Source: Solirubrobacteraceae bacterium (GTDB lineage: Bacteria > Actinomycetota > Thermoleophilia > Solirubrobacterales > Solirubrobacteraceae). From it: 64,000 nucleotides of DNA. How positions within the stretch are numbered: the first letter of the stretch is position 1; every line of letters starts with the position of its first letter. Position numbers and translations under genes: made by a program. Below the pieces are notes generated by a model. The model searched no databases. It was not told the DNA's origin and saw nothing but the letters and a program-made list of their open reading frames with translations. Shown here one piece after another: positions 1-64,000 of this stretch. Where the stretch lies: positions 10,644 to 74,643 of the forward strand of contig DATMLP010000009.1 in NCBI GenBank assembly GCA_035570415.1, read 5' to 3'.

Positions 1-3000
1 GTTCTTTGAATTGGCCGTTACCGGAGCCTTCGGAGCCGTATGCCGCGATGAACGACCCGGTGGAGGAGAACTCCTCGATTCGGTTGTTTTTGGTGTCTGC
101 GACCCATACGTTTCCGCTGGGGTCTATCTTTAGGCCGTTTGGGCAGTCCAGTTCGCCGGGTTTGGTGCCGTATTTGCCGAAGGTGCGGATGAATGCGCCT
201 TTGGATGAAAGCTCTTGAATTCGGTTGTCTTCGCAGTCGGCGATGTATACGTTGCCTGTGCTTTGGTTTACGTCGATCCCGGTGGGGTGGCCGAACTCTC
301 GGTTGCCGGTGCCGTATGAGCCGTACGCCGCGATGAATTTGCCTTGGGCGGAGAGCTCCTCGACGCGGTGGTTGTTTTCGTCATCGGCCCAGACGTTGCC
401 GTGCCCATCAAACGCGACCCCGGTGGGGTAGTAGAATTGTCCTTCGCCGCTGCCGTATGAGCCGAACTGCGTTGAATAGGCCATGTGGCCCCCGCCGGTT
501 TCGGGTGGCAGCCACTCCTGCACACGGTAGTTGGCGAAGTCAACGGCGTATAGCGCCCCGGTCGAATTGAGCGCGACGCCGCGCGGCTCGTTGAAACGGC
601 CGTTGGTGCTCCCGTAGAGGCCGAATGTCGTTAGGAACTTCCCTGCTGGGGTGAACTCCTCGATACGACTGTTGTTGCTGTCAGACACGTAGAGGTCGCC
701 CGTCGTCGTGTTCACGCCGATGCCGAACGGTTCTTTGAACTGTCCTTCGCCGCTGCCTTCGCTGCCGAACTGCCCAAGGTAGGTTCCTGAGGTCGAGAAC
801 TCCTCAACGCGGCTGTTTCCAGCATCCACAACGTAAATGTCGCCTTCGGCGATCGTAAGACTAGTGGGGCTATCCAGCTGCCCCGGCCCGGAGCCTTTGC
901 TGGCGAAGCCTTTGATATAGGTGCCGGTAGCGGAGAACTCCTCGACCCGGTCAGCGGCCAAATCGAGCACCCACACGTTCCCGTTAGCGTCGATCGTGAC
1001 GCCGCTCGGCTGTTCCAGTTTACCTTCGCCGCTGGACCCGAAAGTTCGCACAAACCCCCCGGAGGAGTTCAGCTCCTCAACCCGCGAGTTACTCAGATCG
1101 CACACATATACGTTGCCCGTGCTCTGGTTGACAGCGATTCCCGCCGGGTTTGAGAACTCTAGTTCGCCGGAGCCAGTCGACCCGTACGCCGCGATGAACG
1201 ACCCCGCGGGCGTGAACTTCTCGACTCGGTTGTTGGTCTGGTCGGTAACCCACACATCCCCGGTTGCATCGACTGCGACCCCCATCGGTTCGCTGAACTG
1301 GCCGCCGCCAGATCCTTTGCCCCCGAACGCCGTTGAGAACGCCAGCGGTGCAACGGCCTGCGATGTCCCGGCCGGTGACTTCGTCGCGATTACGTTCCCA
1401 GTCGTTTCGTTGTATTCGGTCGTGGTGGTCAGATCAAGGCCAGTCGCGTCGGTCGTCACCGAAGTTGGCTTGCGCAGTGTCCACCCGAGTTCTTTCTGCC
1501 CCGAGTAGGACGTGACGGTCGTCCGGACGTCCGCTTCTTTGCCTTCGTACTGCGCCCCATCGGTCGTCTTGGTTACGAGGGAGTATCCTTCGCCGGTTTC
1601 TGGGGCGCCTTCATTGTAGTGGTAAACCATGTGGTTGCGCGCGAGCACTTCGCTGCCGGAAGCGAGCTTGACTTTGTGTTCCGGCCCAAGCGTTTCGATG
1701 AGTTGCCCACCCGGATTGTATGTGCTTTTGGCTTCAAGCTTCGCTGCCGTTTCAGCGGATTTACAGTGTTCTTTTGATTCGCAGCTTTCTTTCAAGGCAG
1801 CCGCTCGATTATCTGCGCTCAGTGTTCGGTCGGGCTCGTTCAGTTCGTTGTATTCGGTGGTCGCTATTCCTCCGGTCGGCGCCGCGGCGTTGACTGTGCG
1901 GCCCTCAGCATCGAGGTATTGGATCGTGGCGCGTTTGTAGCTGCCGGCGGGCCAGCCCTGGGGCTCGTCCGGCGGGAAGATCGCCATCCCTTCCACAGGT
2001 AGATCTTTCGTCTGCCCCCATTTCCAGGCTTCGCCTTCCAGGTTGTACGGGGCTCGCGACCCGGATGTGGGTACGCCATACTCAACCGTCCATACCGAGC
2101 TTTCTCCGACTGTCGGAGGGCTGGGTATGGGCTCTTCAGATAGTTCTCCAGTGCCACCCACTTCGGGTCCGCCAGCAAAATTACATTTCCCGGCGAGATT
2201 CGCGGTGCATGATGCGGTGGAGCCGGCCGCGTTAGTCGCAGTGACGGTCACCAGCAGTTTTTTGCCTCGGTCACGACTGAGCGGGGTATACGTCGCATTC
2301 ACTGCTCCTTCGATCGGGGCGCATCGATATACCAGGCTTTCGCCGACCGTTTCAGACCAGCATCTCTCCCACTGATAACTATAACTCAGCGGGCTGTTGC
2401 TCCACGTTCCCTTGTTGACCGTGACGGCTTCGCCGACCTTGGGTTTCGTGGTCGACAGCGATGGTTCGGTCGTGACCTGCGGAGCTTCACCGCTGCCCAG
2501 CGTGGTTCGGGCGCTTGGGCGCGTGACGGAGATGACTCGTCCTAGACTTGGATCCCCCGCGGTCGTGCCATACGTAATGACCCAGGGCTGCTGGCCGGCG
2601 CGGGTAACGGCGGTTACGTGCCCTTCGGCGTCGTATCCGTAGATCGTCTTCAGCGCAGGCGAGATGCGGGGGTCCCACTCGGCGCGTAGCCTACCTTTGC
2701 TGTCGTAGGCATACTGGGCGACGGTAGTTTCGGTCATTTCCCCTTTGGAGGAGTTCCATGCGGTGAAGTAGACCCTCGTCAGGCGCCCCTTGTAGTCGCC
2801 CCACTGGGATTCGTTTTCCCCGGTCGCCGTCGTGCTCGTGGCGTAGTTGAAGGTCAGCGCGCGGCAGCCCTTTTCCAGTTTCGGGGCGCACGAGACTCCC
2901 GGCGGCGCCGGGGCCAGCGCCTCGGAGGGCTCAAGGACGACTTCTTCGCCGACTTCGGCGGTCTGGTATGCATAGGTTGTCCTTGCGCTGGGGATCGGGC

Positions 3001-6000
3001 CTTCGCCGATGCTCGGCAGCCACTGCGAGCGCGCCCACTCCTCGACACGGCTCCCGGCCGCGTCCGCTACGTAAATGTTCCCTGCGGTACTTACCGCGAT
3101 ACCGGCCGGACCAGAAAACTGCTCGCTGCCGGTGCCCGAGGCGCCGAACTTGGTGATGAAACTGCCGGCAGCGCTGAATTCCTCGACACGCTTATTGCCG
3201 TTATCGACAACGTACAGATTCCCGGTCGCCGGTTCGGTCGCGATCCCGTAGGGGCCTTTGAATTCGCCGTTACCGGACCCAGCTTTCCCGAACTGCGATT
3301 CGTATTTGCCAGCCATCGAAAACTTCGCGACGTGGTTGCTGGCGTAGTCGGTCACATACATGTATCCGCCCGAGAACGCTATATTCGACGGGCCCGACCC
3401 TTCCGAGCCGAACGCTTTCTGAAAGACACCCGTTTCGTTGAACTCTTCGATCCGATTGTTGCCATAGTCGGCGACCCACACGTTCCCGCTCGAGTCAACC
3501 GCAACCCCGGCAAGAATCCCGAACTGTCCAGGGCTGGTGCCTTTTTCGCCAAACGACATGATGAATTTCCCCGTCGAGGAGAACTCATCGACCCTGTAGT
3601 TCCCCTGGTCGGTGACATACACGTCCCCGTTGCTTTGGTTGACAGCGATGCCCCACGGATGCTCGAACTGGCCAGGTTCGGAGCCGTAGGAGCCGTAAGC
3701 CGCCTGCAGCAGTCCAGTGGGCGAGAACTTCTCGATGCGGCTGTTCGCGAAGTCGGTCACCCAAAGGTTTCCGCTCGAATCCAGCGCCTCACCGATCGGT
3801 TCCTTCAGTTCTCCGGCCACTTCGGCACCGAACTGGGTGCTGAAGCTCGGGCGCTCGCCCACGGGCTGCGTGTAGTGCGTGGCAGTGCCACCGGAGGAGT
3901 CTCTGACGATGTATTCGGTGATGCCTTTCCCGGGTACTTTTTCCTTGGATTCGACCTTCAGGTTGCTGTCCCCCTGCGGCGATTCATATTCGCCTTTAGT
4001 GTTGCGAGAGAAGCTCGTCAGGGTGCCACCGGCCGCCTCGAGCTCTACCTCTCCCGTGGACAGCACGGACAGACCCTCGCCAGCGCCGCTGTTGATCGTC
4101 CATTGCGGCCCGAGCGGGCCTTCCGCGCCGCCCGTGAGGTTCCGCGACTGATAGGTTCGCGACACACCACTGACTCCGCTCAGCGATACATCGGTGGCGT
4201 TCAGTGTGAACTGTCCGGTGGTCGGGTCGACCGACCCAGGGCCGAGCGCAACCGGGGCGGCGTGACGCACATCGAAGAAGACTCGCCGGGGCTGCGAATT
4301 GCCGGCGTTATCGGTCGCGGTGATCGTGATCTCGTGTTCACCTTCGCTTAGGTCTTCAGCGTGCAGCGTCCATTCGCCTTTCCCGGTACATTCTCCAGGC
4401 GCGCAGGACGCTCCCGGCACTTCGGAAGGCTGTCCACCGTCGATCGACACAGTGATCGATTTGATCCCGGAGCTCGGAGTCGGTTTGGTGCCGTCGGTCG
4501 CTTCAAAGGTCAGGATGTGCGGCGCAGCGCTGATTTCGGCGCCTTCTTCAGCCATACCTTTCACCTGAACATTATACGGCTTGGCAGCATCAACTTTGAT
4601 CGTTGCGTATTCCTCCCCCACCATTCCGGCAGCATTCTCCGCGGAAAGTTTGATTGAATCTTCCCCATTTGCCATCGATGGTAGATACGTCAGCGCCTTG
4701 TTATAGGTCTCCGAACACTGAATCCCTTGGCAAGCGCCTTCTTCGTTGCGTATGAATTTCTCGTCGGACAGGCCCGCACCCGAAACGGCGGCAAGGCTCA
4801 CGCCGATACCAGGGTCATGAGTTTTGATTTCATACGCCCCTTGCGACGGGCTCAACCAGCTCCCGCTCCCATAAAGAACGTTCGCGCGGTTTGCCGCTTC
4901 GGTGATCGTCGGGCTCGTAGTGTTATAACTCGCTTCCGGGCTCTTTTCCTGGGCGACCCACGCACGCGCGTCCCAGACATACATCCAGAACCCATAGTCA
5001 CCTTCGCTCTTCGTCGTGGTATCAATGATACGCGCAACATTTCCCTCAGGCGCTTCCGACGGTTTGCAACCCGCGCCATTTGAGCACACAAGCGCCGGTT
5101 CGTAACTGTACTCGCTCTGGTGACTCCCGTAAGCGATCGGCGCGTAATTCGTCTGACCCACTCCTTCGTGACCATCGAATTCAATTCCCGTCGACGTTTC
5201 GCTCGGTTCGTTATCCCCTTTCATCCACGCTTCGAGCTTATACACCCTAGATTCGCCCTGAGTTTCATACTGCAACCCCACGACTTCTTTGGCGACATAC
5301 GAAGCCACCGGTTCAATCGACCACGACTGTTCACACCAGTACCTTTCGGTCCCACAGCTATAGTATTTCGTGTACGTTTTGGCGCTGAACGCACCCGAAT
5401 GGAATTCTAGCCAGTTAGTACCACCCTTATAGGGTTCGACCGGGAACACAGCCCCAGTCAAGCTCCGATCTTCAGTCGTCACGAGTTCGGGGTCAACCGC
5501 GATCGGCAACCGATAGTCATCCCAACTCCCGAGAACTTCGATACCGATCACATCGCCCCGCACGGACACCGCCAGCGGCACCTGCATTCCGGACGCGTCG
5601 CGCGCGCTCGGCGGCAGCAGCAGCGCGAGCACTCTTCCACCCTTGACAACTCGCACAGGCCCACGCCGACCCCAAGCCAGCGCCGCACCCGCCGGCATCC
5701 CAACACGGTAATACAGGCGCCGCACACTCGTCGACCGCAGGATCGCCGCGAGCTCAAATCCTCCACTCGTCGGCTTTGCAATCGCATCCGTGGCCGCCTG
5801 CGTATCGGCGTAGAAGACACTTGCTCCAGCGATAGACCCCTCGGCACCCCCAACCGCAGCCCCGGCCCCGTCGACGGGCGTGAGGGATACCCCGGTCCCG
5901 GGCGCCAGTACACCAGCGCCAATCCGCGCCGGCAAACGCACCGAAGTCACCGAAGATATCGGCGCAAAGCCACCGCGCACACGCCGCAGCCCAAGATCCA

Positions 6001-6472
6001 AAGGCTTATAGCGCCCATGGGACATCAGCCTCGCCATCGGCGCCGCCGATTCCACAACAGCGTGTTTGCCGCCCCGCAAGAGAACCTTCGCCACATTCGC
6101 CCCCGCGAACCCCGCAAGCCGCGCGCCCGCTGGCAGGTGTGGCAGCCCACCACCCGAGTCATCGACCAATCCACCGAACGCGCTACGTGCCACTCCGGCA
6201 GCCTGCGCGGAGCTCAAATGCGCGAACCGCGTCAAGCTCTCTCCGCGCACGGCCACAGCCGCGGGACTCGCCCACAGCGCCCACTGCACACTCGCCGCCT
6301 GCCCACCAAAGAACAGTTCCGCCCCAGGAATCACCAACGGGCGCACCAACGGTGTCCGGCTCGCGGCAACCGAACTCCTGGGAAGAGCCGCCTGCGCGTC
6401 AGCACACCACAAGACAATGCCGAGTGACAAGCACACCAAACACCTAAACAGCGATCCCCATACAACACGCAT
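1..6472 (-). CDS. Giant secreted RHS/YD-repeat protein with two embedded NHL beta-propeller blocks (N-terminal ~2157 codons; C-terminus lies beyond the left window edge)
   Basis: Absent from the ORF track because no stop falls inside the window. My reverse-strand translation from the ATG at 6472 runs stop-free to base 1 (2157 codons + 1 nt). AAGGAG lies 8 nt upstream of the ATG. The N-terminus MRVVWGSLFRCLVCLSLGIVLWCADAQA looks like a signal peptide. It has an RHS entry motif (GQFTLNATDVSLSGVSGVSRTYQSRN), YD motifs (YAYDSKGRLRAEWDP, IYGYDAEGHVTAVT, IQYLDAEGRTV) and an Ig-like unit (GTWSNSPLSYSYQWERC). Many NHL units (GSGNGQF..P.GIA.D..GN.YV.D..NNRI.EFS) occur at ~3040-3815 and ~1-1345. Confidence 0.8.
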   Translation of the reverse strand, partial: MRVVWGSLFRCLVCLSLGIVLWCADAQAALPRSSVAASRTPLVRPLVIPGAELFFGGQAASVQWALWASPAAVAVRGESLTRFAHLSSAQAAGVARSAFGGLVDDSGGGLPHLPAGARLAGFAGANVAKVLLRGGKHAVVESAAPMARLMSHGRYKPLDLGLRRVRGGFAPISSVTSVRLPARIGAGVLAPGTGVSLTPVDGAGAAVGGAEGSIAGASVFYADTQAATDAIAKPTSGGFELAAILRSTSVRRLYYRVGMPAGAALAWGRRGPVRVVKGGRVLALLLPPSARDASGMQVPLAVSVRGDVIGIEVLGSWDDYRLPIAVDPELVTTEDRSLTGAVFPVEPYKGGTNWLEFHSGAFSAKTYTKYYSCGTERYWCEQSWSIEPVASYVAKEVVGLQYETQGESRVYKLEAWMKGDNEPSETSTGIEFDGHEGVGQTNYAPIAYGSHQSEYSYEPALVCSNGAGCKPSEAPEGNVARIIDTTTKSEGDYGFWMYVWDARAWVAQEKSPEASYNTTSPTITEAANRANVLYGSGSWLSPSQGAYEIKTHDPGIGVSLAAVSGAGLSDEKFIRNEEGACQGIQCSETYNKALTYLPSMANGEDSIKLSAENAAGMVGEEYATIKVDAAKPYNVQVKGMAEEGAEISAAPHILTFEATDGTKPTPSSGIKSITVSIDGGQPSEVPGASCAPGECTGKGEWTLHAEDLSEGEHEITITATDNAGNSQPRRVFFDVRHAAPVALGPGSVDPTTGQFTLNATDVSLSGVSGVSRTYQSRNLTGGAEGPLGPQWTINSGAGEGLSVLSTGEVELEAAGGTLTSFSRNTKGEYESPQGDSNLKVESKEKVPGKGITEYIVRDSSGGTATHYTQPVGERPSFSTQFGAEVAGELKEPIGEALDSSGNLWVTDFANSRIEKFSPTGLLQAAYGSYGSEPGQFEHPWGIAVNQSNGDVYVTDQGNYRVDEFSSTGKFIMSFGEKGTSPGQFGILAGVAVDSSGNVWVADYGNNRIEEFNETGVFQKAFGSEGSGPSNIAFSGGYMYVTDYASNHVAKFSMAGKYESQFGKAGSGNGEFKGPYGIATEPATGNLYVVDNGNKRVEEFSAAGSFITKFGASGTGSEQFSGPAGIAVSTAGNIYVADAAGSRVEEWARSQWLPSIGEGPIPSARTTYAYQTAEVGEEVVLEPSEALAPAPPGVSCAPKLEKGCRALTFNYATSTTATGENESQWGDYKGRLTRVYFTAWNSSKGEMTETTVAQYAYDSKGRLRAEWDPRISPALKTIYGYDAEGHVTAVTRAGQQPWVITYGTTAGDPSLGRVISVTRPSARTTLGSGEAPQVTTEPSLSTTKPKVGEAVTVNKGTWSNSPLSYSYQWERCWSETVGESLVYRCAPIEGAVNATYTPLSRDRGKKLLVTVTATNAAGSTASCTANLAGKCNFAGGPEVGGTGELSEEPIPSPPTVGESSVWTVEYGVPTSGSRAPYNLEGEAWKWGQTKDLPVEGMAIFPPDEPQGWPAGSYKRATIQYLDAEGRTVNAAAPTGGIATTEYNELNEPDRTLSADNRAAALKESCESKEHCKSAETAAKLEAKSTYNPGGQLIETLGPEHKVKLASGSEVLARNHMVYHYNEGAPETGEGYSLVTKTTDGAQYEGKEADVRTTVTSYSGQKELGWTLRKPTSVTTDATGLDLTTTTEYNETTGNVIATKSPAGTSQAVAPLAFSTAFGGKGSGGGQFSEPMGVAVDATGDVWVTDQTNNRVEKFTPAGSFIAAYGSTGSGELEFSNPAGIAVNQSTGNVYVCDLSNSRVEELNSSGGFVRTFGSSGEGKLEQPSGVTIDANGNVWVLDLAADRVEEFSATGTYIKGFASKGSGPGQLDSPTSLTIAEGDIYVVDAGNSRVEEFSTSGTYLGQFGSEGSGEGQFKEPFGIGVNTTTGDLYVSDSNNSRIEEFTPAGKFLTTFGLYGSTNGRFNEPRGVALNSTGALYAVDFANYRVQEWLPPETGGGHMAYSTQFGSYGSGEGQFYYPTGVAFDGHGNVWADDENNHRVEELSAQGKFIAAYGSYGTGNREFGHPTGIDVNQSTGNVYIADCEDNRIQELSSKGAFIRTFGKYGTKPGELDCPNGLKIDPSGNVWVADTKNNRIEEFSSTGSFIAAYGSEGSGNGQFKE

Positions 6473-6657
6473 CGCCCGCTCCTTTCCGTGAGCCTGTAGC
6501 GCTCCTCAATCCGCCCGCCACGTAACGCGGGATACCCCTGGTCAAGCCTTCCTAGGCTGCACTGCCATGCACGCTGACTCACGAAAGACCGGCGGCGGCA
6601 TCGTGCCGGCCGGTCACCACAAGCCCTCCCAGACATTCGGCAGATCAATCTTATTCG

Positions 6658-6686
6658 ACATTATCCGATTGACCGCAAGGTGTCAA
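6658..6686 (-). promoter_or_regulatory. Putative sigma70/HrdB-type promoter for the giant RHS/NHL gene
   Basis: On the minus strand: TTGACA (6686-6681), a 17-nt spacer, then TAATGT (6663-6658). It sits in the only AT-enriched patch of the 260-bp LuxR-to-RHS intergenic region. The -35 element overlaps an inverted repeat gcaagg-N7-ccttgc. This would give a ~175-nt leader before the ATG at 6472. Confidence 0.35.
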
Positions 6687-6732
6687 TCCTTGCAGCCAAA
6701 TTGATGGGGTGGTGACAACAAAGAACAGAAAA

Positions 6733-7029
6733 TTACTCTTTGCTCTCGTGGCTGTCACCGCGCGTAGGTGGCATCCCAGCCAGCCCAGGCCCCCGGAGAG
6801 GCCCCTCGCCGCCACTCGGTGCCACGAGCTTGCTACGGACACGACGGGCATGCCAGCGCGCCGTGTGCACACTGATACAGAGCGCCCGCGCGATCTCACC
6901 CTGCGAGTACCCGAGCTGCAAGCACTCATACACTTCCCGCTCGCGGGAAGTCAACACACTCAAATAGCAACACTCCGCAGCCACCGCTGCCCGCCCATCG
7001 CTGTTTGCGCGCTTGGGCGAGCGGTTCAT
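6733..7029 (-). CDS. LuxR/GerE-family HTH protein (DNA-binding domain only)
   Basis: 98 aa with a GerE-type HTH: LTSREREVYECLQLGYSQGEIARALCISVHTARWHARRVRSKL. No receiver or ligand domain. Its ATG overlaps the upstream IclR stop as ATGA. Confidence 0.7.
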   Translation of the reverse strand: MNRSPKRANSDGRAAVAAECCYLSVLTSREREVYECLQLGYSQGEIARALCISVHTARWHARRVRSKLVAPSGGEGPLRGPGLAGMPPTRGDSHESKE

Positions 7030-7892
7030 GCATTATCGCGCACTTCATCGGACCCCAGCCTTGGAGTGATCTGCTGAGCTGCTGCGGCTACTTCGGGGCC
7101 GAACCGGCTCGCCAGTTGCTCAAGCGTGTACTTGGAGGCGGGCGCGCTCAACTGGATCGCGGCGAGTGGCTGTCCGTCCTTGTCTACGATCGCCGCCGCC
7201 ACCGCGCGCCTGCCTGCACGGACCTCCTCATCCTCCAACGCTACCGATCGCGCGGCGTCTGCGCTGAATGCCGAGACGCCGATCCGCTCAAGTTCGGCCA
7301 GCAGGGCCGCCTTGCTGATAAGCGTCTTCGGTCCACACCGTTTCAGGCACAGATGCCTGATCGTCTGCTTCCGCTCGGCCGCCGGCAGATTCGCCAAGAG
7401 CGCCTTACCAGCGGCGGTGCAGTAGCTGGGCAGACGCGTGCCCAACCCGGTGCCGGCGTCGACCTCGTACTGTCCTTGGCCGGACCCATGCCAGTGATCG
7501 ATGCAGACCACGTCCCCTTCGGTCAGCACCCACAAACACGCGGTCCGTTCGGTCTGGTCCCTGAGTTCGCGTAGAGCCTCGCGGCTCGCCCGCCGTACGG
7601 GGATCGACTCGAGCATCGAGAGCCCGATATCCAGAACTTTGGCAGAGAGACGGTACTTGCGCCTGTCTGTCTGCTCCAAATACCCAAGCTCCCGGTGAGT
7701 GCTTGCGTACCTGTGAGCGGTTGAGCGCTCCAAACCGAGCGCCTCAGCCATCTCAGCGATTCCCCGCACCTGATGCTCCGCGGTAAAACACTGAAGCAGC
7801 GCCAAACCACAGACCAAGGAACTCGAGTAGCGGTAACGGCCCGGGTTCGCGCGATCGAGCAGCACACTTCTCACCGCGCACCTCCCGCACAC
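7026..7892 (-). CDS. IclR-family transcriptional regulator
   Basis: N-terminal IclR wHTH (LLQCFTAEHQVRGIAEMAEALGLERSTAHRYASTHRELGYLEQTDRRKYRLSAKVLDIG) plus a C-terminal effector-binding-type domain. An alternative GTG start at 7874 overlaps the upstream stop (GTGA) and may be the real start. Confidence 0.8.
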   Translation of the reverse strand: MCGRCAVRSVLLDRANPGRYRYSSSLVCGLALLQCFTAEHQVRGIAEMAEALGLERSTAHRYASTHRELGYLEQTDRRKYRLSAKVLDIGLSMLESIPVRRASREALRELRDQTERTACLWVLTEGDVVCIDHWHGSGQGQYEVDAGTGLGTRLPSYCTAAGKALLANLPAAERKQTIRHLCLKRCGPKTLISKAALLAELERIGVSAFSADAARSVALEDEEVRAGRRAVAAAIVDKDGQPLAAIQLSAPASKYTLEQLASRFGPEVAAAAQQITPRLGSDEVRDNA

Positions 7893-8761
7893 GGTAGCGA
7901 CGGCCGCTCGTCGGCACGTCGGTAGCCCAGCCTCGCAGAAAGATGGTCCGCAACACTGATCAGGTGCGGCCCAAGCCGCAGGAGATCCTTTAGCGAGATC
8001 GTCGAGATGTGAGCGTCGAAGCCGACCGCCGCAATCACCTCACATGATGAACGCACCGGCGCCGCGATCGAGTAACGCCCCTCGGCGAGCTCCTCATCTC
8101 CCACCACCAGGCTTTCGTCGCGGACGCGAATGAGCTCTTTGCGCAGCTTACCCTTGCTCATGATCGTCTTCGGCCCACGCTTCTTGAGCTTCATCTCCCG
8201 AATCAACTCCTGCTGTACCGGCTCGGGCAGCTGCGCTACCAGCAGCTTCCCCGCCGCCGTGCACCACACAGGCAGGCGCGACCCGACCTCCTGGCTAACA
8301 CCAATGCGTCGCGGGCCACGACGCCCCTGCACGCAATCCAACAGCACGATTTCGCTGCCATCAAGCGCAGCCAATATCACTGTAAACCCGCAGCGACGCA
8401 CCAGCTCCTCCACCAACGGGCGGGCATGCTCCCGCAAGGTCGTACTGCCCATCGCTGCCATACCCAACGTAGTGACCCGCACGGTGAGGCGGTACTTGCG
8501 TCTGGTGTCCTGCTTGAGGTATCCAAGCTTGGTAAGTGTCAGGACGTAGCGGTGAGTGGTACTGCGGCTCATCCCGAGCTCATCCGCTATATCGGCGATC
8601 CCCAACAACTGGCGCTCCGCGTTAAAACACGCCAGAATCGCCAGCCCTCGCTCAAGAGACTGTGAATATCGCGTTTCAGTCAGCGTTGGGACGTGAGCCG
8701 CCGGTTCACCGTACTGGTCGGTGCGCGGGGCGATCCGTTGACTCGACATTCTGGGCATCAC
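7871..8761 (-). CDS. IclR-family transcriptional regulator (tandem paralogue)
   Basis: YSQSLERGLAILACFNAERQLLGIADIADELGMSRSTTHRYVLTLTKLGYLKQDTRRKYRLTVRV is a classic IclR HTH, followed by an IclR C-terminal domain. Architecture and length match the downstream gene. Confidence 0.85.
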   Translation of the reverse strand: MMPRMSSQRIAPRTDQYGEPAAHVPTLTETRYSQSLERGLAILACFNAERQLLGIADIADELGMSRSTTHRYVLTLTKLGYLKQDTRRKYRLTVRVTTLGMAAMGSTTLREHARPLVEELVRRCGFTVILAALDGSEIVLLDCVQGRRGPRRIGVSQEVGSRLPVWCTAAGKLLVAQLPEPVQQELIREMKLKKRGPKTIMSKGKLRKELIRVRDESLVVGDEELAEGRYSIAAPVRSSCEVIAAVGFDAHISTISLKDLLRLGPHLISVADHLSARLGYRRADERPSLPCAGGAR

Positions 8762-8968
8762 ACCTGACTACCTTCCCGGCCGCTCGCCAGGCAAGCGCGG
8801 ACCGCAGCGTTCGTTGCCCCGGCTGCCCCGGCTGGCGAGATAGGCGTGGGGAATGCCCTCGCGCTGCCAGCGGGCTTGTGTTGCGCACCCTCTGCGTTCC
8901 ATGAGATGGGATCTTTATCGATGTTTGGGTGCACGAAAAGTCCCTGAGAGGATTAGTCATATATGGGA

Positions 8969-10081
8969 CTATTGGTGGGTGCGGAACCGAGCGCGTATTT
9001 GTGCGGCGGCGCGGAGTCGGAACACCAGCATCGTCGACTTCGCCAGGTCACCGGTCGCGGCAAGCACGGCGGTCTTGGCTGGCTCAGCGTGCGGTAGGCG
9101 GGCATCGGTGGCCGAGAGGTAGTTGGCGACCATGCCGGCCAGGATCAGCCTATGTTGCTGGCCACGTGGCAGAGCGCGCGCGTGATTTACCGATTCAGCG
9201 GCCAGGAGGCGCATTCGGGTGGCCGTCTCAGCGGGTGATTGGTAGTGCTGGACGAGGTTGTGTTGGCTGGTGGTGGTGTCTTCTGGGAGGTCGATAAGGC
9301 TGTCGAGGAGGGAGTGCAGGGCGCCGATCCACGGGAAGTAAGCGTGCTCGATCGTCGCTGCCTCCCTCGCCTGGGTGGTGGGTCGAGCGGCGCTGGCTAT
9401 CAGCGCGAAGATCCCCAGCGAGGAGCCGGCCGAGGCGGCGGTCTCCCACCAGCGCAGGCCGTTATCGGGTGGGGTTTGTCGGCCTGCCCAGTCGGCGAGC
9501 GCGTGGTAGCTCCCCTGGGCTTCGGTGAGGTTGAGGCTTTGAAAACAGACGATCCGCTCGGCTAGCCGGCCGGCCGAGCACGCCACAAGGGGGTAGGATG
9601 GCAGGCTGTCGAGAGCGCTGCGGCAAGCGCTTACGATCGCCGGCAGATAGCCGCCATCCTGCCGGTGGGCGAGGTGCTGGTAGTAGCTGGTGGATGGGCC
9701 GGCGTGCTTGAGCGCGACTTGTAGTGCGTGGTGGAGTTGGCGCGCGTTGTCGATGGGCTTGGGGTGTGGCTGCTCGGCGAGCGTATCAACGTAGTCGTAG
9801 ATTGCCTGGAACGCCAGCTGTGCTCGAATGACCATGCGGCGATGGGGTGCCGGCGCGAATGCGGCGAACGCGGCCGACCCGTCGATATTGCCACGCTTGG
9901 TCCGCTGCTCGCTGAGTGCGATCTGCCGGAGCTGGCGGTCGGGGATGATACGGGCGCGGCGGCGCCAGTGGCGCAGCTCGCTACGGACACAGGGGAAGAC
10001 GCCGAGCCAGTAACGCGCTGCGGCGCTCGTGAACGTGATCCCGGTTGCAAGCCGGCTTCTGGCGAATGTGTGCACACGCAT
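8969..10081 (-). CDS. DUF2600 / YtpB-like (tetraprenyl-beta-curcumene synthase family) protein
   Basis: 370 aa. The family resemblance rests on FPWIGALHSLLDSLIDLPEDTTTSQHNLVQHY and the helical N-terminal RYW..VFP..R.EL..W region. ATG start at 10081, 30 nt downstream of the FtsX permease stop. Confidence 0.55.
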   Translation of the reverse strand: MRVHTFARSRLATGITFTSAAARYWLGVFPCVRSELRHWRRRARIIPDRQLRQIALSEQRTKRGNIDGSAAFAAFAPAPHRRMVIRAQLAFQAIYDYVDTLAEQPHPKPIDNARQLHHALQVALKHAGPSTSYYQHLAHRQDGGYLPAIVSACRSALDSLPSYPLVACSAGRLAERIVCFQSLNLTEAQGSYHALADWAGRQTPPDNGLRWWETAASAGSSLGIFALIASAARPTTQAREAATIEHAYFPWIGALHSLLDSLIDLPEDTTTSQHNLVQHYQSPAETATRMRLLAAESVNHARALPRGQQHRLILAGMVANYLSATDARLPHAEPAKTAVLAATGDLAKSTMLVFRLRAAAQIRARFRTHQ

Positions 10082-10111
10082 AGCGTCGCGTGTGAGCCGT
10101 GGCGTCTTTTC

Positions 10112-12700
10112 TCATTCCTGGAAGCCGACCCGTGGATGCACGCGCGCCGCGAAACGACCGGGCAGCGCGATAACGAGCAGGGTGATCGCGCTGACCACTG
10201 CGATGGCGAGAAGCACCTGAAGGACACCGAAGGAGAAAGGAGCCGGGAAGCCTGTTGTCAGCTTCATCCAGCGGCTGGCGAGCGCGTGTCCGTAGAGGCC
10301 GAGCAGCGCGCCGTCGACGCAGCCGATGGCGACTGAGATCGCGCACTCCAGTTGAAGTGCGCGCCACAGCTGGCGGTCGTCGAAGCCGCTGATCTTCTGC
10401 GCCGCAAGCCGCGCGCGGCGCTGCCAGATCGTCGCGCTGAGCACCGCCGCGACCGCGAGCGCCGCCGTGACCAGCAGCAGCGTAGATATCTCCCCGAGCG
10501 GTTTCAGTCCTTCGTTAGCGCTGCCCTCAAAGCGTGCCTGTCGTTCCGGGAGCGTCTCAACCTCCAGCCCTGGCCGGCCGCCGAGCGCCTGTTCCACCAC
10601 GCGTCTGCCCTGTTCTGGGCTGACACCGGGCTTCAGGCTTACCTCCAGTGCTGTCGGATTACTCGTCTGCCAGTAGTGGCGGTAGTCATTCGTGTTAATC
10701 GTTACGGCGCCGGGCGACCATCCGGTGTTGGTGGTGATCGCCGCCACACGGAAGTGCGCGACACCGGATGGTGTCGGCAGGAGGAACGTCCCACCGAGAT
10801 GCACATGCTGTTCGTCGGCTAGGGCGCCTGAGATGGCGGCCCAGCCACCGCGCCGCAGCTGCGCGGTGGCGCGCGTGAGGTCGCCGTGCAAAAGCTGGGT
10901 GGCCTGGATCATCCTCGGATCGTCGGGGGGACGGGCGCGAATCCACACTCGGCGTGATCCGATGTCAAGGACACCGCCTTGGTAGGTGCGTACCGAGGCG
11001 ACTCCAGGCGCGCGAGCGATCGCCGCGCTGGTACCGGCATCCTTGAAGCTTTCGGTGGTCAGGAAGTTGTCACCTGTGGAGACCCACACCTGTGCGGTGT
11101 CGAGGTATTCGACCACCGCGTCATTGAGGCCAGTCGCGAGATCGTGTCGGGCGCCTTGGATCGCGACGCTCCCGTACACCGCGAGCGCGGTTACGCCGAT
11201 CAGGGCGACCTGGCGTGCGGCCATCGAGTTCAGTTCAAGAACGGCGAGCGGGAGCATGCTGCCTCGCGTGTGCCGGCCCAGCCGCTTCAGGTACCGCGTG
11301 AGCAGCACAAACACGACCGGGATCAACAGCACCGCCGCCAGCGCCAGCATGATCCCACCAAAGACCGTCAGGGCGGGAACCGCGAAAACGAGGCCAGTCA
11401 CCCCGGCCACGATCACGAGCCCTGCCACCGCCAGCCCTCGCACCAGACGCGCGCCGATGCGCTGGCCGGCGTCACTCGGCGCGCGCAGCGCAGCGTCGAT
11501 CGGCCGCCCCCGCCGCAGGTCAAGCAACGGCGGCAGCGAGGCCACCAGTGCCGCCAGCACGCCGCCGCCGAACGCCACGAATGCGGTCAGCGGCTGGATC
11601 GTCTCATGCAGTGTGATCGGGAAAGCGACAGCCAGGTAGACCGGCGTCTGGTGAAACAGCGTGTGCGCCAGCAGATCGCCGAGGAGGAGACCGGCCAGCG
11701 AGGCGAGTACCCCTAGCAGGAGTGCCTGGAAGGCGAGCACCACTACGATCTGCTTTGAGTCGTAGCCGAGGAGGCACATCTCGGCCAAGAAGCGCCGGCG
11801 CTCGGGGACGGTCAGCAGCATGGCGTTGATCGCGAGCAGCAGCCCCACCATGACGCTGATCGCCGCGAACAACGCGGTTGATTGGCTGAGCGGCTTGGCG
11901 GTCGCTTCCAACACCCGCAGTTCGTTCTCAGCCGGCTCGACACTCACCCTGCCGGCGGCGAGCTTGCGCAGCTCGCGGACGACCTGCTGTTCATGTCCCG
12001 GGTAGGGCTCGATCAAGACCTGCGTGACGCGCCCTGGCTCTTCGGTGAGGCGTTGCGCGACAGGCAGCAGCGCAACCGCTACCGGGCTTTCAGCGACCGA
12101 GCCGATCGCACCGCTGTTGAGCACCGCTCGCACACCGATCGAGTGTGCCGCGCCTTTGCTGAGCAACGTGACCTGTTCGCCCTGTTGCGCGCCGATCGTT
12201 TCGGCGACCCCGGACGGCAGGCCGACGCCTCCGATGAGCAGCAGAGCGCCTGCACCGAGATTTCTCGTGGCGGTGCCGCGCAATGCCACGATCCCGCCCG
12301 TCACGCCTACGAACTGGATCGATTGGCGGCCATGCGGCCCAACGATCACAGCGGGCTCGCGCAGCAAAAACGCGGCGTTGGCAACGCCGGGCAACGCACC
12401 GGCCTGGCGGGCAAGCTGTTCGCTGAAACCTTCCTGGGAGCGAGCCTGAAGCTGCAAGCTGGCACGGCCGTTCACGGCTCGGATCAGGTTGGCTGTTGAG
12501 CCGGTCAAGCTCATGTTGGCGACCAGCACCCCGAAGACGAGCGCGACGCCCACGGCAATGCCGGCGCCGGCAAGCAGCTCCGCGACCAGTTGCCGGCGCA
12601 AACGCGCGCGGTAGAGATCGCGCAGCACACTCACACGCACACCCATCACCCGTGGGTTCAGCGGATGGCGCGGCAGCTTACGAGCGCGAACCTCACTCAC
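10112..12700 (-). CDS. ABC transporter permease, FtsX/MacB-like (two FtsX domains)
   Basis: 862 aa with a GTG start. It has an N-terminal TM helix followed by a large extracytoplasmic domain. It also has two blocks of 3-4 TM helices, typical of duplicated FtsX-type permeases, and lies immediately downstream of two ABC ATPase genes. Confidence 0.8.
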   Translation of the reverse strand: MSEVRARKLPRHPLNPRVMGVRVSVLRDLYRARLRRQLVAELLAGAGIAVGVALVFGVLVANMSLTGSTANLIRAVNGRASLQLQARSQEGFSEQLARQAGALPGVANAAFLLREPAVIVGPHGRQSIQFVGVTGGIVALRGTATRNLGAGALLLIGGVGLPSGVAETIGAQQGEQVTLLSKGAAHSIGVRAVLNSGAIGSVAESPVAVALLPVAQRLTEEPGRVTQVLIEPYPGHEQQVVRELRKLAAGRVSVEPAENELRVLEATAKPLSQSTALFAAISVMVGLLLAINAMLLTVPERRRFLAEMCLLGYDSKQIVVVLAFQALLLGVLASLAGLLLGDLLAHTLFHQTPVYLAVAFPITLHETIQPLTAFVAFGGGVLAALVASLPPLLDLRRGRPIDAALRAPSDAGQRIGARLVRGLAVAGLVIVAGVTGLVFAVPALTVFGGIMLALAAVLLIPVVFVLLTRYLKRLGRHTRGSMLPLAVLELNSMAARQVALIGVTALAVYGSVAIQGARHDLATGLNDAVVEYLDTAQVWVSTGDNFLTTESFKDAGTSAAIARAPGVASVRTYQGGVLDIGSRRVWIRARPPDDPRMIQATQLLHGDLTRATAQLRRGGWAAISGALADEQHVHLGGTFLLPTPSGVAHFRVAAITTNTGWSPGAVTINTNDYRHYWQTSNPTALEVSLKPGVSPEQGRRVVEQALGGRPGLEVETLPERQARFEGSANEGLKPLGEISTLLLVTAALAVAAVLSATIWQRRARLAAQKISGFDDRQLWRALQLECAISVAIGCVDGALLGLYGHALASRWMKLTTGFPAPFSFGVLQVLLAIAVVSAITLLVIALPGRFAARVHPRVGFQE

Positions 12701-12703
12701 AGC

Positions 12704-13414
12704 TCATGCCCCGATGACGGCCGCCAGCTCAACGTCCAACCCGTCACTGAGCTGGCCATCACGAAGCGTGTACACACGATCGACAAACGCCGTGGCCTGC
12801 GGATCATGCGTCACCAGCAGCGCCGGCAGCTCCCGTTCGCGCGAGACCTCCCTGAGCAGCCCGAGGATCTCGCGGCTGCGCTTGGAGTCAAGATTGCCGG
12901 TCGGCTCATCGGTGAGCAGCAGCCGCGGCTCGTTGACCAGCGAGCGGGCGATTGCTACCCGCTGGCGCTCACCCATCGACAAAAGATCGGGGGTATGCGA
13001 GAGGCGCTCGGCCAGCCCGACCCGCTCAAGCCACGGCCGCGCCAGGCCACACGCCTCCTCCATCGTGTAGCCGTCAGCGAGGAGCTTCAGCGCCGCGTTC
13101 TCAAGCGCACTCGCGCCCGGCATCAGATGAAACGACTGGAACACGAAACCGACCTCGCGCCGGCGGTAGCGCGCGCTCTCGGCCGGGCTACGCCCGCCGA
13201 TGTCCTTGCCGTCAAAAAGGATTTCCCCAGCGTCGGGGGCCAACAGCCCGGCCACCATCAGCAGCAGCGTCGTCTTTCCCGATCCGCTCGGCCCGTACAG
13301 TGCCACGAACTCCCCCGGACAGACCGTCAACGAGACACCGTCGACCGCACGCACAATCTCCCCGTCGCCGCACCGATAGTGCTTGACGACCTCGCGCAAC
13401 TCCAGCGCGCTCAT
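12704..13414 (-). CDS. ABC transporter ATP-binding protein (canonical motifs)
   Basis: Walker A GPSGSGKTTLL, signature LSMGERQRVAIARSL, Walker B LLLTDEPTGNLD. LolD/MacB-type NBD. ATGA overlap with the upstream gene. Confidence 0.9.
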   Translation of the reverse strand: MSALELREVVKHYRCGDGEIVRAVDGVSLTVCPGEFVALYGPSGSGKTTLLLMVAGLLAPDAGEILFDGKDIGGRSPAESARYRRREVGFVFQSFHLMPGASALENAALKLLADGYTMEEACGLARPWLERVGLAERLSHTPDLLSMGERQRVAIARSLVNEPRLLLTDEPTGNLDSKRSREILGLLREVSRERELPALLVTHDPQATAFVDRVYTLRDGQLSDGLDVELAAVIGA

Positions 13415-14145
13415 GACGCCCGAGCGCTGCCGCGACCGCGCCGCTCCGGGAACGGCACAACGCGTTTGCGGGAATCGGTCGTATGCAGCTGCCCGTCGCT
13501 GAGCGACATCGCACGATCGACACCCCGCAGCGGCGTGACATCTTCGGAGGCGATCACAAGCGCCAGCTTCAACTCCCTCGCCACCTCGCGCAACAACACA
13601 TTCAGCTCCCGGCTTGCCTTCGGGTTGACGAGCACCGCCGGCTCATCCACCAGCAACAGCTGCGGCCCACGGATCAACGCCTGCGCCAGCTCGACCCGCA
13701 GACGTTCATTCATCGACAGCCGGTCGGTCGCGAGATGCGCCCACTTGAGCGCACCGACCCGCTCGAGTACCGGACCCGCCATCACTTCCGCCTCAGCGAG
13801 CGTCACCCCACCGGCCGTCAGCGGCAACGCCACGTACTCGCGCACCGCCTGATCGCTGCTCGTCGGCCGCCACTCCCCACGCACGAGCGCAACTCCGTCC
13901 CGGCGCCACAGCCGCCCCCGCGGCAGCCTCTCGATGTCCTGGCCCTCGAAGCAGACAGATCCCGAGTCGGGCGTCTCGATGCCCGCCATGACTCGCAACA
14001 GCGTGCTCTTGCCGGATCGCCGCTCGCCGTGGATACCGACCACATCGCCATGTCCGATCTCCACCGTGACGCCGTCGAGGACCACGACTTCCTTGGCCCC
14101 ATCCTGAAGACCCTTGCTGACCGTCTGCAGCTCCAGCAGCGTCAC
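13411..14145 (-). CDS. ABC transporter ATP-binding protein with degenerate motifs
   Basis: Walker A-like GERRSGKSTLL, degenerate signature LSMNERLRVELAQAL, Walker B LLLVDEP. The ORF track starts it at 14190. I prefer the GTG at 14145 because it forms a GTGA overlap with the PadR stop. Confidence 0.75.
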   Translation of the reverse strand: MTLLELQTVSKGLQDGAKEVVVLDGVTVEIGHGDVVGIHGERRSGKSTLLRVMAGIETPDSGSVCFEGQDIERLPRGRLWRRDGVALVRGEWRPTSSDQAVREYVALPLTAGGVTLAEAEVMAGPVLERVGALKWAHLATDRLSMNERLRVELAQALIRGPQLLLVDEPAVLVNPKASRELNVLLREVARELKLALVIASEDVTPLRGVDRAMSLSDGQLHTTDSRKRVVPFPERRGRGSARAS

Positions 14146-14723
14146 TGAGCGAGAAACTCCTTGACCTCGCGACGAGCGCGCGTAATCCATCTCAACTCGG
14201 CGTTCAACTCCTCAGCCGTCCCGTACCGCAGCACGTTGATTGCCCGGTCCTCCCAGCCGCGCGGCTCACTCCCCGGCTCCTCAAGGCTCTCAAGCATCTC
14301 CAGACAGCCCAGTTCGTACTCCTCCAGCTTGCGCAGCACCTCGGGCGCATCGCGCGGGCGCGCGAACGCCACCCACGTACGGATATCCGAGCGCATCTCC
14401 TCAAGCGAGGGACACTCACCGATCCACGCACTCCGCAGCTCCTCAGCCCGCGGGGTCGGCCAGTACACCCGCCGCTCACGCCCACGCTTGCCCGGCCCCT
14501 TCCTGTAATCCGACCACACCAAGCCGTCCGCTTCAAACTCTTCCAGCGTCGCATAGACACGATTTCGCGTGATCTCCCCCCACTCCGGCCGCGTCCGATT
14601 GATGCGGGAAGTCATGTCGTAGCCATACCCCTCCTCATGCTGAAGCAACGCAGCCAACACCGCCGTCCGCAACGGCGTCCGCTCACGCGACCTGGACTCC
14701 TCACTCGGCTTCCTTTGGGGCAT
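14142..14723 (-). CDS. PadR-family transcriptional regulator
   Basis: LRTAVLAALLQHEEGYGYDMTSRINR...RNRVYATLEEFEADGLVWSDYRK...GRERRVYWPT is the PadR wHTH pattern. ATG start. First gene of the ABC operon. Confidence 0.8.
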   Translation of the reverse strand: MPQRKPSEESRSRERTPLRTAVLAALLQHEEGYGYDMTSRINRTRPEWGEITRNRVYATLEEFEADGLVWSDYRKGPGKRGRERRVYWPTPRAEELRSAWIGECPSLEEMRSDIRTWVAFARPRDAPEVLRKLEEYELGCLEMLESLEEPGSEPRGWEDRAINVLRYGTAEELNAELRWITRARREVKEFLAQ

Positions 14724-14973
14724 CGTACGTAGTCGGGCTGCTTGAACCGATCCGGCCCGCGAAGCCTACACCACACCACCCTCTCTCACCCCCAGCCATT
14801 CTCGCAAACGAACCGCTCCGACGAAGCCGAACAACACGCCATCGGCCTGGACGCGCTTCGTGGCCGCGAGCCACGCGGTCGGAGACGCGACAGCACGCGC
14901 AACTTCGATGCTGTAGCGTTGTTCCACAAGTCCGACGAGCACCACAAAAAAGCGACCACCGAGCCAAACGGCC

Positions 14974-15450
14974 ATGACAAGCGATTCCTGTGCCAGGCGC
15001 TTGAGCGCCGCTACCACGCTCGCGGCGATCCTCGCGCTGGCTGCGCTCTCAGCCGCCTACGCCGCGGACCCTCAGCCCGCTGCGCGTTCAGCGGCCACGC
15101 AGAACGTCAAAGACGAAGCGCACCTGCACCTCACCCACACCAACGGCTCGCTCCTGATCGAGGAAGGACAAGCCACCGGCCAGATCCCCGGCAAAATCAA
15201 GGCCAGCTTCGAAATCGAAGCCAACGTCACATCGAGCTTCACGATCTACGCCCGTGGCGGCTCGCTCAGCGGGCGCGGCAAAGGCCGCCTACACACGACC
15301 GGTCCCAACTCAAGCTTCGGTGGCACCCTCAAAATCACCGGCGGCACCGGCCGCTACAAGCACGCCCACGGCACCGGCGGATTCTACGGCGTCATCAACC
15401 GCAAAACTTACGCCGTAACCGTCCAAACCACCGGCCGACTCGCCGACTGA
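14974..15450 (+). CDS. Secreted hypothetical protein
   Basis: 158 aa. Signal-peptide-like N-terminus (AATTLAAILALAALSAAYAADP). Beta-rich body with no family recognised. The codon third position is GC-rich, as in neighbouring genes. Confidence 0.55.
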   Translation: MTSDSCARRLSAATTLAAILALAALSAAYAADPQPAARSAATQNVKDEAHLHLTHTNGSLLIEEGQATGQIPGKIKASFEIEANVTSSFTIYARGGSLSGRGKGRLHTTGPNSSFGGTLKITGGTGRYKHAHGTGGFYGVINRKTYAVTVQTTGRLAD

Positions 15451-15451
15451 T

Positions 15452-16462
15452 ATGCACCCGGATCCGAAGGGCCGGGCCGCACCGATCTTGCTCGCCTGTC
15501 TGCTCTGCCTGCTGCCCGCCGCCGCGCACGCCGCGCCGACGGTCACGCTCCATGCCGGCCTGCACCCCGAGCACCTCGGCAAAGGAACCACGATCAAGTT
15601 CGCGTTCTCGATCGCCTACAGCGCAAAACAACCGAGCCCGCTCACGGACATGGAACTGCGCTACCCGGCTCACCTCGGGATCGCTACCAGCGGACTCGGC
15701 CTGAGCACCTGCCGCGCCGCCCTACTCGAAGCCAGCGGGCCATCCGGCTGCCCATCCAGCTCCCTCATGGGCTACGGCTCCGGGCTCGCCGAGGTGCCCT
15801 TCGGCGGCAGCCTCATACACGAGGCAGTCCACCTAACTACCTTCATGGCGCCCCTGCACGCCGGCCACCTCGGACTCCTCTTCTACGCAATCGCACCCGG
15901 CCCAATCGCAGCAGAAATCATCCTCCACGGCCTCGTACTCCCGGCACCAAAACCATTCGGCGGGGACCTCGCCACCCCCATCCCACTCGTACCCACAATG
16001 CCCGGAGCGCCCGACGCCGCGCTGGCCAAGTTCTCAACCACACTCGGCCCCGAACACATCACCTACTGGGAATACAACCAAGGCAGCTACATCCCCTACC
16101 ACCCCCGCGGCATCCGACTCCCCCGATCATGCCCCCACGGCGGCTTCCAGTTCGCCGCCACCTTCACATTCCAGAACAACACCCACGCCACCGCCCACGC
16201 CGCCGTGCCCTGCCCCCGCAGCAACGCCGCAGGGTCGGCTCGGAACCACCGCGTCAATCGCGTGGTGCCAGCCGCCCGTCGCGCGCGGCATCCATCCGGC
16301 CGTCCGGCGAATGTCCCGCAACAAGCGGCATCGAAGCCGGCCGACCCACCGACCTGTTGGCCGAATAGGGTGAGGCGCCGTGCCCCATGTGGTCGTGGAG
16401 AACTTGCGCAGCGCTGTGTATGCGAGCTACGAGGAGCTCTCAGCACAGGTGCAGGCCGATAG
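15452..16462 (+). CDS. Secreted hypothetical protein (3' end uncertain)
   Basis: Its ATG lies 1 nt after the upstream stop. Signal peptide APILLACLLCLLPAAAHAAP. The body is plausible up to about 16200. The last ~85 codons are Arg-rich, look off-frame and overlap the next ORF by 83 nt, so the true C-terminus may be earlier or there may be a frameshift. Confidence 0.5.
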   Translation: MHPDPKGRAAPILLACLLCLLPAAAHAAPTVTLHAGLHPEHLGKGTTIKFAFSIAYSAKQPSPLTDMELRYPAHLGIATSGLGLSTCRAALLEASGPSGCPSSSLMGYGSGLAEVPFGGSLIHEAVHLTTFMAPLHAGHLGLLFYAIAPGPIAAEIILHGLVLPAPKPFGGDLATPIPLVPTMPGAPDAALAKFSTTLGPEHITYWEYNQGSYIPYHPRGIRLPRSCPHGGFQFAATFTFQNNTHATAHAAVPCPRSNAAGSARNHRVNRVVPAARRARHPSGRPANVPQQAASKPADPPTCWPNRVRRRAPCGRGELAQRCVCELRGALSTGAGR

Positions 16463-16832
16463 CGCGCTCGACTCCAAGCTTCTCGGCCTGCTTGGCTTCT
16501 TCGCCGTAGCGGGAAGCCTCTTGCTGACTCTTCCCCACGGTCTGCGCGACAGTCGCGTGCTGCTGCTCGTCGGCGTAGGGCTCGGTGCGCTCGCCTGTCT
16601 CGTGGGGAGCATGGGAGGCTCAAGCCCGAACGTCGGGCCACGACCAGAGGTGTTCTATGCCGACTACGGTGCCAGCACCGAGATCGACTATCTGACCCAG
16701 CTCCTCGGCGACCTCACGGGCGCAGCGAAGCTCAACCGGGAAGGGCTCGAACGGCGCGGTAGGGCATTCGCGTTTGCCGTTCGAGTGCCGATCCTCTTCG
16801 CCGTGATCTACGGTTTGGTGTCGCTGTTCTGA
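16380..16832 (+). CDS. Hypothetical membrane protein
   Basis: 150 aa with hydrophobic helices (LLGLLGFFAVAGSLLLTL, VLLLVGVGLGALACLVGSMG, VPILFAVIYGLVSLF). GTG start. No family recognised. Confidence 0.45.
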   Translation: MPHVVVENLRSAVYASYEELSAQVQADSALDSKLLGLLGFFAVAGSLLLTLPHGLRDSRVLLLVGVGLGALACLVGSMGGSSPNVGPRPEVFYADYGASTEIDYLTQLLGDLTGAAKLNREGLERRGRAFAFAVRVPILFAVIYGLVSLF

Positions 16833-17134
16833 CAGTGGCTAGAATGATGAGCATGGAGAAGCAACCGACAGCACCCCTGCCCCCGCCCTCCGGGGTTCCC
16901 CTGGTCAAGATCCCCACCGGGCCGTCACTCGACGGGCTGTGGCGTTGGTTCCACCGCAACGGCGGATCGCGCGCCGCGTCCTCCGCATCGCCTCCGCCTC
17001 CCGCGCCGGCAACGCGAGACTGATTCGTTCCACTGCCCGGGCCGTCGCTGGTGTTCTGGCCAGTGAGGAACTGCGCTGGAAGGCGCTCTGCCCCGCGTGG
17101 GTCGTCCAACAGGCGCACCGGAGTCGATTCACCC

Positions 17135-20100
17135 TCACCCAAGCAGTTCGCGCGCGGTGCCAAGCTGGAGCTGGTAGCGACCCCGGTATTCTTCGGCGGG
17201 CCGCTCGATTTCGTCGATCCATTCACCGTAATTGGAGGGGTCGGAGCCGAAGTGGCGGTCGGCCATCTGGCTCTTGACGGCGAGCGCCTGGTCGATGAAC
17301 CACTTCAACTGCAACGCCGGGTCGTGCGGGTAGCCGGCGTATTGGCCGTTGTCCCACACGCTGGTGCGCATCTGGAAGTACCCGAGCGAGTCGCGGTCGC
17401 CGAAGGAGTCGTTGTGGAGACTCGACTCGACCAGCGATGCCATCACCGGCAGCTCGCGCGGCAGCCCGTGCTTCTGCGCAATGTCGCCCATCCACTGCGC
17501 GATGTCGGCCTTCGGCGCATTGTCGCCGGGGTAGGGGATCGTGCCCGACGCCAGGTCGCTCGCTCCGACGACGGCGTCGGCCCCTCCCCCAGTGCCAGGT
17601 GCGGCTTCGGCGGCGCCGCCTGGGCCGGGCGCTGTGTCGGCGGCGCTCCCCGTGCCGGGGGCCGCTTCGGCGGCGCTCCCGCTTCCCGGCGCGCCCGCCG
17701 CGGTGGAAGCGCCGGCGGGCTGAGTCGCGGCTTGGTCGACGGCAGCCTGAACCTGGGGCGAGGCATTCGAAGACGGCTGGACCGCCTGGAGGAATTTCAC
17801 CGTGTGCAGGGAGGCCCCCGAAACGTGCGGCGACGCGGCACTGAAAACACCCGTACCCGATTGGACGGGTGGCACTCCAGCGACCTGGGCGCCACCGGGT
17901 ACTTCGGCGCCGGAGGCCACCGCCGCGCCCGCGCCCGGCGCGGGGCTGCCGGCTGCGGCCGCGCCAGCGCCAGGAGCGCCACCGGGGATCGCGGCGGCAC
18001 CGGGCACAGACGCCGCCGATGGGACCACCGAGGGCGAGGACGCACCTCCTGGAGCACCACCAGCCGCAACCACGCCTCCCGGAGCGCCACCGGGCGCCTG
18101 GACCTGAGGGAGCACGGCAGCATACTGCGGTCGCACCGCACCGGTTACTTCGCTCGGCGAATAGGTGTGTTCGGTGACGTTGTTTTCGTAGTTGCCCGCG
18201 ATCGTGTGGATCCCTTCGCCGTCGACCTTCACGACCATCGCCACGTGCTCGCTGCCGCCGAAAGTGACGAGATCGCCAGGGCGCACGGCGCCGATCGGCA
18301 GGATGCCTTTCTCAAAAGGCCCTTCGCCGTTCTTGGCCATCTCCAGGATCGAAGCGACCGACGCGATCGAGTCGGGCACTTTCAGCCCCGCGTGCTCCAG
18401 CGCGTGGCCGACGAAAATGCCACACCAGGGAGCGCCGTGGAAGCCGAACGCCCCCTCGAAGCGATTGAGCGCGGGCCCCACGTTTTCGCCTTCGCTCTCC
18501 GGCAGCTTGTGCAGCATCGAGTGCGCCCACGAAAGGGCCACGGCGGCGCCGCTCTCGCTACGCGCCTGCGGAGCCGCAAATGCCTCCACCGCTGGGGCCG
18601 GCGTGGCGTAAACCGCCCCGTCGGGTGACGCGGAGATCGCGGGCGAGGCCGCGCCCGCGCCAGGTGACGCGGAGAACGCAGCAGCGCCGGGCGCCGCTCC
18701 GGCGGGAGGAGCCTGGTAGTCGCCGACCGAGGTGAACGCGAGATGCAGTCGATTCTCGTGCTGGGCGTCGGTGAAAAAGCCCTGCGACTGGATTGGCCAC
18801 GGCGTGCCGATCTCGCTGGGGCGCACGCCCGGTTCCAGCGCCGCGATCTCCGTGATCAGATCGCGGGCGGCCACATTGCCGGGGCCGACCGGCTGTCCGT
18901 CGACGGAGACGATGTCGATCGCCTGCGCGTGCACAGGTTCGGTGGTCGTCTCGATGTCGCCGATCACGATGTTGTGGTGGGCCACCGCACTGTCGAGCAC
19001 CGACACGATCCGGGGGTCAACGTTGCCCTGCGCGAAGATCGTCCGCACGTCCGGCGGCAGCGCCAGGTGCGGGCTGTTCAACAGCTCGGCCAGCCCGGGC
19101 GAGCCCGTTCCGGTGGTGGGAAGGGCGGGCGCCTGCCCCGCGAGGTCTGCCACCTGAGCCGCCGCTGCGCCGCCGCCGGCCGGAGTTTGCGCGGGTTCCG
19201 GCCAGACCGGCACGGCGCCGCCGGCGGCCGGCTGCGCGCCCGGCGCCGGGGGGGTTGGCGGTGGCACCGGCGTCCCGGCCCCACCGCCTGCCGGCGCGCC
19301 TCCCCCACCGACGGGCTGCGATGGAGCGGGCGTCCCGGCCGGTGCCACTTCCGGTGCGCCGTGAGCGGGTACGGGGGTTACCGGCGCTCCCACCGCGGGT
19401 GCCTCGCCCGCGTTCGCGGCGGCAGCCGCGCCGCTGGGTGGGGGTGGCCCCCACGAGGAGCCACCCGAGCCGCTCGCGATCGAGCCGCCCGAAGCTGGAG
19501 CACCCGGTGACGCCGCCGCCTCGGCACCGCCCGGCGTGGCCGTCCCCGCGACGGCGCCACCAGGGGTGGACGCTCCCGGTGCGCCACCCGGAGCGGATGC
19601 GGCGGCCGACGTCGAGGCGGCGCCCCCCGGTGCCGCGCCCGCCGGTGCAGCTGTGCCAGCCGCGCCCCCCGGCGCGGCCGTGCCCGCGGCGGCGCCACCG
19701 GGTGCGCCAGTACCTGGCGCGGCCCCCGGGGCGCCCGACCCCGAGCTCTGCCCGGCCTCGTGGGCGAGTGCCGAGGCGCGCTCGGCCGCGCCCACCGGGT
19801 TGTGCGAGGCGCCGCTCAGCGGGTTCTCGGCGCGCAGCTCGGAGTGCAGGCTGCTGGCGGGGTGAAGCGGGTTGACGCCGCGCAGCGCGCGCTCGCCGGC
19901 GGCGCCCAGGTTGCCTTTGAGCAGTCCGTGCTCAACCAGGCCGTGCAGCTCCACCACGCCGATGCCCTCGGCCGCGACGGCCATCACCACGCCGGCGAGG
20001 CTCGACTTCGACTCGCGCACTTCCAGGGTGTGCATCGATTTGCCGCCCTCGCCGAGCTCGGTGGCGAGGTCGGCGAGGCCGAGCGTGCGGCAGGCGCCGG

Positions 20101-20218
20101 CGGGGTCCTTGCGGAACTCGGCGCGGAAATGGGCGTCCGCCAGCAGCCGTTCGATCAGCTGGCCGGCCTTCTGCGCGTAATCGTCAGCGGATGACACGGT
20201 TGACCTCCGTCGTCCCAT
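17135..20218 (-). CDS. Multi-domain peptidoglycan hydrolase (LAS/M15-like + CHAP + SLT-like lytic transglycosylase), no signal peptide seen
   Basis: CHAP module: GAPWCGIFVGHALEHAG...GDLVTFGGSEHVAMVV...IHTIAGNYENNVTEH. C-terminal SLT-like module: MASLVESSLHNDSFGDRDSLGYFQM. The central module with VHAQAIDIV...DAQHENRLHLAF resembles a LAS metallopeptidase (tentative). Long Ala/Pro/Gly linkers join the modules. The track start at 20659 runs out of frame over the upstream gene. I use the ATG at 20218 (MGRRRSTVSSADDYAQKAG). Confidence 0.75.
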   Translation of the reverse strand: MGRRRSTVSSADDYAQKAGQLIERLLADAHFRAEFRKDPAGACRTLGLADLATELGEGGKSMHTLEVRESKSSLAGVVMAVAAEGIGVVELHGLVEHGLLKGNLGAAGERALRGVNPLHPASSLHSELRAENPLSGASHNPVGAAERASALAHEAGQSSGSGAPGAAPGTGAPGGAAAGTAAPGGAAGTAAPAGAAPGGAASTSAAASAPGGAPGASTPGGAVAGTATPGGAEAAASPGAPASGGSIASGSGGSSWGPPPPSGAAAAANAGEAPAVGAPVTPVPAHGAPEVAPAGTPAPSQPVGGGGAPAGGGAGTPVPPPTPPAPGAQPAAGGAVPVWPEPAQTPAGGGAAAAQVADLAGQAPALPTTGTGSPGLAELLNSPHLALPPDVRTIFAQGNVDPRIVSVLDSAVAHHNIVIGDIETTTEPVHAQAIDIVSVDGQPVGPGNVAARDLITEIAALEPGVRPSEIGTPWPIQSQGFFTDAQHENRLHLAFTSVGDYQAPPAGAAPGAAAFSASPGAGAASPAISASPDGAVYATPAPAVEAFAAPQARSESGAAVALSWAHSMLHKLPESEGENVGPALNRFEGAFGFHGAPWCGIFVGHALEHAGLKVPDSIASVASILEMAKNGEGPFEKGILPIGAVRPGDLVTFGGSEHVAMVVKVDGEGIHTIAGNYENNVTEHTYSPSEVTGAVRPQYAAVLPQVQAPGGAPGGVVAAGGAPGGASSPSVVPSAASVPGAAAIPGGAPGAGAAAAGSPAPGAGAAVASGAEVPGGAQVAGVPPVQSGTGVFSAASPHVSGASLHTVKFLQAVQPSSNASPQVQAAVDQAATQPAGASTAAGAPGSGSAAEAAPGTGSAADTAPGPGGAAEAAPGTGGGADAVVGASDLASGTIPYPGDNAPKADIAQWMGDIAQKHGLPRELPVMASLVESSLHNDSFGDRDSLGYFQMRTSVWDNGQYAGYPHDPALQLKWFIDQALAVKSQMADRHFGSDPSNYGEWIDEIERPAEEYRGRYQLQLGTARELLG

Positions 20219-22181
20219 AGCGTAGCCGCCGCCACAGCGGCAGCCCGAGCGTGAGCCCGATGGGGATGAACAGCACGACCCAGAAGAGAATGAACACCGC
20301 GACCACCGCGCCGGGTGGCGCGATATGCACGAGCCGGTCGTAGTAGCGCGTGGAGAAGACCACCACGAACGCAGCCGCCAACACGGTCCACACCAGCGCG
20401 AAGATGCCGTAGCGCAGCAGCACCGGGGAGTCCTCGGCGCTTGGAGCGGCGCCGGACAGCCGCTGGGAGAGCTGGCGGCGGGCGCGCTGGCGCAGGCCCG
20501 GCTCGCGCAGCACGTCGACGAGGATGTGGTAGCCGTCGCGGTCGAGGAACGGGTTGAGGTTGAAGAACGCGCCGACGTAGGAGCCGAACGCGAGCTGGAA
20601 GAACACGTCGCGCACCGACCCCGCCGGCCACACCGCGCAGAGGAAGGAGAACAGCGCACCGAAGGAGAGGTCGGAGATCGGCCCGGCGGCGGAGATCACG
20701 ATGCGATGCGCGCGGGGCTCGAAATACGCCTCGGAGGTGTCGACGAAGGCGTAGGGGAACAGCAGGATCAACCGCAATCCGCCGCTGGCCGGCCGCCGGC
20801 CGTAGTGGACGAGCGCCATTCCGTGGGCCAGCTCGTGCACCATCACGAGGGCGAAGCGGCCGACGATGTAGACCGCGCCGCCGAGCACCAAACGGTTGGC
20901 GACGACAAACGGCGTGCCGTAGCGCGCGCCGACGATGTAGGAGAACGCGGCGAAGCCCGCGAGTGCAAACAGCGCGAGGAAGGTGAGCGTGAGCGGCGAG
21001 AAAAACAACCGGCCCCAGCGGCGGTAGGCACGTTCACAGCGCTCGCCCACCCAGTCGTAGGTGCGCTGGCGCGGCTGCAATATCCGCGCCAGACGGCTCC
21101 CGGAGGGCGCGGCTCCCGCCCTGTCGATCCTCGCCCCCTTCCTGGCCATCCGGCCCAGCTTCGCCTCGCCCTTCCCGATCTTCTGCATCCCCTTCGCCAG
21201 CGCCACGCGCTCCACCCCGCCGACCCCTCCTCCCGCCAGCGCCGCGCGCTCCATGCCAGATGCCAGCCCCTTACCTTCCTTGGCGGCACCGCCCACCCCG
21301 CCCTTGGCCGCACCTCCAGCGCCCGGACCACCGTACGCAGTACCACCCACGCCTCCTTGCACCGCGCCGCCCGCTCCCAAACCCGCCTGCCCCGCACCTC
21401 CCGCGGTCCCTGACGCGTGGCCATCCACCCCGACCACTCCGTCGAGCAGCCCCCTGTCCCCCAGCTCGGCGAGCAGGCGTGCGAGGCGGCCCGGGCCGGT
21501 TGGTCCGAGCGCGCGTTCGGCGGTGCCGAGCAGCTCCATCACGGTGTGGCTTCCGTCGAGCATTTCGAACAACGCCGCGTCCTCGGCGTCCATCCGCAGG
21601 AAGCCGCCGTCGCGCAGGTCGCGCAGCACGAAGCGCCGCTCGCCCTCGTCGGCGCCCAGCCGCTTGAGCGCCCAGCCGGAGCGCACGCGGGGCCGCATGC
21701 GGCCGTCCGGGATCGATCGGGCTCCCCCGGGTGCGCCGGGCGGGCTGGCGCCGGTGGCGGCGGCCGGACGCAGGCCGAGTTGGGTGGCGCCGACCGGCAT
21801 CACGACGGTCTCGCCCGCACCCGCCGGCAGCTCCTGTGCAAGCGGAGGCGGTGGGCCGTCGGAGTGGATCACGAGCATGACGTCGCCCACGCGGATCTCG
21901 CTGCCCACGCGAAGTGGCCGCGGCTCGGTGACCGCCGCGCCGTCGAGCAGCGTGCCGAAACGCGAGCCGGTGTCCTCCAGCAACGGCCCGGCAGGGCCGG
22001 GGAGGATGCGGGCGTGGGCGCGTGAGACGGTCGGGGCGAGAATCCGCACGGTGGCCTGCTCGCCGCGGCCGATCGTCAGCTCGCCCGCGATCGGCACCCG
22101 CGAGCCGTCCGGCAGCACCAGCACCAGTGACTCCGACGTGGCGGTGGCACCCGGCACGGAGAGCCTGCGGGTGTCAGCCAT
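20184..22181 (-). CDS. FHA-domain / M50-like membrane metalloprotease fusion
   Basis: N-terminal FHA (LTIGRGEQATVRILAPTVSRAHARI...GSRFGTLLDG...IRVGDVMLVI). Next a cNMP-binding-like segment (RFVLRDLRDGGFLRMDAEDAALFEMLDG), then a Gly-rich spacer. The C-terminal polytopic region carries HELAHGMALVHYG and FPYAFVDTSEAY (site-2-protease/M50-like). ATG with GGAG upstream. Confidence 0.75.
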   Translation of the reverse strand: MADTRRLSVPGATATSESLVLVLPDGSRVPIAGELTIGRGEQATVRILAPTVSRAHARILPGPAGPLLEDTGSRFGTLLDGAAVTEPRPLRVGSEIRVGDVMLVIHSDGPPPPLAQELPAGAGETVVMPVGATQLGLRPAAATGASPPGAPGGARSIPDGRMRPRVRSGWALKRLGADEGERRFVLRDLRDGGFLRMDAEDAALFEMLDGSHTVMELLGTAERALGPTGPGRLARLLAELGDRGLLDGVVGVDGHASGTAGGAGQAGLGAGGAVQGGVGGTAYGGPGAGGAAKGGVGGAAKEGKGLASGMERAALAGGGVGGVERVALAKGMQKIGKGEAKLGRMARKGARIDRAGAAPSGSRLARILQPRQRTYDWVGERCERAYRRWGRLFFSPLTLTFLALFALAGFAAFSYIVGARYGTPFVVANRLVLGGAVYIVGRFALVMVHELAHGMALVHYGRRPASGGLRLILLFPYAFVDTSEAYFEPRAHRIVISAAGPISDLSFGALFSFLCAVWPAGSVRDVFFQLAFGSYVGAFFNLNPFLDRDGYHILVDVLREPGLRQRARRQLSQRLSGAAPSAEDSPVLLRYGIFALVWTVLAAAFVVVFSTRYYDRLVHIAPPGAVVAVFILFWVVLFIPIGLTLGLPLWRRLRYGTTEVNRVIR

Positions 22182-22262
22182 GGAGCAGCTCCGGGGTCAC
22201 GGTGGCACCGGGCACAGGGCGCCGGCGGTCGCCAGAGAGCCGGCGGGTGTCAGCCATGGAGC
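22143..22262 (-). repeat. Duplicated copy of the FHA-gene start region, creating a 27-codon relay uORF
   Basis: The sequence ggtggcacc.ggcac...gagagcc.gcgggtgtcagccatggagc occurs at 22143-22186 and again at 22201-22262, the second time with an 18-nt insertion. Each copy carries ATGGCTGACACCCGC. Confidence 0.8.
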
Positions 22263-24895
22263 GTCACCGGCTGCCACGCCGGGTGTGAGGCGCCGGTCGC
22301 GATCACGGTCTCGACCGACGGGTTGGCGGGCGAGATCGTCACGATGTTGCCGGTCGGGTCCTGGCAGGGAGAGTCGGCCTGCATCACCGCCAGCTCTTCG
22401 CCGTCGGAGCGCCAGCTCACCTGGCAGGCGGCGACCGGCAGCGCCTTGGCCTGGGCGAGCGTGAATTCGTCGGCGGGCGCGAGGTAGAGGTGAAAGCCGC
22501 CGCCGCCGAAGTTGGCGATCAGCGCGAGCTGCTTGCCGTTGGGCGAAAACACCCCCGCGATCACCCCTTCGTTGGTGTGCGCGTCGCTGGTGACGAGCGT
22601 CCCGTGCCCCCAGTTGGAGGCCTGGGTGGAGAACGGGACGTTGGAGACGAACTCGATCAAACCGAACGTCCCGGGGTGACCGGTTTGCACCCCGAACACG
22701 AGCAGCGACGAGCCGTCCGGCGCCCACGAGATCTGGCGGCCGAGTTCCCAGCCCGGGTGGGAGGTGCAGTCGGGAGCCAGCACGTACGGCCCGATCGTCG
22801 CGAAGCACAGCTGCGATGAGCCGCCGTGGTCTTCGACGTAGGCGAGGATGTTGGCTTTGGTGGTGGGGGCAAACGCGGGGTCGTGGGCATCGGCTTCGGT
22901 GCCGGTGAGCCCGACCGGCTGGGCGCCCGACTTGCCGGCCGCCAGCAGCTCCAGGCCGTTGCCCTGGCGGTAGACGAGGTGGGAGCCGTCGATGCTCCAC
23001 GACGCCTCCTCCTGGCTCTGCGTGGAGGTCGGAACCTTCACCACCGGCTTGCCGCTCGCGCCGTCCACGACCTGCACGGCGGTGCCGTTGTCGTAGGAGA
23101 GGTCGGGGAAGCCGGCGGACACGAGCACCGCGACCTTCGTGCCGGCCTTCACCTTCGTGCCCGCCGACGGGGAGCTGCCGATCAGCGCGCCCTTGGCGGC
23201 GGAGGCGAAGCGTTCGGAGGTGGAGGGCACCAGCCCGAGCTGGGAGAGCGCCGCGGCGGCCGCGGTGGGGGCGCCGCTGAGCTTGGGGATCGTCACCGCG
23301 CCGCCCTTCCCGGCCGCGGCGGCCCCGGCAGCGCCCGCCGCCGCTCCCGCCGCGGCCGCGCCTGCCGCCTTCGCGGCGCCACCGGCCTTGCCGGGGGGGG
23401 CGAGGAACACCGCGACCGGCGTGCCGGCCGGCACGGTTTCGTTGGCGGCCGGAATCTGGGAGGCGATCTTGCCGGTGGGGTTCACCGGCTGCGGGGAGAT
23501 CGCTCCCAGCGCCACCCCGGCGGTGCGCAGCGCCCCCGCGGCGGTGACGGGCGTCAGTCCAATCACCGAGGGCACCTTGTCCTTGCCCGTGCCCTTGGCC
23601 ACCTCGATCGTGACGAGCGAGCCCTTCTTGACGTGCTTGCCGGCGGCGGGCGACTGTTCGACGATCGTGCCCGGCCGGACTTCCGGCTTGGTCACCTCGC
23701 CGACCTGGGGGGAGAGCTTCAGGCCGGCTTCGCCCAGGAGCTTCTGCGCGGCAAACACGCTCGACGCCTTCTCCAGGTTGGGCACCGTGGTCTTCTTCGG
23801 CAGCAGCAACAGGAGCGCCACCACGGCGAGCGCGACGAGCGGGGCGACGATCGACAGCCACCACGGCAGCCACGCCCGCTGGCGGTAAACCGCGGCGCGC
23901 GGCGGCGAGGGCTGGTCTGAGCCCACGGGCGTGGCCGTCACCCCCAGGCGCCGATCGTGCGGGCGCCCAATCCAGTGCTGGCGCGGCGGGAAAACGGTGA
24001 ACGGCGCCTCGATCGCCTGCCCGGGCTCCACCGCGATCGTGGGCTCGGCGAAGCGGAAATGACATTCGTCGTCGGCGTCTTCGGCGGCCACCGCTACGTC
24101 GGTGGGGGCGTTGGCGCGGTTGTGCACGGTGAGCACGAAGCGGGCTTTCAAACGGCCGGAGGCCCGCTCTGGCCGAAGTTCGCTGGCCACGTCCTGGTAG
24201 GGACCGATCGTCACCGTCGCGGGCGCGCGCGCCACCTCGGAGCCGTACGCGCGCGAGGTGGCCGTCACCTCCAGCGGCCACGCCCCCGCGAGCGCCTCGG
24301 GCGCGCGCGGGGGATGCAGGATGATCTGGACCTCCTGCTCATAGATGCCGCCGGCGCCGTAGGGGACCAGATAGGCGGTGGGTGGTGTCACCGTCCACCA
24401 CCCGTCGGGCATCCCGGCGACGGCGATGTCGTAGTTGTCGACGATCGCTCCCTGGTTGCGGATCAGCCCGAGGATCGTGACGCGCCCGCCCGGGTCGACC
24501 CGCACCTCGACGGGACCCTCGACCGGGCCTTCGTCCTCGGGCCGGCGCAGCAGCAGCGATGCCACCCCCGGAGGCGCCTCGGCGCGGGCCGGCGCCACGT
24601 CCGCGCCGGCGGGAGGCGAGGCGAAGGCGCCAGCTCCCGGCATTTGGTTGGGAGCGGCTCCGGTCGCCGGGGTGGGCGCGGCCCGGCTCCCCGCCGCGGC
24701 GCTCGGAGCGAGCGTGAGGTTGGGATCTCCCACCTCCCCCTTTCCCCCTGCCTCCGAGCCCGGCCCCGCAGCGGCGCCCCCCGGAGGCTTGACGGCTGAG
24801 ACGAACGACGTCGGCTCCCAACGCAGGTACTCGCCACACGCGCAGAAATCCGAGTCCTCGGCGTTCTCGCGCCCGCAGCTCTGGCAGATCCTCAC
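22250..24895 (-). CDS. Zn-ribbon / Ig-like / single-TM / 3x PASTA / TolB-like beta-propeller membrane protein
   Basis: 881 aa, GTG start. N-terminal MRICQSCGRENAEDSDFCACGEYL zinc ribbon. Two CARDB/Ig-like segments. One TM helix (WWLSIVAPLVALAVVALLLLL). Three PASTA-like units (VPNLEKASSVFAAQKLLGEAGLK..., VPSVIGLTPVTAAGALRTAGV..., IPKLSGAPTAAAAALSQLGLV...). C-terminal WD40-like/TolB-like repeats (SWSIDGSHLVYRQ, ISWAPDGSSLLVF, FSPNGKQLALI, VSWRSDGEELAV). Confidence 0.75.
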   Translation of the reverse strand: MRICQSCGRENAEDSDFCACGEYLRWEPTSFVSAVKPPGGAAAGPGSEAGGKGEVGDPNLTLAPSAAAGSRAAPTPATGAAPNQMPGAGAFASPPAGADVAPARAEAPPGVASLLLRRPEDEGPVEGPVEVRVDPGGRVTILGLIRNQGAIVDNYDIAVAGMPDGWWTVTPPTAYLVPYGAGGIYEQEVQIILHPPRAPEALAGAWPLEVTATSRAYGSEVARAPATVTIGPYQDVASELRPERASGRLKARFVLTVHNRANAPTDVAVAAEDADDECHFRFAEPTIAVEPGQAIEAPFTVFPPRQHWIGRPHDRRLGVTATPVGSDQPSPPRAAVYRQRAWLPWWLSIVAPLVALAVVALLLLLPKKTTVPNLEKASSVFAAQKLLGEAGLKLSPQVGEVTKPEVRPGTIVEQSPAAGKHVKKGSLVTIEVAKGTGKDKVPSVIGLTPVTAAGALRTAGVALGAISPQPVNPTGKIASQIPAANETVPAGTPVAVFLAPPGKAGGAAKAAGAAAAGAAAGAAGAAAAGKGGAVTIPKLSGAPTAAAAALSQLGLVPSTSERFASAAKGALIGSSPSAGTKVKAGTKVAVLVSAGFPDLSYDNGTAVQVVDGASGKPVVKVPTSTQSQEEASWSIDGSHLVYRQGNGLELLAAGKSGAQPVGLTGTEADAHDPAFAPTTKANILAYVEDHGGSSQLCFATIGPYVLAPDCTSHPGWELGRQISWAPDGSSLLVFGVQTGHPGTFGLIEFVSNVPFSTQASNWGHGTLVTSDAHTNEGVIAGVFSPNGKQLALIANFGGGGFHLYLAPADEFTLAQAKALPVAACQVSWRSDGEELAVMQADSPCQDPTGNIVTISPANPSVETVIATGASHPAWQPVTLHG

Positions 24896-24959
24896 AAGCC
24901 CTCCCCCTCACGAACCAGCCGAGGTGGCGGCGCGGGCGGCAACGAGGATCGAGCGGCCC

Positions 24960-25613
24960 TCACGGACCCTCCTCCTTCGCGCGGGCCCGTGGCGCCTTCA
25001 CGCGCAGGCGAAAGCCGGTGTGGGCAGGCTTGGAGCGTTCGATCAGGCGCGCGATCGCCGCCTGCGTGTCCTCCGGCACGGGCTGCTCGCAGTACACCAC
25101 GAACGATGGGCGACCCACGGGCGGGGGCGTGTCGGGCTCGGTCGACCACGACACGCCGCCGCCATCCTCGATGCGGAACGGCACACCGGGGAACGCAAGC
25201 TCCAGCGCCAGCTCCAGCCCCGCGCGCGTGCCCCGCAGGCGCAGCAGCTCGGCGGCGCCCCGCACCAGCTCGCGGCGCTCCTCGCCGAGACGGAACTCGT
25301 CGCGTTCCTGGCCGAGCCACGCGGCCAGCAGCTCGAGCACGTCGGGGGGAGCGTGGCGGGGGTCGAAGTGGGCCGGGAGGTTGTCCAGCAGCGCCACCAC
25401 CGGGTCCAGCAGGTGCTCCAGCGCGCCGACGAAGCGCATCCCGAAGTCCCCCTCGCGGTAGACCGCCGGCAGCCCGGTTCGCAGGTAAGCGCGAGCGGAC
25501 ACCGGCGCCGGCGGGGGATCCTCGCCCACCACGCGCCGCATCTGGATCGTCCCGAAGCCGCCGCCCGCGAACGTGCGCCCGTTGCCATCGCCGTTTGGGT
25601 GCTCGCTCGCCAC
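24960..25613 (-). CDS. CIS baseplate protein, phage P2 tail protein I-like
   Basis: LPAVYREGDFGMRFVGALEHLLDPVVALLDNLPAHFDPRHAPPDVLELLAAWLGQE...RRELVRGAAELLRLRGTRAGLELAL matches the phage-tail-protein-I domain pattern. Directly downstream of baseplate J. Confidence 0.8.
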   Translation of the reverse strand: MASEHPNGDGNGRTFAGGGFGTIQMRRVVGEDPPPAPVSARAYLRTGLPAVYREGDFGMRFVGALEHLLDPVVALLDNLPAHFDPRHAPPDVLELLAAWLGQERDEFRLGEERRELVRGAAELLRLRGTRAGLELALELAFPGVPFRIEDGGGVSWSTEPDTPPPVGRPSFVVYCEQPVPEDTQAAIARLIERSKPAHTGFRLRVKAPRARAKEEGP

Positions 25614-25620
25614 CGCTCTA

Positions 25621-27615
25621 TTAAAGCTCCCGGTGCGTCGCTTTCACCACGTGGGATCCGGAGGCGATCAGCTCGTCGTCCTCCAGCGGCAGGTGGCCGC
25701 CGAGCGGCTTGGCGGCCTGCTCGCCGGTGGCGAGGTCGGTCTCGTACAGCCGCAGGATCTTGACGAACTCGACGCCCTCGATCGCGTGCACCACGCCAAA
25801 CAGCTCGCCCTGGTTGAGCGCGCGCCCGAACGGCCAGCCCTCGCCGGGGCCGTGCGGGGAGCCGCCGATCAACGGGTTGAGGTAGGTGTAGAGCGCATGC
25901 TCCACGTCCTGCTCCACGCGCTCGGGGTCGGCGAGCGGAGAGACCTGCAGGTTGACGACCACCGACACCGCTTTGAAGCGCACCGGCAGCAGGTGCACCG
26001 CGGTCCCGATCAGACGGCGCTCGTCGAGGTAGGCGGCGATCTCGCTCAGCAGCTCCTCGCCGGGCGTCAGCTCCTCGAGCGTCAGCCGCCGGTCGGCGGG
26101 ATCCACGCGGGGGAGCACGTGCACGCAGATCGGGCCCTCGCCGGAGGGCGGCACACAGATCGCGCGCGCCGCCTGGGGGGACGCGTGCACCGCGAGCAGC
26201 TCGAAGTCCTCGGCGGTCACGGCGCGATCGCGGGAGCGGATCTCAAGCGCCGCCCGCTCGCGCGCCGAGGCCAGCGACTCGGCGTCCACCCCGCCGAGCG
26301 CGGGGCGCGGGTTGGTGACCGAGGCGACGGACGGGATCGCGGTCTTGAGCACCGTGAGGGTGTCGGCGGCGACGTTGCCGGCGCGCCCGCCTCCATGGCG
26401 GTAGCGGCTGAAGCGCAGCGCCGCGCCGTTGGGAGGGATCGCACCGTACTGGCGCCAGCCGCCGTTGGGCTGGCGCACGGCGGGACCGAGCGCCACCTCC
26501 CCGTTGGCCGCGTCGAGCACCGCGTGGCGGTCGTGCGGGCCGCTGGCGGCGAAACTCTCGCGCATCTCCCACGCGCGCCACGTCTCGGCTCCGGGCTCGC
26601 GCACCTCGAGCGTCTCGCCGGCGGCGGGGCTCAGCACGGGGCGGTTGCGCAGGCGCAGGACGGCGCCCGGGGTGCCGTCGGCGACACCGAGCGACTCGTG
26701 GCGCTCGCTGGCGGCGTGCGCCGCCGGCAGCACAGCTCCCACGGGGGCCGCCGTGATCTCGTAAACCTCGGGGGCGTGCGAGTAGGTCACGCCGACCGCG
26801 CCCGAGCGGGTGCGGTCATGCAGGCGGCAGCGCAGCCAGTGCATGCGGTGCCCGGCGATCGCGTGGATCGCCGAGTGGCGGGGCAGCTCCAGCGTGATCG
26901 TGCCGGCGCCGAAGTTGAAGCCGCCGGTCAGATCCTCCAGCACCGTCGCCTCGCTCCAGGAGCCGTCGGCGCCCGACACCTCCCAGCGCAGCGGCGGATC
27001 CTCGGGGTCCACGCCGGCGCCGCGCGCGTGCGAGCCGTCGAACTCGACCTGCATCACCAGCCGCCCGATCGGGTGGGCAAAACCGAGCAACAATGCGTCG
27101 CCGACCTGTGGCGGGGAGGCGAACGGCGCGCGGTCGGCGCCGGTCGGCTTGGCGCGGCCGCGGGCCACGCCGACGTCCTTGACCGCCCCGGCGCGCTGCA
27201 CCGCGTAGGCGGCGGGCCGCTGCGGCTCGATCGCCAGACCCTCCGTGACCTGGAAGACGATCGCGGGCTCGTCGGTGGTGCGTACCGTGCCGACCTCGGT
27301 TTCCACGGCCGGGATCTCGACGGTCTCCTCGACGGGACCGGCGAGCATGAAGCGGACCTCGGTCGCGGCGGCGGCGGGCGGGGCGAGCTGCACGCCGAGC
27401 AGCTCCAGCAGCGCCACGTGCAGCTTGTCGGGAATGCGGTTGACGCGGTACAGCAGCGTGTCGGTCATCCACGCAAACAGCTCGATCAGCGTGATGCCGG
27501 GGTCGGAGACGTTGTGCTCGGTCCACTCCGGGCAAGCGAGCGCGATCCGCGTGCGGGCCTCGGAGACGAGATCCTGAAAGCCGCGGTCGTCGAGCGTGAT
27601 CTCGGGCAGGCTCAT
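25621..27615 (-). CDS. CIS baseplate protein, Baseplate J / gp6-like
   Basis: MSLPEITLDDRGFQDLVSEARTRIALACPEWTEHNVSDPGITLIELFAWMTDTLLYRVNRIPDK is the characteristic N-terminus of eCIS/phage baseplate-J assembly proteins. 664 aa. ATGA overlap with gp25-like. Confidence 0.85.
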   Translation of the reverse strand: MSLPEITLDDRGFQDLVSEARTRIALACPEWTEHNVSDPGITLIELFAWMTDTLLYRVNRIPDKLHVALLELLGVQLAPPAAAATEVRFMLAGPVEETVEIPAVETEVGTVRTTDEPAIVFQVTEGLAIEPQRPAAYAVQRAGAVKDVGVARGRAKPTGADRAPFASPPQVGDALLLGFAHPIGRLVMQVEFDGSHARGAGVDPEDPPLRWEVSGADGSWSEATVLEDLTGGFNFGAGTITLELPRHSAIHAIAGHRMHWLRCRLHDRTRSGAVGVTYSHAPEVYEITAAPVGAVLPAAHAASERHESLGVADGTPGAVLRLRNRPVLSPAAGETLEVREPGAETWRAWEMRESFAASGPHDRHAVLDAANGEVALGPAVRQPNGGWRQYGAIPPNGAALRFSRYRHGGGRAGNVAADTLTVLKTAIPSVASVTNPRPALGGVDAESLASARERAALEIRSRDRAVTAEDFELLAVHASPQAARAICVPPSGEGPICVHVLPRVDPADRRLTLEELTPGEELLSEIAAYLDERRLIGTAVHLLPVRFKAVSVVVNLQVSPLADPERVEQDVEHALYTYLNPLIGGSPHGPGEGWPFGRALNQGELFGVVHAIEGVEFVKILRLYETDLATGEQAAKPLGGHLPLEDDELIASGSHVVKATHREL

Positions 27616-28031
27616 CGCTGTGGCTCCGGGGGCGCGAGCTCCTCCGCGGGGATCACGTAGAAAGGGTAGACCAGGTTGCGCACGTCGTTGGCCGCCACCA
27701 CACGGTAGGCGATGTCGATCACCAGTTCCCCGCGGGCGGCGCGCGAGGTGTCGAAACCGACGCCGATCACCTCGATGCGCGGCTCCCAGCGCTTGAGCGC
27801 CACGCGCACCTCGTGCTCGATCCGGCCCATCGCGTAGGAGTCGACCCGCTCGAACACGTAGTCGTGCACGCCGCAGCCAAACTCCGGTCGCATCGGCCGT
27901 TCCCCCGGCGCGGTGGCGAGGATCAGCGCGATCGCCTGCTCGACGTCGGTCTCCTCGTGCGCCAGCGCGATGCCGCCGCGCCGGTCGACCTGCAGTGGAA
28001 AGGCCAGCCCGGCGCCCAGGAAGTCGCTCAT
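27612..28031 (-). CDS. CIS baseplate wedge protein, gp25/GPW-like
   Basis: 139 aa: FLGAGLAFPLQVDRRGGIALAHEETDVEQAIALILATAPGERPMRPEFGCGVHDYVF is the gp25-lysozyme-like pattern. This is only the last 139 codons of track ORF 27612..29099. The ATG at 28031 overlaps the VgrG stop (ATGA). Confidence 0.85.
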   Translation of the reverse strand: MSDFLGAGLAFPLQVDRRGGIALAHEETDVEQAIALILATAPGERPMRPEFGCGVHDYVFERVDSYAMGRIEHEVRVALKRWEPRIEVIGVGFDTSRAARGELVIDIAYRVVAANDVRNLVYPFYVIPAEELAPPEPQR

Positions 28032-29701
28032 CCCAGCATCACCTGCGCGCCTGAGATCTGCACCACGCCATCGGCTTCGATCGTGATCGCCGGCGCCTTG
28101 ATCGTGACGGCGGCCTGCGATTCGACGGTCACCGAGGCGCCGCCCTTGACCGTCACCGAACCCTGCGCTTCCAGCGAGCGTTCGCCCTGCACTTCCTCGG
28201 TCAACCCCTGCTGCGCGGTGACCTTCATGTCGGCTTCGGAGATCAGTTGGAGCGTCTTTCCGCTTTCGATTGTCACGCCCTCGGCGGCCTTGACGGACAC
28301 CGCCTTGTCGGAGCCGAGCGCGAACGAGCCGTCGGTTTGCGAGAGTTCCTTCGGCTTCGATTGGCCGTTGAACAGCGAGCCGAGCACGAACGGCCGGCGC
28401 ACGTCGCCGTGCTCGAAAGCCAGCAACACCTCGTCGCCGACGATCGGCATCATCATCACGCCGCGGCCTTCGCCGGCGGAGATCGAGACGACGCGCGCCC
28501 ACCACCCCTCCGTGTCTTCCCCGAGCGCCGGGTACTTCACGCGCACCCGCCCCAGCCCTTCGGGGTCTTCGTTCTGGGTGACCACGCCGACTACCACCGA
28601 ATCCCCCCACGAGCGCTTGGCGGCCGGGGTCATCAGGTCGACGAGGCTGCGCGGCGAGCGCCCCGTCACCGAGAAGTGCGTTTCGTAGCCCTTCGCGCCG
28701 CGAAACACGTGCGTCACCGCGGACAGCGAGTAGGTGCCCGAGAAGCGAACGCCTACCTTTTCGATCTTCACTTTGGAGCCGGCGCGGATGCGCGGGTCGC
28801 CGTGGCAGGAGCCGTCGGCCTCGACGAACGCGTTGCCGAGGTGCGCGGCGACGCTGCTGGCCAGGGCATCCGCCTCGGCCTGCGTCATCACCGGCCGGTC
28901 GGCGACCGTCATCGTGCCACCGCCCAGCGATTCCACGACACCGTCGCGTTCGATCCCCATCGTGGAGCTCGGCGAGTCGGCGGTGGCGGTGGATTCGATC
29001 ACCTGCTTGGTCGAGGGGTCCCAGCCGCGCACGAGCACTTCGTGCATCTGCTGCACTCCCGTCACGCGCGGGCGGAAGGAGACCAGCTGCGCGCCCCACG
29101 CGAGCGTCACCGGTTCAGCATCGGCCATACCGCCGGCTTCGCGGAAGTGCATTTCTTTGTCCACCACCACCACCTCGAAGTCGATCGCGCCCGCGAGCCG
29201 CCACAGGAACTCCCAGTCGGACTCGTTGCTCTGCTGGATGAAGTCGTGGGGCGCGCCGGCCGCTTCGATCGTCCCGGGCTGCAGGCCCGAGCGCGCGGCG
29301 ACCTTGCGGGCGATGTCGTCGGCGGTGGCGTTCTGGTAGGTCTGCGTGCGCTTGGTGCGGTGCATCGCGTGGGAGTTGTCGTAGCCGCGCAGCGCCACAT
29401 AGGCGCCGCCGGCGGAAAACTCCGGTTCCAGGGCCGTGACCTGGCCCTTGAAAACCGGCTGCAGGGAGCCTTCGTGTGCGGAGGCCAGCAGGATTTCGAC
29501 TTCGGCGCCGATTTCGTACACGGCGGAGTCGACCTGTTTCATGTCGGGGTCGGAGATGCGCATCAAAAAGGTGTCGGGGAGCATCAGGTTCTCCTGGATG
29601 CGCACCTCGATCAGCTTCTGCAGCACCGTCGGTGCGAGCGCTTGCCCGCCGAGACGCACTTCGATGCCGGCGACGACGCCTTTGGTCGCGGCGGGGCTCA
29701 T
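28028..29701 (-). CDS. CIS spike/hub protein, VgrG / phage late control D-like
   Basis: 557 aa from the ATG at 29701 (ATGA overlap with the LysM gene). gpD/gp27-like N-terminal region, then an OB-like segment (GVVTQNEDPEGLGRVRVKYPALGE...WARVV). A C-terminal beta-helix repeat follows (VSVKAAEGVTIESGKTLQLISEADMKVTAQQ...VTVKGGASVTVESQAAVTIKAPAITIEADG). Confidence 0.85.
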   Translation of the reverse strand: MSPAATKGVVAGIEVRLGGQALAPTVLQKLIEVRIQENLMLPDTFLMRISDPDMKQVDSAVYEIGAEVEILLASAHEGSLQPVFKGQVTALEPEFSAGGAYVALRGYDNSHAMHRTKRTQTYQNATADDIARKVAARSGLQPGTIEAAGAPHDFIQQSNESDWEFLWRLAGAIDFEVVVVDKEMHFREAGGMADAEPVTLAWGAQLVSFRPRVTGVQQMHEVLVRGWDPSTKQVIESTATADSPSSTMGIERDGVVESLGGGTMTVADRPVMTQAEADALASSVAAHLGNAFVEADGSCHGDPRIRAGSKVKIEKVGVRFSGTYSLSAVTHVFRGAKGYETHFSVTGRSPRSLVDLMTPAAKRSWGDSVVVGVVTQNEDPEGLGRVRVKYPALGEDTEGWWARVVSISAGEGRGVMMMPIVGDEVLLAFEHGDVRRPFVLGSLFNGQSKPKELSQTDGSFALGSDKAVSVKAAEGVTIESGKTLQLISEADMKVTAQQGLTEEVQGERSLEAQGSVTVKGGASVTVESQAAVTIKAPAITIEADGVVQISGAQVMLG

Positions 29702-30387
29702 CGCTGCAGGCGCGGGATCGACAAACGCGCGCCGCGGCGCAGTCGCATGGGGTCGTCGATGCCGTTGGCCTGCGCGATCGCCCGCCACGCGGTCGGGTCG
29801 CCGTAGGCGTCGTAGGCGAGCGACTGCAGCGTGTCCCCGTCGCGCACCGTGCGCGACCCCAGTTCGGCGCGGGCGCGCGTCGTGGGGTTCTGGGGGGGCG
29901 GCACTTCGACGCCCGAGCTGCTGTCGGCGGCTTCCACCTGCACGAGCGACAGCTTGACTTTCGCGCGGATCGGCGTGCCGTCGGGCGCGAAGCGCACGTA
30001 CTGCACCGAGAGGCTCTTCAGGGCCGCTTCGAAGGAGAGCGTGGCACCCCAGGAGAAGGTCAGCTTCGGCGGGCTCGCGGTGGGGTTGCCTTTCCCCGTC
30101 TGCGGCGCGGTCGCGGGGTTGGCTTCCATCGCCAGGAACAGGCGGTTGACTTCCGGTTCGACTTCGTAGGTGCCTTCGAGGTCGTCGAGCAGGATTTCAA
30201 ACGACAGTTCCCGTGGCGACCCGCCGCCGTACTGCACGGGCGGCAGGCTCACGCCCGCGGCCTGCTTGGCGTTCCAGGAGGAGCTCTTGGTGATCGTGTA
30301 TTCCTTGGGGTTGAACAGGCACACCAATGGTTCGGATTCCCCTTCGATCAGGATCTGTGCCTGCTGGAGGTTTTCGACTTCAGCCAT
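29698..30387 (-). CDS. CIS tube-initiator protein with C-terminal LysM (Afp7-like)
   Basis: N-terminal tube-like domain (LVCLFNPKEYTITKSSSW...LSFEILLD). C-terminal LysM (VRDGDTLQSLAYDAYGDPTAWRAIAQANGIDDPMRLRRGARLSIP). Located between the second tube gene and VgrG. Confidence 0.8.
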   Translation of the reverse strand: MAEVENLQQAQILIEGESEPLVCLFNPKEYTITKSSSWNAKQAAGVSLPPVQYGGGSPRELSFEILLDDLEGTYEVEPEVNRLFLAMEANPATAPQTGKGNPTASPPKLTFSWGATLSFEAALKSLSVQYVRFAPDGTPIRAKVKLSLVQVEAADSSSGVEVPPPQNPTTRARAELGSRTVRDGDTLQSLAYDAYGDPTAWRAIAQANGIDDPMRLRRGARLSIPRLQR

Positions 30388-30417
30388 CGGTGGCCATCCT
30401 GTCAGTCGGTTGGTGGG

Positions 30418-31002
30418 TCACTGCACCGCTCCGCTCATGTTGGGGTCCATGCCGGCGTGGCCGAGCTCGAGCGCCTCGGTGGCGGTCTTGTTGGAGGCGG
30501 CGTTCAACGTGGGGCCCTGCCACTTCAGCGGGAAGGCTCCGTTGAACACCCACTGCTGGATCGGCTGCAGGTTGGGCCCGAACAGGGTGATCGTCAGGTC
30601 CGGGCGTTCTTCAGGCGCCTGCGCTTCGAAAAACCATGCGATCAGCGCGTCTTCGGTGGTGATGCCGCGCTTGAGCACGATGTTCGGGTACTTGATGGCG
30701 CCGCGCAGCTTGATCGGCGAGGGCGCACCCCCGGGCAGGTATTCCATCACTTCGTGTTCGGCCTGCAGCCCGGTGCATTCGCTGAACCACCCGATTTCCA
30801 CGCCGGCGATTTCCACCAGAAAGCGCAGCTCGCCGACGGGATCGGGGCGGGTTCCGGATCCCCCGACACCGCCCGTCCCACCGCCGCTTTCTTCTTCGCC
30901 GCCGATCGAGATTTCGACGCTGGGCAGAGCGACTTCGGGCAGAGCGACTTCGAGTTCCATGGAGGGAGTCATCGTAGGTGCCGTCTCGCTTTCATCTCGC
31001 AT
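30418..31002 (-). CDS. CIS inner tube protein 2 (T4 gp19-like) with an acidic/Gly-rich N-terminal extension
   Basis: Core LRFLVEIAGVEIGWFSECTGLQAEHEVMEYLPGG...IKYPNIVLKRGITTEDALIAWF is the gp19/tube signature. A ~55-aa extension precedes it and contains a perfect in-frame 15-bp tandem duplication. Start is ambiguous (31002, 30972 or 30960). Confidence 0.8.
   Translation of the reverse strand: MRDESETAPTMTPSMELEVALPEVALPSVEISIGGEEESGGGTGGVGGSGTRPDPVGELRFLVEIAGVEIGWFSECTGLQAEHEVMEYLPGGAPSPIKLRGAIKYPNIVLKRGITTEDALIAWFFEAQAPEERPDLTITLFGPNLQPIQQWVFNGAFPLKWQGPTLNAASNKTATEALELGHAGMDPNMSGAVQ
30922..30951 (-). repeat. Perfect 15-bp tandem duplication (gggcagagcgacttc x2) inside the tube-2 N-terminal extension
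   Basis: Read directly: 30922-30936 and 30937-30951 are identical. The duplication is in frame and encodes EVALP-EVALP. Confidence 0.9.
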
Positions 31003-31030
31003 CTGGGCAATTCATCTCGCCGGCGGTCCA

Positions 31031-33424
31031 TCACGGAAGGTCTCCCAGCAGATCCCCCATCCGCTCGCGCTCGCTGAGCAAATCGCGGCGCAGGCGCTCG
31101 ATCACGTGCTCGTAGAGGTCGTCGGCCTGCGGCGAGGCGCCGGCGTGCGAGGCCGAAGCGCCGCCGCTGGAGGCGCCTCCACCTTCGCCTTCGGGGCTCC
31201 CTCCCGGCTGCGCGGCCGCGCCGGGCGCCGGGGCAGTCGCGGGGCTCGGCGCTTCGCCGGGCGCACCCGCGGGGCTCGGCCCTCCGGCGGCGGCCCGCGC
31301 GAGGACACCCTCGGAGCCGAGCGGGCCGGGAGCGGATCCGCCCGCGGAGCCGACGGGGAACTCGATCGTCTCCACGCCGCCGGTCGCATCGCGGTGCAGC
31401 GCCGCCCCGGTCGCGTCAGCCAGCCGTGCGCCGCTTGTCGAAGCGCCCGGCCGAGGCTGGGATCCCACCGGTGGAAGATCGGAGGGGCCGCCGCGCAACG
31501 CGGCGGTCGGGGAGGCGGCCTGCGCGAAGCGCGAGGAGGAGGCTCGCGCGGCACTACGTTGCAAACGCACGGACGGACGGGCGGAGGAAGCTCGCGCCAC
31601 GACGGGAGCCGCCGCGGAGACCGTAGGGGTGGGAGTCTCGGGACCGCCGAGCGCGATCGGCGCAAGCGAGCTCTGGGAGGTCCAACCACCCGGGTTGGGC
31701 GCCATGAAGTCCAATGGCGCAACGTGGGGGGCGGCGGGCACCCGCGAGGGCGCCGACCCGGCCGGCGCGCGATGGATGGTTGTGGGCGCCACCACGGCCG
31801 TCTCCGCCGAGGGACGCACGACCGGGCCCTGGCGGCCCGTGGGCTGCGATGCACCGCCCTTGGAGGGCGCCGGCTGGAGATCACGGCCGGTGCGCAGCCG
31901 TGCCAAGGCGCGCCGCAGCCCGCTCGGCTCGGCAGACGGGGTCACCTGCGCGCGGTCGCCGACCACGGGTGTTCCCGATTCGACGCCGCGCGCCGTTGAG
32001 GCGCCGGGCGGCGGGACCGCGGCGGCGCCCGGTGAGACCGCCTCGATGGAGGCGTCGTCACGACCCTCGAAAGCACTCGGGGGGTCTTCGAGGTCGGGCT
32101 GGCTCGCGCCCGGGGCGGCAGACGCCCCGGAGGACGGCGTGGGCGCAGGCGTTCCCCCGCCCTCGCCGGGCGCAGATGCCCACTCGGCGTCGTCGGGCGC
32201 GAACCTCGACGACGCCCCCTCCGGGGCCTCGGCAGGGCGGGACGAGACGCTGTCGCGGGAACTCGCCCGCGACTCGGCGCTCTCCGGAGCGCTCCTCCCT
32301 CCCACGTCACCCTCATCCGTCCCGGCGCGGGGCGGCGCGGGTGACGGCGCCGAAGCAGGCGTTCGCGCAAGGGCGCTCGCCACCGCACGCCCCGCACCGG
32401 CCGGCGGCGGTCCGAGATGGTGCTCGGAGACACGGGAATCAGGTGTGCCCTCAGCCGGTTCCCCTGACCGCTCCGCGCGCCCGGCCGATCGACGATCGCC
32501 CAGCAGGCGGTCGGCGATTCGCCCCAGCAGCGTGCGGGGGGCGCGAGCCGCGATCGGGCCTGTGGCATCGGCGGCAGCCCGCTCCGCGAGCGGTGGCCGC
32601 GCGACGCGCCGAAGGGCGACCGGAGCGCGTGCCGCAGCCGGGGCGGGCGAGGGCGCCCGCGGCACCGGCCGTACCGCGACGGGTGCAGGCACCGGGGACG
32701 GCGCCGACGCCTCGGCGGGAGACGGCGGCGGCGTCTCGACGGGCGCAGATGGCGTCGCAGCCGGCGCGGGCCGAGACTCGGAGGCCTGCGCGCCATCGGA
32801 GGCCGGCGAGGTCTGCGACGGAGAGCGGGCCACGGAGGCCGGCGCGGGCGTGGCGGTTGGGATCTCGGTGGTCGGGGGCGAAGCCGGCTCTGCGTCCGCG
32901 GCACGCGCGAGGGGCGGCGTGGACGAGAGGCGCAGCGGACGCTCCTCGTGCACACGGCCGCGGGGAGCCGGCGTCCGGCTGGCCGAGCGCGCCGCGCGCG
33001 CCGCGGCGGCGCTCCCGGCGGTGGCGCCGCGATCGGTCGGAGATCGGCCAGCGAGAAACGCCGGCGGCCCCGAAACCGCCTCGGCCGGGACCGCGGCACC
33101 GCCGGCGAAGGGGATGCCCTCGGCGGGACCGTCGCCGAACAGCCACCTGGCCGCGAATTCGCTCATCCCGTCCGGGCGCGCGCCGGGGGTCTCTTCGGCG
33201 GCGCGCGCAAGCGGAGCACGGGCGGCGCCCACGCTCGCCGCGACACGACGCTCGCCATCCCCGCGAACGGGCAGCAGGCGGGGCAATGCCGCGGCCGGAA
33301 TCGCCCGGCGGCGCTCGAGCACCGACGCGGCCAGGCGCGATCCCCCGCGACGGTCGAGCCGCTGCGCGCGCGCCAGCAAACGACCGGCGATCGACGCTCG
33401 CCGCCGGGGCGTGGACTCAGCCAT
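31031..33424 (-). CDS. Tape-measure-position protein, Ala/Pro/Ser-rich and low complexity
   Basis: ~797 aa from the ATG at 33424 (ATGGCTGA overlap with the upstream small ORF; the track start is 33442). It sits in the P2 gpT position between the chaperone pair and the distal tube/hub genes. Recurrent short motifs VALRRV, TIHRAP, VRLQRSA, ALHRDA. It ends in an ordered helix-like tail DDLYEHVIERLRRDLLSERERMGDLLGDLP. The codon third position is GC-rich in this frame. Confidence 0.6.
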   Translation of the reverse strand: MAESTPRRRASIAGRLLARAQRLDRRGGSRLAASVLERRRAIPAAALPRLLPVRGDGERRVAASVGAARAPLARAAEETPGARPDGMSEFAARWLFGDGPAEGIPFAGGAAVPAEAVSGPPAFLAGRSPTDRGATAGSAAAARAARSASRTPAPRGRVHEERPLRLSSTPPLARAADAEPASPPTTEIPTATPAPASVARSPSQTSPASDGAQASESRPAPAATPSAPVETPPPSPAEASAPSPVPAPVAVRPVPRAPSPAPAAARAPVALRRVARPPLAERAAADATGPIAARAPRTLLGRIADRLLGDRRSAGRAERSGEPAEGTPDSRVSEHHLGPPPAGAGRAVASALARTPASAPSPAPPRAGTDEGDVGGRSAPESAESRASSRDSVSSRPAEAPEGASSRFAPDDAEWASAPGEGGGTPAPTPSSGASAAPGASQPDLEDPPSAFEGRDDASIEAVSPGAAAVPPPGASTARGVESGTPVVGDRAQVTPSAEPSGLRRALARLRTGRDLQPAPSKGGASQPTGRQGPVVRPSAETAVVAPTTIHRAPAGSAPSRVPAAPHVAPLDFMAPNPGGWTSQSSLAPIALGGPETPTPTVSAAAPVVARASSARPSVRLQRSAARASSSRFAQAASPTAALRGGPSDLPPVGSQPRPGASTSGARLADATGAALHRDATGGVETIEFPVGSAGGSAPGPLGSEGVLARAAAGGPSPAGAPGEAPSPATAPAPGAAAQPGGSPEGEGGGASSGGASASHAGASPQADDLYEHVIERLRRDLLSERERMGDLLGDLP

Positions 33425-33542
33425 CAACGGTCTCCCCCACACCCAGCCGCCGTGCCTCGGCCAGGAAGCGGCGACGGTCGGCGTGCTCGAGATCCAGCAG
33501 TGCGTCGAGCGACCAGTGGAAGCGACCCGCGAGGCTGGCCAT
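33417..33542 (-). CDS. Small conserved ORF (HWSLD..LDLEH..RRRF motif). Either standalone or the -1 frameshift extension of the upstream chaperone
   Basis: MASLAGRFHWSLDALLDLEHADRRRFLAEARRLGVGETVDG (41 aa). This is the C-terminal part of track ORF 33417..34001, whose upstream part overlaps the chaperone out of frame. Its only in-frame start, the ATG at 33542, has GGAG directly abutting it, which is poor spacing. Confidence 0.5.
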   Translation of the reverse strand: MASLAGRFHWSLDALLDLEHADRRRFLAEARRLGVGETVDG

Positions 33543-33574
33543 CTCCGCGAACAGCTCGCGCGGAGATGGCCGCG

Positions 33575-33949
33575 CTATTCCCCCAGGCTTCGGTCCTCGA
33601 TCTCTGAGAGGTCGACCTCGAAGGAGTGCCCGCAATCCGGGCAGGAAAGCACTCCGACGGCCTCGCTGTCGGTGTTCAACCGCTCGTAGAGTCGCTGCAG
33701 GTGATCGAAGTCGGCCGCGAACAGGCTCTCGATCAGCGGCGCGTCGACCTCCCGCACGGTGCCGATTCGCGTCACCACGCGCGCCAGCAGCAGCACCGAG
33801 AGGTAGGCCTCGTTCTGGCGCACCGCCGGATCGCGCAGCGGCTCGATCTCGTCGCGGGCGGTGGCGAGCCGCATCGTGCCCTCGCGATGCACCGTGCCGG
33901 CACTGTCGAGGAAGCCCCGCGGGAGGGTGAACGCGACCTCCGTCCTCAT
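33575..33949 (-). CDS. Tail assembly chaperone-like protein (P2 gpE-like position) with C-terminal CxxC
   Basis: 124 aa. FTLPRGFLDSAGTVHREGTMRLATARDEIEPLRDP...LLLARVVTRIG resembles phage tail assembly chaperone families. C-terminal LSCPDCGHSF. It lies between the tube and tape-measure-position genes. Confidence 0.6.
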   Translation of the reverse strand: MRTEVAFTLPRGFLDSAGTVHREGTMRLATARDEIEPLRDPAVRQNEAYLSVLLLARVVTRIGTVREVDAPLIESLFAADFDHLQRLYERLNTDSEAVGVLSCPDCGHSFEVDLSEIEDRSLGE

Positions 33950-33978
33950 CGCTCACCGTCTCCACGCCAGCGCTGCAT

Positions 33979-34419
33979 CTACTGGCGTTCCAAACCCTCA
34001 TGGCAGATGTGCAGCTCCTCGAGGGCGATCTCGTTGCCGCTGGCGTTGAGCGAGCTGCCGGAGTACTTGATCGGCCAGCCTTCTTTGAACGCGTACGTGG
34101 CGATCGTCGACCCGTTGTAGTCCACCAGCTCGATCGTCCCGTCGACCCGCGCCGATTCGGGGCCTTCCTTGATGACCGTGTCGCGCCACTTCCACAGTTC
34201 CAGGTTCTCGTCGATGCCGCGCTTGAGGGTGATGTTCGACCACTTCGTGGCGCCCGGCACCTTGCGCACGGTGGGCAGGCCGTTGGCGTCGACCGATTTC
34301 TGCTCGATCACGTCGGTCTCCGAGTCGAGACCCGAGCACTCGCGGAACATGCCGACGTTCTCACGGCCGCCGAGGTTGAGGCGGAAGTGGGATGAGGGGC
34401 GTGGCTGCTTGTCCGGCAT
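33979..34419 (-). CDS. CIS inner tube protein 1 (T4 gp19-like)
   Basis: 146 aa: SSHFRLNLGGRENVGMFRECSGLDSETDVIEQKSVDANG...KVPGATKWSNITLKRGIDENLELWKW is a strong gp19/Afp1-type tube signature. Confidence 0.9.
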   Translation of the reverse strand: MPDKQPRPSSHFRLNLGGRENVGMFRECSGLDSETDVIEQKSVDANGLPTVRKVPGATKWSNITLKRGIDENLELWKWRDTVIKEGPESARVDGTIELVDYNGSTIATYAFKEGWPIKYSGSSLNASGNEIALEELHICHEGLERQ

Positions 34420-34514
34420 ACGATGGGTTCCTTTCTAGGAATTGCGGTCGCAAGAGATCGTGGTCGCGGTGCGCAGGCGAGCGCCCGGTTCGTGCGGCGG
34501 TCCGAGGAGGATCG

Positions 34515-34539
34515 CCCCGCCAAGCTCGGTCGGGCGGGG
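34515..34539 (-). terminator. GC stem-loop just after the sheath stop (possible attenuator or RNA-stabilising hairpin)
   Basis: ccccgcc-N11-ggcgggg gives a 7-bp perfect GC stem, 12 nt downstream of the sheath stop in the 131-nt sheath-tube gap. No U-tract follows on the minus strand, so it is not a canonical intrinsic terminator. Confidence 0.25.
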
Positions 34540-34550
34540 GTGTGTGGGCG

Positions 34551-36152
34551 TTATTCGCTCACCTCCGAGGCGTCCGCGGAGTACTGGCTGATGCGGAACA
34601 CGACGAACTCGGCCGGCTTGACCGGCGCGATCCCGATTTCGACGATCACCTGACCGGCCTCGATCACATCCGGGGGGTTGGTCTCGGAGTCGCACTTCAC
34701 GAAAAACGCCTGTTCGGGAGTCGGCCCGAACAGCGCACCTTCGCGCCAGGTGCGCGTGAGGAAGTTGGAGGCGGCGATCTTCAGCTGCATCCACAGCCGT
34801 TCGTCGTTGGGCTCGAACACCGCCCACTGCGTGCCCTCCATGATCGACTCGGAGATGTAGTTGAACAGCCGGCGCACGTTCAGGTAGCGCCACTCCGGGT
34901 CGCTGGAAAGCGTGCGCGCGCCCCACACGCGGATGCCGCGACCGGGGAACGAGCGGATGCAGTTGATGCCCACGCGGTTGAGGCCGCCCTGCTCCTCCTG
35001 GGTGATCTGAAAGCCCAGCCCGTTGACGCCCAGCACGACCTCGTTGGCGGGCGCCTTGTGCACGCCGCGGGTGGAGTCGGTGCGCGCCCACACGCCGGCC
35101 ATGTGGCCGCTCGGCGGCACCATCAGCGGCTGGTTGGTGAGCGGGTTCATCACCTCCAGCCACGGGTAGTAGAGCGTCGCGAACTTGGAGTCGTAGCCGG
35201 CCACGTTCTGGCGCCACTCCAGCACGTCCTGGGGCAGCAGGTCGGGCGGCGCGTCGAGGATCGCCATGCGGTCGCCGGCGTTCTCGCAGTGGGCGATCAT
35301 CTTGCCCTGCTGATCGCGCAGCTGCGCGTCGGCGCCGTTCGAGGCAAGCGTCATCAGATCGGGCATGCACACCATCGTCACCTCGTCGACCGCGGCCAGG
35401 CCGCCCATGCCGCGCCGGCGCGCGACGTCGCCCTCGAAGTGCGAGGACTCGATCTTGGCGGACGGGATGCTCGGCAGCGCCAGCGCGTAGCTGCCGACCT
35501 TGGGGGCGCGCTGGGCCTCGGGCAGCGAGGCGCCGGTCTCCTCGATGCGGATCAGCTTGGAGGTGGCGTTCACCTTGGTCGCCAGATAACTGCGGCCTTT
35601 CTTCAGCGACAGCCCCTCGAACACCTCCTGCTCGCCGCCCGCGCTGACCACCAACCGGTAGCTCGGAGCCTGCTCCTGTTTGGCCTCGCCGCCGTCTTTC
35701 TTGTCCTCGCCACCGTCTTTCTTGGCATCGCCGCCCGGCGCCTCCTCGCTGAGCTCGAGCTTGACGGCGCCGGCGGCGGGGTTCTCGAGCGCCACCGCCC
35801 GGAACGCCTCCACCCCCGGGTCCGCGGCGGCCGGCAGGGCCGCCTGCGCCGCGGGGGCGTCGTCGGCGTCGCCGACGCGCACCACCCAGCAGAGCCCGCC
35901 GCCGTTCTGGAAGAACCCGTACACCGAATGCGCCAGATAGGCGCCCTCCATGAACGGGCCGTTCTCCGGTTCGCGGGGATCGCCGAACAGGCGCGCGAAC
36001 TGCGTCCAGTTGGAGATTCGCATCGGGGTGTTGATCGGACCGCCCGGAGCGAGCCCGACGAACGCCGCGATCGAGGTCCCGACCCCCTCGATGGGCTTTG
36101 ACTGGGAGGGAATCTCCTCGACGTAGACCCCGGGGGTCAGATAGGTGGGCAT
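34551..36152 (-). CDS. CIS contractile sheath protein
   Basis: 533 aa. MPTYLTPGVYVEEIPSQSKPIEGVGTSIAAFVGLAPGGP is the hallmark phage/eCIS sheath N-terminus. The C-terminal sheath domain (NCIRSFPGRGIRVWGARTL) is present. GAAGGAG lies 6 nt upstream of the ATG. Confidence 0.92.
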   Translation of the reverse strand: MPTYLTPGVYVEEIPSQSKPIEGVGTSIAAFVGLAPGGPINTPMRISNWTQFARLFGDPREPENGPFMEGAYLAHSVYGFFQNGGGLCWVVRVGDADDAPAAQAALPAAADPGVEAFRAVALENPAAGAVKLELSEEAPGGDAKKDGGEDKKDGGEAKQEQAPSYRLVVSAGGEQEVFEGLSLKKGRSYLATKVNATSKLIRIEETGASLPEAQRAPKVGSYALALPSIPSAKIESSHFEGDVARRRGMGGLAAVDEVTMVCMPDLMTLASNGADAQLRDQQGKMIAHCENAGDRMAILDAPPDLLPQDVLEWRQNVAGYDSKFATLYYPWLEVMNPLTNQPLMVPPSGHMAGVWARTDSTRGVHKAPANEVVLGVNGLGFQITQEEQGGLNRVGINCIRSFPGRGIRVWGARTLSSDPEWRYLNVRRLFNYISESIMEGTQWAVFEPNDERLWMQLKIAASNFLTRTWREGALFGPTPEQAFFVKCDSETNPPDVIEAGQVIVEIGIAPVKPAEFVVFRISQYSADASEVSE

Positions 36153-36340
36153 GTGGCTCCTTCGCTCGCTGTCGTGTACATCCGGCTGGTGACTGCCGGC
36201 GCGCAGGCGGAGCTTCCAGGGTGCGTCGTGCGGCGCCCCCCAATCCGTTGACCCACTCGCGTGTCGGCACGGCTCGCGCTATGTGTGCCCGCGAAACTCA
36301 CTCGCGAGCCCAGCGAAGATACAGCACTGACTCGCTCGAT

Positions 36341-36377
36341 GAAAGCCCGTCCAGCGACCGGTGGACGGCGGGCTTTC
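36341..36377 (-). terminator. Long imperfect stem-loop between the cap gene and the sheath gene
   Basis: gaaagcccgtcca-N8-tggacg(gcg)ggctttc gives a ~13-bp stem with a 3-nt bulge. It lies ~55 nt downstream of the cap-gene stop within a 277-nt gap. No clear U-tract. Confidence 0.25.
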
Positions 36378-36429
36378 CAGCCGAGCCGAAAGCCCCGCTC
36401 ATAGGCGTGAGGAGCCTCGCGGAAATGCT

Positions 36430-37317
36430 TCAGCGGCGACGGCGAGCGGCCGCTTTGGCGGCGCCGAGCGCGATGTCGACGCCGGGACCAGGCACCACCA
36501 ACTCGCCGTCGGCCTCGCCGCCGTCGGCGGCGCGCGCCAAGCAGCGATAGGCGCCGGGGCCGACGCGTTCGAAGCGAAAGCGCCCGTCGGGCCCGCTCGC
36601 CGTCCACAGGCCCAGCTCCGGGATCGCCACCCACGCGTTGGCGAGCGGCTCGCCGCCGCCGTCGCGGACCGTCCCGCCGACGCGGTGCAGCTCGATCACG
36701 TTGGCGCGGGCGCCGTCTGCGTCGCGCACGCGCACCGTCTGGGTGCGCACCTCCGGCCCGCGCTCGAGCGAGGTGCCGGGCTCACAGGCAAGCGCGATCA
36801 CATAGTCGAGCGAGGCCTTGTATTGGCCGCCGATCGACGACCAGAAATCGGCCTTCCCCTCGCCCTTGGGCTGGCCGACTTTGGCGCGCAACGGATGCTG
36901 GGCGCTCGTGTCGCGCAGCGCGCCGGCGAGCACCTCCTCGGGCAGTTCGGGGTAGGCGTAGAGCACGGCGAGTACCTGCGAGAGCAGACGGTGCTCGTCC
37001 TCCACGGCGCGCGCCCAGGCGGTGAGCGCGAAGGATGCCTCGACGATCAGCGGCGGGCGGCGCTCGCGCGCGGCGCCACGGCTCTGTTCGAGCTCCCACT
37101 CGACCGGACGGTGGTCTTTGGACTCGCGCAGGTCGTAGAGGAAGGCGTTGACGGTGGGGGCGTTGAGCGTCGCCGACCACTCCTTGGCGGGTGCGTCGAA
37201 GGCGATCTCCACGCCGTCGAAACCGTGGCGCTGCAGCTCACGCTGGAGCAGCCCGCGCAGCGACTCGTCGAGGTCGGCGAGCATCGTGTTGAGGGGGACG
37301 ATTGTGGTCGTGGTCAT
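36430..37317 (-). CDS. CIS tail terminator/cap protein (DUF4255, Afp16/Pvc16-like) with a C-terminal carboxypeptidase-regulatory-like domain
   Basis: LADLDESLRGLLQRELQRHGFDGVEIAFDAPAKEWSATLNAPTVNAFLYDLRE matches the DUF4255 pattern. C-terminal GTVRDGGGEPLANAWVAIPELGLWTASGPDGRFRFERVGPGAYRC looks like a CarboxypepD_reg-like fold. Confidence 0.8.
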   Translation of the reverse strand: MTTTTIVPLNTMLADLDESLRGLLQRELQRHGFDGVEIAFDAPAKEWSATLNAPTVNAFLYDLRESKDHRPVEWELEQSRGAARERRPPLIVEASFALTAWARAVEDEHRLLSQVLAVLYAYPELPEEVLAGALRDTSAQHPLRAKVGQPKGEGKADFWSSIGGQYKASLDYVIALACEPGTSLERGPEVRTQTVRVRDADGARANVIELHRVGGTVRDGGGEPLANAWVAIPELGLWTASGPDGRFRFERVGPGAYRCLARAADGGEADGELVVPGPGVDIALGAAKAAARRRR

Positions 37318-37395
37318 GCTGGCAGTGGCGGCGCGACGGATATGCGATGAGCTGCACGGTGGACGTTAGCGCCGCGCGCCCGGCGAGGGCGTACG

Positions 37396-39513
37396 ATGGC
37401 GGTGATGGCCGAGCACGCGGTGATCGAGGAGCCCGCGGCTGCCGAGCCCGCGCAGCAGCGGCTCCCCGCCGCCGTCCCCCCGAGCCCCCTCGAGGCCCTT
37501 GGGGCGCTGCGGGCCGCCGGCAACAGCGCGATCGCCGGGCTGCTCCAGGGCGGCCTGCGCGCCCAGCTCACGCGGCAGGTGGAAGGCAACCCCGGTGCGC
37601 CGTCGGGCACCGCCAACGCGGACCCGTCGGTCGCCGACGCCGCCAACCACCAGGCGCCGGCCGCGCCGGGGGGACAGTCGGCCAACATGGCCGTGAAGGT
37701 GAAGGCGACGCCCGAGGCGCCGCTGGAAGGTGAATCGGTCTCCGAAGAAGACCTCTTCGAAAAGCAGGCGGCGCCGACGCAGGAATCGGGCTCCTCCTCC
37801 CCCAGCTCCTCCTCCGGTTCCCCTGCCCCCGAATCCTCCTCGTCCGGCTCTGCCGCCCCTGGCTCCTCCTCCGCCCCCGCACAGCAGTCCGAACAGCAGT
37901 CCTCGCCGTCTTCCTCGAGCGCGCCCGACGGCTTCACCACGGTCAAAGAAATCTCGGGCACCGCTGCCGCGCCGATCGTCGAGGAGTCGGCCGACAACTC
38001 GCTGTTCATCGACCCGGGGCCCAAGGCCGACGACGTCCAACAGGGCCAGATCGGGGATTGCTGGGACTTGGCCACGTTCATCGCGATCGTTAGCAGCGAC
38101 CCCGGCAAGATCCAATCGATGATGAGCCCGGACGGCTCGGGGGGAGCGTCGGTGACCTTCTACAGACGCCAGGCCGTGGCGGCGACCCCCGGGACGGGCG
38201 CGGGCGCAGGCGCGCCCCCGGCGGCACCGACCTACGACTACATCCCCACCGTGGTGGCGGTCAACAAAGAACTCCCGATGGACCTCGCCCAGCCAGACGT
38301 CACGCCCTCGGTGGCGTTGGCGATCCGCACGTTGATCGGCGACCAGCCCTACGGCCACTCCGTCCACGGCGCGCAGCTGCGTGCCGCCGACACACCGAAG
38401 GTGAGCAAGTGGTGGTGCATCGTCAACGGCGAAACGCTCGAGGTGCACCGGCTCGAGGTCTTCCAGATGGCACGCTGGTCGCCGCTGCTGGAGAAGGCGG
38501 GCGCGCGCTTCTCCGAGGAGTACGGCCAGTACGGGCATGGAGAAAAAACCGAACAAGCGAACAACCCAGAGGGGGAGCAACAGGACCCGAGCCAGGGCTA
38601 CGGCAACCTGGAGGGCGGCTGGCCGCGCTACACGACGACGCTGTTCTACGGCAAGGAGGGCGAGCAGGTGGCGGGCGGCCAGAGCGACACCTCCGAAACG
38701 GCTGCGCTGCCCCCGAACGCCACCTCCGAAGCGGTCCTGAACGCCAACCAGGCGTCCTTCGAACGGCTGCTGACGCTATCCGGCCAGGGCGAAGCCAACG
38801 AGCAGGGCGCCGTCCCGGACGAAGGCAAGGTGGGCGTAGTGACCGCCGACACCGCCTCGGACGTGTACTACACACGTCTGCAGGAAGCGCTCGTGGCCGC
38901 CGAAGGCGACCCCGACTGGGCCAACCTGAAGCCGCCCACCACGGCGAGCCTGGCGAAAGTCGCGAGCGCGCTCAAGGCGCTCGAAAAAGCCGAACCGGAC
39001 CCCGAACCGCTGCCCAAGCCACCGCCGCCCAATTGCAAGACCGCGCTCCAGGAAGCAGCCGCGGTGGCGGCCACGACCGCCGCCGAACCCGCCACCAACC
39101 CGACGCTGATCGACGAAAAACGCTCGAAGGCGATCAAGGACATGCTCGACCAGCTGCTGATCGTCGAGAACGAGGGCAAAGACCACGGGGCCGCAACCCA
39201 GAGCGTGTACCCCGAGCACGCCTACGCGGTGCTCGGTGTCGAAATCCTCGACACCTCCGGTAAGCCCTCCACGATCCGCGACGAACCGCCCGCCAAGCGC
39301 CAGGCGATGTTCGGAACGATTGACGTCGAAAAGTCGATGGTCAAGATGATGAACCCGCACCACGCCAACGTGCCCGACCCGACGGGCACCGTGCACGACA
39401 AAACGGGCGTGTTCCCCCTCACGCTGGACCGCTTCTTCCGGCTGTTCGCGAACGTCACCTCCTCGCAGGTGACCCCGACGAACCCGCAGTCCATACCCGA
39501 GAGCGGCGGATGA
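37396..39513 (+). CDS. Calpain-like (peptidase C2-type) cysteine protease with N-terminal GNxA motif; candidate CIS cargo
   Basis: 705 aa. Cys motif QQGQIGDCWDLATFIAI. Calpain helix motif RWSPLLEKAGARFSEEYGQYG...GYGNLEGGW. His motif VYPEHAYAVLGV. Asn motif VKMMNPHHAN. The N-terminal segment LEALGALRAAGNSAIAGLLQG is followed by a ~150-aa Ser/Pro-rich linker. Confidence 0.65.
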   Translation: MAVMAEHAVIEEPAAAEPAQQRLPAAVPPSPLEALGALRAAGNSAIAGLLQGGLRAQLTRQVEGNPGAPSGTANADPSVADAANHQAPAAPGGQSANMAVKVKATPEAPLEGESVSEEDLFEKQAAPTQESGSSSPSSSSGSPAPESSSSGSAAPGSSSAPAQQSEQQSSPSSSSAPDGFTTVKEISGTAAAPIVEESADNSLFIDPGPKADDVQQGQIGDCWDLATFIAIVSSDPGKIQSMMSPDGSGGASVTFYRRQAVAATPGTGAGAGAPPAAPTYDYIPTVVAVNKELPMDLAQPDVTPSVALAIRTLIGDQPYGHSVHGAQLRAADTPKVSKWWCIVNGETLEVHRLEVFQMARWSPLLEKAGARFSEEYGQYGHGEKTEQANNPEGEQQDPSQGYGNLEGGWPRYTTTLFYGKEGEQVAGGQSDTSETAALPPNATSEAVLNANQASFERLLTLSGQGEANEQGAVPDEGKVGVVTADTASDVYYTRLQEALVAAEGDPDWANLKPPTTASLAKVASALKALEKAEPDPEPLPKPPPPNCKTALQEAAAVAATTAAEPATNPTLIDEKRSKAIKDMLDQLLIVENEGKDHGAATQSVYPEHAYAVLGVEILDTSGKPSTIRDEPPAKRQAMFGTIDVEKSMVKMMNPHHANVPDPTGTVHDKTGVFPLTLDRFFRLFANVTSSQVTPTNPQSIPESGG

Positions 39514-40454
39514 GCGACGCGGGCACGGCTGTCACGGTGGACACCGCGCAGCGGCTGGCGGAGGTCCGCCAGCGGTACCTCGAGGCGCTGGAACGGGGGG
39601 AGGAGTCGCTGATCGTCGAGCTCGCCCCGGGCTGCCTGGGGCTCGACCGGCCCCGCGCGCTCGGCAGCTGGGAGCTCGCCCCGGTGAACGCGACCGCCCC
39701 ACCGCCGATCGACGTGACGGTGCGCTGCTCGGAGGGGCTCTGCGTGCTGGCGCAGATCCCGGTGCGGATCGCCGCGCGGCGCGTGACGCTCGAACGCGTG
39801 GCGCTCGCCGGCGCCCGCGGCACCGCGCTCGGCGTGAGCGCCGAGCGGGAGCTCACGCTGCGCGATGTCACCGTGATGGGCAGCGTCGCGAGCCCACGCG
39901 ACCGCGCGGCGCTCGCCCTCTCCGCGGCAGGGAGCGCCGGCACCCGAGCGCACCTGGAGCGCGTCGTGGTGGGGCGCAACCAGGCGCGAGACGCGGCGCT
40001 CGGGTTGTACGCCGCAGCGGGGGCCTGGCTGGAGGACCTGCGCCTGGTGGATCTCGCCGTCGCGGGCGGCCGCGCCGACGCGCTGATCGCGATCGACGCG
40101 GTCCGCCGGCTGCGCGCGCAAGGCTGCACGTTCGGAACCGGTGCGGCCCGCGTGCTGCTGCGCCTGCTGCTGGCGGCCACCGACGCGGAGTTGAGCGGCT
40201 GCGCGCTGTCGGCGGGCGCCGGCGCGCTGCTCGAGATCTCAGAGCGTCAGCCGGCGGCCGGCGCGCCGCTGCGCCTGACCGGCCACTGCGCCGTGACCGC
40301 CCCGCTCGGCGAGCTGCCCGCGGGGGTCGTGGCGGACGACACGGTCAGCGTGGTCGACCCCACGGCCGTCGAGGGCCCGCTGGAGGCGGCGCTCGACCAG
40401 GCCGCCGAGCGCCTGATCGGCGTGGATGGGCGTCTGGAGCGGCTGCTGGGGTGA
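39510..40454 (+). CDS. Hypothetical protein translationally coupled to the calpain-like gene (Ala/Leu-rich, beta-helix-like periodicity)
   Basis: 314 aa. Its ATG overlaps the calpain-like stop (ATGA). Repeated segments such as RVTLERVALAGARGTALGVSAE / RELTLRDVTVMGSVAS / AHLERVVVGRNQAR / LEDLRLVDLAVAGGRA. No family recognised. Confidence 0.5.
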   Translation: MSDAGTAVTVDTAQRLAEVRQRYLEALERGEESLIVELAPGCLGLDRPRALGSWELAPVNATAPPPIDVTVRCSEGLCVLAQIPVRIAARRVTLERVALAGARGTALGVSAERELTLRDVTVMGSVASPRDRAALALSAAGSAGTRAHLERVVVGRNQARDAALGLYAAAGAWLEDLRLVDLAVAGGRADALIAIDAVRRLRAQGCTFGTGAARVLLRLLLAATDAELSGCALSAGAGALLEISERQPAAGAPLRLTGHCAVTAPLGELPAGVVADDTVSVVDPTAVEGPLEAALDQAAERLIGVDGRLERLLG

Positions 40455-40497
40455 GTCAGTCGGGCGCTGGCATGAGCCATCCGGGCGCTGGGGTGAG

Positions 40498-41682
40498 TCA
40501 GTCGACAAGGAGCATGATGCGCTGCCACTTCGGGGGGAGTTGCGCGACTTCGGCCTCGATGATCGACATCCAGTCCATCATCGAGGCGCCGACCGTCTGC
40601 TGCTTCTTTTCGTCTTCGTGTTCGGGGATGAACTTGGGTTCGCGGAAGGAGATCAGCGAGCCGTCGGTTTCGGCCACGCCGAGGCGCCCGCCGGGCTGGC
40701 CGGGGGGCCCCCACAGACCGATGTCGACCATGTGTTTGCACAGCACCTCCTCGGTGCCGATGGCGTTCCGTGCGGAGAAGTGGGCGATCCAGATGTCCTG
40801 CTCGGTCTCGCGCCAGCTCGGCACGGTCACCTTGCGCCGCTCGCGCAGCTGGCGCAGCTCGGTGAGCAGGTCTTCGGCGCCGGCGAGGATCTCGTTGCCG
40901 GCGGCTTCCGCGGCGTCCAGCGCGGCCTGTTCGTCGGCGTCGAGCGCGCCGGAGTTGGGGGCGTTGGAGCCGATCGAGGTCGCGACGTCGACGGCCTTGT
41001 CGAGCACCATGTCACCCTGGTTGTGCACGTCGGCGACCTTGAACAGCAGCTCGTTGACGTGCTCGAGACTGTAGATCCGCAGCTCGTTGGGGTCCGCCAT
41101 CGCGGCCTCGCCGAGCTCTGTGTGCTCCTCGCCGCCCTCAAACGCTTTGAGGATCTTGCCGCTCTTCTCGATCTTCTCGCGCGCCTCGTCGAGCTCGTGG
41201 GCTTTCTCAACGATCTTCGCGAGCACGCTCACGGCCTCCTCCTCGGGGGCGGCGAACGCAAGCGCGAGGCTCGCGGCGGCGATCAGCGCCTCGGCGATCT
41301 CCTCGTTGTGGACGTCCTCCTCGTGCGCCTGGCCGACGACCACCTGGTGGATCTTGAAGCACTCGGCGTAGATCCCGTTGACGTAGTTGTAGTGGTCCTG
41401 AGTGCCCTTCATGATCTCGTTGGCCTCGCGCATGCGTTCGTGGAAGGTGGCCTGCATGCCCTTCACGCGCGCGGGGACCGCGGATGCGGCGCTCGGCGTG
41501 GGCAGACGCGGACCGCCCTCTTCGCGCTGGAGCATGCGCGTGACGGCGTCGTTGCCGGCGGTGCGCTGCAGCGTACCGAGGTCGATCGACCCCGACGCGG
41601 TCGACCCTCCGGAGCCGCGGGAGCCGCGCGTGACGGCGGGGGTGCGCGCGGCCCGGCGGGTGCTCAACAGTCTCCCCTTCAT
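40498..41682 (-). CDS. Hypothetical helical protein with N-terminal GNxA motif; candidate CIS cargo
   Basis: 394 aa. N-terminal LGTLQRTAGNDAVTRMLQREEG. The rest is Glu/Lys/His/Ile-rich and predicted helical. It appears less GC-rich by eye than its neighbours. No family recognised. Confidence 0.55.
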   Translation of the reverse strand: MKGRLLSTRRAARTPAVTRGSRGSGGSTASGSIDLGTLQRTAGNDAVTRMLQREEGGPRLPTPSAASAVPARVKGMQATFHERMREANEIMKGTQDHYNYVNGIYAECFKIHQVVVGQAHEEDVHNEEIAEALIAAASLALAFAAPEEEAVSVLAKIVEKAHELDEAREKIEKSGKILKAFEGGEEHTELGEAAMADPNELRIYSLEHVNELLFKVADVHNQGDMVLDKAVDVATSIGSNAPNSGALDADEQAALDAAEAAGNEILAGAEDLLTELRQLRERRKVTVPSWRETEQDIWIAHFSARNAIGTEEVLCKHMVDIGLWGPPGQPGGRLGVAETDGSLISFREPKFIPEHEDEKKQQTVGASMMDWMSIIEAEVAQLPPKWQRIMLLVD

Positions 41683-41728
41683 GGCGCCGGGCGAGCATAC
41701 ACGCCTGTGTGGGCGCCGATCGCAGACC

Positions 41729-43357
41729 TCACTGCTGTCCCCCTCCCGAGCCGGACCCGGCGCCGGCGGCGGCCTGGCGGATCACCGGTTCCCACCAGGG
41801 GTCGTCGGCGGGGTTGCAGATGAATTTGTCGACCAGGCTGGTGACCGCTTCCTGCTGGGGCGTGCCCTGCCCGCCCGGGCCGGCGGCGGGCTGTTCGGAT
41901 TGCGGCGCCTGTCCTTCGGCCGGCGTGGCCGGCGCCGCGGGAGCGGCTTCTTTGGATTCCTTGGGCATGGTTGACCACACTTCTTTGATCTTCGTACCGA
42001 TTTCCTTGTCGGCGAACACGGCGAGCGCACGGGAGACGGCGAACAGCGGGTTGTCGGGGGAGTCCTTGGCGATTTCGGAGTGGGTCGGCCCGGAGAGTTC
42101 TTTGCTCTGCGCCTGGGTCCCCGATTGGGTGGTGGCGGCGTCGGTGATGGGGCCGGTGAGGCTCGCGAGCGAGGGGACGGTGAAGCCGAACGCCTTCATC
42201 ACGACGTCCTCGCCGAACAGACTGCAGGCAAGGTCGACAAGCTGCATGAGATCGTTCACCGCGGCGGTGGCGAGCTTGGCGGCAAAGCCGGCGCCGGAGA
42301 GCGCTTCTTTGGCCTTCGCCAGCGTGGTGCCGTTGGCGCGCAGCGAACCCTTGATGAAGGTGCGGCGCAGTTCGCCGCTCGTCAGCTCGGTCTCCAGCGC
42401 CTCCACCATGCTCACGAAGTTGTTGGCGCCGGGCGCGTAGGTGCCGGTCTGGATCTGCATCCGCCCGCCGGGGGCCGGTTCGCTGGTTTCGACGCCCGGC
42501 GGGGGCCCGCTCCCGTCCTGCGTCGGCGTGAGCGACCCAGGGGTGTGGCCGAGCGTGGTCTTTTGCAGCTGGTCCAGCAGCGGCTTGATCGAGGGGTCGT
42601 CTTTGAGCGTGACGATGCAGACCTCGGTGAAGTTGGAGTGGGAGAAGTAGTCCTCGACCGCGTGCAGGCCGTTGCCGAGCGCCTGCATCCCTTCCGGCGT
42701 TTCGCCCTTTTCGACAGCCTGCCCGAGCATTTCCCGGGCGTGCATCTTGCCCTGCTCGATGTAGGGGGGCAGGCCGCTCTTGGCCGACGCCGCGAGAATT
42801 TCCAGGCCGGCGGCGCGCTGGCGTTCATAGGCCGCCTGCTGCTCGGGCGAGAGCTTGGCGAGCGCTTCTTCGGTTCCCCCGATGGCGCCCGGCGCGGGAT
42901 CGAGCTTCGGATCCTCGGCGGTGCCGCCGCCTTCGGGGTTGTCGAGGTGCTCGGAGGGCGCGTAGCCGCCGAGATCGGCGTCGGTGAGTTCGCGCCCGAA
43001 CTCACCGAGGGCGAGAATGTTCAGCAGCAGCATCAGCGCGGGTGGGCGCTTCCCAGCTTCCCCCATCTGCGAGAAGTCCCGCAGCCAGTTGCCGAAGTAG
43101 GTCGATTTCACCTGTTCGGGGGTGAACCCGGCTTCGCCGAGCCCCTGCTGCTCGATCCCGCCGTGCCCCGCCTCGCCCTGCTGGTAGCGGGCGAGCGCGG
43201 AGCGCCGGGGAGGCGCGGCATGCGAGCGCAGATGGCGAGCGAACGCCCGGTTTCCCACATGGCTGGGCAGTCCGATCGCGGGCATCTTGGTCACCGCCGG
43301 CGCGGGGGCGACCTCGCGGGCGGGGCTCTCGGTCTCGATCGTCTGGCTCTCTCTCAC
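41729..43357 (-). CDS. HET-C-like domain protein (phospholipase C / P1 nuclease-fold, tentative) with N-terminal GNxA motif; candidate CIS effector
   Basis: 542 aa. GTG start overlaps the ATPase stop (GTGA). N-terminal LPSHVGNRAFARHLRS. Motifs STYFGNWLRDFSQ and GNGLHAVEDYFSHSNFTE match my memory of the Het-C domain. Confidence 0.55.
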   Translation of the reverse strand: MRESQTIETESPAREVAPAPAVTKMPAIGLPSHVGNRAFARHLRSHAAPPRRSALARYQQGEAGHGGIEQQGLGEAGFTPEQVKSTYFGNWLRDFSQMGEAGKRPPALMLLLNILALGEFGRELTDADLGGYAPSEHLDNPEGGGTAEDPKLDPAPGAIGGTEEALAKLSPEQQAAYERQRAAGLEILAASAKSGLPPYIEQGKMHAREMLGQAVEKGETPEGMQALGNGLHAVEDYFSHSNFTEVCIVTLKDDPSIKPLLDQLQKTTLGHTPGSLTPTQDGSGPPPGVETSEPAPGGRMQIQTGTYAPGANNFVSMVEALETELTSGELRRTFIKGSLRANGTTLAKAKEALSGAGFAAKLATAAVNDLMQLVDLACSLFGEDVVMKAFGFTVPSLASLTGPITDAATTQSGTQAQSKELSGPTHSEIAKDSPDNPLFAVSRALAVFADKEIGTKIKEVWSTMPKESKEAAPAAPATPAEGQAPQSEQPAAGPGGQGTPQQEAVTSLVDKFICNPADDPWWEPVIRQAAAGAGSGSGGGQQ

Positions 43358-45333
43358 GACACACCCTCGCGCACCTGGATGGCGGCATGGAAGCGCTCGA
43401 AGTCGCTCTCCAGCGTGAGCCGCCCGAGCTTGCCGTACTCGACCGCGACGGCGCGCACGAGGTGCTCCATCGTGATCGTGCCGCCATCGTCGGCGGCGAG
43501 GAAAGCGGCGGCGAGCGAGCAGTTGCGGATGCCCCCGCCGGAGAGCTTGAACTGGTTGGCGAGGAACTCGAGGTCGAGATCCTCCGCGAGCGGTGCGGTG
43601 GCGGGCAGCAAGAGGCGCCAGATGCGCACGCGGTCCTCGGGCTCGGGGAACGGGAAGTCGATCACGAAGTCCAGGCGACGCAGAAAGGCGTCGTCGATGT
43701 TGCGGCGGAAGTTGGTGGCTAGCACCACGGCGCCGGGGTAGGACTCCATCTTCTGCAGCAGGTAGGCGACCTCGATGTTGGCGTAACGGTCATGCGCGTC
43801 GGAGACCTCCGAGCGCTTGCCGAACAGCGCGTCGGCCTCGTCGAAGAAGAGGATCGCGTTGGAGCCCTCGGCGGCGGTGAAGATGCGGTCGAGGTTCTTC
43901 TCGGTCTCACCGATGTACTTGGATACGACGGTGGCCAGATCGAGGCGGAACAGCTCCAGGCCGAGCCCGTGCGCGAGCACCTGCGCGGCCATCGTCTTGC
44001 CGGTGCCCGACTCCCCGGCGAACAGCACCTTCAGCCCCTGTGTGCGCGCCACGGCGCGCTCGTAGCCCCACTCGGAGAGCACCAGGTCGCGGTGGCGCAG
44101 GTAGGCGGAGATCGAGCGCAGCAGCTCCAGCTGCCGTGGCGGCAGCACGAGGTCATCCCAGGTGAAGCCGGGCGGCAGCCGCGTGGCCAGTTCGCCGAGG
44201 CGGGTGCTGGAGGCCTGGCGGGCGCCGGCGTGCAGGTCCTCGCTCTCGATTCGCGCGGCCGCGCGGGCGGTGGCGTTCAGCCGCGCGACCTCGCAGGCGG
44301 TGGCGATCTGAGCCGCGCTGAGGCGGAACTTGGCGGCAACCTCATGCACCTCGTGCGCACTTCCGAAGGCCCGCCAGAGCGCGATGCGCTCGGCGAAGCC
44401 GGGCATCGCCGTCTCCACCACCATCACCGTCTGCTCGTCGAGGTGCAGCGCCGCATCGCGCGTGGGAGCGCAGATCAGGGGACGCTCGCCCCACGCATCC
44501 AGCGCACGGGCGACGCGCGCGCAGTCGGCTGGGCCGAGCTGCTCCAGGCGATCCAAGCACAGCCGCCGCCCCTCCAGGCGGGCGGCAAGCGTGGCGTCGG
44601 CGATCGCCTCCGGGGCGGCGAGCGCCTCGACGTCGAGCAACAGCAGCCCCCGCTCCAGCGCGGCGGCCAAGAGCAGCGGCGCGTCGGGCCCGGCGACCAG
44701 CAACGCCAGGCGGCTGTCGGCGGCGAGCAGGCTGCGCAGCTCCTCGATCGCGACGGCGTGGGAGCCGGCGGCGACCGCCGCCGCGACTGCCCCATCGAGG
44801 TCGACGCGCCGCACGCGCCCATCGCTGGCTGGCATGTCCAGACGCGCCCCGAGCAGCTGCGCGGCGAGCCGGTCGGGCACCTTCACCAGGCGGTCGGCCA
44901 GCGGCCCCGGGGCATCCCCGTCGAGCAGCCGGATCGCGCCGGCGCGACGCAGCGGAGCGTCGTGGGCGAAGCACGCGAGGATCTCATCGCGGGGCCGGCG
45001 CTCGTCGGCCAGCAGCCGCGCCACCAGTCGCGGGGAGGCGAGCTTGCGGGTGACGTCGTCGTGCAGGTAGGCAAGCAGCCGCCCATAGCGCGGGCTGAGC
45101 TCGGGGGCGGCGCATAGCGCGAGCACCTCGCGGTCGAGCTCGCCGAGCGCGAGCGCCTGCGCGGCGGTCCCGATGCGCGCGTCGAGGTCCTCGATCGGCG
45201 TGGCGTGGGCGAGCGAGCGAGCGAGATCGTCGGAGATGTAGAGGCCGCGGAACGGGTCGGCGGGGTTGGGGTCGGTAGCGGCGATCGCGTCGACCGCCGT
45301 GCGGATGCGGGCGTCGATCTCATCGAAGCGCAT
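43354..45333 (-). CDS. CIS-associated AAA+ ATPase (Afp15-like)
   Basis: 659 aa. Walker A GESGTGKTMAA, Walker B ILFFDEADALFGKR, and YIGETEKNL typical of classic AAA. A long N-terminal non-ATPase region, as in eCIS ATPases. Confidence 0.85.
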   Translation of the reverse strand: MRFDEIDARIRTAVDAIAATDPNPADPFRGLYISDDLARSLAHATPIEDLDARIGTAAQALALGELDREVLALCAAPELSPRYGRLLAYLHDDVTRKLASPRLVARLLADERRPRDEILACFAHDAPLRRAGAIRLLDGDAPGPLADRLVKVPDRLAAQLLGARLDMPASDGRVRRVDLDGAVAAAVAAGSHAVAIEELRSLLAADSRLALLVAGPDAPLLLAAALERGLLLLDVEALAAPEAIADATLAARLEGRRLCLDRLEQLGPADCARVARALDAWGERPLICAPTRDAALHLDEQTVMVVETAMPGFAERIALWRAFGSAHEVHEVAAKFRLSAAQIATACEVARLNATARAAARIESEDLHAGARQASSTRLGELATRLPPGFTWDDLVLPPRQLELLRSISAYLRHRDLVLSEWGYERAVARTQGLKVLFAGESGTGKTMAAQVLAHGLGLELFRLDLATVVSKYIGETEKNLDRIFTAAEGSNAILFFDEADALFGKRSEVSDAHDRYANIEVAYLLQKMESYPGAVVLATNFRRNIDDAFLRRLDFVIDFPFPEPEDRVRIWRLLLPATAPLAEDLDLEFLANQFKLSGGGIRNCSLAAAFLAADDGGTITMEHLVRAVAVEYGKLGRLTLESDFERFHAAIQVREGVS

Positions 45334-45345
45334 CTGCGCCCCTCG

Positions 45346-45915
45346 TCAGCCCGTCAGCTCGTCGGCGACGGTCTCGGCCTCGGTCTCCTGCGCGTCGCCA
45401 GGCTCGGAGACGGTGAGCGGCCCGCTGGTGGGGGCGCCGCGCTGCTGCACCACGTGGGTGAGCTCGTGCGCGAGCAGCCGGTCGCCCTCGCCGCTGCCGG
45501 GGCGGTACTCGCCAGTGGCGAAGAACACGTCGCTGCCAGTGGTGAAGGCGCGCGCGGAGACCGAGCGGGCGAGCGCGTCGGCGCCAGCGTCGGTGTGCAC
45601 CCGCACGTCGGCCAGCGGATCGCCGAGCTGCCCGGCGAAGCGCTCGCGCGAGCGCCCGTCGAGCGCACCGCCGCCGCCGCGCCTGCGGGCGATCGTGGCC
45701 TGCACCTCCGGGTGGACGGTGCCGTCAGTCAGGATGCCCGTGCCCTCACGGGAGATCAGCCCGCCGAACGCCCGGTTGCCGACCTCGGAGGCCAGGCGCT
45801 CGCGAGGATCGGGCTCGGGAGCCTCGCGCTGAGACTCCGGCGCGGCCGGCGCGAAGATGCTCTCGGCTTCGCCTTCGCGCTCGACATCCCCCTGGCGATG
45901 GTCGCTCACCGCCAA
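45346..45915 (-). CDS. DUF4157 (zincin HExxH) domain protein, eCIS-associated type
   Basis: 189 aa. LDGRSRERFAGQLGDPLADVRVHTDAGADALARSVSARAFTTGSDVFFATGEY...LLAHELTHVVQQ is the DUF4157 pattern. N-terminal RLASEVGNRAFGGLIS motif. Confidence 0.85.
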   Translation of the reverse strand: MAVSDHRQGDVEREGEAESIFAPAAPESQREAPEPDPRERLASEVGNRAFGGLISREGTGILTDGTVHPEVQATIARRRGGGGALDGRSRERFAGQLGDPLADVRVHTDAGADALARSVSARAFTTGSDVFFATGEYRPGSGEGDRLLAHELTHVVQQRGAPTSGPLTVSEPGDAQETEAETVADELTG

Positions 45916-45966
45916 AGCATAGGCTAGCGGCGCTCAGCGGTCACGAGCGGACTTCTGGAGGACGGC

Positions 45967-47907
45967 TCAGCAGCCCTTCCCCGGGTGGGTCGAGCCCGGC
46001 GCCAGGCAGGCGATGGTGACGCTCGGCGAGCGGCCCGAGCGCGTGGTGAACTCGAACGAGCGCCCGACCCAGCCCTTCTTCAGCACCTCCACCGTGATCC
46101 GGGCGCCGACCTGCAGGTGGCGACCCTTGAAGAGACCGGCGAGACCGAAGTTCGGCCCCTGGGGCGGCGAGTGGTGCGGCTTGGTGGAGCACTTCTTGTG
46201 CCTGCGGCAATGCTTGCTGGCGTGAGAGTGTTTGACGCTCCCCACGGTCGGCGAGCGGTTGTGGGCGAACGGGCAGCCCTTCCCCTTGCAGGCGACTTCG
46301 ACATACCCTCCCTTGGGCACGCCGTGCACGGTCAGCGACTCGACCAGCGTGTACTTGCGCGTCCAGCCGAACGTCCACGTCATCGTCGCTTCCACCCCCG
46401 GGCGGGAGGGTGCGGGCGCCGGCGAAGGGACGGAGGGCGGCGGGGTGCTGCTCGCCGCCGGCGCCGCGCTGACGGCCACGCCGGTGCTGGTGGCCGACAC
46501 GGTGACGTTCAGCAGCGGGTAGGTGGCTGTCACACTGCAACTCAACTGGTGGCCGATCTCTTCGGCGGTGGGCACGTAGGCCTGGCTGGTGGCGCCGGCG
46601 ATCGCGCGGCCGTCGAGCAGCCACCGGTAGCCGTCGAAACCGAACATGCTCGTTGAGGGCGGCAACGACGCCCACGATGACCAGCTCGCTCCCGCGCACT
46701 GCAGCTGGCTCCCTACCTGCCCTGCACCCGTGACCGCGGGCGCCGTCTGCGAGGCGGGCGCCACGTCCAGGCCGATCCGGCCGACCGCCGGCGTGGTGCC
46801 GGAGTCGGTGAACCACATGTTGCCGTCTGGGCCCGGCGCGATCGCCTCGGGGCTGCTGCTCGCATGCAGTCCGGCGCTGTATTCCTTGATCGTGACCACT
46901 CCGTTGGGGTCGACCATGCCGACAACCGGGGGAAGACTCGGTTCGGCGCCAATACCAGTGAACCAGAGGTTGCCGTCAGGTCCCGCAGCGATGTCGTTCG
47001 GCGTGCTGCTTGGCGTGATGAAGGTCGTGAACGTGCCGCCCGGCGTGAGCCTCACCACCTCGTTGATGAATTCCTCGCCTTCGTTCTCGCCCGTGCCGGT
47101 AAACCAGAGGTTGCCTTCCGGGCCCCTCGTGATGTCTTCCGGGCGCAGATACACCTGGGGAATCCCGAGCTCCTTGATTTCGCCGCTCGGCGTAACCCGT
47201 CCGATCGCGTTGACTTCACCAGCGTCGGTGAACCACATATCGCCTTCGGGGCCTTCGGCGATCGCCTTCGGCACGCTGCCGGAGTTGAAGCCGGCGGTGA
47301 ACAGTGTGATTTCGCCGCCGGGCGTGATCCTGCCGATCGCGGGTGTTTTGCCCTCCTCGGTGAACCAGAGGTCGCCGTGGGGGCCGAGCGCCAGGCCGGC
47401 GGGGGCGCCGGAGCCGATCCCGGAGCGAAATTCGGTGATTTCGCCGTTCTGGGTAATGCGCCCGATCGCCGGGCTTGGGCCGCCGCTGATGAACCACATG
47501 TCGCCTTCCGCGCCCGCCACGATGTTGATCGGCTGATTGGTTGTGCCCGTGGCGTATTCGCTGAGCACCTGCCCGCCCGGGGAGAGCTTCACGATCTCGC
47601 CGCTGGAGCCCGTCTCGGTGAACCAGAGGTTGCCGTCGGGGCCCGCAGCGATGTCTTCCACGAACACTCCCGGCGAGCGGTCGATCTCTTCGATCTTGCC
47701 GAGCGGCGTTGCGAGCGCGGGCACAGCGCACAGCGCCAGCGCCGCGGCGACCCCGGCGAGGGTCGATGCGAACGCTCCACACCGGGTGAGCGATCCAGGC
47801 CGGACCAACGCTCCATGCCGGGCGAGCACTCCACGCCCAGGCGGGCCGGCGGCGCGGCGGCTCATCGCTCTTGCGGGTGGAAGACCACGCGCGGATGCTA
47901 GCGCCAC
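45967..47907 (-). CDS. Secreted beta-propeller protein with streptogramin-lyase (Vgb)-like repeats, an Ig-like unit and a Cys/His-rich C-terminal module
   Basis: About ten GP(D/E)GN(L/M)WFT(E/D) repeats. An Ig-like unit (VTGAGQVGSQLQCAGASW...YRWLLDGRAIAGATSQAY). C-terminal TMTWTFGWTRKYT...CKGKGCPFAH...CRRHKKC...CLAPGSTHPGKGC. The N-terminal signal-like region is preceded by an Arg-rich stretch, so the start may be internal. Confidence 0.75.
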   Translation of the reverse strand: MALASARGLPPARAMSRRAAGPPGRGVLARHGALVRPGSLTRCGAFASTLAGVAAALALCAVPALATPLGKIEEIDRSPGVFVEDIAAGPDGNLWFTETGSSGEIVKLSPGGQVLSEYATGTTNQPINIVAGAEGDMWFISGGPSPAIGRITQNGEITEFRSGIGSGAPAGLALGPHGDLWFTEEGKTPAIGRITPGGEITLFTAGFNSGSVPKAIAEGPEGDMWFTDAGEVNAIGRVTPSGEIKELGIPQVYLRPEDITRGPEGNLWFTGTGENEGEEFINEVVRLTPGGTFTTFITPSSTPNDIAAGPDGNLWFTGIGAEPSLPPVVGMVDPNGVVTIKEYSAGLHASSSPEAIAPGPDGNMWFTDSGTTPAVGRIGLDVAPASQTAPAVTGAGQVGSQLQCAGASWSSWASLPPSTSMFGFDGYRWLLDGRAIAGATSQAYVPTAEEIGHQLSCSVTATYPLLNVTVSATSTGVAVSAAPAASSTPPPSVPSPAPAPSRPGVEATMTWTFGWTRKYTLVESLTVHGVPKGGYVEVACKGKGCPFAHNRSPTVGSVKHSHASKHCRRHKKCSTKPHHSPPQGPNFGLAGLFKGRHLQVGARITVEVLKKGWVGRSFEFTTRSGRSPSVTIACLAPGSTHPGKGC

Positions 47908-47910
47908 CGC

Positions 47911-48408
47911 CTACGCGCCGCCGCTGCCGCTGTGGACCTGTTCGGTTTCGTGTTTGGGTTGGCTTCCCGAGCTTTTTTCGACGGGCGGCGGCGCTTTTTC
48001 CACGGGATGCGCCTGTTCGACGGGAGCTTTTTCCACCGGCGGCGCCTGGCTCGTGGCGGTGCTCGTGACCGGCGGCACAGACGTCGAGCTGGTTGTTTCG
48101 CTCGAGGACGGGTGGCCGGCGGCGTGGCCTGCCAGGGCGTGCGCCGGCTTCGGCGAGGAGGTGCGCAGCGCCGGAAGGACCGCGGCCGCATACGCTGGCA
48201 CCGAGGCGACGTGCGCATGTGCGACGGTGATCGCCGGCGCGAGCGTCGAGGAGACGCTGTGTGAGTTGCTCTTCGTCGCGGACCCGAGCGCGAAGCCGAC
48301 ACCCACGCCGACCAGCACGGCCACCGCAAGCCCGATCACAAGCGCCCGTCCGCCGGCGGCGTCGCCTCCGGCGCGCTGCGGTCGATCGATATGGGCGCTC
48401 GCGCTCAT
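47911..48408 (-). CDS. Membrane-anchored Pro/Ser/Thr-rich hypothetical protein
   Basis: 165 aa. One TM helix (ALVIGLAVAVLVGVGVGFALG), then a low-complexity tail with PPVEKAPVEQAHPVEKAPPPVEK repeats. Good GC3 codon pattern. It fits between the two propeller genes with gaps of 3 and 6 nt. Confidence 0.5.
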   Translation of the reverse strand: MSASAHIDRPQRAGGDAAGGRALVIGLAVAVLVGVGVGFALGSATKSNSHSVSSTLAPAITVAHAHVASVPAYAAAVLPALRTSSPKPAHALAGHAAGHPSSSETTSSTSVPPVTSTATSQAPPVEKAPVEQAHPVEKAPPPVEKSSGSQPKHETEQVHSGSGGA

Positions 48409-48414
48409 TCCTCC

Positions 48415-50247
48415 TCAGCAACCCTTCCCTGGCTGATGGGAGCCGGGGGCTAGACATGATACCCGCACGCTCGGGGTCTTATCGGAGCGCGTGGTGAACA
48501 CGAACGACTTCCCCACCCAGCCCGTTTTGACGATGCTGACGGAGATCGTGTCCCCCGTGCGCAGATGGCTGTGCTTGAAGAGCGGCGTGAGGTTGACTTC
48601 GGGCCCCTGAGGTCGGGGCTTGGCAGCCTTGCACTTCTTGTGGGGGCGGCACGTCTTGTGAGACCGGTGGCGAGCCACCGTCGCGGAGCGGTAATGCCCA
48701 AGCGGGCACCCGTGCCCCTCACAGACGACTTCCACACGCCCCCCCTTGGGCACTGCGTGCACGATCAGCGACTGCACGACCGTGTACTTGCGCGTCCAGC
48801 CGAACGTCCAGGTCATCGACGCTTCGACACGCGACAGCGGCGGGGGTGGCGGGGGCGGGGTCGCCACGACCGCCGACGGGTTGGAGACTTCCGAGGCGAA
48901 GCCGGCAACGTTCGTGGCGGTGACGACGACGCGCAGCGTGTGGCCCACGTCGCCCGCTCCCAGAGGGTGGGCGACGCCCGTTTCGCCGCTGAGATTGGAG
49001 CAGCTGCCGCCCGCGGCGTCGCAGGATTGCCACTGGTAGGCGAAAGTCCCGGGGCTGTTCGTCCACGAGCCCGGCGAGGCGGTCAGCACCTGGCCCTCGG
49101 TCGGCGTGCCGGAGATTGTCGGGGGTGCGATAACCGCCGGAAGATAGGGAGTCGTGAGCCGCCCGATGTGGTAGAAGGGCCCCGGGGTCGGGCTCACTTC
49201 CGTGGCACGGCCATCCATGAACCAGATGTTGCCATCCGAGCCCCGGGCGATCGCCGTCGGTTCGCTCTCGGGGGTCGATATCGGGAACGACTTCACTTCT
49301 TTCCCAGACGGGCCGATGCGGCCAATCGCATCGATTGTCGCCTGGCCGAACCACATGTTGCCATCCGGACCTTCGACGATCCCGTCGGGGGAGTAGTTGG
49401 TGCTCGTCGCCGGGAACTCTTTGATTTCGCCATTTGAGGCGATCTCTCCGATCTGGCTGGCGCCAGACTCGACAAACCACATGTTGCCGTTCGGCCCCGG
49501 GGCGATTGCGGTGGGGTAGCTGTTCTTGGTTGGGATCAAAAAGTGTTCGTATTTTTCCGTCGAGGCGTTGATCCGACCGATGTAGGCTTCGTTTTCGTCT
49601 CGTTCGGTAAACCACATGTAGCCGCCGGGCCCCTGGGCGATCCCACCGATATCGGGGAAGAACCCATGCGCGCCGAGAGCGGCGACGAGATGGAGTTCGC
49701 CATTTGGCTTGATCCGCCAGATCTTGTCTTCACTACCGAACTGGGCGGTGGCGAACCACATGTTGCCTTCAGGGCCCGCCGCGATCGCGCCAAGCTGATT
49801 TTCTTTGGCGCCGTCGGGAAACTCCTTGATCTGCGGTTCGCCTTTCCCCAAGGTGACCTGCCCGATGAGTTGTTCCTCGTTGCTGTTGTCACCGAGGTCG
49901 GTGAACCACAGCGTGTCGTTAGGACCAGGGGCCATCTGATAGGGGTCGCTGTGTTCGGGATGTTCTGTGCTGCCGGGCGCCGTCGGGACGGCGTATTCGT
50001 GGATCTGGCCATCCAGGTTGACCAGGCCGACCTTGCCGACCTCCGTTCCGCCGGAGTCGGTGTCAACCGTGAACCAGATGTTGCCGTCGGGACCCTCCAC
50101 AAACCCGGAGTTGGGGAACTCTTCCGTGCTGGGGAACGGGAATTCTTCGACCCCTCCGGGTGGCGCGAGCGCCGCCGAGGGCGCGGCGAACACGAAGCCG
50201 CCGACCAGCATCAGGGCGCCGATCAGTGCCGTCAGGCTTTGTTTCAT
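48415..50247 (-). CDS. Secreted Vgb-like beta-propeller protein, tandem paralogue of 45967..47907
   Basis: Same repeat type (GPDGNIWFT, GPEGNMWFA, GPGGYMWFTE, GPNGNMWFVE, GPDGNMWFGQ, GSDGNIWFMD). Ig-like unit (GSWTNSPGTFAYQWQSCDAAGGSC). Same C-terminal module ending CLAPGSHQPGKGC. I use the ATG at 50247 (MKQSLTALIGALMLVGGFVFAAPSAALA signal peptide) rather than the track start at 50364. Confidence 0.8.
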   Translation of the reverse strand: MKQSLTALIGALMLVGGFVFAAPSAALAPPGGVEEFPFPSTEEFPNSGFVEGPDGNIWFTVDTDSGGTEVGKVGLVNLDGQIHEYAVPTAPGSTEHPEHSDPYQMAPGPNDTLWFTDLGDNSNEEQLIGQVTLGKGEPQIKEFPDGAKENQLGAIAAGPEGNMWFATAQFGSEDKIWRIKPNGELHLVAALGAHGFFPDIGGIAQGPGGYMWFTERDENEAYIGRINASTEKYEHFLIPTKNSYPTAIAPGPNGNMWFVESGASQIGEIASNGEIKEFPATSTNYSPDGIVEGPDGNMWFGQATIDAIGRIGPSGKEVKSFPISTPESEPTAIARGSDGNIWFMDGRATEVSPTPGPFYHIGRLTTPYLPAVIAPPTISGTPTEGQVLTASPGSWTNSPGTFAYQWQSCDAAGGSCSNLSGETGVAHPLGAGDVGHTLRVVVTATNVAGFASEVSNPSAVVATPPPPPPPLSRVEASMTWTFGWTRKYTVVQSLIVHAVPKGGRVEVVCEGHGCPLGHYRSATVARHRSHKTCRPHKKCKAAKPRPQGPEVNLTPLFKHSHLRTGDTISVSIVKTGWVGKSFVFTTRSDKTPSVRVSCLAPGSHQPGKGC

Positions 50248-50417
50248 CGGGTGGGCCAACTGGTCGTCTCCCGGGTAGGATGGCTGTCGGGCGGCCCCAA
50301 AGATACCATTGAGCGAGACTTCCGATCGCTCGCCGGCGACCTGCACCAGGGGAACCGGCGGCATCGCCTGCCCGCCTGGCGCTCAACCCCGCGTCCGACC
50401 CGCCGATCACCAGGCCG

Positions 50418-51155
50418 ATGTCGGTGGAATCCGTCCTCGCGCGCGTGGTCGCGATCGAACAGGCCATCGCCAACCCCGCCGCGCTGATCGGGGCAAACGC
50501 GACGGGCACCGGTGGGACCGCGGCGCCTGTGGCCTCCGAACCGACGCAGGCCGCCGGCGGCGCCTCCTTCGCACAGGCGTTGCAGAGCGCAAGCGCAAGC
50601 CAAGCGAGCACGCCGAGCGCGAGCGCGAGCCAGGCGAGCACGGCGACGCCGATCGCTTCCACCGGTGCGATGGCGTCCACCGGCGAAGTCACGCCGAGCA
50701 TCGCTCCCACCGGCTCGCCGGGCCAGCAGATCGTGAAAATCGCCGAAAGTCAGCTCGGCCAGGCCGAGGAACCGCTTGGCTCCAACGAATCGCCGGCGAT
50801 CGCGATGTACCGCACGGCGACCGCCGGCGCGATCCCGGGGGCGCCGTGGTGCGCATACTTCGCCTCGTGGGCGGCACGCCAGGCGGGCGAGCCGCTGGGC
50901 GCCCACGGGGAAGGGCTGGGCGCCGTGTCGCAGATCTGGGAATGGGCGCAGAGCACCGGCCGCGCGATCCCCAACGGGCCGGGCGTCACGCCGCAGCCGG
51001 GCGATTTGATCGTGTTCGGCGACCAACACGTGGGGATTGTCAGGGACGTGCTCCCCAACGGCGACATCCAGACGATCGAGGGCAACTACGAAAACAAGGT
51101 GTCAGCCAACGTGCGTACGCCGACGGAAGCCACGGGTTATGTGAACATGAACTGA
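50418..51155 (+). CDS. CHAP-domain peptidoglycan hydrolase
   Basis: 245 aa. GAPWCAYFASWAARQAG...GDLIVFGDQHVGIVRDV...IQTIEGNYENKVSAN is a Cys-His CHAP signature and resembles the CHAP module of 17135..20218. The N-terminal half is low complexity. Confidence 0.8.
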   Translation: MSVESVLARVVAIEQAIANPAALIGANATGTGGTAAPVASEPTQAAGGASFAQALQSASASQASTPSASASQASTATPIASTGAMASTGEVTPSIAPTGSPGQQIVKIAESQLGQAEEPLGSNESPAIAMYRTATAGAIPGAPWCAYFASWAARQAGEPLGAHGEGLGAVSQIWEWAQSTGRAIPNGPGVTPQPGDLIVFGDQHVGIVRDVLPNGDIQTIEGNYENKVSANVRTPTEATGYVNMN

Positions 51156-51193
51156 CGCCGCCGCCGCTGCCCGCTCTGATAACACCTAAGGCG

Positions 51194-52291
51194 ATGGGCG
51201 AGACCGTCTCGCAACCCCGTCCCCGCCGACGCCCACGCTGGCGCCCGCGCCGCCGTGTCGTGCTGCCGGTGGTGCTGGCGCTGCTCGTCGGGATCGTCGC
51301 GTTGGCGCTGTCGCAGCTGGGACTGCACCGGGTGGGCAATGCGCTGACCTCCGCGCAACCGGGCTGGATCGCGCTGGCGCTGGTGCTGATGGCGCTGTCG
51401 CTGCTGTTGCGCGCCGGCTCCTGGCACGAGGTGTTGCGGGCAGCGCTGCCCGACACTCAGGTCGCGTGGCCGCCGGTGATCCGGGCGACGATGATCGGCG
51501 TGATGGGCTCGGCGGTGTTCCCCGGCCGGATTGGCGAGCCGGCGAAGATGCTGGTGCTCATCCGCCGCCTGCCCGGCTCCTCGCGCCGCCAGCTGCCGGT
51601 GGTGGCGGGCACGGTGTTTTCGCAGACGCTCATCAATCTGCTGGCGTTGGCGATCCTCGCCACCGTCACGTTCACCAGCCTCGGCATCCTGCGCCAGCAC
51701 GTCTCGGGCCTCGCGATCGCGCTGGCCGTGCCGCTGGCGATCTGTGTGCTGGTGCTGCTGGGCCCGCGGCTGCTGGCGGTGGCGCAGCGCTCGCGCTCGC
51801 TGCGCATCGCGCTGGCGGCTGCCACGCTGGCTCGCCTGCTGCGCCTCGGCCGCCAGGGTTTGGCGGTGTTCGCCAACCATCGGCACGGGCCGCCGGCGGT
51901 GTTGCTGCAGCTGCTGGCATGGACGCTGCAGTGGCTGGCCTGCTACGCGGTGCTGCTGGCGCTCGGGTTGCAGTCCGACGACGGTCTCACCGCCGCGGCG
52001 GCGGTGCTGCTGGCGGTGAACGTCTCGGCGGTGCTGCCCGCCACCCCCTCCAACGTCGGCGTCTTTCAGGCCGCCTGCCTGGTGGTGCTGGCCGCCTACG
52101 GCGTCAATGCCGGCCCGGCGCTCGCCTACGGCATCATCCTCCAGGCCGTCGAGGTGCTCACCGCCCTCGGCCTCGGCATCCCCGCTCTACTCGGCGAGGG
52201 CATGACCTGGCGCGACATCCGCGGCGCGGCCACGCTGGAGCGCGAGGAGACGGCCGAATCGATCCCCGCCGAGCGGGCGCCGCTCAGCTGA
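51194..52291 (+). CDS. UPF0104 / lysylphosphatidylglycerol-synthase-TM-like membrane protein (HpnL-like by context)
   Basis: 365 aa from the ATG at 51194 (the track ORF starts far upstream, out of the real gene). Arg-rich N-terminus, then ~8 TM helices. WHEVLRAAL...IRATMIGVMGSAVFPGRIGEPAKM resembles the flippase-like UPF0104 family. It converges on hpnH. Confidence 0.55.
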   Translation: MGETVSQPRPRRRPRWRPRRRVVLPVVLALLVGIVALALSQLGLHRVGNALTSAQPGWIALALVLMALSLLLRAGSWHEVLRAALPDTQVAWPPVIRATMIGVMGSAVFPGRIGEPAKMLVLIRRLPGSSRRQLPVVAGTVFSQTLINLLALAILATVTFTSLGILRQHVSGLAIALAVPLAICVLVLLGPRLLAVAQRSRSLRIALAAATLARLLRLGRQGLAVFANHRHGPPAVLLQLLAWTLQWLACYAVLLALGLQSDDGLTAAAAVLLAVNVSAVLPATPSNVGVFQAACLVVLAAYGVNAGPALAYGIILQAVEVLTALGLGIPALLGEGMTWRDIRGAATLEREETAESIPAERAPLS

Positions 52292-53285
52292 CCAGCGCCC
52301 GCAGCGACTGGCGCAGCGAGCCGGTGGTCTTCAGGACGGCGGTGGGCTCGTAGCCACAGTGGGCCATACAGTTTTCGCAGCGCGGGTCGCGGCCGCGGCC
52401 GTACTTGCTCCAGTCGGTCGTCTCCAGCAGCTCTTTGTAGGTGGCGGCGTAGCCGTCGCTCATCAGGTAGCAGGGGCGTTGCCAGCCGAACAGCGAGTAG
52501 CTGGGGATCCCCCAGGCGGTGCAGTCGAACTCGGCCTTGCCTTCCAGGAAATCGAGGAACAGTGGGCTGTGGTTGAGGCGCCAGCGCCGGCGGCGGCCGT
52601 CGGCAAACGCCTCACGGAACAGCTCACGCGTTTGGCGCACTCCCAGGAAGTGCTCCTGGTCGGGCGCTTTCTCGTAGGCGTACGCCGGCGAGATCATCAT
52701 CTCGTCGACGTGCAGCTCGTCGTTGAGGAAGTCCAGCACCTCGCGCACCGTCTTCGGCGAGTCGTGCGTGAAGAAGGTGGTGTTGGTGGTCACGCGAAAG
52801 CCGCGCGCCTGCGCCGCCTTGATCGCCGCCACCGCCCTGTCGAACGTGCCCTCCCGTTCTACCGACGCGTCGTGACGCTCGCGCAACCCGTCCATGTGGA
52901 CCGCCCAGGCGAAGTAAGGGGAGGGTTTGAAGTTCTCCAGCTTGCGCTCCAGCAGGATCGCGTTGGTGCACAGGTAGACAAACCGCTTGCGTTTCACCAG
53001 CTCGTCGGCGATCGTGTGGATCTCGGGGTGGATCAGCGGCTCGCCGCCCGCGATCGACACCATCGGCGCGCCGCTCTCCTCGATTGCCCCCACCGCCTGC
53101 TCCACCGACATCCGCCGGCGCAGCACATGGTCGGGATGCTGGATCTTGCCGCACCCGGCGCACTCCAAATTGCACTGGAACAGCGGCTCCAGCTCCACGA
53201 TCAGCGGGAACTTCTCGCGTTTGGCGAGGCGCTGGCGCAGCAGGTAGACCCCCATGCGCGTGCTCTGTCTCATCCGCGCCGCCAT
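52284..53285 (-). CDS. hpnH: Adenosyl-hopene transferase (radical SAM)
   Basis: YLLRQRLAKREKFPLIVELEPLFQCNLECAGCGKIQHP carries the CxxxCxxC radical-SAM motif in an HpnH-type N-terminus. 333 aa. Located in a hopanoid cluster. Confidence 0.85.
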   Translation of the reverse strand: MAARMRQSTRMGVYLLRQRLAKREKFPLIVELEPLFQCNLECAGCGKIQHPDHVLRRRMSVEQAVGAIEESGAPMVSIAGGEPLIHPEIHTIADELVKRKRFVYLCTNAILLERKLENFKPSPYFAWAVHMDGLRERHDASVEREGTFDRAVAAIKAAQARGFRVTTNTTFFTHDSPKTVREVLDFLNDELHVDEMMISPAYAYEKAPDQEHFLGVRQTRELFREAFADGRRRRWRLNHSPLFLDFLEGKAEFDCTAWGIPSYSLFGWQRPCYLMSDGYAATYKELLETTDWSKYGRGRDPRCENCMAHCGYEPTAVLKTTGSLRQSLRALVS

Positions 53286-53291
53286 CCGTCA

Positions 53292-53900
53292 CTACCTTAG
53301 CCCCTCAAGCCGCCACTCGTGCAGCGCCCCTGCCGTGCGGCGCAGGCCATCCATCGCGCGGGCGATGCCGGCGAGCGTCAACAGCGGGTTGGTGAGCTCG
53401 CGGGCGGGGGTGTCGGAGATCACGCGCACCACCGCAAACGGGCGCTCGCCGGCGCCCGCCGCCAGCCACGCCGACTCCATGTCCACAGCAATCGCCCCGG
53501 TTTCGCGCAGGCGCGTGCGCGTGTCGCCAGTCGCCAGGCGCTCCACGGAGGCGACCGTGCCGCGGCGCACGCGCAGGCCGCGGCACGCGAGCGCGTCCGC
53601 CAGCTGCTCTGCCCCGGCGCATGCGATCGCTGCTCCCTCGGGGTGCAGCACGGCGTCGGCCACCACCACATCGCCCACGTCGCCGTGCTCGTCCAGCCCG
53701 CCGCCAAAGCCCATCACCACCAGCGCGCTCCCCGGCCGCACGCGTAGCGCCGGCGCGATCGCCTGCGCGCGGCGCGGTCCCATCCCCGTGCGGTGCACGC
53801 GCGGGGCGGGGATGCCGTCGCCAGCCCCCCGCGAGCGGATCCCCGCGGTGATCGCCCACGCCTCCAAACGCAGCGGGGCGGCGATCAGCAGGTCGGTCAT
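53292..53900 (-). CDS. hpnG: Hopanoid-associated nucleosidase/phosphorylase
   Basis: 202 aa PNP_UDP-type fold (MTDLLIAAPLRLEAWAI..., GAIAVDMESAW). Immediately upstream of hpnH. Confidence 0.7.
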   Translation of the reverse strand: MTDLLIAAPLRLEAWAITAGIRSRGAGDGIPAPRVHRTGMGPRRAQAIAPALRVRPGSALVVMGFGGGLDEHGDVGDVVVADAVLHPEGAAIACAGAEQLADALACRGLRVRRGTVASVERLATGDTRTRLRETGAIAVDMESAWLAAGAGERPFAVVRVISDTPARELTNPLLTLAGIARAMDGLRRTAGALHEWRLEGLR

Positions 53901-53931
53901 CTTGCCGGCTATACCAAATCCACGCCGCCCA

Positions 53932-54642
53932 TTAGGCTTCCTCGACCCGCTCCGGCAGCGCGGCTATCTCGCGCAGACGCGGGAGCACCACCGCCTCCAG
54001 ACGGGCCTGGCTGGCAGGATCGGGGCGCAGCATGCTCGCAACCAGAATCACAAAATCCGGCAGCCTCTGAAGATCGGCGAGCTGACGTGCCAGATATGCA
54101 CCCACGTCCGCCGGAGCAGAGTGAGCTTCCGCGGGGAGCTCCTCGCGGTTGTCAAGCAGGGTGACGATGTCTTCGAGGTCGCGGCTGGCAATCGGATCGT
54201 CACGCCCGCGATCGCCGAACGCCTCGAGCTTGGTGGCGAGCAGGTAGGGCGGGCTCGCGGCTCTGATGACGGCGCCGGAGGGCAGCACACAGCGGAGGGC
54301 GTGGTCCGCCGCGTCCGCCTGCCAACGGCTTTGCAGGCCGAGGATCTCGGGGTTGACCGGCATTGCGTCGAGCAGCAGACCGCTGTCGAGATGGCGCCAA
54401 CGGCAGATCACCGGGCTCGCAGCGTCCTCCGAGAATCCCCGGGCGCGCATCCTCTCCGAGAAGTGGATGTAGCCCAGCCGGCTGGCAACCTCGACCACGA
54501 CATCGACATCCTTGGTGGGGCGCGGGTGGGGGGCGCCCGGGTCGGTGATCCATAGCCCGATACAGGCCCCACCAAGGAAGACCACCTCCTGGCAGACGTC
54601 GCCCAGCGCGACCGCAGCCCGCTCGAGCAACTCGACGTTCAC
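53932..54642 (-). CDS. Nucleotidyltransferase, AbiEii/AbiGii toxin-like
   Basis: VVFLGGACIGLWITDPGAPHPRPTKDVDVVVEV fits the GG...R.T.D.D NTase motif. C-terminal LLATKLEAFGDRGRDDPIASRDLEDIVTLL. I use the GTG at 54642, which overlaps the upstream stop (GTGA). The track start at 54846 runs over the upstream gene. Confidence 0.65.
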   Translation of the reverse strand: MNVELLERAAVALGDVCQEVVFLGGACIGLWITDPGAPHPRPTKDVDVVVEVASRLGYIHFSERMRARGFSEDAASPVICRWRHLDSGLLLDAMPVNPEILGLQSRWQADAADHALRCVLPSGAVIRAASPPYLLATKLEAFGDRGRDDPIASRDLEDIVTLLDNREELPAEAHSAPADVGAYLARQLADLQRLPDFVILVASMLRPDPASQARLEAVVLPRLREIAALPERVEEA

Positions 54643-55229
54643 GCCGCTCGTGCCGCCGGCGAGGTGTGGACGCGAGCTCGCAACAGCTCCACGGCCAATC
54701 CTCGTGTGCGTGTGTCGCCGATCCGCAGTGCGTCGATCAGGGTGAGCAACTCGTACATCTGCCGGTCGGCGCGAGCAAGCGAGATGACGGCCGGGTGGAG
54801 CGGCTTGACCTCGAGACCGCGAAGATCGCCGTGCGGATCGGGCCACACCGGAGGCAACTCATCGCTCTGGGCAAGATGCTCGGAGAGCGGCGGCGCGGCC
54901 CATGCCGTCCTCAAGCCACGTGTTTCGCCACCCACAGCAACCGGCGCTACGTAGCGCAGAGCGTGATCGAACAACTCGTCGCACGACATCAAGCTGACAC
55001 GACGTCGGCGCGCGTCGTACACGGGAGTGGCCGCCAGCCGATCCAGCGACCGCTGCACGCTGGCGGAGGGCAGCGCCAGCCCCTGAGCCAAAGAGCGCAC
55101 CGTCCAGCCACCTGTTGAATGACGCAACAGTCCGAGCAGCACCACGATGTCCACTTCCCGCAGCACCCGCCCACTGTACCATGTCTCGATACATAGGACT
55201 ACGCTGTTCGCCGGCCGTCCGCCAGCCAC
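54639..55229 (-). CDS. wHTH protein, putative cognate antitoxin/regulator of the nucleotidyltransferase
   Basis: VVLLGLLRHSTGGWTVRSLAQGLALPSASVQRSLDRLAATPVY is MarR/wHTH-like. Translationally coupled to the NTase. Start uncertain: the GTG at 55229 overlaps the hpnE end, and a GTG at 55166 is an alternative. Confidence 0.5.
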   Translation of the reverse strand: MAGGRPANSVVLCIETWYSGRVLREVDIVVLLGLLRHSTGGWTVRSLAQGLALPSASVQRSLDRLAATPVYDARRRRVSLMSCDELFDHALRYVAPVAVGGETRGLRTAWAAPPLSEHLAQSDELPPVWPDPHGDLRGLEVKPLHPAVISLARADRQMYELLTLIDALRIGDTRTRGLAVELLRARVHTSPAARAA

Positions 55230-56650
55230 TCACCGCACCGCCCCAGTGCCTCACGCGCCGCCGCGTGTCCGCTCAGCACCGCGCTCTCCAGCGTCGCCGG
55301 CCAGCCGGTGTCGGTCCAGGCACCGGCGAGGAGGAGGCCGGGGATCGCAGTGCGCGGCCCCGGGCGCAGGGCGCCGACGCCCGGCTCGGCGCGCAGCGTG
55401 GCGGCGTGCTCGCGCGTGGCGAAGAAGCGCTCCACGCGGGCCTCGCGGGTGCGGGGGAAGAGGTTGGCGAGCGCGGGCAGGTAGCGCTCGCGTAGCGCGT
55501 CGACATTCATGCCCATCTCCTCGTCGGCGCCCGACTGCGAGAGCGCCAGGTACTGCCGCCCCTCCCCCACACCCGCCGAGTCGCTGCGATCGAACACGTA
55601 TTGAACCGGCGATTCCAGGCCGCCGACGAACCGTTGCTCACACACCTTGCGGTCATACACCACGTGGATGTTGACGATCGGCGTGTCGCGCAGAGACTTC
55701 GCGCGGGCGGCGGTATCCGGGTCGAGGGGCTCGATCAGGTCAGCGGCACGCGCTCGCGGTAGGGCGACGATCACCGCGTCGGCGTCCACGCGCTCGCCCC
55801 CACCGCGCCGGGCGCCCGCTCGCCGATCGGCGGCATGGGGATGGGCGGCGCATCCCCCCTCCTCCTCCCCCTCTCCACCTCGCCGCCACACCCCGAATCC
55901 ACCCTCGCCCGCAGCCACCAGCTCCACGCCCCACCCCAGCCGCACCTCCACCCCCGCATCGCGCAGCGCGCGCAGCGCCGGCTCGCCGACGATCTCGCTC
56001 TGCGGACAGCGGTGAAAGCCGATGTCGCCGGCGTCGGCGCGCTCCAACAGGCCGCGCTTGAAGACGAATGCGGCGAGCGCCAGCGAAGCCTGGTCGGCGG
56101 GCAGGTTGAGCGACGGGAGCGCGATCAAATCCCACAGCGCCGAGATCACATGCGGGCTCTGGCCGTGGGCGGCCAACCAGGAGCCGAGCGTCTGCCGGTC
56201 GAGGGCGGGGTCGCGGGGGTCGAGGCGACCGAGCGCGAGCGCCACCCGCGCCGCGGCCAATCGCTGGCGGACGGTGAGCACGCGGTAGCGCAGCAGCGTG
56301 CCTGCCAGGTGCAGCGGCGCCGGCAAGCCGGAGCGGCGCAGCGCCGTCAGCTCGCCGCCCGGGCGCGCCAGGGGGATCTCCAAGCGCGGCTGCAGCCATA
56401 CCTTGGAGTCGCTGCCCAGCCGCGCCAGCAGCGCGCGATAGGCGGTGAAGCAGCGCAGGAACACGTGCTGGCCGTTGTCGATCCGCAGGCCGTCGCGCTC
56501 GAACGAGTACACCGCGCCGCCGAGGCGAGGGCGCACCTCCAGCAGCGTCACGCGGGCGCCGCCGGCGGCGCAATCGAGCGCGGCGGCGATCCCCGCCAGG
56601 CCCCCGCCGATCACCGCCACGCGGCGGCCGGTGGCGGCGGGCCGGGTCAT
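55199..56650 (-). CDS. hpnE: Hydroxysqualene dehydroxylase (FAD-dependent)
   Basis: RVAVIGGGLAGIAAALDCAAGGARVTLLEVRPRLGGAVYSF...IDNGQHVFLRCFTAY is the HpnE-type dinucleotide-binding N-terminus. The ATG at 56650 overlaps the hpnD stop (ATGA). It contains a Gly/Glu-rich insertion (WRRGGEGEEEGG). Confidence 0.8.
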   Translation of the reverse strand: MTRPAATGRRVAVIGGGLAGIAAALDCAAGGARVTLLEVRPRLGGAVYSFERDGLRIDNGQHVFLRCFTAYRALLARLGSDSKVWLQPRLEIPLARPGGELTALRRSGLPAPLHLAGTLLRYRVLTVRQRLAAARVALALGRLDPRDPALDRQTLGSWLAAHGQSPHVISALWDLIALPSLNLPADQASLALAAFVFKRGLLERADAGDIGFHRCPQSEIVGEPALRALRDAGVEVRLGWGVELVAAGEGGFGVWRRGGEGEEEGGCAAHPHAADRRAGARRGGGERVDADAVIVALPRARAADLIEPLDPDTAARAKSLRDTPIVNIHVVYDRKVCEQRFVGGLESPVQYVFDRSDSAGVGEGRQYLALSQSGADEEMGMNVDALRERYLPALANLFPRTREARVERFFATREHAATLRAEPGVGALRPGPRTAIPGLLLAGAWTDTGWPATLESAVLSGHAAAREALGRCGEWLADGRRTA

Positions 56651-57678
56651 TCGTCGTCGTCGTGCAGACGTTCGGCCGGGTGGCGCTCGGGGATGCCCTT
56701 GCCGAGTAGCGCGCGCGCCGCCACCCACGCCTTCTCGCGTTTGCTCAGGCGCGTGCGCCGCGCCAGCGCGCGGTCGGGGCGCTCCTCGATGCGGTGCAAC
56801 AGACGCCAGTAGATGCCAGCCATCGCCAGCACGCAGGCGGCGCTGCGACGGTCCAAACGCCCCACCAGCTCCATGCCACGGTGGAAGAAGTCGCGCGAGT
56901 GCAGGCAGTAGAAGCGCATCAACGCATACAGCTGGCCGACGTCGCTGCCCTCGAAGCCTTCCACCGTCGCCCGTTCGGCGTAGCTGGCCTCGCGCATCAG
57001 CGCCTGCAGGGCGGCTGCGTCCAGCGGGACATCGTCGTGCAGGTGGTAGCGCACGAGGTCTTTCGCCGGCAGATACGCGCGGCCGTGTTCGGCGTCCTCG
57101 CGCAGGTCGCGCACGATGTTGGCCAGTTGCAGCGCCACGCCGAGGTCGTCAGCCAGCTCGCTGGCCGGCCGGCCGGTTTTGTCGGGCGCCCAGCCGACCG
57201 GCTCGGGGGCCGTCGCGGCGGGCGGCGAGTCGTCGCGCGCGCCGAAGATCGCGAGGCACAGCCGCCCGATCGAGCCGGCCACGCGCCGGCAGTAAACCTC
57301 GAGCTCCTTGAAGTCAGCGTAGGAGGCGCCGCGCACGTCCATCCGCACGCCTTCGATCAGATCGGTCATCGCGTCGGCGGGTAGCGCGAAGCACGCGGTC
57401 GCATCGGCGAGCGCCGCCAGCACCGGGTCGGGATCGTCGGAGCGCAGGTCGCGCAGCGCCTGCTCGGCCTCCTCCAAACGGCGCAGCTTCTCCTCGGTCG
57501 CAAGGGTGCCATCGCCGATGTCGTCGATGCGCCGCGCCCACGCATACACGGCGCACATCGCCCTGCGCTTGGGGGCCGGCAGCAGGCGGATGCCGTAGTA
57601 GAAGTTGCCCGCCGCCGCGCGCGTGATCGACTCACACTGGCGGTAGGCCAGCTCGGTGTGCGAATCGGCGCCGCTCAC
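56647..57678 (-). CDS. hpnD: Presqualene diphosphate synthase (squalene/phytoene synthase family)
   Basis: YRQCESITRAAAGNFYYGIRLLPAPKRRAMCAVYAWARRIDDIGDG carries the Asp-rich motif, and YCRRVAGSIG is present. 343 aa. Confidence 0.85.
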   Translation of the reverse strand: MSGADSHTELAYRQCESITRAAAGNFYYGIRLLPAPKRRAMCAVYAWARRIDDIGDGTLATEEKLRRLEEAEQALRDLRSDDPDPVLAALADATACFALPADAMTDLIEGVRMDVRGASYADFKELEVYCRRVAGSIGRLCLAIFGARDDSPPAATAPEPVGWAPDKTGRPASELADDLGVALQLANIVRDLREDAEHGRAYLPAKDLVRYHLHDDVPLDAAALQALMREASYAERATVEGFEGSDVGQLYALMRFYCLHSRDFFHRGMELVGRLDRRSAACVLAMAGIYWRLLHRIEERPDRALARRTRLSKREKAWVAARALLGKGIPERHPAERLHDDDE

Positions 57679-58547
57679 CGGTGACGCTCCGTCAATGTCT
57701 TGAGGAGCACGAGTGCCCGGCGTGCGCGCGAGGCCCGCGGCGGGCCGGCGAGCACGTCATAGCCGGCGCGTTCGATCGCCTCCAGCGCAGCCTCGCCGCC
57801 AGCGGCGAACCCTGCCACCGCCAGCCGCTCGCGGCCGTGCAGCCTGGCGATCAGCGGCAGTCCCTCGCGCAGCAGCGCGCGTGTGCGGGCGACCTCGAAG
57901 GCGATCAGGCCCTTCATGTGCCAACCGGCGTGGGGCTCGGCGAGATCCTCCTCAGCGCAGCCGAACCGCTCGCGATCCTCCGCCGGCAGGTAGATCCGCC
58001 CGGCGCGCAGGTCCTCGGCGACGTCCTGGAGGTGCTCCACCAGTTGCAGCGCCGTGCAGATCCGGTCGGAGAGAGCGACGCGCTCGGGGGTGGCGTGTCC
58101 GAACACGCCCAGCACCAGCTCGCCCACCGGGTCGGCCGAGAGATGGCAGTAGCCGAGGAGCTGCTCCCAGGTGTCATAACTTCTCACCCGCTGGTCCGCC
58201 CGGTTGGCCTCGATCAGCCGCGTGAACGGCTCCCGGGGCAGCGCACACTCGCGCACCGTCGCCTGCAGTTGCACCAACAGGGGGTGGCGCGCCTGGTTGG
58301 CGTATGCGCGTTGCAATTCGCTCTCCAACCAGTCCAGCGCCACGAGGCGGTCATCAGTCCCCCCCACCCCGGTATCCCCCAGCTCGTCTACGAGCCGCGC
58401 GAAGCCGTATAGCGCCAGCAGGTGCTCGCGGGTGGCGCGCGGCAGCAGGCGGCTGGCGACGGGGAAGTTCTCCCCGCCAGCCCGTGCCATCACCGCCGCC
58501 GGGGTGGGCAGGTCCGGCGCGTGCCCACCCATCGCGGCGACGCTCAC
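57675..58547 (-). CDS. hpnC: Hydroxysqualene synthase (squalene/phytoene synthase family)
   Basis: GENFPVASRLLPRATREHLLALYGFARLVDELGD and YCHLSADPVGELVL. 290 aa. ATGA-type overlap with hpnD. Confidence 0.85.
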   Translation of the reverse strand: MSVAAMGGHAPDLPTPAAVMARAGGENFPVASRLLPRATREHLLALYGFARLVDELGDTGVGGTDDRLVALDWLESELQRAYANQARHPLLVQLQATVRECALPREPFTRLIEANRADQRVRSYDTWEQLLGYCHLSADPVGELVLGVFGHATPERVALSDRICTALQLVEHLQDVAEDLRAGRIYLPAEDRERFGCAEEDLAEPHAGWHMKGLIAFEVARTRALLREGLPLIARLHGRERLAVAGFAAGGEAALEAIERAGYDVLAGPPRASRARRALVLLKTLTERHR

Positions 58548-58575
58548 GTGCCGTGGCTCATCCTGCGATGGGCCA

Positions 58576-60699
58576 CTAGTCCCCGCCTCCCGCGCAGCGG
58601 CCGAGCGCCATGATCGGGAAGGTGAGGCGGTAGAGGTGGTAGTTGATGTAGTAGTCGGAGGGGAAGCCGGTGCCGGTGTACTGCGGCTCGTCCCAGGTGC
58701 CGTCGGGGCGCTGCGTTGCGATGAGCCACTCCACGCCGCGCGCGATCGCCGGGCTCGACTGGATCCGCTCGCCGGCGGCGTGCAGCGCCAGCAGCGCCCA
58801 CGCGGTTTGCGAGGCGGTGGAGTCGCCGCGGCCGATCCACGCAGGGTCGTCGTAGGAGCGTGGGTCCTCGCCCCAGCCGCCGTCGGGGTTTTGGTGCTCC
58901 TGGAGCCACTTCACCGCGCGGCGCATCGGCTCCTCCTCGCCCGACACGCCCATCGCGGCCAGCGCCGGCAGCGCGGCGCCGGTGCCGTACACGTGATTGA
59001 CGCCCCAGCGGCCATACCAGGAGCCGTCGGGCTCCTGCTGCTCCAGCAGCCACGCCAAACCGGCGCGCGCCGCTTCGCCGTCGGCGCGATCCACCGCGGC
59101 GAGCATCTCCAGCGTGTGCGCGGTGACGTCGGCACTCGGCTCGTCGATCACCTCGCCGAAGTCGAGGAACGGCAGTGCCCTCACCAGCGCGCGGGTGTTG
59201 TCGGCGTCGAACGCGCCCCAGCCGCCGCCGTCGCTCTGCATCCCCTCCACCCACTCCACCGCACGGTCGATCGCGTCCTGCACGCGCTCGCGCACCGCCT
59301 GCGCGCCGGTCGCCGGCGGCAGGTCTTCCAGGCGGCGACGGTGGCGGTTGGCGCGGCGGATCTGCTCCGGTTCGAGCTCGATCGTGCGCAGCAACGCCAG
59401 CACAACCTCGGCGGTGTCGTCGACGTCGGGGTAGTTGTCGTTCTCGAACTCAAACGCCCATCCACCGGGTTTCAGCTCCGCGCGCGCCGCCGCCCAGTCG
59501 CCGCGCACCCGCACCTCCTCCTCCAGTAGCCACGCCGCGGCGCGCGCCAGCGCGGGGTGGTCGACCGGCAGCCCGGTGTCGCCGAGCGCCACCATCGTCA
59601 GCGCCGTGTCCCACACCGGCGACTGGCATGCTTCCAGGCGCCGGCTGGGGCCCCGCGGAGCGCCCGGCGGACGCGGAGGACGCGGGTGCGCAGGGGCGGA
59701 GCCGTTGGTGTCGCCGCGGTCCTCCACCATGAAGCGATCGATGCCTTCGATGCCGCGACGCATCACCGGGTGCTCGAGCGGGTAGCCGCCGAGGTGGAGC
59801 GCCATCAGCGAGTACACCCACGGCGGCTGGATGCCGCCCCACGAGCCGTCGGCCTCCTGGCGACGCACGATCCACGCCTCGGCACGCGCGATCGCCTGCC
59901 GGCGCAGGGGCGAAAGCGGGTGGCGCTCGTATGCGCGCAGCGCGCTGTCGAGGCGTCCCAGCCAGCGTCCGGCGCGTGCGGCGGCCTGCGGCGAGGAGAC
60001 CTCCAGCAATCCACGCAGACCCTGCGCCGACGGGGCCGCGGCGCACGCGGGACGGGTGCCGGGCACCGGCGCCGGCCCCGAGCGGACCGCGATCCACGGC
60101 TGGGCGCCGTGCAGCTCGCGCAGGTCGAACGGGAGCGGCTTTTTCGGGCGGCGCGCCATCACCAGCGAGAGCGCCACGATCGTCTGACGCGCCCAGCAGC
60201 CGAAGTCGTAGATGTTGAGTGGCGCCCACTTCGGCAGCATCACGAACTCCGGCGGCAGCGCGGGGATCCGCTCCCACGGCCACAGCCCGAACAGCGCCAG
60301 CCACACGTGCGTGAACACCCGCGCGCGCTCCACTCCCCCCTGCTCGCGCACCCACTCGGCGGCGGTCCGCATGTGGGACGCATCGGCGGGGTCACCCGCC
60401 AGGCGCAGAGCCCAATAAGCCTCCACCGTGCTCGAGAGATCGCCGGGGCCGCCGTGGAAGTTGGCCCAGGTGCCGTCGGGGCGCTGCTGGGAGCGGATCC
60501 ACGCCGCCGAGCGCTCGGTGTCGGCGGCGATGCGGATGCCGAGGAACTCGCGCAGCAGCATGTCCTCGGCATCCATCGTCACATTGGTCTGCAGCTCGCC
60601 GCGCCACCAGCCGGCCTCGTCCTGCAGAGCCAACAGGTGCTCGCGGGCGCGCCCCAGCGCCGTCAATGCCTCGCTGCGGGTATCTACGGCGCTCGGCAT
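58576..60699 (-). CDS. shc: Squalene-hopene cyclase
   Basis: HLLALQDEAGWWRGELQTNVTMDAEDMLL, the catalytic DVDDTAEV motif, and multiple QW-type repeats (QRPDGTWANF, QEADGSWGG, QSDGGGWGAF, QEPDGSWYGRWG, QNPDGGWGE, QRPDGTWDE). The track start at 60729 is a TTG overlapping the upstream gene. I prefer the ATG at 60699. Confidence 0.92.
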   Translation of the reverse strand: MPSAVDTRSEALTALGRAREHLLALQDEAGWWRGELQTNVTMDAEDMLLREFLGIRIAADTERSAAWIRSQQRPDGTWANFHGGPGDLSSTVEAYWALRLAGDPADASHMRTAAEWVREQGGVERARVFTHVWLALFGLWPWERIPALPPEFVMLPKWAPLNIYDFGCWARQTIVALSLVMARRPKKPLPFDLRELHGAQPWIAVRSGPAPVPGTRPACAAAPSAQGLRGLLEVSSPQAAARAGRWLGRLDSALRAYERHPLSPLRRQAIARAEAWIVRRQEADGSWGGIQPPWVYSLMALHLGGYPLEHPVMRRGIEGIDRFMVEDRGDTNGSAPAHPRPPRPPGAPRGPSRRLEACQSPVWDTALTMVALGDTGLPVDHPALARAAAWLLEEEVRVRGDWAAARAELKPGGWAFEFENDNYPDVDDTAEVVLALLRTIELEPEQIRRANRHRRRLEDLPPATGAQAVRERVQDAIDRAVEWVEGMQSDGGGWGAFDADNTRALVRALPFLDFGEVIDEPSADVTAHTLEMLAAVDRADGEAARAGLAWLLEQQEPDGSWYGRWGVNHVYGTGAALPALAAMGVSGEEEPMRRAVKWLQEHQNPDGGWGEDPRSYDDPAWIGRGDSTASQTAWALLALHAAGERIQSSPAIARGVEWLIATQRPDGTWDEPQYTGTGFPSDYYINYHLYRLTFPIMALGRCAGGGD

Positions 60700-60709
60700 G
60701 GCCGACAAA

Positions 60710-62146
60710 CTATTCCTTTTCACCGCCAACCAGAACCTCTGGGCGTCCTTCTGCGATCACGTGGGCGCGCAGCCCGTCCTGCGAAACAGTACGGGGGGTT
60801 GGCGCTAGGAATCTGTAGAGCAGCATCCCGTTGATGTTCCGGCGCTGAACCAAACGGAAGCCCGGCGCCGGTGGCTGGCCCGCGCCCGGCAGCAGCGGCG
60901 CGTAGCCGGTCTCGTCGATTTCACTCACCTCTACCACCGCGCCGCGGCGCAGGTTACGCAGCGGCGGCAAGTAGTACTCCAGCGGCGCCGAGCCCAGCTC
61001 GACGGTGGTGACCGCGCGCGGGCGTCCGCTGCGGCCGATCGTGGCCGCCAGCCCCCGCCAGTCGCCGCGCTGCAGACGCGGGCTGAGGTCGACGTCCACG
61101 CTGAGCGCGGCGAACGTCACCGCGATCAAGCCGACCAGCGCGAGGCCCGTGCGGCCCGTGCGCCGGGCAGCCGCGATCACGGCGATGCCGGCGGTGAGCG
61201 GGATCATCGCCGCCACCACGTTGCGCGGCGCCAGGTAGTCGGCGCCCAGCACCGCCATTGCCAGCGGGATCAGCACGCCGCAGGCCGCGATGCCCAGCGA
61301 CAACAGCGCCGCTTCGCTCTCGCGCGGGGTCAACACCCGCCACAGGCCGTAGCCGATCGCCGCGAGGATCTCCAGCGCCACCAGCAGCTCGATGCCATGC
61401 CCCAGCGGGGCGGCCGAGTAGCCCGTGAGGAAGTACTGAGGGATCGCTTCCAGGCGGCTGGCGAGCGCCCACGCACCGATCCACTGCGTTCCGTGGCCGC
61501 CCTGGGCGAGCGCCAAGGGGACCAGCGCGAGGCCGACGGCGCCGATCGCCGCCACCGCTGGCAGCGCCACGCTCAAACGCGTACGGCGGCGCAACAGCCA
61601 CAGGCACATCGGCGCCAGCAAGAACACTGCGAAATAGTGGGTCGCCAGCGCCGCCGCACCGCTCACCGCGAACGCCGTCAGCCGGCGAGGCGTCGGCTGG
61701 GCGTCGGCGCGCAGCCAGCACCACATCGCCAGCGCGATCAGCGCCACGAACAGACCGTAAGCGCGGGCCTCCTGCGAGTACCACACGAACAAAGGGTTGA
61801 ACGCGACCAGGACCGCGGTGGCGATTGCTGCGCGCCTGCCGGCCAGCTCGCTGCCGATCCCCCACGCGAACGCCACCGTGGCGATCCCCGCCAGTGCCGA
61901 GGGCAGCCGCAGCGCCACCTCGCCCGTGCCGAACAGGCGCGACCAGGCCCAGATCAGCACGTACCACAGCGGCGGCGTGTTTTCGCGGTGAACGACCGAG
62001 CGCAGCGTGGCCGTCAGCGACGGGTGCAGCGTGTGCACCGGGACGTACGCCTCGTCGTACCAGAAGCTCTGCAGATGCAGCGTGCTCAGGCGAAGCGCCG
62101 CGGCGAGGATCAGCAGGGCCGCAAGCGGCCACCACCGTCTAGCCAT
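60710..62146 (-). CDS. GT-C membrane glycosyltransferase, family 39 (ArnT/PMT-like)
   Basis: From the ATG at 62146: MARRWWPLAALLILAAALRLSTLHLQSFWYDEAYV...NTPPLWYVLIWAWSRLFGTGEVALRLPSALAGI is a typical GT39/PMT_2 N-terminus. About 11 TM helices plus a soluble C-terminal domain. Confidence 0.7.
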   Translation of the reverse strand: MARRWWPLAALLILAAALRLSTLHLQSFWYDEAYVPVHTLHPSLTATLRSVVHRENTPPLWYVLIWAWSRLFGTGEVALRLPSALAGIATVAFAWGIGSELAGRRAAIATAVLVAFNPLFVWYSQEARAYGLFVALIALAMWCWLRADAQPTPRRLTAFAVSGAAALATHYFAVFLLAPMCLWLLRRRTRLSVALPAVAAIGAVGLALVPLALAQGGHGTQWIGAWALASRLEAIPQYFLTGYSAAPLGHGIELLVALEILAAIGYGLWRVLTPRESEAALLSLGIAACGVLIPLAMAVLGADYLAPRNVVAAMIPLTAGIAVIAAARRTGRTGLALVGLIAVTFAALSVDVDLSPRLQRGDWRGLAATIGRSGRPRAVTTVELGSAPLEYYLPPLRNLRRGAVVEVSEIDETGYAPLLPGAGQPPAPGFRLVQRRNINGMLLYRFLAPTPRTVSQDGLRAHVIAEGRPEVLVGGEKE

Positions 62147-62666
62147 TCGTGAGCGGCTCGTCGGGGGCGCCCGGCGGCGTGGATAGGCCGCAGAGGTTTT
62201 CACCGACCGCCGTGCCCCAGCAGGCGTAGCGGTTGGTGCGCTTGTCCTGGAAGTAGGGAGGCAGGTAGAAGCCGCCCTTGGCGGCGCGCATCCCACGCGC
62301 GGTGGGGCCGGTGATGATCAGGCACACCTGCGGCTGCGTGCCGGGTGGGCCGGCGCCGAGGTTGCCGCACAGCACGTCGCGCGTGGTGTAGTGGGCGAGG
62401 TCCTGTTCGATCGAGATGTTCTTCAGGTCGTTGCCGGTGATCGCGCGCCACGTGTGCAGGTCGACACTGAGCCGTTCGTTGACGTGCACCTGGCGCACCA
62501 CGTCGTACACGGTGGCGGCCGCCAGCAGCAGGAACGCCAGCACCAGCAATGTGCTCTCCACGCGGCGCAGATCGCCACGACCGCGGCGCTCGGTGTCGCG
62601 CGGGCGCAGCCACTCGGGCAGGCGCCGCCAGCGATCGGGCGGTGCGGTGGGGGCACTCGCGCTCAT
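62139..62666 (-). CDS. Small single-TM hypothetical protein
   Basis: 175 aa: the last third of track ORF 62139..63935. The ATG at 62666 overlaps the upstream stop (ATGA). One TM helix (LLVLAFLLLAAATVY). Extracytoplasmic part with 4 Cys. No family recognised. Confidence 0.5.
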   Translation of the reverse strand: MSASAPTAPPDRWRRLPEWLRPRDTERRGRGDLRRVESTLLVLAFLLLAAATVYDVVRQVHVNERLSVDLHTWRAITGNDLKNISIEQDLAHYTTRDVLCGNLGAGPPGTQPQVCLIITGPTARGMRAAKGGFYLPPYFQDKRTNRYACWGTAVGENLCGLSTPPGAPDEPLTNG

Positions 62667-64000
62667 GTCACCGGCGAGAACAGCGGCGCGGTTTGGTGGA
62701 TGACGAACAGGCCCTGCACGGCGAGCGTGGCGATCAACAGGCGCCGGTCGCGCGCGACCACCGCCAACGGCAGCGTCCACAGCGTGTACCACGCCAGCAG
62801 CCACGTGCTGGTGACGGCGATCGCCAGCAGCGCCCAGCCCGAGGCGGCCACCCAGTCGTAGCCGCGCCACGTGCGCCACATGAGGTGCAGCACGACGATC
62901 GCCAGCGCCGCCTTCAGCAGCGTGTGGTCGGCCGGGAACACGCCCGGCTTGCCCAGCATGTGGGCGATCTCGTTGGGGAAGCTGTCGGTGGACACCAGCG
63001 CCGCGTCGCGGTTGAGCGCGGAGATCACGTCGAGGCCGTGCAAACCGAACACCGGGTAGGACACGACCGCCACCGCGACCAGCGCTGCCAGCGCGCCCCA
63101 CACGATCGACATCCGCCGCCGCGCCAGCAGCATGAACGGCAGCATCGCCGCCACCGTCGCCTTCACCAATGCGCCGGCGACCACCGAGGCGGCCGCGGGG
63201 CCGTCGCGGTCGACGAACGCCAGCGCCACCGCGGCCATCATGAAGAAGGTCATGATCAGATCGTTGTGCGCACCGCCCAGCCCGTATAGGACGTACAAAG
63301 GGTTGGCGCCCACCACCAGCAGCGCCGTGGGCGGGTCGTAGCCGCGCGACCGCGCGCAGCGCCACGTCAGCGCCAGCGTTCCGGCGCTCGCCGCCAGCGC
63401 CATCGCCTTCGCTCCCCATACAGCGCCCTTCAACCCCAGCAGACCCAGCGGGTAGGAGAGCAGCGTGTACAGCGGACCGTACGCAGTCGGGACTTTGCGC
63501 CAGTCGTCGCCCACATACTTGTAGATGCCGTCGCCGTTGGCCGCCACGGGGCCGTGCAGGTAGGGGTCGAGGCCGTGCAGCACGCCCAGGCGCGCGTAGT
63601 CGATGTAGCTGAACACGTCCGTGGAGAAGAGGATCGGGCCGGCCACCATCAGCGCGTTGAGCGCCGCCACCAGCACGATCGCCCACTTGGCGGCGCGGCG
63701 GTCGGCCGCGAGACGGCCGCGAAGCACCAGCGCCAGCAGCCCGCCGTACGCCGCCGCGAAGCACAGCAGCGCGATCAAGTACATACGGAAGCCGAGGCGC
63801 TCGTAAAAGCCGACAAAGCGGTCGATCGCCTGCAGCCAGCCGGTGAGGCCGGGCGAGCCGGGGATCAGCGGCGAGTGACCGACCGCGCCCGACAGCACCA
63901 CCTCGAGCGTGGCCACCACCAGCACCAGCGCGCACGCGCCGGCCAGCGCCAGCGTCGCGCGACCGGGGGCGGCGCGCTCGGCGCCCCGGGCTGCCTCCAT
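62663..64000 (-). CDS. GT-C membrane glycosyltransferase, DUF2029/GT87 (MptB-like mannosyltransferase family); may extend beyond the window
   Basis: Polytopic. FSTDVFSYIDYARLGVLHGLDPY and YGPLYTLLSYPL resemble the MptB/DUF2029 first-loop motif. The first ATG is exactly at the window edge (64000), so the true start is unknown. Confidence 0.6.
   Translation of the reverse strand: MEAARGAERAAPGRATLALAGACALVLVVATLEVVLSGAVGHSPLIPGSPGLTGWLQAIDRFVGFYERLGFRMYLIALLCFAAAYGGLLALVLRGRLAADRRAAKWAIVLVAALNALMVAGPILFSTDVFSYIDYARLGVLHGLDPYLHGPVAANGDGIYKYVGDDWRKVPTAYGPLYTLLSYPLGLLGLKGAVWGAKAMALAASAGTLALTWRCARSRGYDPPTALLVVGANPLYVLYGLGGAHNDLIMTFFMMAAVALAFVDRDGPAAASVVAGALVKATVAAMLPFMLLARRRMSIVWGALAALVAVAVVSYPVFGLHGLDVISALNRDAALVSTDSFPNEIAHMLGKPGVFPADHTLLKAALAIVVLHLMWRTWRGYDWVAASGWALLAIAVTSTWLLAWYTLWTLPLAVVARDRRLLIATLAVQGLFVIHQTAPLFSPVT

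Follow-up and report, generated by a model that had tools for sequence, protein, structure and literature searches.

A conserved N-terminal motif as a probable cargo leader of a Solirubrobacteraceae contractile injection system

Can a short N-terminal motif identify otherwise unrelated proteins as cargo of the contractile injection system (CIS) in whose locus they are encoded? The question is raised by a 64-kb stretch of DNA from a Solirubrobacteraceae MAG (hereafter the window), which contains a CIS locus (Table 1). Its structural genes, as assigned by Pfam families, begin at the Pvc16_N gene and include those for the sheath (34551-36152) and the tube (33979-34419), with spike and baseplate families further along. 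An initial annotation had noted a similar motif 30-50 residues from the N-terminus of a calpain-like protein, a 394-aa orphan, a Het-C-like protein and a DUF4157 protein. We found this motif (motif 1, or the leader) in all four, with its GN core falling within residues 35-46: at residue 42 of the calpain-like protein (...ALRAAGNSAIAGLLQ), 43 of the orphan (LQRTAGNDAVTRMLQ), 35 of the Het-C protein (LPSHVGNRAFARHLRS) and 46 of the DUF4157 protein (LASEVGNRAFGGLIS). The domain assignments hold in Pfam (Peptidase_C2, no family, Het-C and eCIS_core, respectively). Translated in six frames, the whole 64 kb contains exactly four instances of GN.A[hydrophobic]...[hydrophobic], at these sites only, and the sole other GN.A among the 32 likely window genes is internal (baseplate J, residue 413) and lacks the flanking pattern. 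The low-complexity or Pro/Ser-rich linker said to follow the motif in three of the proteins was borne out only in part: a long tract rich in Ser and Pro is present in the calpain-like protein, but ~80 residues downstream, and in the orphan and the Het-C protein only short Pro/Ala/Ser-rich stretches follow the motif.

Table 1 Genes and motifs of the CIS locus in the 64-kb window
Feature	Position	Strand	Details
Pvc16_N/DUF4255 tail-terminator-like protein	36430..37317	-	Pfam Pvc16_N E = 1.2e-32
Calpain-like cysteine protease candidate, 705 aa	37396..39513	+	Pfam Peptidase_C2 33.6 bits, residues 200-243 only
Motif 1, calpain-like protein, variant (LRAAGNSAIAGLLQ)	37510..37551	+	residues 39-52; HMM 10.2 bits, E = 0.2
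314-aa ORF, start overlapping stop of calpain-like gene	39510..40454	+	ORF map, GC3
394-aa orphan with leader	40498..41682	-	candidate effector
Motif 1, orphan, canonical form (LGTLQRTAGNDAVTRMLQRE)	41521..41580	-	residues 35-54; HMM 30.9 bits, E = 5.5e-8
Het-C-like putative toxin, 542 aa	41729..43357	-	Pfam Het-C E = 1.9e-21
Motif 1, Het-C protein (GLPSHVGNRAFARHLR)	43223..43270	-	residues 30-45; HMM 20.5 bits
CIS AAA+ ATPase (Pvc15/Afp15/Alg15-like), 659 aa	43354..45333	-	Pfam AAA E = 5e-25, WHD E = 6e-20
Small DUF4157/eCIS_core protein, 189 aa	45346..45915	-	Pfam eCIS_core E = 3.3e-29, residues 85-161
Motif 2 (PLTVSEPGDAQETEAETVADEL), C-terminus of DUF4157 protein	45355..45417	-	motif-2 HMM E = 4.5e-8
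Motif 1, DUF4157 protein (RERLASEVGNRAFGGLIS)	45745..45798	-	residues 40-57; HMM 21.5 bits, E = 5e-5

Local HMMs place motif 1 (residues 40-57), DUF4157 (82-159) and motif 2 (167-187) in that order within the 189-aa DUF4157 protein, which has no toxin domain and is a candidate adaptor or constant module. The AAA+ ATPase, a candidate cargo loader, carries a winged-helix domain (Pfam WHD) at its N-terminus and has 578 relatives across genomes, the best 80 of which all lie within CIS loci. The Het-C-like protein bears the leader and lacks DUF4157; Tox-HET-C is among the PVC-type toxins listed previously (PMC3482391). No Pfam or NCBIfam family matched the orphan, nor the 314-aa ORF, which is devoid of the motif; this ORF also adjoins the calpain-like gene in the orthologous locus L201 and is possibly an immunity or accessory partner.

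Built from related loci, a profile HMM (consensus LLALQRTVGNRAVQRLL) describes motif 1 as a linear element of 18-20 residues, approximately LLxLQRTxGNxAVxRLL, that no Pfam or NCBIfam model covers and of which we found no description in the literature. Run against the ORFs of related loci (1.1 million residues), the profile yielded 60 matches at E <= 1 and none in the reversed sequences; all 51 leaders compared share an invariant G and N, and conservation of the motif extends over low-GC and high-GC lineages as well as an archaeon. Three of the window copies score clearly; the calpain-like copy scores weakly owing to a Leu-to-GN spacing that is shorter by one residue. Its core, AAGNSA[I/L]AGLLQ, is nevertheless kept in L201, where the surrounding residues differ; this syntenic ortholog keeps all four leaders, and the core in the DUF4157 protein is identical there. 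Canonical leaders occur on homologs of the calpain-like protein (22 motif matches forward and none reversed), and bare GN.A is mildly enriched in calpain-family N-termini lacking the full motif (10 versus 6 in the reversed control). In the Het-C family alignment, G35 and N36 are nearly invariant.

Position and domain context also define the leader. In a context-blind sample, assembled by a DNA-pattern scan in which matches were taken regardless of neighbouring genes, 109 of 120 matches were in frame, with the motif beginning at a median of residue 42, and by residue 110 in 95 of 99 cases. DUF4157 was absent from 90 of these 109 leader ORFs and from ~20 leader ORFs at CIS loci; Pfam confirmed its absence in the 14 leader ORFs checked. 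The statement in the initial annotation that such leaders are common on actinobacterial DUF4157 proteins agrees with their presence on 35 of 52 DUF4157 ORFs near the CIS ATPase, and their distribution reaches far beyond actinobacteria. Within the Het-C family, 37 members carry the leader only, 35 DUF4157 only and 6 both; among the best 150 of 371 calpain-like representatives the corresponding numbers are 21, 30 and 1. The orphan family, with 20 homologs, includes 10 leader-only and 6 DUF4157-only members and one natural fusion (P0098), in which a second leader sits between the DUF4157 module and the orphan domain. In these domain arrangements, the leader and the DUF4157 module are largely interchangeable N-terminal heads in the three effector families, and motif 1 is independent of DUF4157 as well as of the effector fold.

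Structure prediction with AF2 gave a similar picture for two leaders. In the model of the DUF4157 protein (mean pLDDT 83), the leader forms helices at residues 37-44 and 46-53 with a break between them (pLDDT ~52-54); in that of the Het-C protein (pTM 0.80), helices at 27-34 and 36-46 are separated by a break at G35 (pLDDT <50). In two independent models, the leader is predicted to be a helix-Gly-helix element in a flexible extension and is not packed on the domain. The segment before the motif (~37 aa) is hydrophilic and disorder-prone, none of 50 proteins has a Sec-like hydrophobic core, and of the four window proteins only one has an N-terminal charge (residues 6-21) conforming to the profile published for eCIS signal peptides.

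We consider it moderately probable that motif 1 is a modular leader for CIS cargo, with a DUF4157 adaptor and/or the ATPase as its probable reader. In this scheme, the leader would mark proteins as cargo or effectors of DUF4157/Cis15-type contractile injection systems, and in the window it would tag the small DUF4157-only protein together with three putative effectors, the Het-C phospholipase-like protein, the orphan and the calpain-like protease. The exposed leader would act as a docking peptide recognised in trans by the loading machinery, most likely by the small DUF4157 adaptor, with the neighbouring AAA+ ATPase perhaps reading it as well or instead; either reader would then put the tagged protein into the tube lumen during assembly. 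In favour of a partner in trans, a DUF4157 protein is encoded in 9 of 10 loci with leader-only cargo versus 38 of 70 others (p = 0.04), and a small one in 5 of 10 versus 11 of 70 (p = 0.02), statistics that rest on 10 loci. As a precedent, N-terminal disordered regions and the Pvc15/Alg15 ATPase load eCIS cargo (10.64898/2026.05.27.728243; PMC11495950). We infer that motif 1 may serve as the loading signal of the window CIS. The proposal that the four proteins form a cargo set gains from a conserved, CIS-enriched N-terminal element that is independent of the downstream domain, but is weakened by the validated cargo Cgo1 and by the solitary genes considered below.

Of 80 ATPase-anchored CIS loci, 41 contained motif 1, distributed over more than 10 phyla and with an archaeon among their hosts; of the 32 leader ORFs in full-length loci, 20 are immediate neighbours of the ATPase gene. 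Among the context-blind matches, a CIS marker lay on the same stretch in 27% of cases with a 4-7 kb flank and in 37% with a flank of at least 7 kb, compared with none of 11 chance-match loci. However, only housekeeping genes surrounded the leader in 12 of the 19 context-blind loci (63%) whose flank reached 7 kb or more, and most leader-bearing genes stand outside CIS loci, among housekeeping genes. The enrichment beside CIS genes is strong, above all next to the ATPase, yet coexists with a solitary majority. Since roughly half of the ATPase-anchored loci lack motif 1, and four Streptomyces/Kitasatospora loci contain at most one weak match (L062), the motif is not universal. Solitary genes comprise 6 of 7 leader-only Het-C genes versus 1 of 3 DUF4157+Het-C genes.

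These solitary genes, which have no conserved neighbour, would suit a leader unrelated to CIS loading and shared, as a general N-terminal module, by a broad class of polymorphic toxin-like proteins (acting for instance as a pro-peptide, as a helix for oligomerisation or membrane association, or as a tag for some other export or regulatory pathway), with some members encoded in CIS loci merely by happenstance. Such a module, which we regard as unlikely, would also fit the occurrence of DUF4157 in organisms that are not known for CIS, such as mycobacteria, where it lies beside ripC (PMC12067865), and the absence of the GNxA motif from the experimentally validated loading region of AlgoCIS Cgo1, a cargo that is loaded without it. 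Against it, the CIS adjacency is far above the <=1% expected for a random gene (our estimate, assuming one ~30-50 kb locus per ~5 Mb genome and CIS-positive genomes only), leader ORFs tightly adjoin the ATPase gene, and the leader alternates with DUF4157, an accepted eCIS marker, on three effector families. An export tag of the Sec type is at odds with the lack of a hydrophobic core, and other secretion-system families are missing from the most frequent Pfam families around the solitary genes. The solitary genes themselves have a parallel in T6SS, in which orphan effectors distant from the apparatus genes are normal.

An alternative that we judge to be decidedly improbable is that the leader serves the zincin-like peptidase DUF4157 in processing or latency and is not a sorting tag; as a cleavage site or an inhibitory pro-segment, it would be cut, either in cis or in trans, so as to release or activate the toxin. 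DUF4157 (PVC-metallopeptidase) has been proposed as the releasing peptidase of PVC toxins (PMC3482391), the gap between motif 1 and DUF4157 is regular (~25 residues) in minimal proteins, and the second leader of P0098 sits where a release site would be. The co-occurrence of leader-only cargo and DUF4157 genes in CIS loci, given above, would suit this reading too. However, it is motif 2, and not the GNxA motif, that packs on DUF4157 (strand plus helix 175-188, pLDDT 85-97), whereas AF2 leaves the leader undocked in a low-confidence part of the model; according to HMM and AF2 analyses, motif 2 is a DUF4157 satellite distinct from the leader. The metalloprotease motifs of DUF4157 are dispensable for Cgo1 toxicity (PMC8894135), and DUF4157 is dispensable for loading (10.64898/2026.05.27.728243). 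Moreover, cutting a leader-only protein at residue ~40 would free just a short peptide, to no obvious purpose, and many solitary leader genes lack a DUF4157 gene in their vicinity. That the resemblance is due to chance, or follows from a composition rich in Ala, Gly and Arg in a high-GC genome, is compatible with the shortness of the motif, the 10-bit score of the calpain-like copy and the only mild enrichment of bare GN.A, but is exceedingly improbable, being refuted for three of the four proteins (the calpain-like copy excepted) and countered by the forward and reversed searches, the fixed position relative to the N-terminus, the invariant G and N, and conservation irrespective of GC content.

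Motif 1 recurs on candidate toxins of phage-tail-like injection systems in many phyla, and it has features in common with several known systems. Like the signals of the PVC/Afp cargo Pnf, Pdp1 and Afp18, it lies in a hydrophilic N-terminal extension of ~50 residues that is modelled with low confidence outside the effector fold, and, as with PVC/Afp cargo, it occurs on unrelated effectors encoded beside a Pvc15-like ATPase (PMC11495950). PVC-type leaders, however, are reported to show "rare homology" and were grouped only within lineage I (PMC11495950), whereas the window leader has a sharply conserved core, with invariant G-N, across phyla; the Pvc15 AAA+ ATPase aids PVC/Afp loading, and a loading role of the window leader is a candidate one. 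AlgoCIS Cgo1 and Cgo2 likewise combine a disordered NTD and DUF4157 with dependence on Alg15, paralleling the N-terminal leader and AAA+ ATPase of the DUF4157-associated window locus (10.64898/2026.05.27.728243; PMC8894135). Unlike the window's three effectors, which lack both DUF4157 and motif 2, Cgo1 has a loading-competent NTD that bears motif 2 (AKLxxGxPGDxYEQEAD) and acidic repeats. The AlgoCIS authors report that loading sequences differ between systems without conservation (10.64898/2026.05.27.728243).

In Streptomyces CIS, a small DUF4157 adaptor bridges the N-terminal region of the cargo to the tube initiator, and the window locus, like the Sle1 system, pairs a small DUF4157-only protein with candidate cargo lacking DUF4157. 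In Sle1, however, that region is a coiled coil of 440 residues, akin to tape-measure proteins, and not a short leader; the Streptomyces-type loci sampled here show motif 1 weakly if at all, and the interaction of the window leader with the DUF4157 protein is putative. DUF4157/eCIS_core itself resembles the leader in forming a constant N-terminal head of variable C-terminal toxin domains, with the same genomic association and effector families, but it is a folded zincin-like domain, whereas the leader is a linear motif found upstream of DUF4157 or without it. MIX and FIX are marker motifs of T6SS effectors; they belong to another apparatus, are unrelated in sequence and are much longer than the window marker. 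Nevertheless, like MIX/FIX and the N-terminal trafficking domains of polymorphic toxins (PMC3482391), the leader is a short conserved N-terminal marker on diverse C-terminal toxin domains, with many orphan genes far from the apparatus and heads swapped by recombination.

Translation of the window confirmed that the four motif strings are present in the genes to which the initial annotation had assigned them, namely those for a calpain-like protein, a 394-aa orphan, a Het-C protein and a small DUF4157 protein, where they form part of an ~20-residue N-terminal leader (the GNxA motif, or motif 1). Over all six reading frames of the 64-kb window, the pattern GN.A[hydrophobic]xxx[hydrophobic] matched just four times, each time within residues 35–46 of one of these four proteins, and across all four the motif spans residues 30–57. 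A profile made from related loci scored three of the window leaders clearly and the calpain-like copy weakly (10 bits), because the latter is one residue shorter; in L201, a locus from another MAG that is fully syntenic with that of the window, the core of the calpain-like motif is kept and its flanks drift. Applied to related loci (1.1 million ORF residues), the profile gave 60 matches as against none in the reversed sequences, so the motif is real rather than compositional and a chance origin can be dismissed. The motif is not represented in any Pfam or NCBIfam model, and no PDB sequence was matched by either the leader profile or the small DUF4157 protein.

GC3-based gene calling together with Pfam searches showed that the minus strand of the window carries a locus for a contractile injection system (CIS). 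The interval between the ATPase and Pvc16 genes is made up of four genes (Het-C, orphan, calpain-like and a 314-aa ORF), and the ATPase gene itself is positioned between leader-tagged genes. Two tube-initiator-like proteins are encoded at 30418-31002 and 29698-30387. The orphan is 100% identical to an annotated protein of a Solirubrobacteraceae MAG.

Features of the window discussed in the text, with the basis of each assignment or its placement
Feature	Position	Strand	Basis or placement
Vgb_lyase/beta-propeller protein	48415-50364	-	directly upstream of CIS locus
Vgb_lyase/beta-propeller protein (paralog)	45967-47907	-	directly upstream of CIS locus
eCIS_core/DUF4157 protein, head of locus	45346-45915	-	Pfam
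Motif 2 of the DUF4157 protein	45355-45417	-	
AAA+ ATPase with winged-helix N-domain, head of locus	43354-45333	-	Pfam
Het-C	41729-43357	-	between ATPase and Pvc16 genes
394-aa orphan	40498-41682	-	between ATPase and Pvc16 genes
314-aa ORF, downstream of calpain-like gene	39510-40454	+	between ATPase and Pvc16 genes
Calpain-like protein	37396-39513	+	between ATPase and Pvc16 genes
Pvc16_N structural gene	36430-37317	-	Pfam
Sheath	34551-36152	-	Pfam
Tube	33979-34419	-	Pfam
803-aa ORF at tape-measure position	31031-33442	-	gene position
Tube-like proteins, VgrG-like spike, baseplate J, Tail_P2_I	down to 24960	-	Pfam
881-aa PASTA protein and 665-aa FHA protein	20184-24895	-	3' of baseplate genes
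Segment of lower G+C	1-16000		

The start of the 314-aa ORF overlaps the stop of the calpain-like gene, a position that is kept in L201; the ORF is without a leader, matched no Pfam or NCBIfam family, and may encode an immunity or accessory protein for the calpain-like protease. Beyond the baseplate genes lie a protein with three PASTA domains and a beta-propeller-like region, and a membrane protein with FHA and M50/zincin-like parts; PASTA domains are unusual for a protein at the tail-fibre position, and this one could provide target binding or anchoring for the CIS. On the other side of the locus, a 165-aa Pro/Ala-rich ORF separates the two propeller genes, whose products may belong to the CIS since a similar propeller gene sits in the equivalent place in L201. 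The first 16 kb of the window has a G+C content of 60–65%, as compared with 69–76% in the CIS locus and the remaining window, which may point to lateral acquisition or to some other distinct character of this segment. In a CIS locus of Thermogemmatispora carboxidivorans (L208), the tube genes are followed, at the tape-measure position, by the gene for a 614-aa eCIS_core protein (19840-21684), resembling in position the Tme-type effectors of Streptomyces davawensis, and three more eCIS_core proteins follow the ATPase gene; the window ORF at the equivalent position carries neither DUF4157 nor the leader.

The 189-aa protein matches eCIS_core (PF13699) with E = 3.3e-29 over residues 85–161, and contains HExxH as HELTH. 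The Het-C, orphan and calpain-like proteins gave no eCIS_core match at E ≤ 0.01 with Pfam, and none with a local profile. That the leader belongs to the Pfam eCIS_core model was rejected, as the match to the model begins only at residue 85, beyond the last residue (57) of the motif. Het-C (PF07217) was matched with 76.7 bits against a cut-off of 21; a Foldseek search with its model returned no significant match, clostridial alpha-toxin and PC-PLC being among the weak matches only, and its predicted kinship with phospholipase C found no confirmation. The calpain-like protein scored 33.6 bits against PF00648 (cut-off 23.8) over residues 200–243 only (profile positions 36–78 of 297), an alignment that surrounds the putative catalytic Cys; a HAYAV string further along the protein is compatible with a candidate catalytic His.

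Among homologs of these three proteins, the leader and DUF4157 are found singly at the N-terminus far more often than together.

N-terminal heads among homologs of the three proteins (numbers of homologs)
Family	Homologs	Leader only	DUF4157 only	Both	Neither
Het-C	90	37 (+2 weak)	35 (+4 with negligible motif score)	6	6, mostly truncated
Orphan	20	10	6	1 (fusion P0098)	3
Calpain-like	best 150 of 371 representatives	21	30	1	98

The three orphan homologs with neither head all begin just downstream of the leader position, and the calpain-like set gave no motif match in reversed sequences. In these sequences the leader and DUF4157 are largely alternative heads on the same effector domains, as in polymorphic toxins whose N-terminal trafficking modules can be exchanged; DUF4157 in that head position is the accepted eCIS marker (PMC3482391; PMC8213781; PMC11297309). 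P0098, a 540-aa homolog of the orphan, is a natural fusion in which the small DUF4157 protein with its own leader is followed by a second leader (residues 189–202) and the orphan domain, and so offers a putative link, of the Rosetta-stone type, of leader-bearing cargo to the small DUF4157 protein. Genomic context tempers the picture of alternative heads: residence in a CIS locus was found for one of seven leader-only Het-C genes (the syntenic ortholog, the other six being solitary) versus two of three DUF4157+Het-C genes, all very small numbers.

Seven calpain-like homologs that fail the leader profile (P0151, P0153, P0155, P0156, P0170, P0188 and P0236) contain a degenerate (R)GNAAxxD at residues 29–40, which may be a diverged leader, or nothing. 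As an account of calpain-family N-termini without the full motif this variant was rejected as not robust, bare GN.A occurring 10 times there versus 6 for the reversed pattern, a weak enrichment.

With the ATPase as anchor, we retrieved 80 CIS loci (the best 80 of 578 ATPase relatives) from Actinomycetota, Chloroflexota, Acidobacteriota, Gemmatimonadota, Cyanobacteria, Nitrospirota, Pseudomonadota, Myxococcota, Bacillota and archaea. The motif was present in 41 of these loci, including that of an ANME-1 archaeon, 30–100 residues from the ORF start. The leader consensus is LLALQRTVGNRAVQRLL, with G and N invariant in 51 leaders, and the gene directly flanking that of the ATPase accounts for 20 of the 32 leader ORFs in full-length loci. 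A leader profile of 46 columns returned one match from 5.8 billion proteins; the leader is too short for database-scale protein E-values. Metagenome contigs were instead scanned, without regard to context, for a degenerate DNA pattern obtained by back-translation of L-Q-R-x-x-G-N-x-A-V-x-R-x-L. In 109 of 120 stretches the match lay in frame within an ORF, the motif starting at a median residue of 42 (interquartile range 36–58), and DUF4157 accompanied it in only 19 of the 109. A CIS marker was found on the same stretch in 2% of loci with a flank under 2 kb, 4% of those with 2–4 kb, 27% of those with 4–7 kb, and 37% (7/19) of those with 7 kb or more; none of the 11 chance-match loci had one.

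An equal frequency away from CIS loci, which the initial annotation named as counting against its proposed loading role, was not seen, the motif being far less frequent there; on the other hand, most motif genes are solitary, and the link of the leader to CIS loci is looser than had been assumed. It is possible that the leader is a general N-terminal module of toxins unrelated to CISs. Twelve long CIS-negative loci held ordinary genes (ABC transporters, methylmalonyl-CoA mutase, TGT, DXP synthase), with no other secretion system among their commonest Pfam families.

In the AlphaFold2 model of Het-C (49-sequence alignment, pTM 0.80), the leader precedes a confidently modelled domain and consists of a helix at residues 27–34, a break at G35, and a helix at residues 36–46, all with pLDDT below 50. 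In that of the small DUF4157 protein (pLDDT 83), helices at residues 37–44 and 46–53 flank a break, with a leader pLDDT of about 52–54 and values above 90 for the domain behind it. Both models suggest that the leader is a flexible helix-Gly-helix peptide that does not pack on the fold. The segment preceding the motif has a Kyte–Doolittle (KD) hydropathy of -0.75, versus -0.23 for the remainder of the protein, and a fraction of disorder-promoting residues of 0.68, versus 0.57. As modelled, the leader region has the character expected of an eCIS cargo signal, a hydrophilic or disordered N-terminal extension of about 50–70 residues outside the effector fold. In the published eCIS signal profile the first 50 aa are very hydrophilic and residues 6–21 slightly positive (PMC11297309). 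A hydrophilic N-terminus is found on average and in three of the four window proteins, the first 50 aa of the calpain-like protein having a KD value of +0.45; the net charge of residues 6–21 is -3, -2, +4 and -4 in the window proteins, with a mean of +0.5 over 50 leader-only proteins. None of these 50 has a Sec-like core of at least 9 consecutive hydrophobic residues in its first 45 aa, which eliminates a Sec/Tat signal.

On the best-supported reading, we infer, the GNxA leader would act as a modular docking peptide and commit proteins to the CIS cargo pathway. It might be read by a DUF4157 adaptor or by the AAA+ ATPase. A DUF4157 gene is present in 9 of 10 loci with leader-only cargo versus 38 of 70 others (p = 0.04), and a small DUF4157 protein in 5 of 10 versus 11 of 70 (p = 0.02); the near-exclusive use of leader-only or DUF4157-only heads fits an arrangement in which the domain acts in cis or in trans. 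The ATPase is a plausible receptor because of the analogy with Pvc15 and Alg15 and the tight adjacency of the genes. We offer only tentatively, as a doubtful but possible extension, that the leader is a sequence-defined sorting tag of the DUF4157/Cis15-type CIS branch, shared across phyla of bacteria and archaea and read by the small DUF4157 adaptor or the ATPase.

A second motif (motif 2, consensus LTVSQPGDAYEQEADRVADQVM; 137 matches versus 0 reversed) nearly always lies beside DUF4157, immediately before or after it, and motif 1 occurs alone in 167 proteins. Motif 2 is found in many loci (e.g., L050, L063 and L068) and in proteins P0103–P0107. The small DUF4157 protein of the window has the order motif 1, DUF4157, motif 2, and motif 2 is modelled by AlphaFold2 as part of the DUF4157 module (pLDDT 85–97). 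A fold search with the DUF4157 model returned nothing significant, the best match being proabylysin (4jiu; E = 1.6, TM 0.50 on target). Proabylysin, a minimal metallopeptidase zymogen, is held latent by its own C-terminal tail, and by analogy this latency might be a lead to the role of the C-terminal motif 2. As a rival to the cargo reading, the leader may possibly serve in the processing or latency of the DUF4157 peptidase. Motif 1 lies upstream of the domain in 35 of 52 DUF4157 ORFs, most commonly with a gap of ~25 residues; some 20 motif ORFs of the ATPase-anchored loci are without DUF4157, and Pfam searches of 14 of these found neither DUF4157 nor any other family.

Loading in AlgoCIS requires both the N-terminal domain (NTD) of Cgo and the ATPase Alg15 (PROCIS preprint, 10.64898/2026.05.27.728243). 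Cgo1, a validated lumen cargo of AlgoCIS (498 aa, sequence from the supplementary table), has motif 2 at residues 31–56, acidic repeats and DUF4157. Its NTD, the only validated loading NTD with a readable sequence, contains no GNxA motif, and motif 2 is the sole conserved element in it. The Cgo experiments thus back N-terminal loading regions in systems of this type, not the GNxA motif.

It is still an open question how CISs select and load their cargo, which is also the practical bottleneck for their use as protein-delivery tools, and present effector prediction leans on gene position, DUF4157 and vague biochemical features of the N-terminus. With the predicted function, the leader would be a useful handle on cargo selection: its two invariant residues would allow direct mutagenesis, it would be a simple search key for effectors without DUF4157, solitary ones included, and its connection with the enigmatic DUF4157 adaptor could be put to the test. 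If the leader is indeed a sorting tag, solitary leader-only genes would represent a large unrecognised pool of CIS effectors, and cargo prediction and programmed loading could be built on a tag of ~20 residues that has two invariant positions. If it is unrelated to loading, it is still a very widespread, unannotated N-terminal element of toxin-like proteins that needs explaining.

Earlier work had already described N-terminal eCIS loading signals, small DUF4157 adaptors, the DUF4157 marker, and Tox-HET-C as a PVC-type toxin. A conserved sequence motif in such leaders, including the present motif strings, was not found in the searchable literature, outside of which subscription-only papers lie. 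Evans and Waterfield, who treated lineage I alone, describe homology among leaders as rare (PMC11495950), and the PROCIS preprint describes loading sequences as unconserved between systems (10.64898/2026.05.27.728243). Danov et al. base their definition of the signal on biochemical features alone, although many motif-bearing sequences, from four phyla, are to be found in their supplementary table. A sorting tag of the kind considered here would, if real, be at odds with the present view, in which eCIS loading sequences have no conserved sequence in common.

Follow-up and report, generated by a model that had tools for sequence, protein, structure and literature searches.

Ca2+ dependence is a trait of the classical calpains. 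The bacterial homologues of this peptidase family (C2) were surveyed by Rawlings 2015 (PMC4631099), who recorded 67 of them, patchily distributed, variable in domain architecture, without the calcium-binding domains of the eukaryotic enzymes and generally without Ca2+ sites, and the forms fused to WXG100 were regarded as T7SS toxins. Papain-fold heads have been described for eCIS, such as Tox-TGase, Tox-NlpC/P60, Tox-PLC39 and Tox-UCH (Zhang 2012, PMC3482391), as well as EAT14 (Danov 2024, PMC11297309). Peptidase_C2 has been listed too, with two genes in eCIS operons labelled 'Eukaryotic domain' (Geller 2021 Supplementary Data) and with a DUF4157+Peptidase_C2 protein given as a predicted toxin (Danov 2024, PMC11297309), these entries being neither discussed nor tested in either work. 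In AlgoCIS, the cargo consists of a disordered N-terminal loading sequence, a DUF4157, which is optional in eCIS cargo, and a variable C-terminal domain, and its loading is AAA-dependent, the role of Alg15 in this step having been shown (bioRxiv 10.64898/2026.05.27.728243). The effectors Sco4256-4258 of Streptomyces coelicolor are encoded within the gene cluster, have a similar N-terminus and fill the tube lumen (PMC10066040). The function of contractile injection systems is largely decided by their cargo, and most of this cargo is uncharacterised.

The injection-system locus and its accessory genes

The window, that is, the whole 64,000-nucleotide stretch of DNA analysed here, belongs to a Solirubrobacteraceae MAG and contains an actinobacterial contractile injection system locus with a complete structural set (sheath, two tube proteins, LysM-tube, VgrG, gp25, baseplate J, P2_I, cap, AAA and DUF4157). 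The protease gene is found in the variable cargo region of this locus, between the cap gene and the AAA ATPase gene, four genes from the latter and, as the earlier note had measured correctly, divergently oriented to the former across a gap of 78 bp (Table 1). A sigma-70 consensus scan of this gap returned nothing and is uninformative because of the GC content of 70%, at which nothing was to be expected. The open reading frame begins with an ATG preceded by a GAGGG box 6 nt upstream, and its GC at third codon positions, 0.88, is coding-like; a deposited 702-aa hypothetical protein of a Solirubrobacteraceae MAG is identical to its product, which contains no transmembrane segment. The status of a pseudogene was rejected by the intact frame and this GC3 value, the identity of a phage protein by the absence of a PHROG match, and that of a defence-system protease by the absence of a PADLOC match.

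Three neighbours on the opposite strand are further candidates for cargo or carry the same leader. The 394-aa protein has the N-terminal motif LQRTAGNDAVTRMLQ and no family match; the Het-C protein belongs to a type (Tox-HET-C) listed among the PVC-type toxins (PMC3482391); and the third is a small eCIS_core protein. The AAA+ ATPase encoded next to them is presumed, from its likeness to Afp15, Pvc15 and Alg15, to be the cargo loader. DUF4157 was not found by Pfam in the protease itself, and the nearest gene encoding it lies five genes away, beyond the two-gene distance applied as a criterion.

Table 1. Features of the protease gene and its surroundings (nucleotide positions within the window; aa, residues of the protease)
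Feature	Position	Strand	Basis or remark
Gene of the cap / tail terminator (Pvc16_N), opening the structural operon	36430..37317	-	Pfam Pvc16_N, E 1e-32
Divergent intergenic region, cap (Pvc16) gene start to protease gene start	37318..37395	.	78 bp
Calpain-like (Peptidase C2) cysteine protease gene, putative injection-system cargo	37396..39513	+	705 aa
N-terminal leader, aa 1-58, predicted disordered	37396..37569	+	pLDDT <30 over aa 1-79
Leader motif GNSAIAGLL, aa 42-50	37519-37545	+	inside the protease leader
Conserved N-terminal extension of the protease module, aa 64-126	37585..37773	+	alignment and model
Ser/Pro-rich low-complexity linker, aa 127-176	37774..37923	+	composition
Calpain-type two-lobe protease domain, aa 180-697	37933..39486	+	AlphaFold, Foldseek, invariant residues
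Predicted catalytic codon, Gln216	38041-38043	+	
Predicted catalytic codon, Cys222	38059-38061	+	
Predicted catalytic codon, His608	39217-39219	+	
Predicted catalytic codon, Asn653	39352-39354	+	
Beta-rich insertion in the Cys lobe, about aa 243-356	38122..38463	+	model strands, domain positions 69-182
Insertion forming a helical bundle, about aa 444-591, after the LLEKA helix region and before the catalytic His	38725..39168	+	model
Translationally coupled partner gene, 314 aa, putative inhibitor/immunity	39510..40454	+	ATGA overlap with the protease stop
394-aa protein, second cargo candidate	40498..41682	-	shared leader motif
Het-C protein, leader variant HVGNRAFARHL, third cargo candidate	41729..43357	-	Pfam Het-C, E 2e-21
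AAA+ ATPase (Afp15/Pvc15/Alg15-like), presumed cargo loader	43354..45333	-	Pfam AAA and WHD
Small eCIS_core (DUF4157) protein, leader variant EVGNRAFGGLI	45346..45915	-	Pfam eCIS_core, E 3e-29

Calpain identity and the predicted active site

All four calpain motifs that the earlier note had read from the sequence are present in the 705-aa frame and in the order it gave: QGQIGDCW (aa 216-223), ARWSPLLEKAGA (aa 359-370), EHAYAVLGV (aa 607-615) and MNPHH (aa 652-656). The search with the Pfam Peptidase_C2 model (PF00648), which it had proposed as a check, gave 33.6 bits against the cut-off of 23.8 (E 2.8e-8), with an alignment confined to the Cys block (profile positions 36-78, 43 of the 297); the same model is matched by 72 of the 75 family members. 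A PDB search with the single protease sequence produced marginal calpain matches only (E 0.15 or worse). The profile of the 75-member family, in turn, matched calpains exclusively, namely 19 chains (E from 7.9e-14 to 2e-7), which align in three collinear blocks, QGxxGDC, W..LLEKAYA and RNPxx...dGxF..L..F. The oxyanion-hole Gln216, six residues upstream of the nucleophile Cys222, aligns to the calpain QGxLGDCW and the Asn block to the calpain LRNPWGE; the His block was left unaligned by HMMER. This block resembles the calpain GHAYSV by motif.

The confident AlphaFold model covers aa 175-705 and was built with 75 homologues (pLDDT 89.9, pTM 0.90). In this model, a helix starts with the Cys and a strand with the His, and the next strand ends with the Asn. 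The Foldseek search bore out the fold expected in the earlier note, as the top three matches, and the sole ones with E <0.01, were calpain-1 protease cores (probability 1.00); the TM-score on the calpain length, 0.48-0.53, is modest because of the insertions in the protease, and the rmsd was about 10 A. A full-length run with 11 homologues was discarded (pLDDT 59; Foldseek empty at E <1). Judged by family profile and predicted structure, the protein is thus a calpain (C2) homologue, with a predicted tetrad of the oxyanion Gln216 and the triad Cys222/His608/Asn653 in a papain fold.

The residues Q216, C222, W361, H608 and N653, and likewise Y610 and P654, are invariant across the 75 diverse homologues. 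This invariance of the oxyanion Gln and of the whole triad bears on the proposal that the domain is a dead calpain-like scaffold or a non-proteolytic enzyme, for instance one of transglutamination or a peptidoglycan amidase. Such a proposal could draw on the replacement of the Trp of the calpain NPWG by His (NPHH), on the LysM, OmpA or PG_binding_1 modules of a few relatives, which hint at a cell-wall substrate, and on the transglutaminase-like papain fold of the validated eCIS toxin EAT14 (PMC11297309). However, a dead enzyme is at odds with the conserved tetrad and a non-proteolytic one with the result that C2 was the sole family of the CA clan reported by Pfam at E up to 1, so that the proposal is considered extremely unlikely.

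The Cys and the His are separated by 386 aa, against 157 aa in human calpain-1, and the large insertion seen in the earlier note is in fact composed of a beta-rich and a helical-bundle insertion, which cause the longer spacing. The first lies in the Cys lobe, where the Cys is 139 aa from Trp361; in the PDB profile search, the aligned blocks are here 93 profile positions apart, against 61 residues in calpain. The second, of about 140 aa, is formed by helices, which the AlphaFold model shows at domain positions 270-417; the aligned blocks on either side are 209 profile positions apart, against 69 residues in calpain. Across the family, the Cys-to-Asn spacing ranges over 330-515 aa.

The part in front of the domain was revised. 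The Ser/Pro linker, taken in the earlier note to span 150 aa, is really about 50 aa long (24 Ser and 7 Pro per 50 aa, or 62% Ser+Pro) and is confined to the closest relatives and the family member P0012. The preceding segment, aa 64-126, is a conserved, partly structured extension with invariant G64, P77, D81, A82 and P109 (alignment A2) and with beta strands, which the full-length AlphaFold model places at aa 93-123 (pLDDT 75-87); it is also carried by the DUF4157-fused relative P0011.

Leader motif and cargo status

The GNxA leader of the earlier note was recovered as GNSAIAGLL. Translated in six frames, the window gives 128,000 residues, in which the motif GN.A[FIVLA]..[LIVMH][LIVM] occurs five times, once elsewhere and four times at aa 34-46 of accessory-region genes, namely those of the protease, the 394-aa protein, the Het-C protein and the small DUF4157 protein. 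Among the 99 representatives of the protease family, 21 have it, and it is missing from their protease parts (50,300 aa); in Gram-negative relatives, it also occurs upstream of DUF4157. An upstream HExxH/DUF4157 is present in 30 of the 99 representatives, the Pfam eCIS_core/DUF4157 is fused to the protease in 14 of the 75 family members, and about half of the family carries one or the other eCIS-type head, leader or DUF4157. A search of the literature for the motif (GNxA, GNxAV, LQRxxGN) returned unrelated papers alone, mostly on the GNXAS software.

The survey of calpain-like genes beside injection-system loci, which the earlier note had recommended, showed homologues in the same cap-side position at loci L001 and L003 and close to the cap gene at L065. 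With the position in the locus, the shared leader, the DUF4157 fusions and these cap-adjacent homologues, the reading of the protease as an injection-system cargo candidate, already made in the earlier note, is well supported in silico, and the leader motif is a possible loading tag in actinobacterial systems.

The adjacency of the protease gene to the structural operon may be interpreted in another way, with the protease being a maturation or processing enzyme of the system, which might, for example, process the tape-measure protein or cut the leaders or DUF4157 heads from the actual cargo, and with the partner being its regulator or substrate. Papain-like peptidases can be releasing peptidases in polymorphic toxin systems (Zhang et al., PMC3482391), and several of the leader-bearing neighbours could be the substrates here. 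However, the protease bears the leader itself, its relatives are fused 3' of DUF4157, where the toxin head sits, and homologues with both leader and partner are found far from any injection-system gene; moreover, no such protease has been reported for the Streptomyces systems (PMC10066040, PMC10020575) and, therefore, it is not a core component. A processing role is quite unlikely on these points.

The family comprises at least 185 clusters at 50% identity with E <1e-30 and is spread over Actinomycetota, Myxococcota and Pseudomonadota. Protease-partner pairs without injection-system genes within 10 kb are found at L002/L007, L008-L010 and L014, as would be the case if the pair were an autonomous module (a toxin-antitoxin, or a housekeeping protease with its regulator) not delivered by the injection system. 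Against this stands the LQxxxGNxA leader, which is kept in every actinobacterial orphan copy and otherwise occurs on accessory-region proteins and 5' of DUF4157, as do the eCIS-type heads on half of the family and the missing PADLOC match, and such a module is held to be very unlikely.

The downstream partner gene

The 314-aa gene coupled to the protease gene was absent from the earlier note and is the most informative clue to the handling and the target of the protease. In at least 15 loci, spread over Actinomycetota, Myxococcota and Pseudomonadota, a homologue of it is the next gene 3' of the protease gene, and some of these loci have no injection-system genes within 10 kb. The partner homologues with 78%, 45% and 40% identity to the window copy accompany proteases with 85%, 46% and 41% identity, respectively. 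The partner has no match in Pfam, NCBIfam, PADLOC, PHROGs or PDB by profile search, and the search of a 5.8-billion-protein set with its profile added three sequences only, none with a Pfam domain; from the repeat pattern, a beta-helix fold is suspected.

All actinobacterial homologues of the partner are cytoplasmic and carry no leader. Export-type N-termini are frequent in the diderm lineages; in five homologues there (L013, L015, L019, L021 and L022), the N-terminus is hydrophobic and, in four of these, followed by a Cys, as called from naive ORF starts and a hydropathy scan. The partner start codon overlaps the protease stop in L013 and L019, and also in the second copy of L062, a locus with tandem partners, of which one is cytoplasmic and the second has a weaker, less hydrophobic export-like N-terminus.

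By its conservation beside the protease and the export-type N-termini of its diderm homologues, the partner is probably the cognate immunity or inhibitor protein, and a conserved partner of this kind argues for bacterial over eukaryotic targets. An immunity role would be atypical because PVC-type toxins are reported to be usually without adjacent immunity genes (PMC3482391). This rarity counts in favour of a different assignment, in which the protease is the cargo and the partner a loading chaperone or adaptor that keeps this large protein soluble or unfolded for the AAA ATPase, and in which the target could be eukaryotic. Chaperone-like helpers have been proposed for eCIS toxins (Danov et al., PMC11297309), translational coupling suits a chaperone as well as an inhibitor, and a cytoplasmic, leaderless partner in the monoderm Actinobacteria fits both equally. 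However, the diderm partners with a hydrophobic N-terminus followed by Cys, whose starts overlap the protease stop (L013, L019), are of a putative export type, which would be incompatible with a cytoplasmic loading role, and the N-terminal extension is present on only one of the two tandem partners of L062; the chaperone assignment appears unlikely.

Proposed function and significance

The reading preferred here, and judged reasonably probable, is that the protease is leader-tagged injection-system cargo, that the partner is its co-translated inhibitor or immunity protein and that bacteria are the likely targets. The protease would be a soluble cytoplasmic protein of four parts, the leader (about 58 aa), the extension (about 60 aa), the linker (about 50 aa) and the C2 domain (520 aa), with the leader carrying the system-specific recognition motif [L]Q...GNxA[VI]..LL. 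This leader may be recognised by the AAA+ ATPase, which would feed the protease into the tube lumen, the 394-aa, Het-C and small DUF4157 proteins being loaded along with it, and contraction of the sheath would then release the protease in the target compartment, where it may cleave proteins. Since it has no leader, the partner would remain in the producer, binding and inhibiting the protease as an immunity protein; a partner of this function would imply a protease that harms bacteria, with bacteria as its likely targets. It may be directed at kin or competing cells or, if the system works from the cytoplasm like those of Streptomyces, at the producer.

The last case leads to a more specific proposal, a death module functionally similar to calpain and calpastatin, with the protease as the executioner and the partner as the safety catch, in which a cytoplasmic, membrane-anchored system would fire into the producer or its hyphal or kin neighbours. 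It would correspond to the regulated cell death proposed for the Streptomyces systems and is regarded as decidedly unlikely.

Under the preferred reading of cargo and inhibitor, a bare 'hypothetical protein' becomes an effector candidate with a predicted tetrad (Q216/C222/H608/N653), a leader motif and a candidate inhibitor. As the family is large and covers three phyla, the annotation of many proteins would profit from work on a single member. A conserved partner is unusual for PVC-type toxins and bears on the purpose of the actinobacterial injection systems. The payload class is not a new one, although the earlier note had supposed that it might be, for Peptidase_C2 is already in the supplementary eCIS lists of Geller 2021 and Danov 2024; no new kind of system is described here, and the calpain domain class had been catalogued computationally.

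Comparison with known systems

The core of human calpain-1 (domains PC1/PC2; PDB 7w7o, 1kxr, 1tlo; MEROPS C2) shares with the protease the QGxxGDCW motif, in which the Gln precedes the Cys by six residues, the W..LLEKAYA helix, the His motif HAY(S/A)V, the Asn motif (R/M)NPxx followed by the dGxF..L..F strand and helix, and the two-lobe fold; calpains were the only significant PDB matches both by sequence profile and by fold. In contrast to calpain, the protease has NPHH in place of NPWG, lacks the C2-like and penta-EF-hand domains and begins with an injection-system leader. With the homologues of Rawlings 2015, the protease has in common that both are bacterial C2 members, some of them joined to secretion-targeting modules, although the module is the GNxA leader or DUF4157 in the present family and WXG100 in the T7SS forms. 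Injection-system or DUF4157-linked forms, a subfamily with large insertions and a conserved partner gene do not appear in that survey.

The eCIS papain-fold toxins are similar to the protease in the sequence of a disordered N-terminal signal, a linker and a C-terminal papain-like head, with DUF4157, the PVC-metallopeptidase, being optional, and in the placement of their genes in or near the injection-system operon, beside the AAA ATPase. The protease differs from them by the absence of DUF4157 and by the conserved downstream partner, and a calpain-type head is not named in Zhang 2012 (PMC3482391). The Sco4256-4258 system and the present locus are both actinobacterial injection systems with cluster-encoded cargo, a candidate in the latter case. 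However, the Streptomyces effectors have a transmembrane segment, ricin-type or other C-terminal domains and no protease domain (PMC10066040), whereas the protease has no transmembrane segment and is accompanied by a dedicated partner gene.

Calpain-type identity and architecture of the protease

The protease reading frame has a third-position GC of 0.88, which is typical for the genuine genes in the window, carries a GAGGG box 6 nt upstream of its ATG, and is already represented in the database by an identical 702-aa hypothetical protein of a Solirubrobacteraceae MAG (Actinomycetota, Thermoleophilia). The earlier note had read from the sequence a calpain (C2) protease with its four landmark motifs in order, encoded divergently from a cap gene; all four motifs were found in this order (Table), the start of the divergent Pvc16 cap gene lies 78 bp from the protease gene, and the observation as such is confirmed.

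Pfam Peptidase_C2 matched the protease with 33.6 bits (cut-off 23.8), the alignment covering the Cys block only, and only marginal calpain matches were obtained with the protease as a single query against PDB. A profile search run exhaustively against 1.84 billion representative proteins gave 185 clusters at E <1e-30 and 3013 at E <1e-3, and in 75 diverse aligned members the residues Q216, G220, D221, C222, W361, H608, Y610, N653 and P654 were invariant. The profile of these 75 members matched 19 PDB sequences (E 8e-14 to 2e-7), all calpains; the matches form three collinear blocks, covering the Cys motif, the helix with W..LLEKAYA, and RNPxx together with the strand and helix after it. The AlphaFold2 model of aa 175-705, built on the same alignment (pLDDT 89.9, pTM 0.90), places Cys222 at a helix start, His608 at a strand start and Asn653 at the end of the next strand, and its sole significant Foldseek matches in PDB were three calpain-1 protease cores (probability 1.00, TM 0.48-0.53 by calpain length). 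With the Pfam score above the cut-off, the calpain-only PDB profile matches and these cores, the assignment of the domain to the calpains is solid.

The large insertion noted between the Cys and His regions was resolved into two, both delimited by the profile-PDB alignment and the AlphaFold2 model; the distances are 386 aa from Cys to His and 45 aa from His to Asn, and since Cys and Asn are separated by 330-515 aa across the family, the enlargement is a family trait. At the N-terminus, aa 1-79 are predicted to be disordered, and the proposed GNxA leader is present as GNSAIAGLL at aa 42-50. The partly structured segment of aa 64-126 is conserved family-wide, DUF4157-fused relatives included, and could be a pro-segment or processing site; its consensus, GNPxD...GTxHAAPTIADAANH...VKxxAT...DLYE, stands N-terminal to the protease domain in all relatives, with strands predicted at moderate confidence. 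A Ser/Pro linker does exist, but the 150 aa claimed for it are an overstatement, because Ser/Pro-richness is confined to aa 127-176 (24 Ser and 7 Pro in 50 aa).

Injection-system locus and candidate cargo

The window contains a complete contractile-injection-system cluster followed by an accessory region (Table).

Features of the injection-system locus and of the protease (window positions unless marked aa)
Feature	Position	Strand	Remarks
Structural cluster, left to right		-	FHA/M50-like membrane protein, PASTA protein, Tail_P2_I, baseplate J, gp25, VgrG, LysM-tube protein, tube protein, 803-aa probable tape-measure protein, tail assembly chaperone, second tube protein, sheath, Pvc16 cap
FHA + M50-like multi-pass membrane metalloprotease	20184-22181	-	after the PASTA protein
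PASTA protein	22250-24895	-	881 aa; tail-fibre position after Tail_P2_I
Protease	37396-39513	+	705 aa; after cap
Conserved segment	37585-37773	+	aa 64-126
Cys motif	aa 216-223		QGQIGDCW
Insertion 1	~aa 243-356		beta-rich, in Cys lobe
LLEKA-helix motif	aa 359-370		ARWSPLLEKAGA
Insertion 2	~aa 444-591		helical bundle of ~140 aa, ahead of His
His motif	aa 607-615		EHAYAVLGV
Asn motif	aa 652-656		MNPHH
Partner	39510-40454	+	314 aa
Direct repeat, 18 nt, perfect	40445-40462, 40487-40504		GCTGGGGTGAGTCAGTCG; spacing 42 nt
394-aa protein	40498-41682	-	leader motif; without family match
Het-C domain protein	41729-43357	-	leader motif
AAA ATPase		-	between Het-C and DUF4157 genes
Small eCIS_core/DUF4157 protein	45346-45915	-	leader motif
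Vgb-lyase-like propeller proteins, secreted	45967-47907, 48415-50364	-	beyond accessory region
CHAP-domain gene	50418-51155	+	after propeller genes

The leader pattern GN.A[FIVLA]..[LIVMH][LIVM], searched in the whole-window six-frame translation (128,000 residues), gave five matches, four of them at aa 34-46 of the protease, the 394-aa, the Het-C and the DUF4157 proteins. With the motif on three further proteins, the locus may load up to four cargo proteins via one common tag; Het-C is a recognised PVC-type toxin class (PMC3482391). The sharing of the motif agrees with AlgoCIS, in which a disordered, system-specific loading sequence common to the cargo of one system is recognised by an AAA+ ATPase (bioRxiv 10.64898/2026.05.27.728243), and also with the Streptomyces effectors Sco4256-58, whose N-termini are similar among themselves (PMC10066040). 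The cargo status of the protease is well supported in silico.

In the 881-aa protein, 340 N-terminal residues precede a single transmembrane segment (aa 341-371); it also has three PASTA domains and repeats of the PD40/TolB-like type. Together with the FHA/M50-like protein it suggests that the system is anchored in the membrane and senses peptidoglycan, instead of being a free extracellular particle, an arrangement conceptually similar to the transmembrane putative fibre and CisA proteins of Streptomyces systems.

Several further features of the locus were recorded. The propeller paralogues, with N-terminal signal anchors and a common Cys-rich C-terminal region, flank the locus and are conserved at two related loci (L001, L003). 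L003 lacks the 394-aa gene and has two inserted genes (1970-2685), one for a Fic-domain protein and one for 71 aa, between its cap and calpain-like genes, so the cap-to-AAA region behaves as a variable cargo cassette. The direct repeat occupies the short gap of the convergent partner and 394-aa genes, each copy spanning one stop codon. The window is high-GC actinobacterial DNA, with 0.60-0.67 in positions 1-16000 and 0.69-0.76 over most of the remainder, and the lower-GC first 16 kb may have been acquired or belong to another segment of the genome.

Relatives of the protease and the partner gene

Two other loci of Solirubrobacterales type have a protease homologue in this position, and a third has one near a cap gene; other homologues are far from any injection-system gene, and all such orphans keep an LQxxxGNxA leader. 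Of the 99 representatives whose N-terminus is complete, 21 have the leader and 30 an upstream HExxH/DUF4157 head; the leader motif was absent from their protease parts (50,300 aa scanned); Pfam eCIS_core matched in 14 of the 75 family members, and LysM, OmpA or PG_binding_1 modules occur in a few. This distribution of heads points to a toxin head of calpain type, recombining with both of the usual eCIS targeting heads.

The start of the partner gene and the stop codon of the protease gene overlap as ATGA. The partner protein lacks a leader and transmembrane segments, and Pfam, NCBIfam, PADLOC, PHROGs and PDB gave no match to it. A homologue directly follows the protease gene in actinobacterial loci, inside and outside injection-system clusters, and HMM and transitive BLAST searches found the same order in Kofleriaceae, other Myxococcota/Deltaproteobacteria, and Rickettsiales and Enterobacterales MAGs; the identities of partner and protease to the window copies vary in parallel. 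Five diderm partner homologues have a strongly hydrophobic N-terminal segment, followed by Cys in four; for two of the diderm homologues (L013, L019) the partner start overlaps the protease stop. In the metagenomic contig L062, a DUF4157-fused calpain-like gene precedes two tandem partner paralogues (2648-3652 and 3649-4776), the first cytoplasmic and only the second with an N-terminal extension, whose hydrophobic stretch and Cys are export-signal-like, if less hydrophobic than in the five diderm homologues. Apparent export of such versions is difficult to square with the partner being a cytoplasmic loading chaperone, and fits a putative immunity or inhibitor protein, a role which would imply bacterial targets of the protease. 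As an immunity gene the partner would be atypical, because PVC-type toxins are usually reported without immunity genes (PMC3482391).

Comparison with known systems

Bacterial calpain homologues are known, some being considered secreted toxins (Rawlings 2015, PMC4631099). Papain-fold heads such as TGase, NlpC/P60, PLC39 and UCH count among the known PVC-type toxins (PMC3482391), and EAT14, a DUF4157 protein with a transglutaminase-like toxin, was validated experimentally (Danov 2024, PMC11297309); calpain is not named in the texts on these papain-fold toxins or EAT14, and in the literature searched "contractile injection system" and "calpain" occurred together only in a review of bacterial toxins as tools. 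The suggestion of a new payload class does not hold as such, since the Supplementary Data of Geller 2021 give Peptidase_C2 for two eCIS operon genes (label "Eukaryotic domain") and Danov 2024 (PMC11297309) lists one DUF4157+Peptidase_C2 protein among machine-predicted toxins. The novelty of a calpain payload is thus weakened, the class being catalogued already, without discussion or experiment there; to these entries the present analysis adds a conserved partner gene, a subfamily with two insertions, the leader motif common to several proteins of the locus, and the wide extent of the family.
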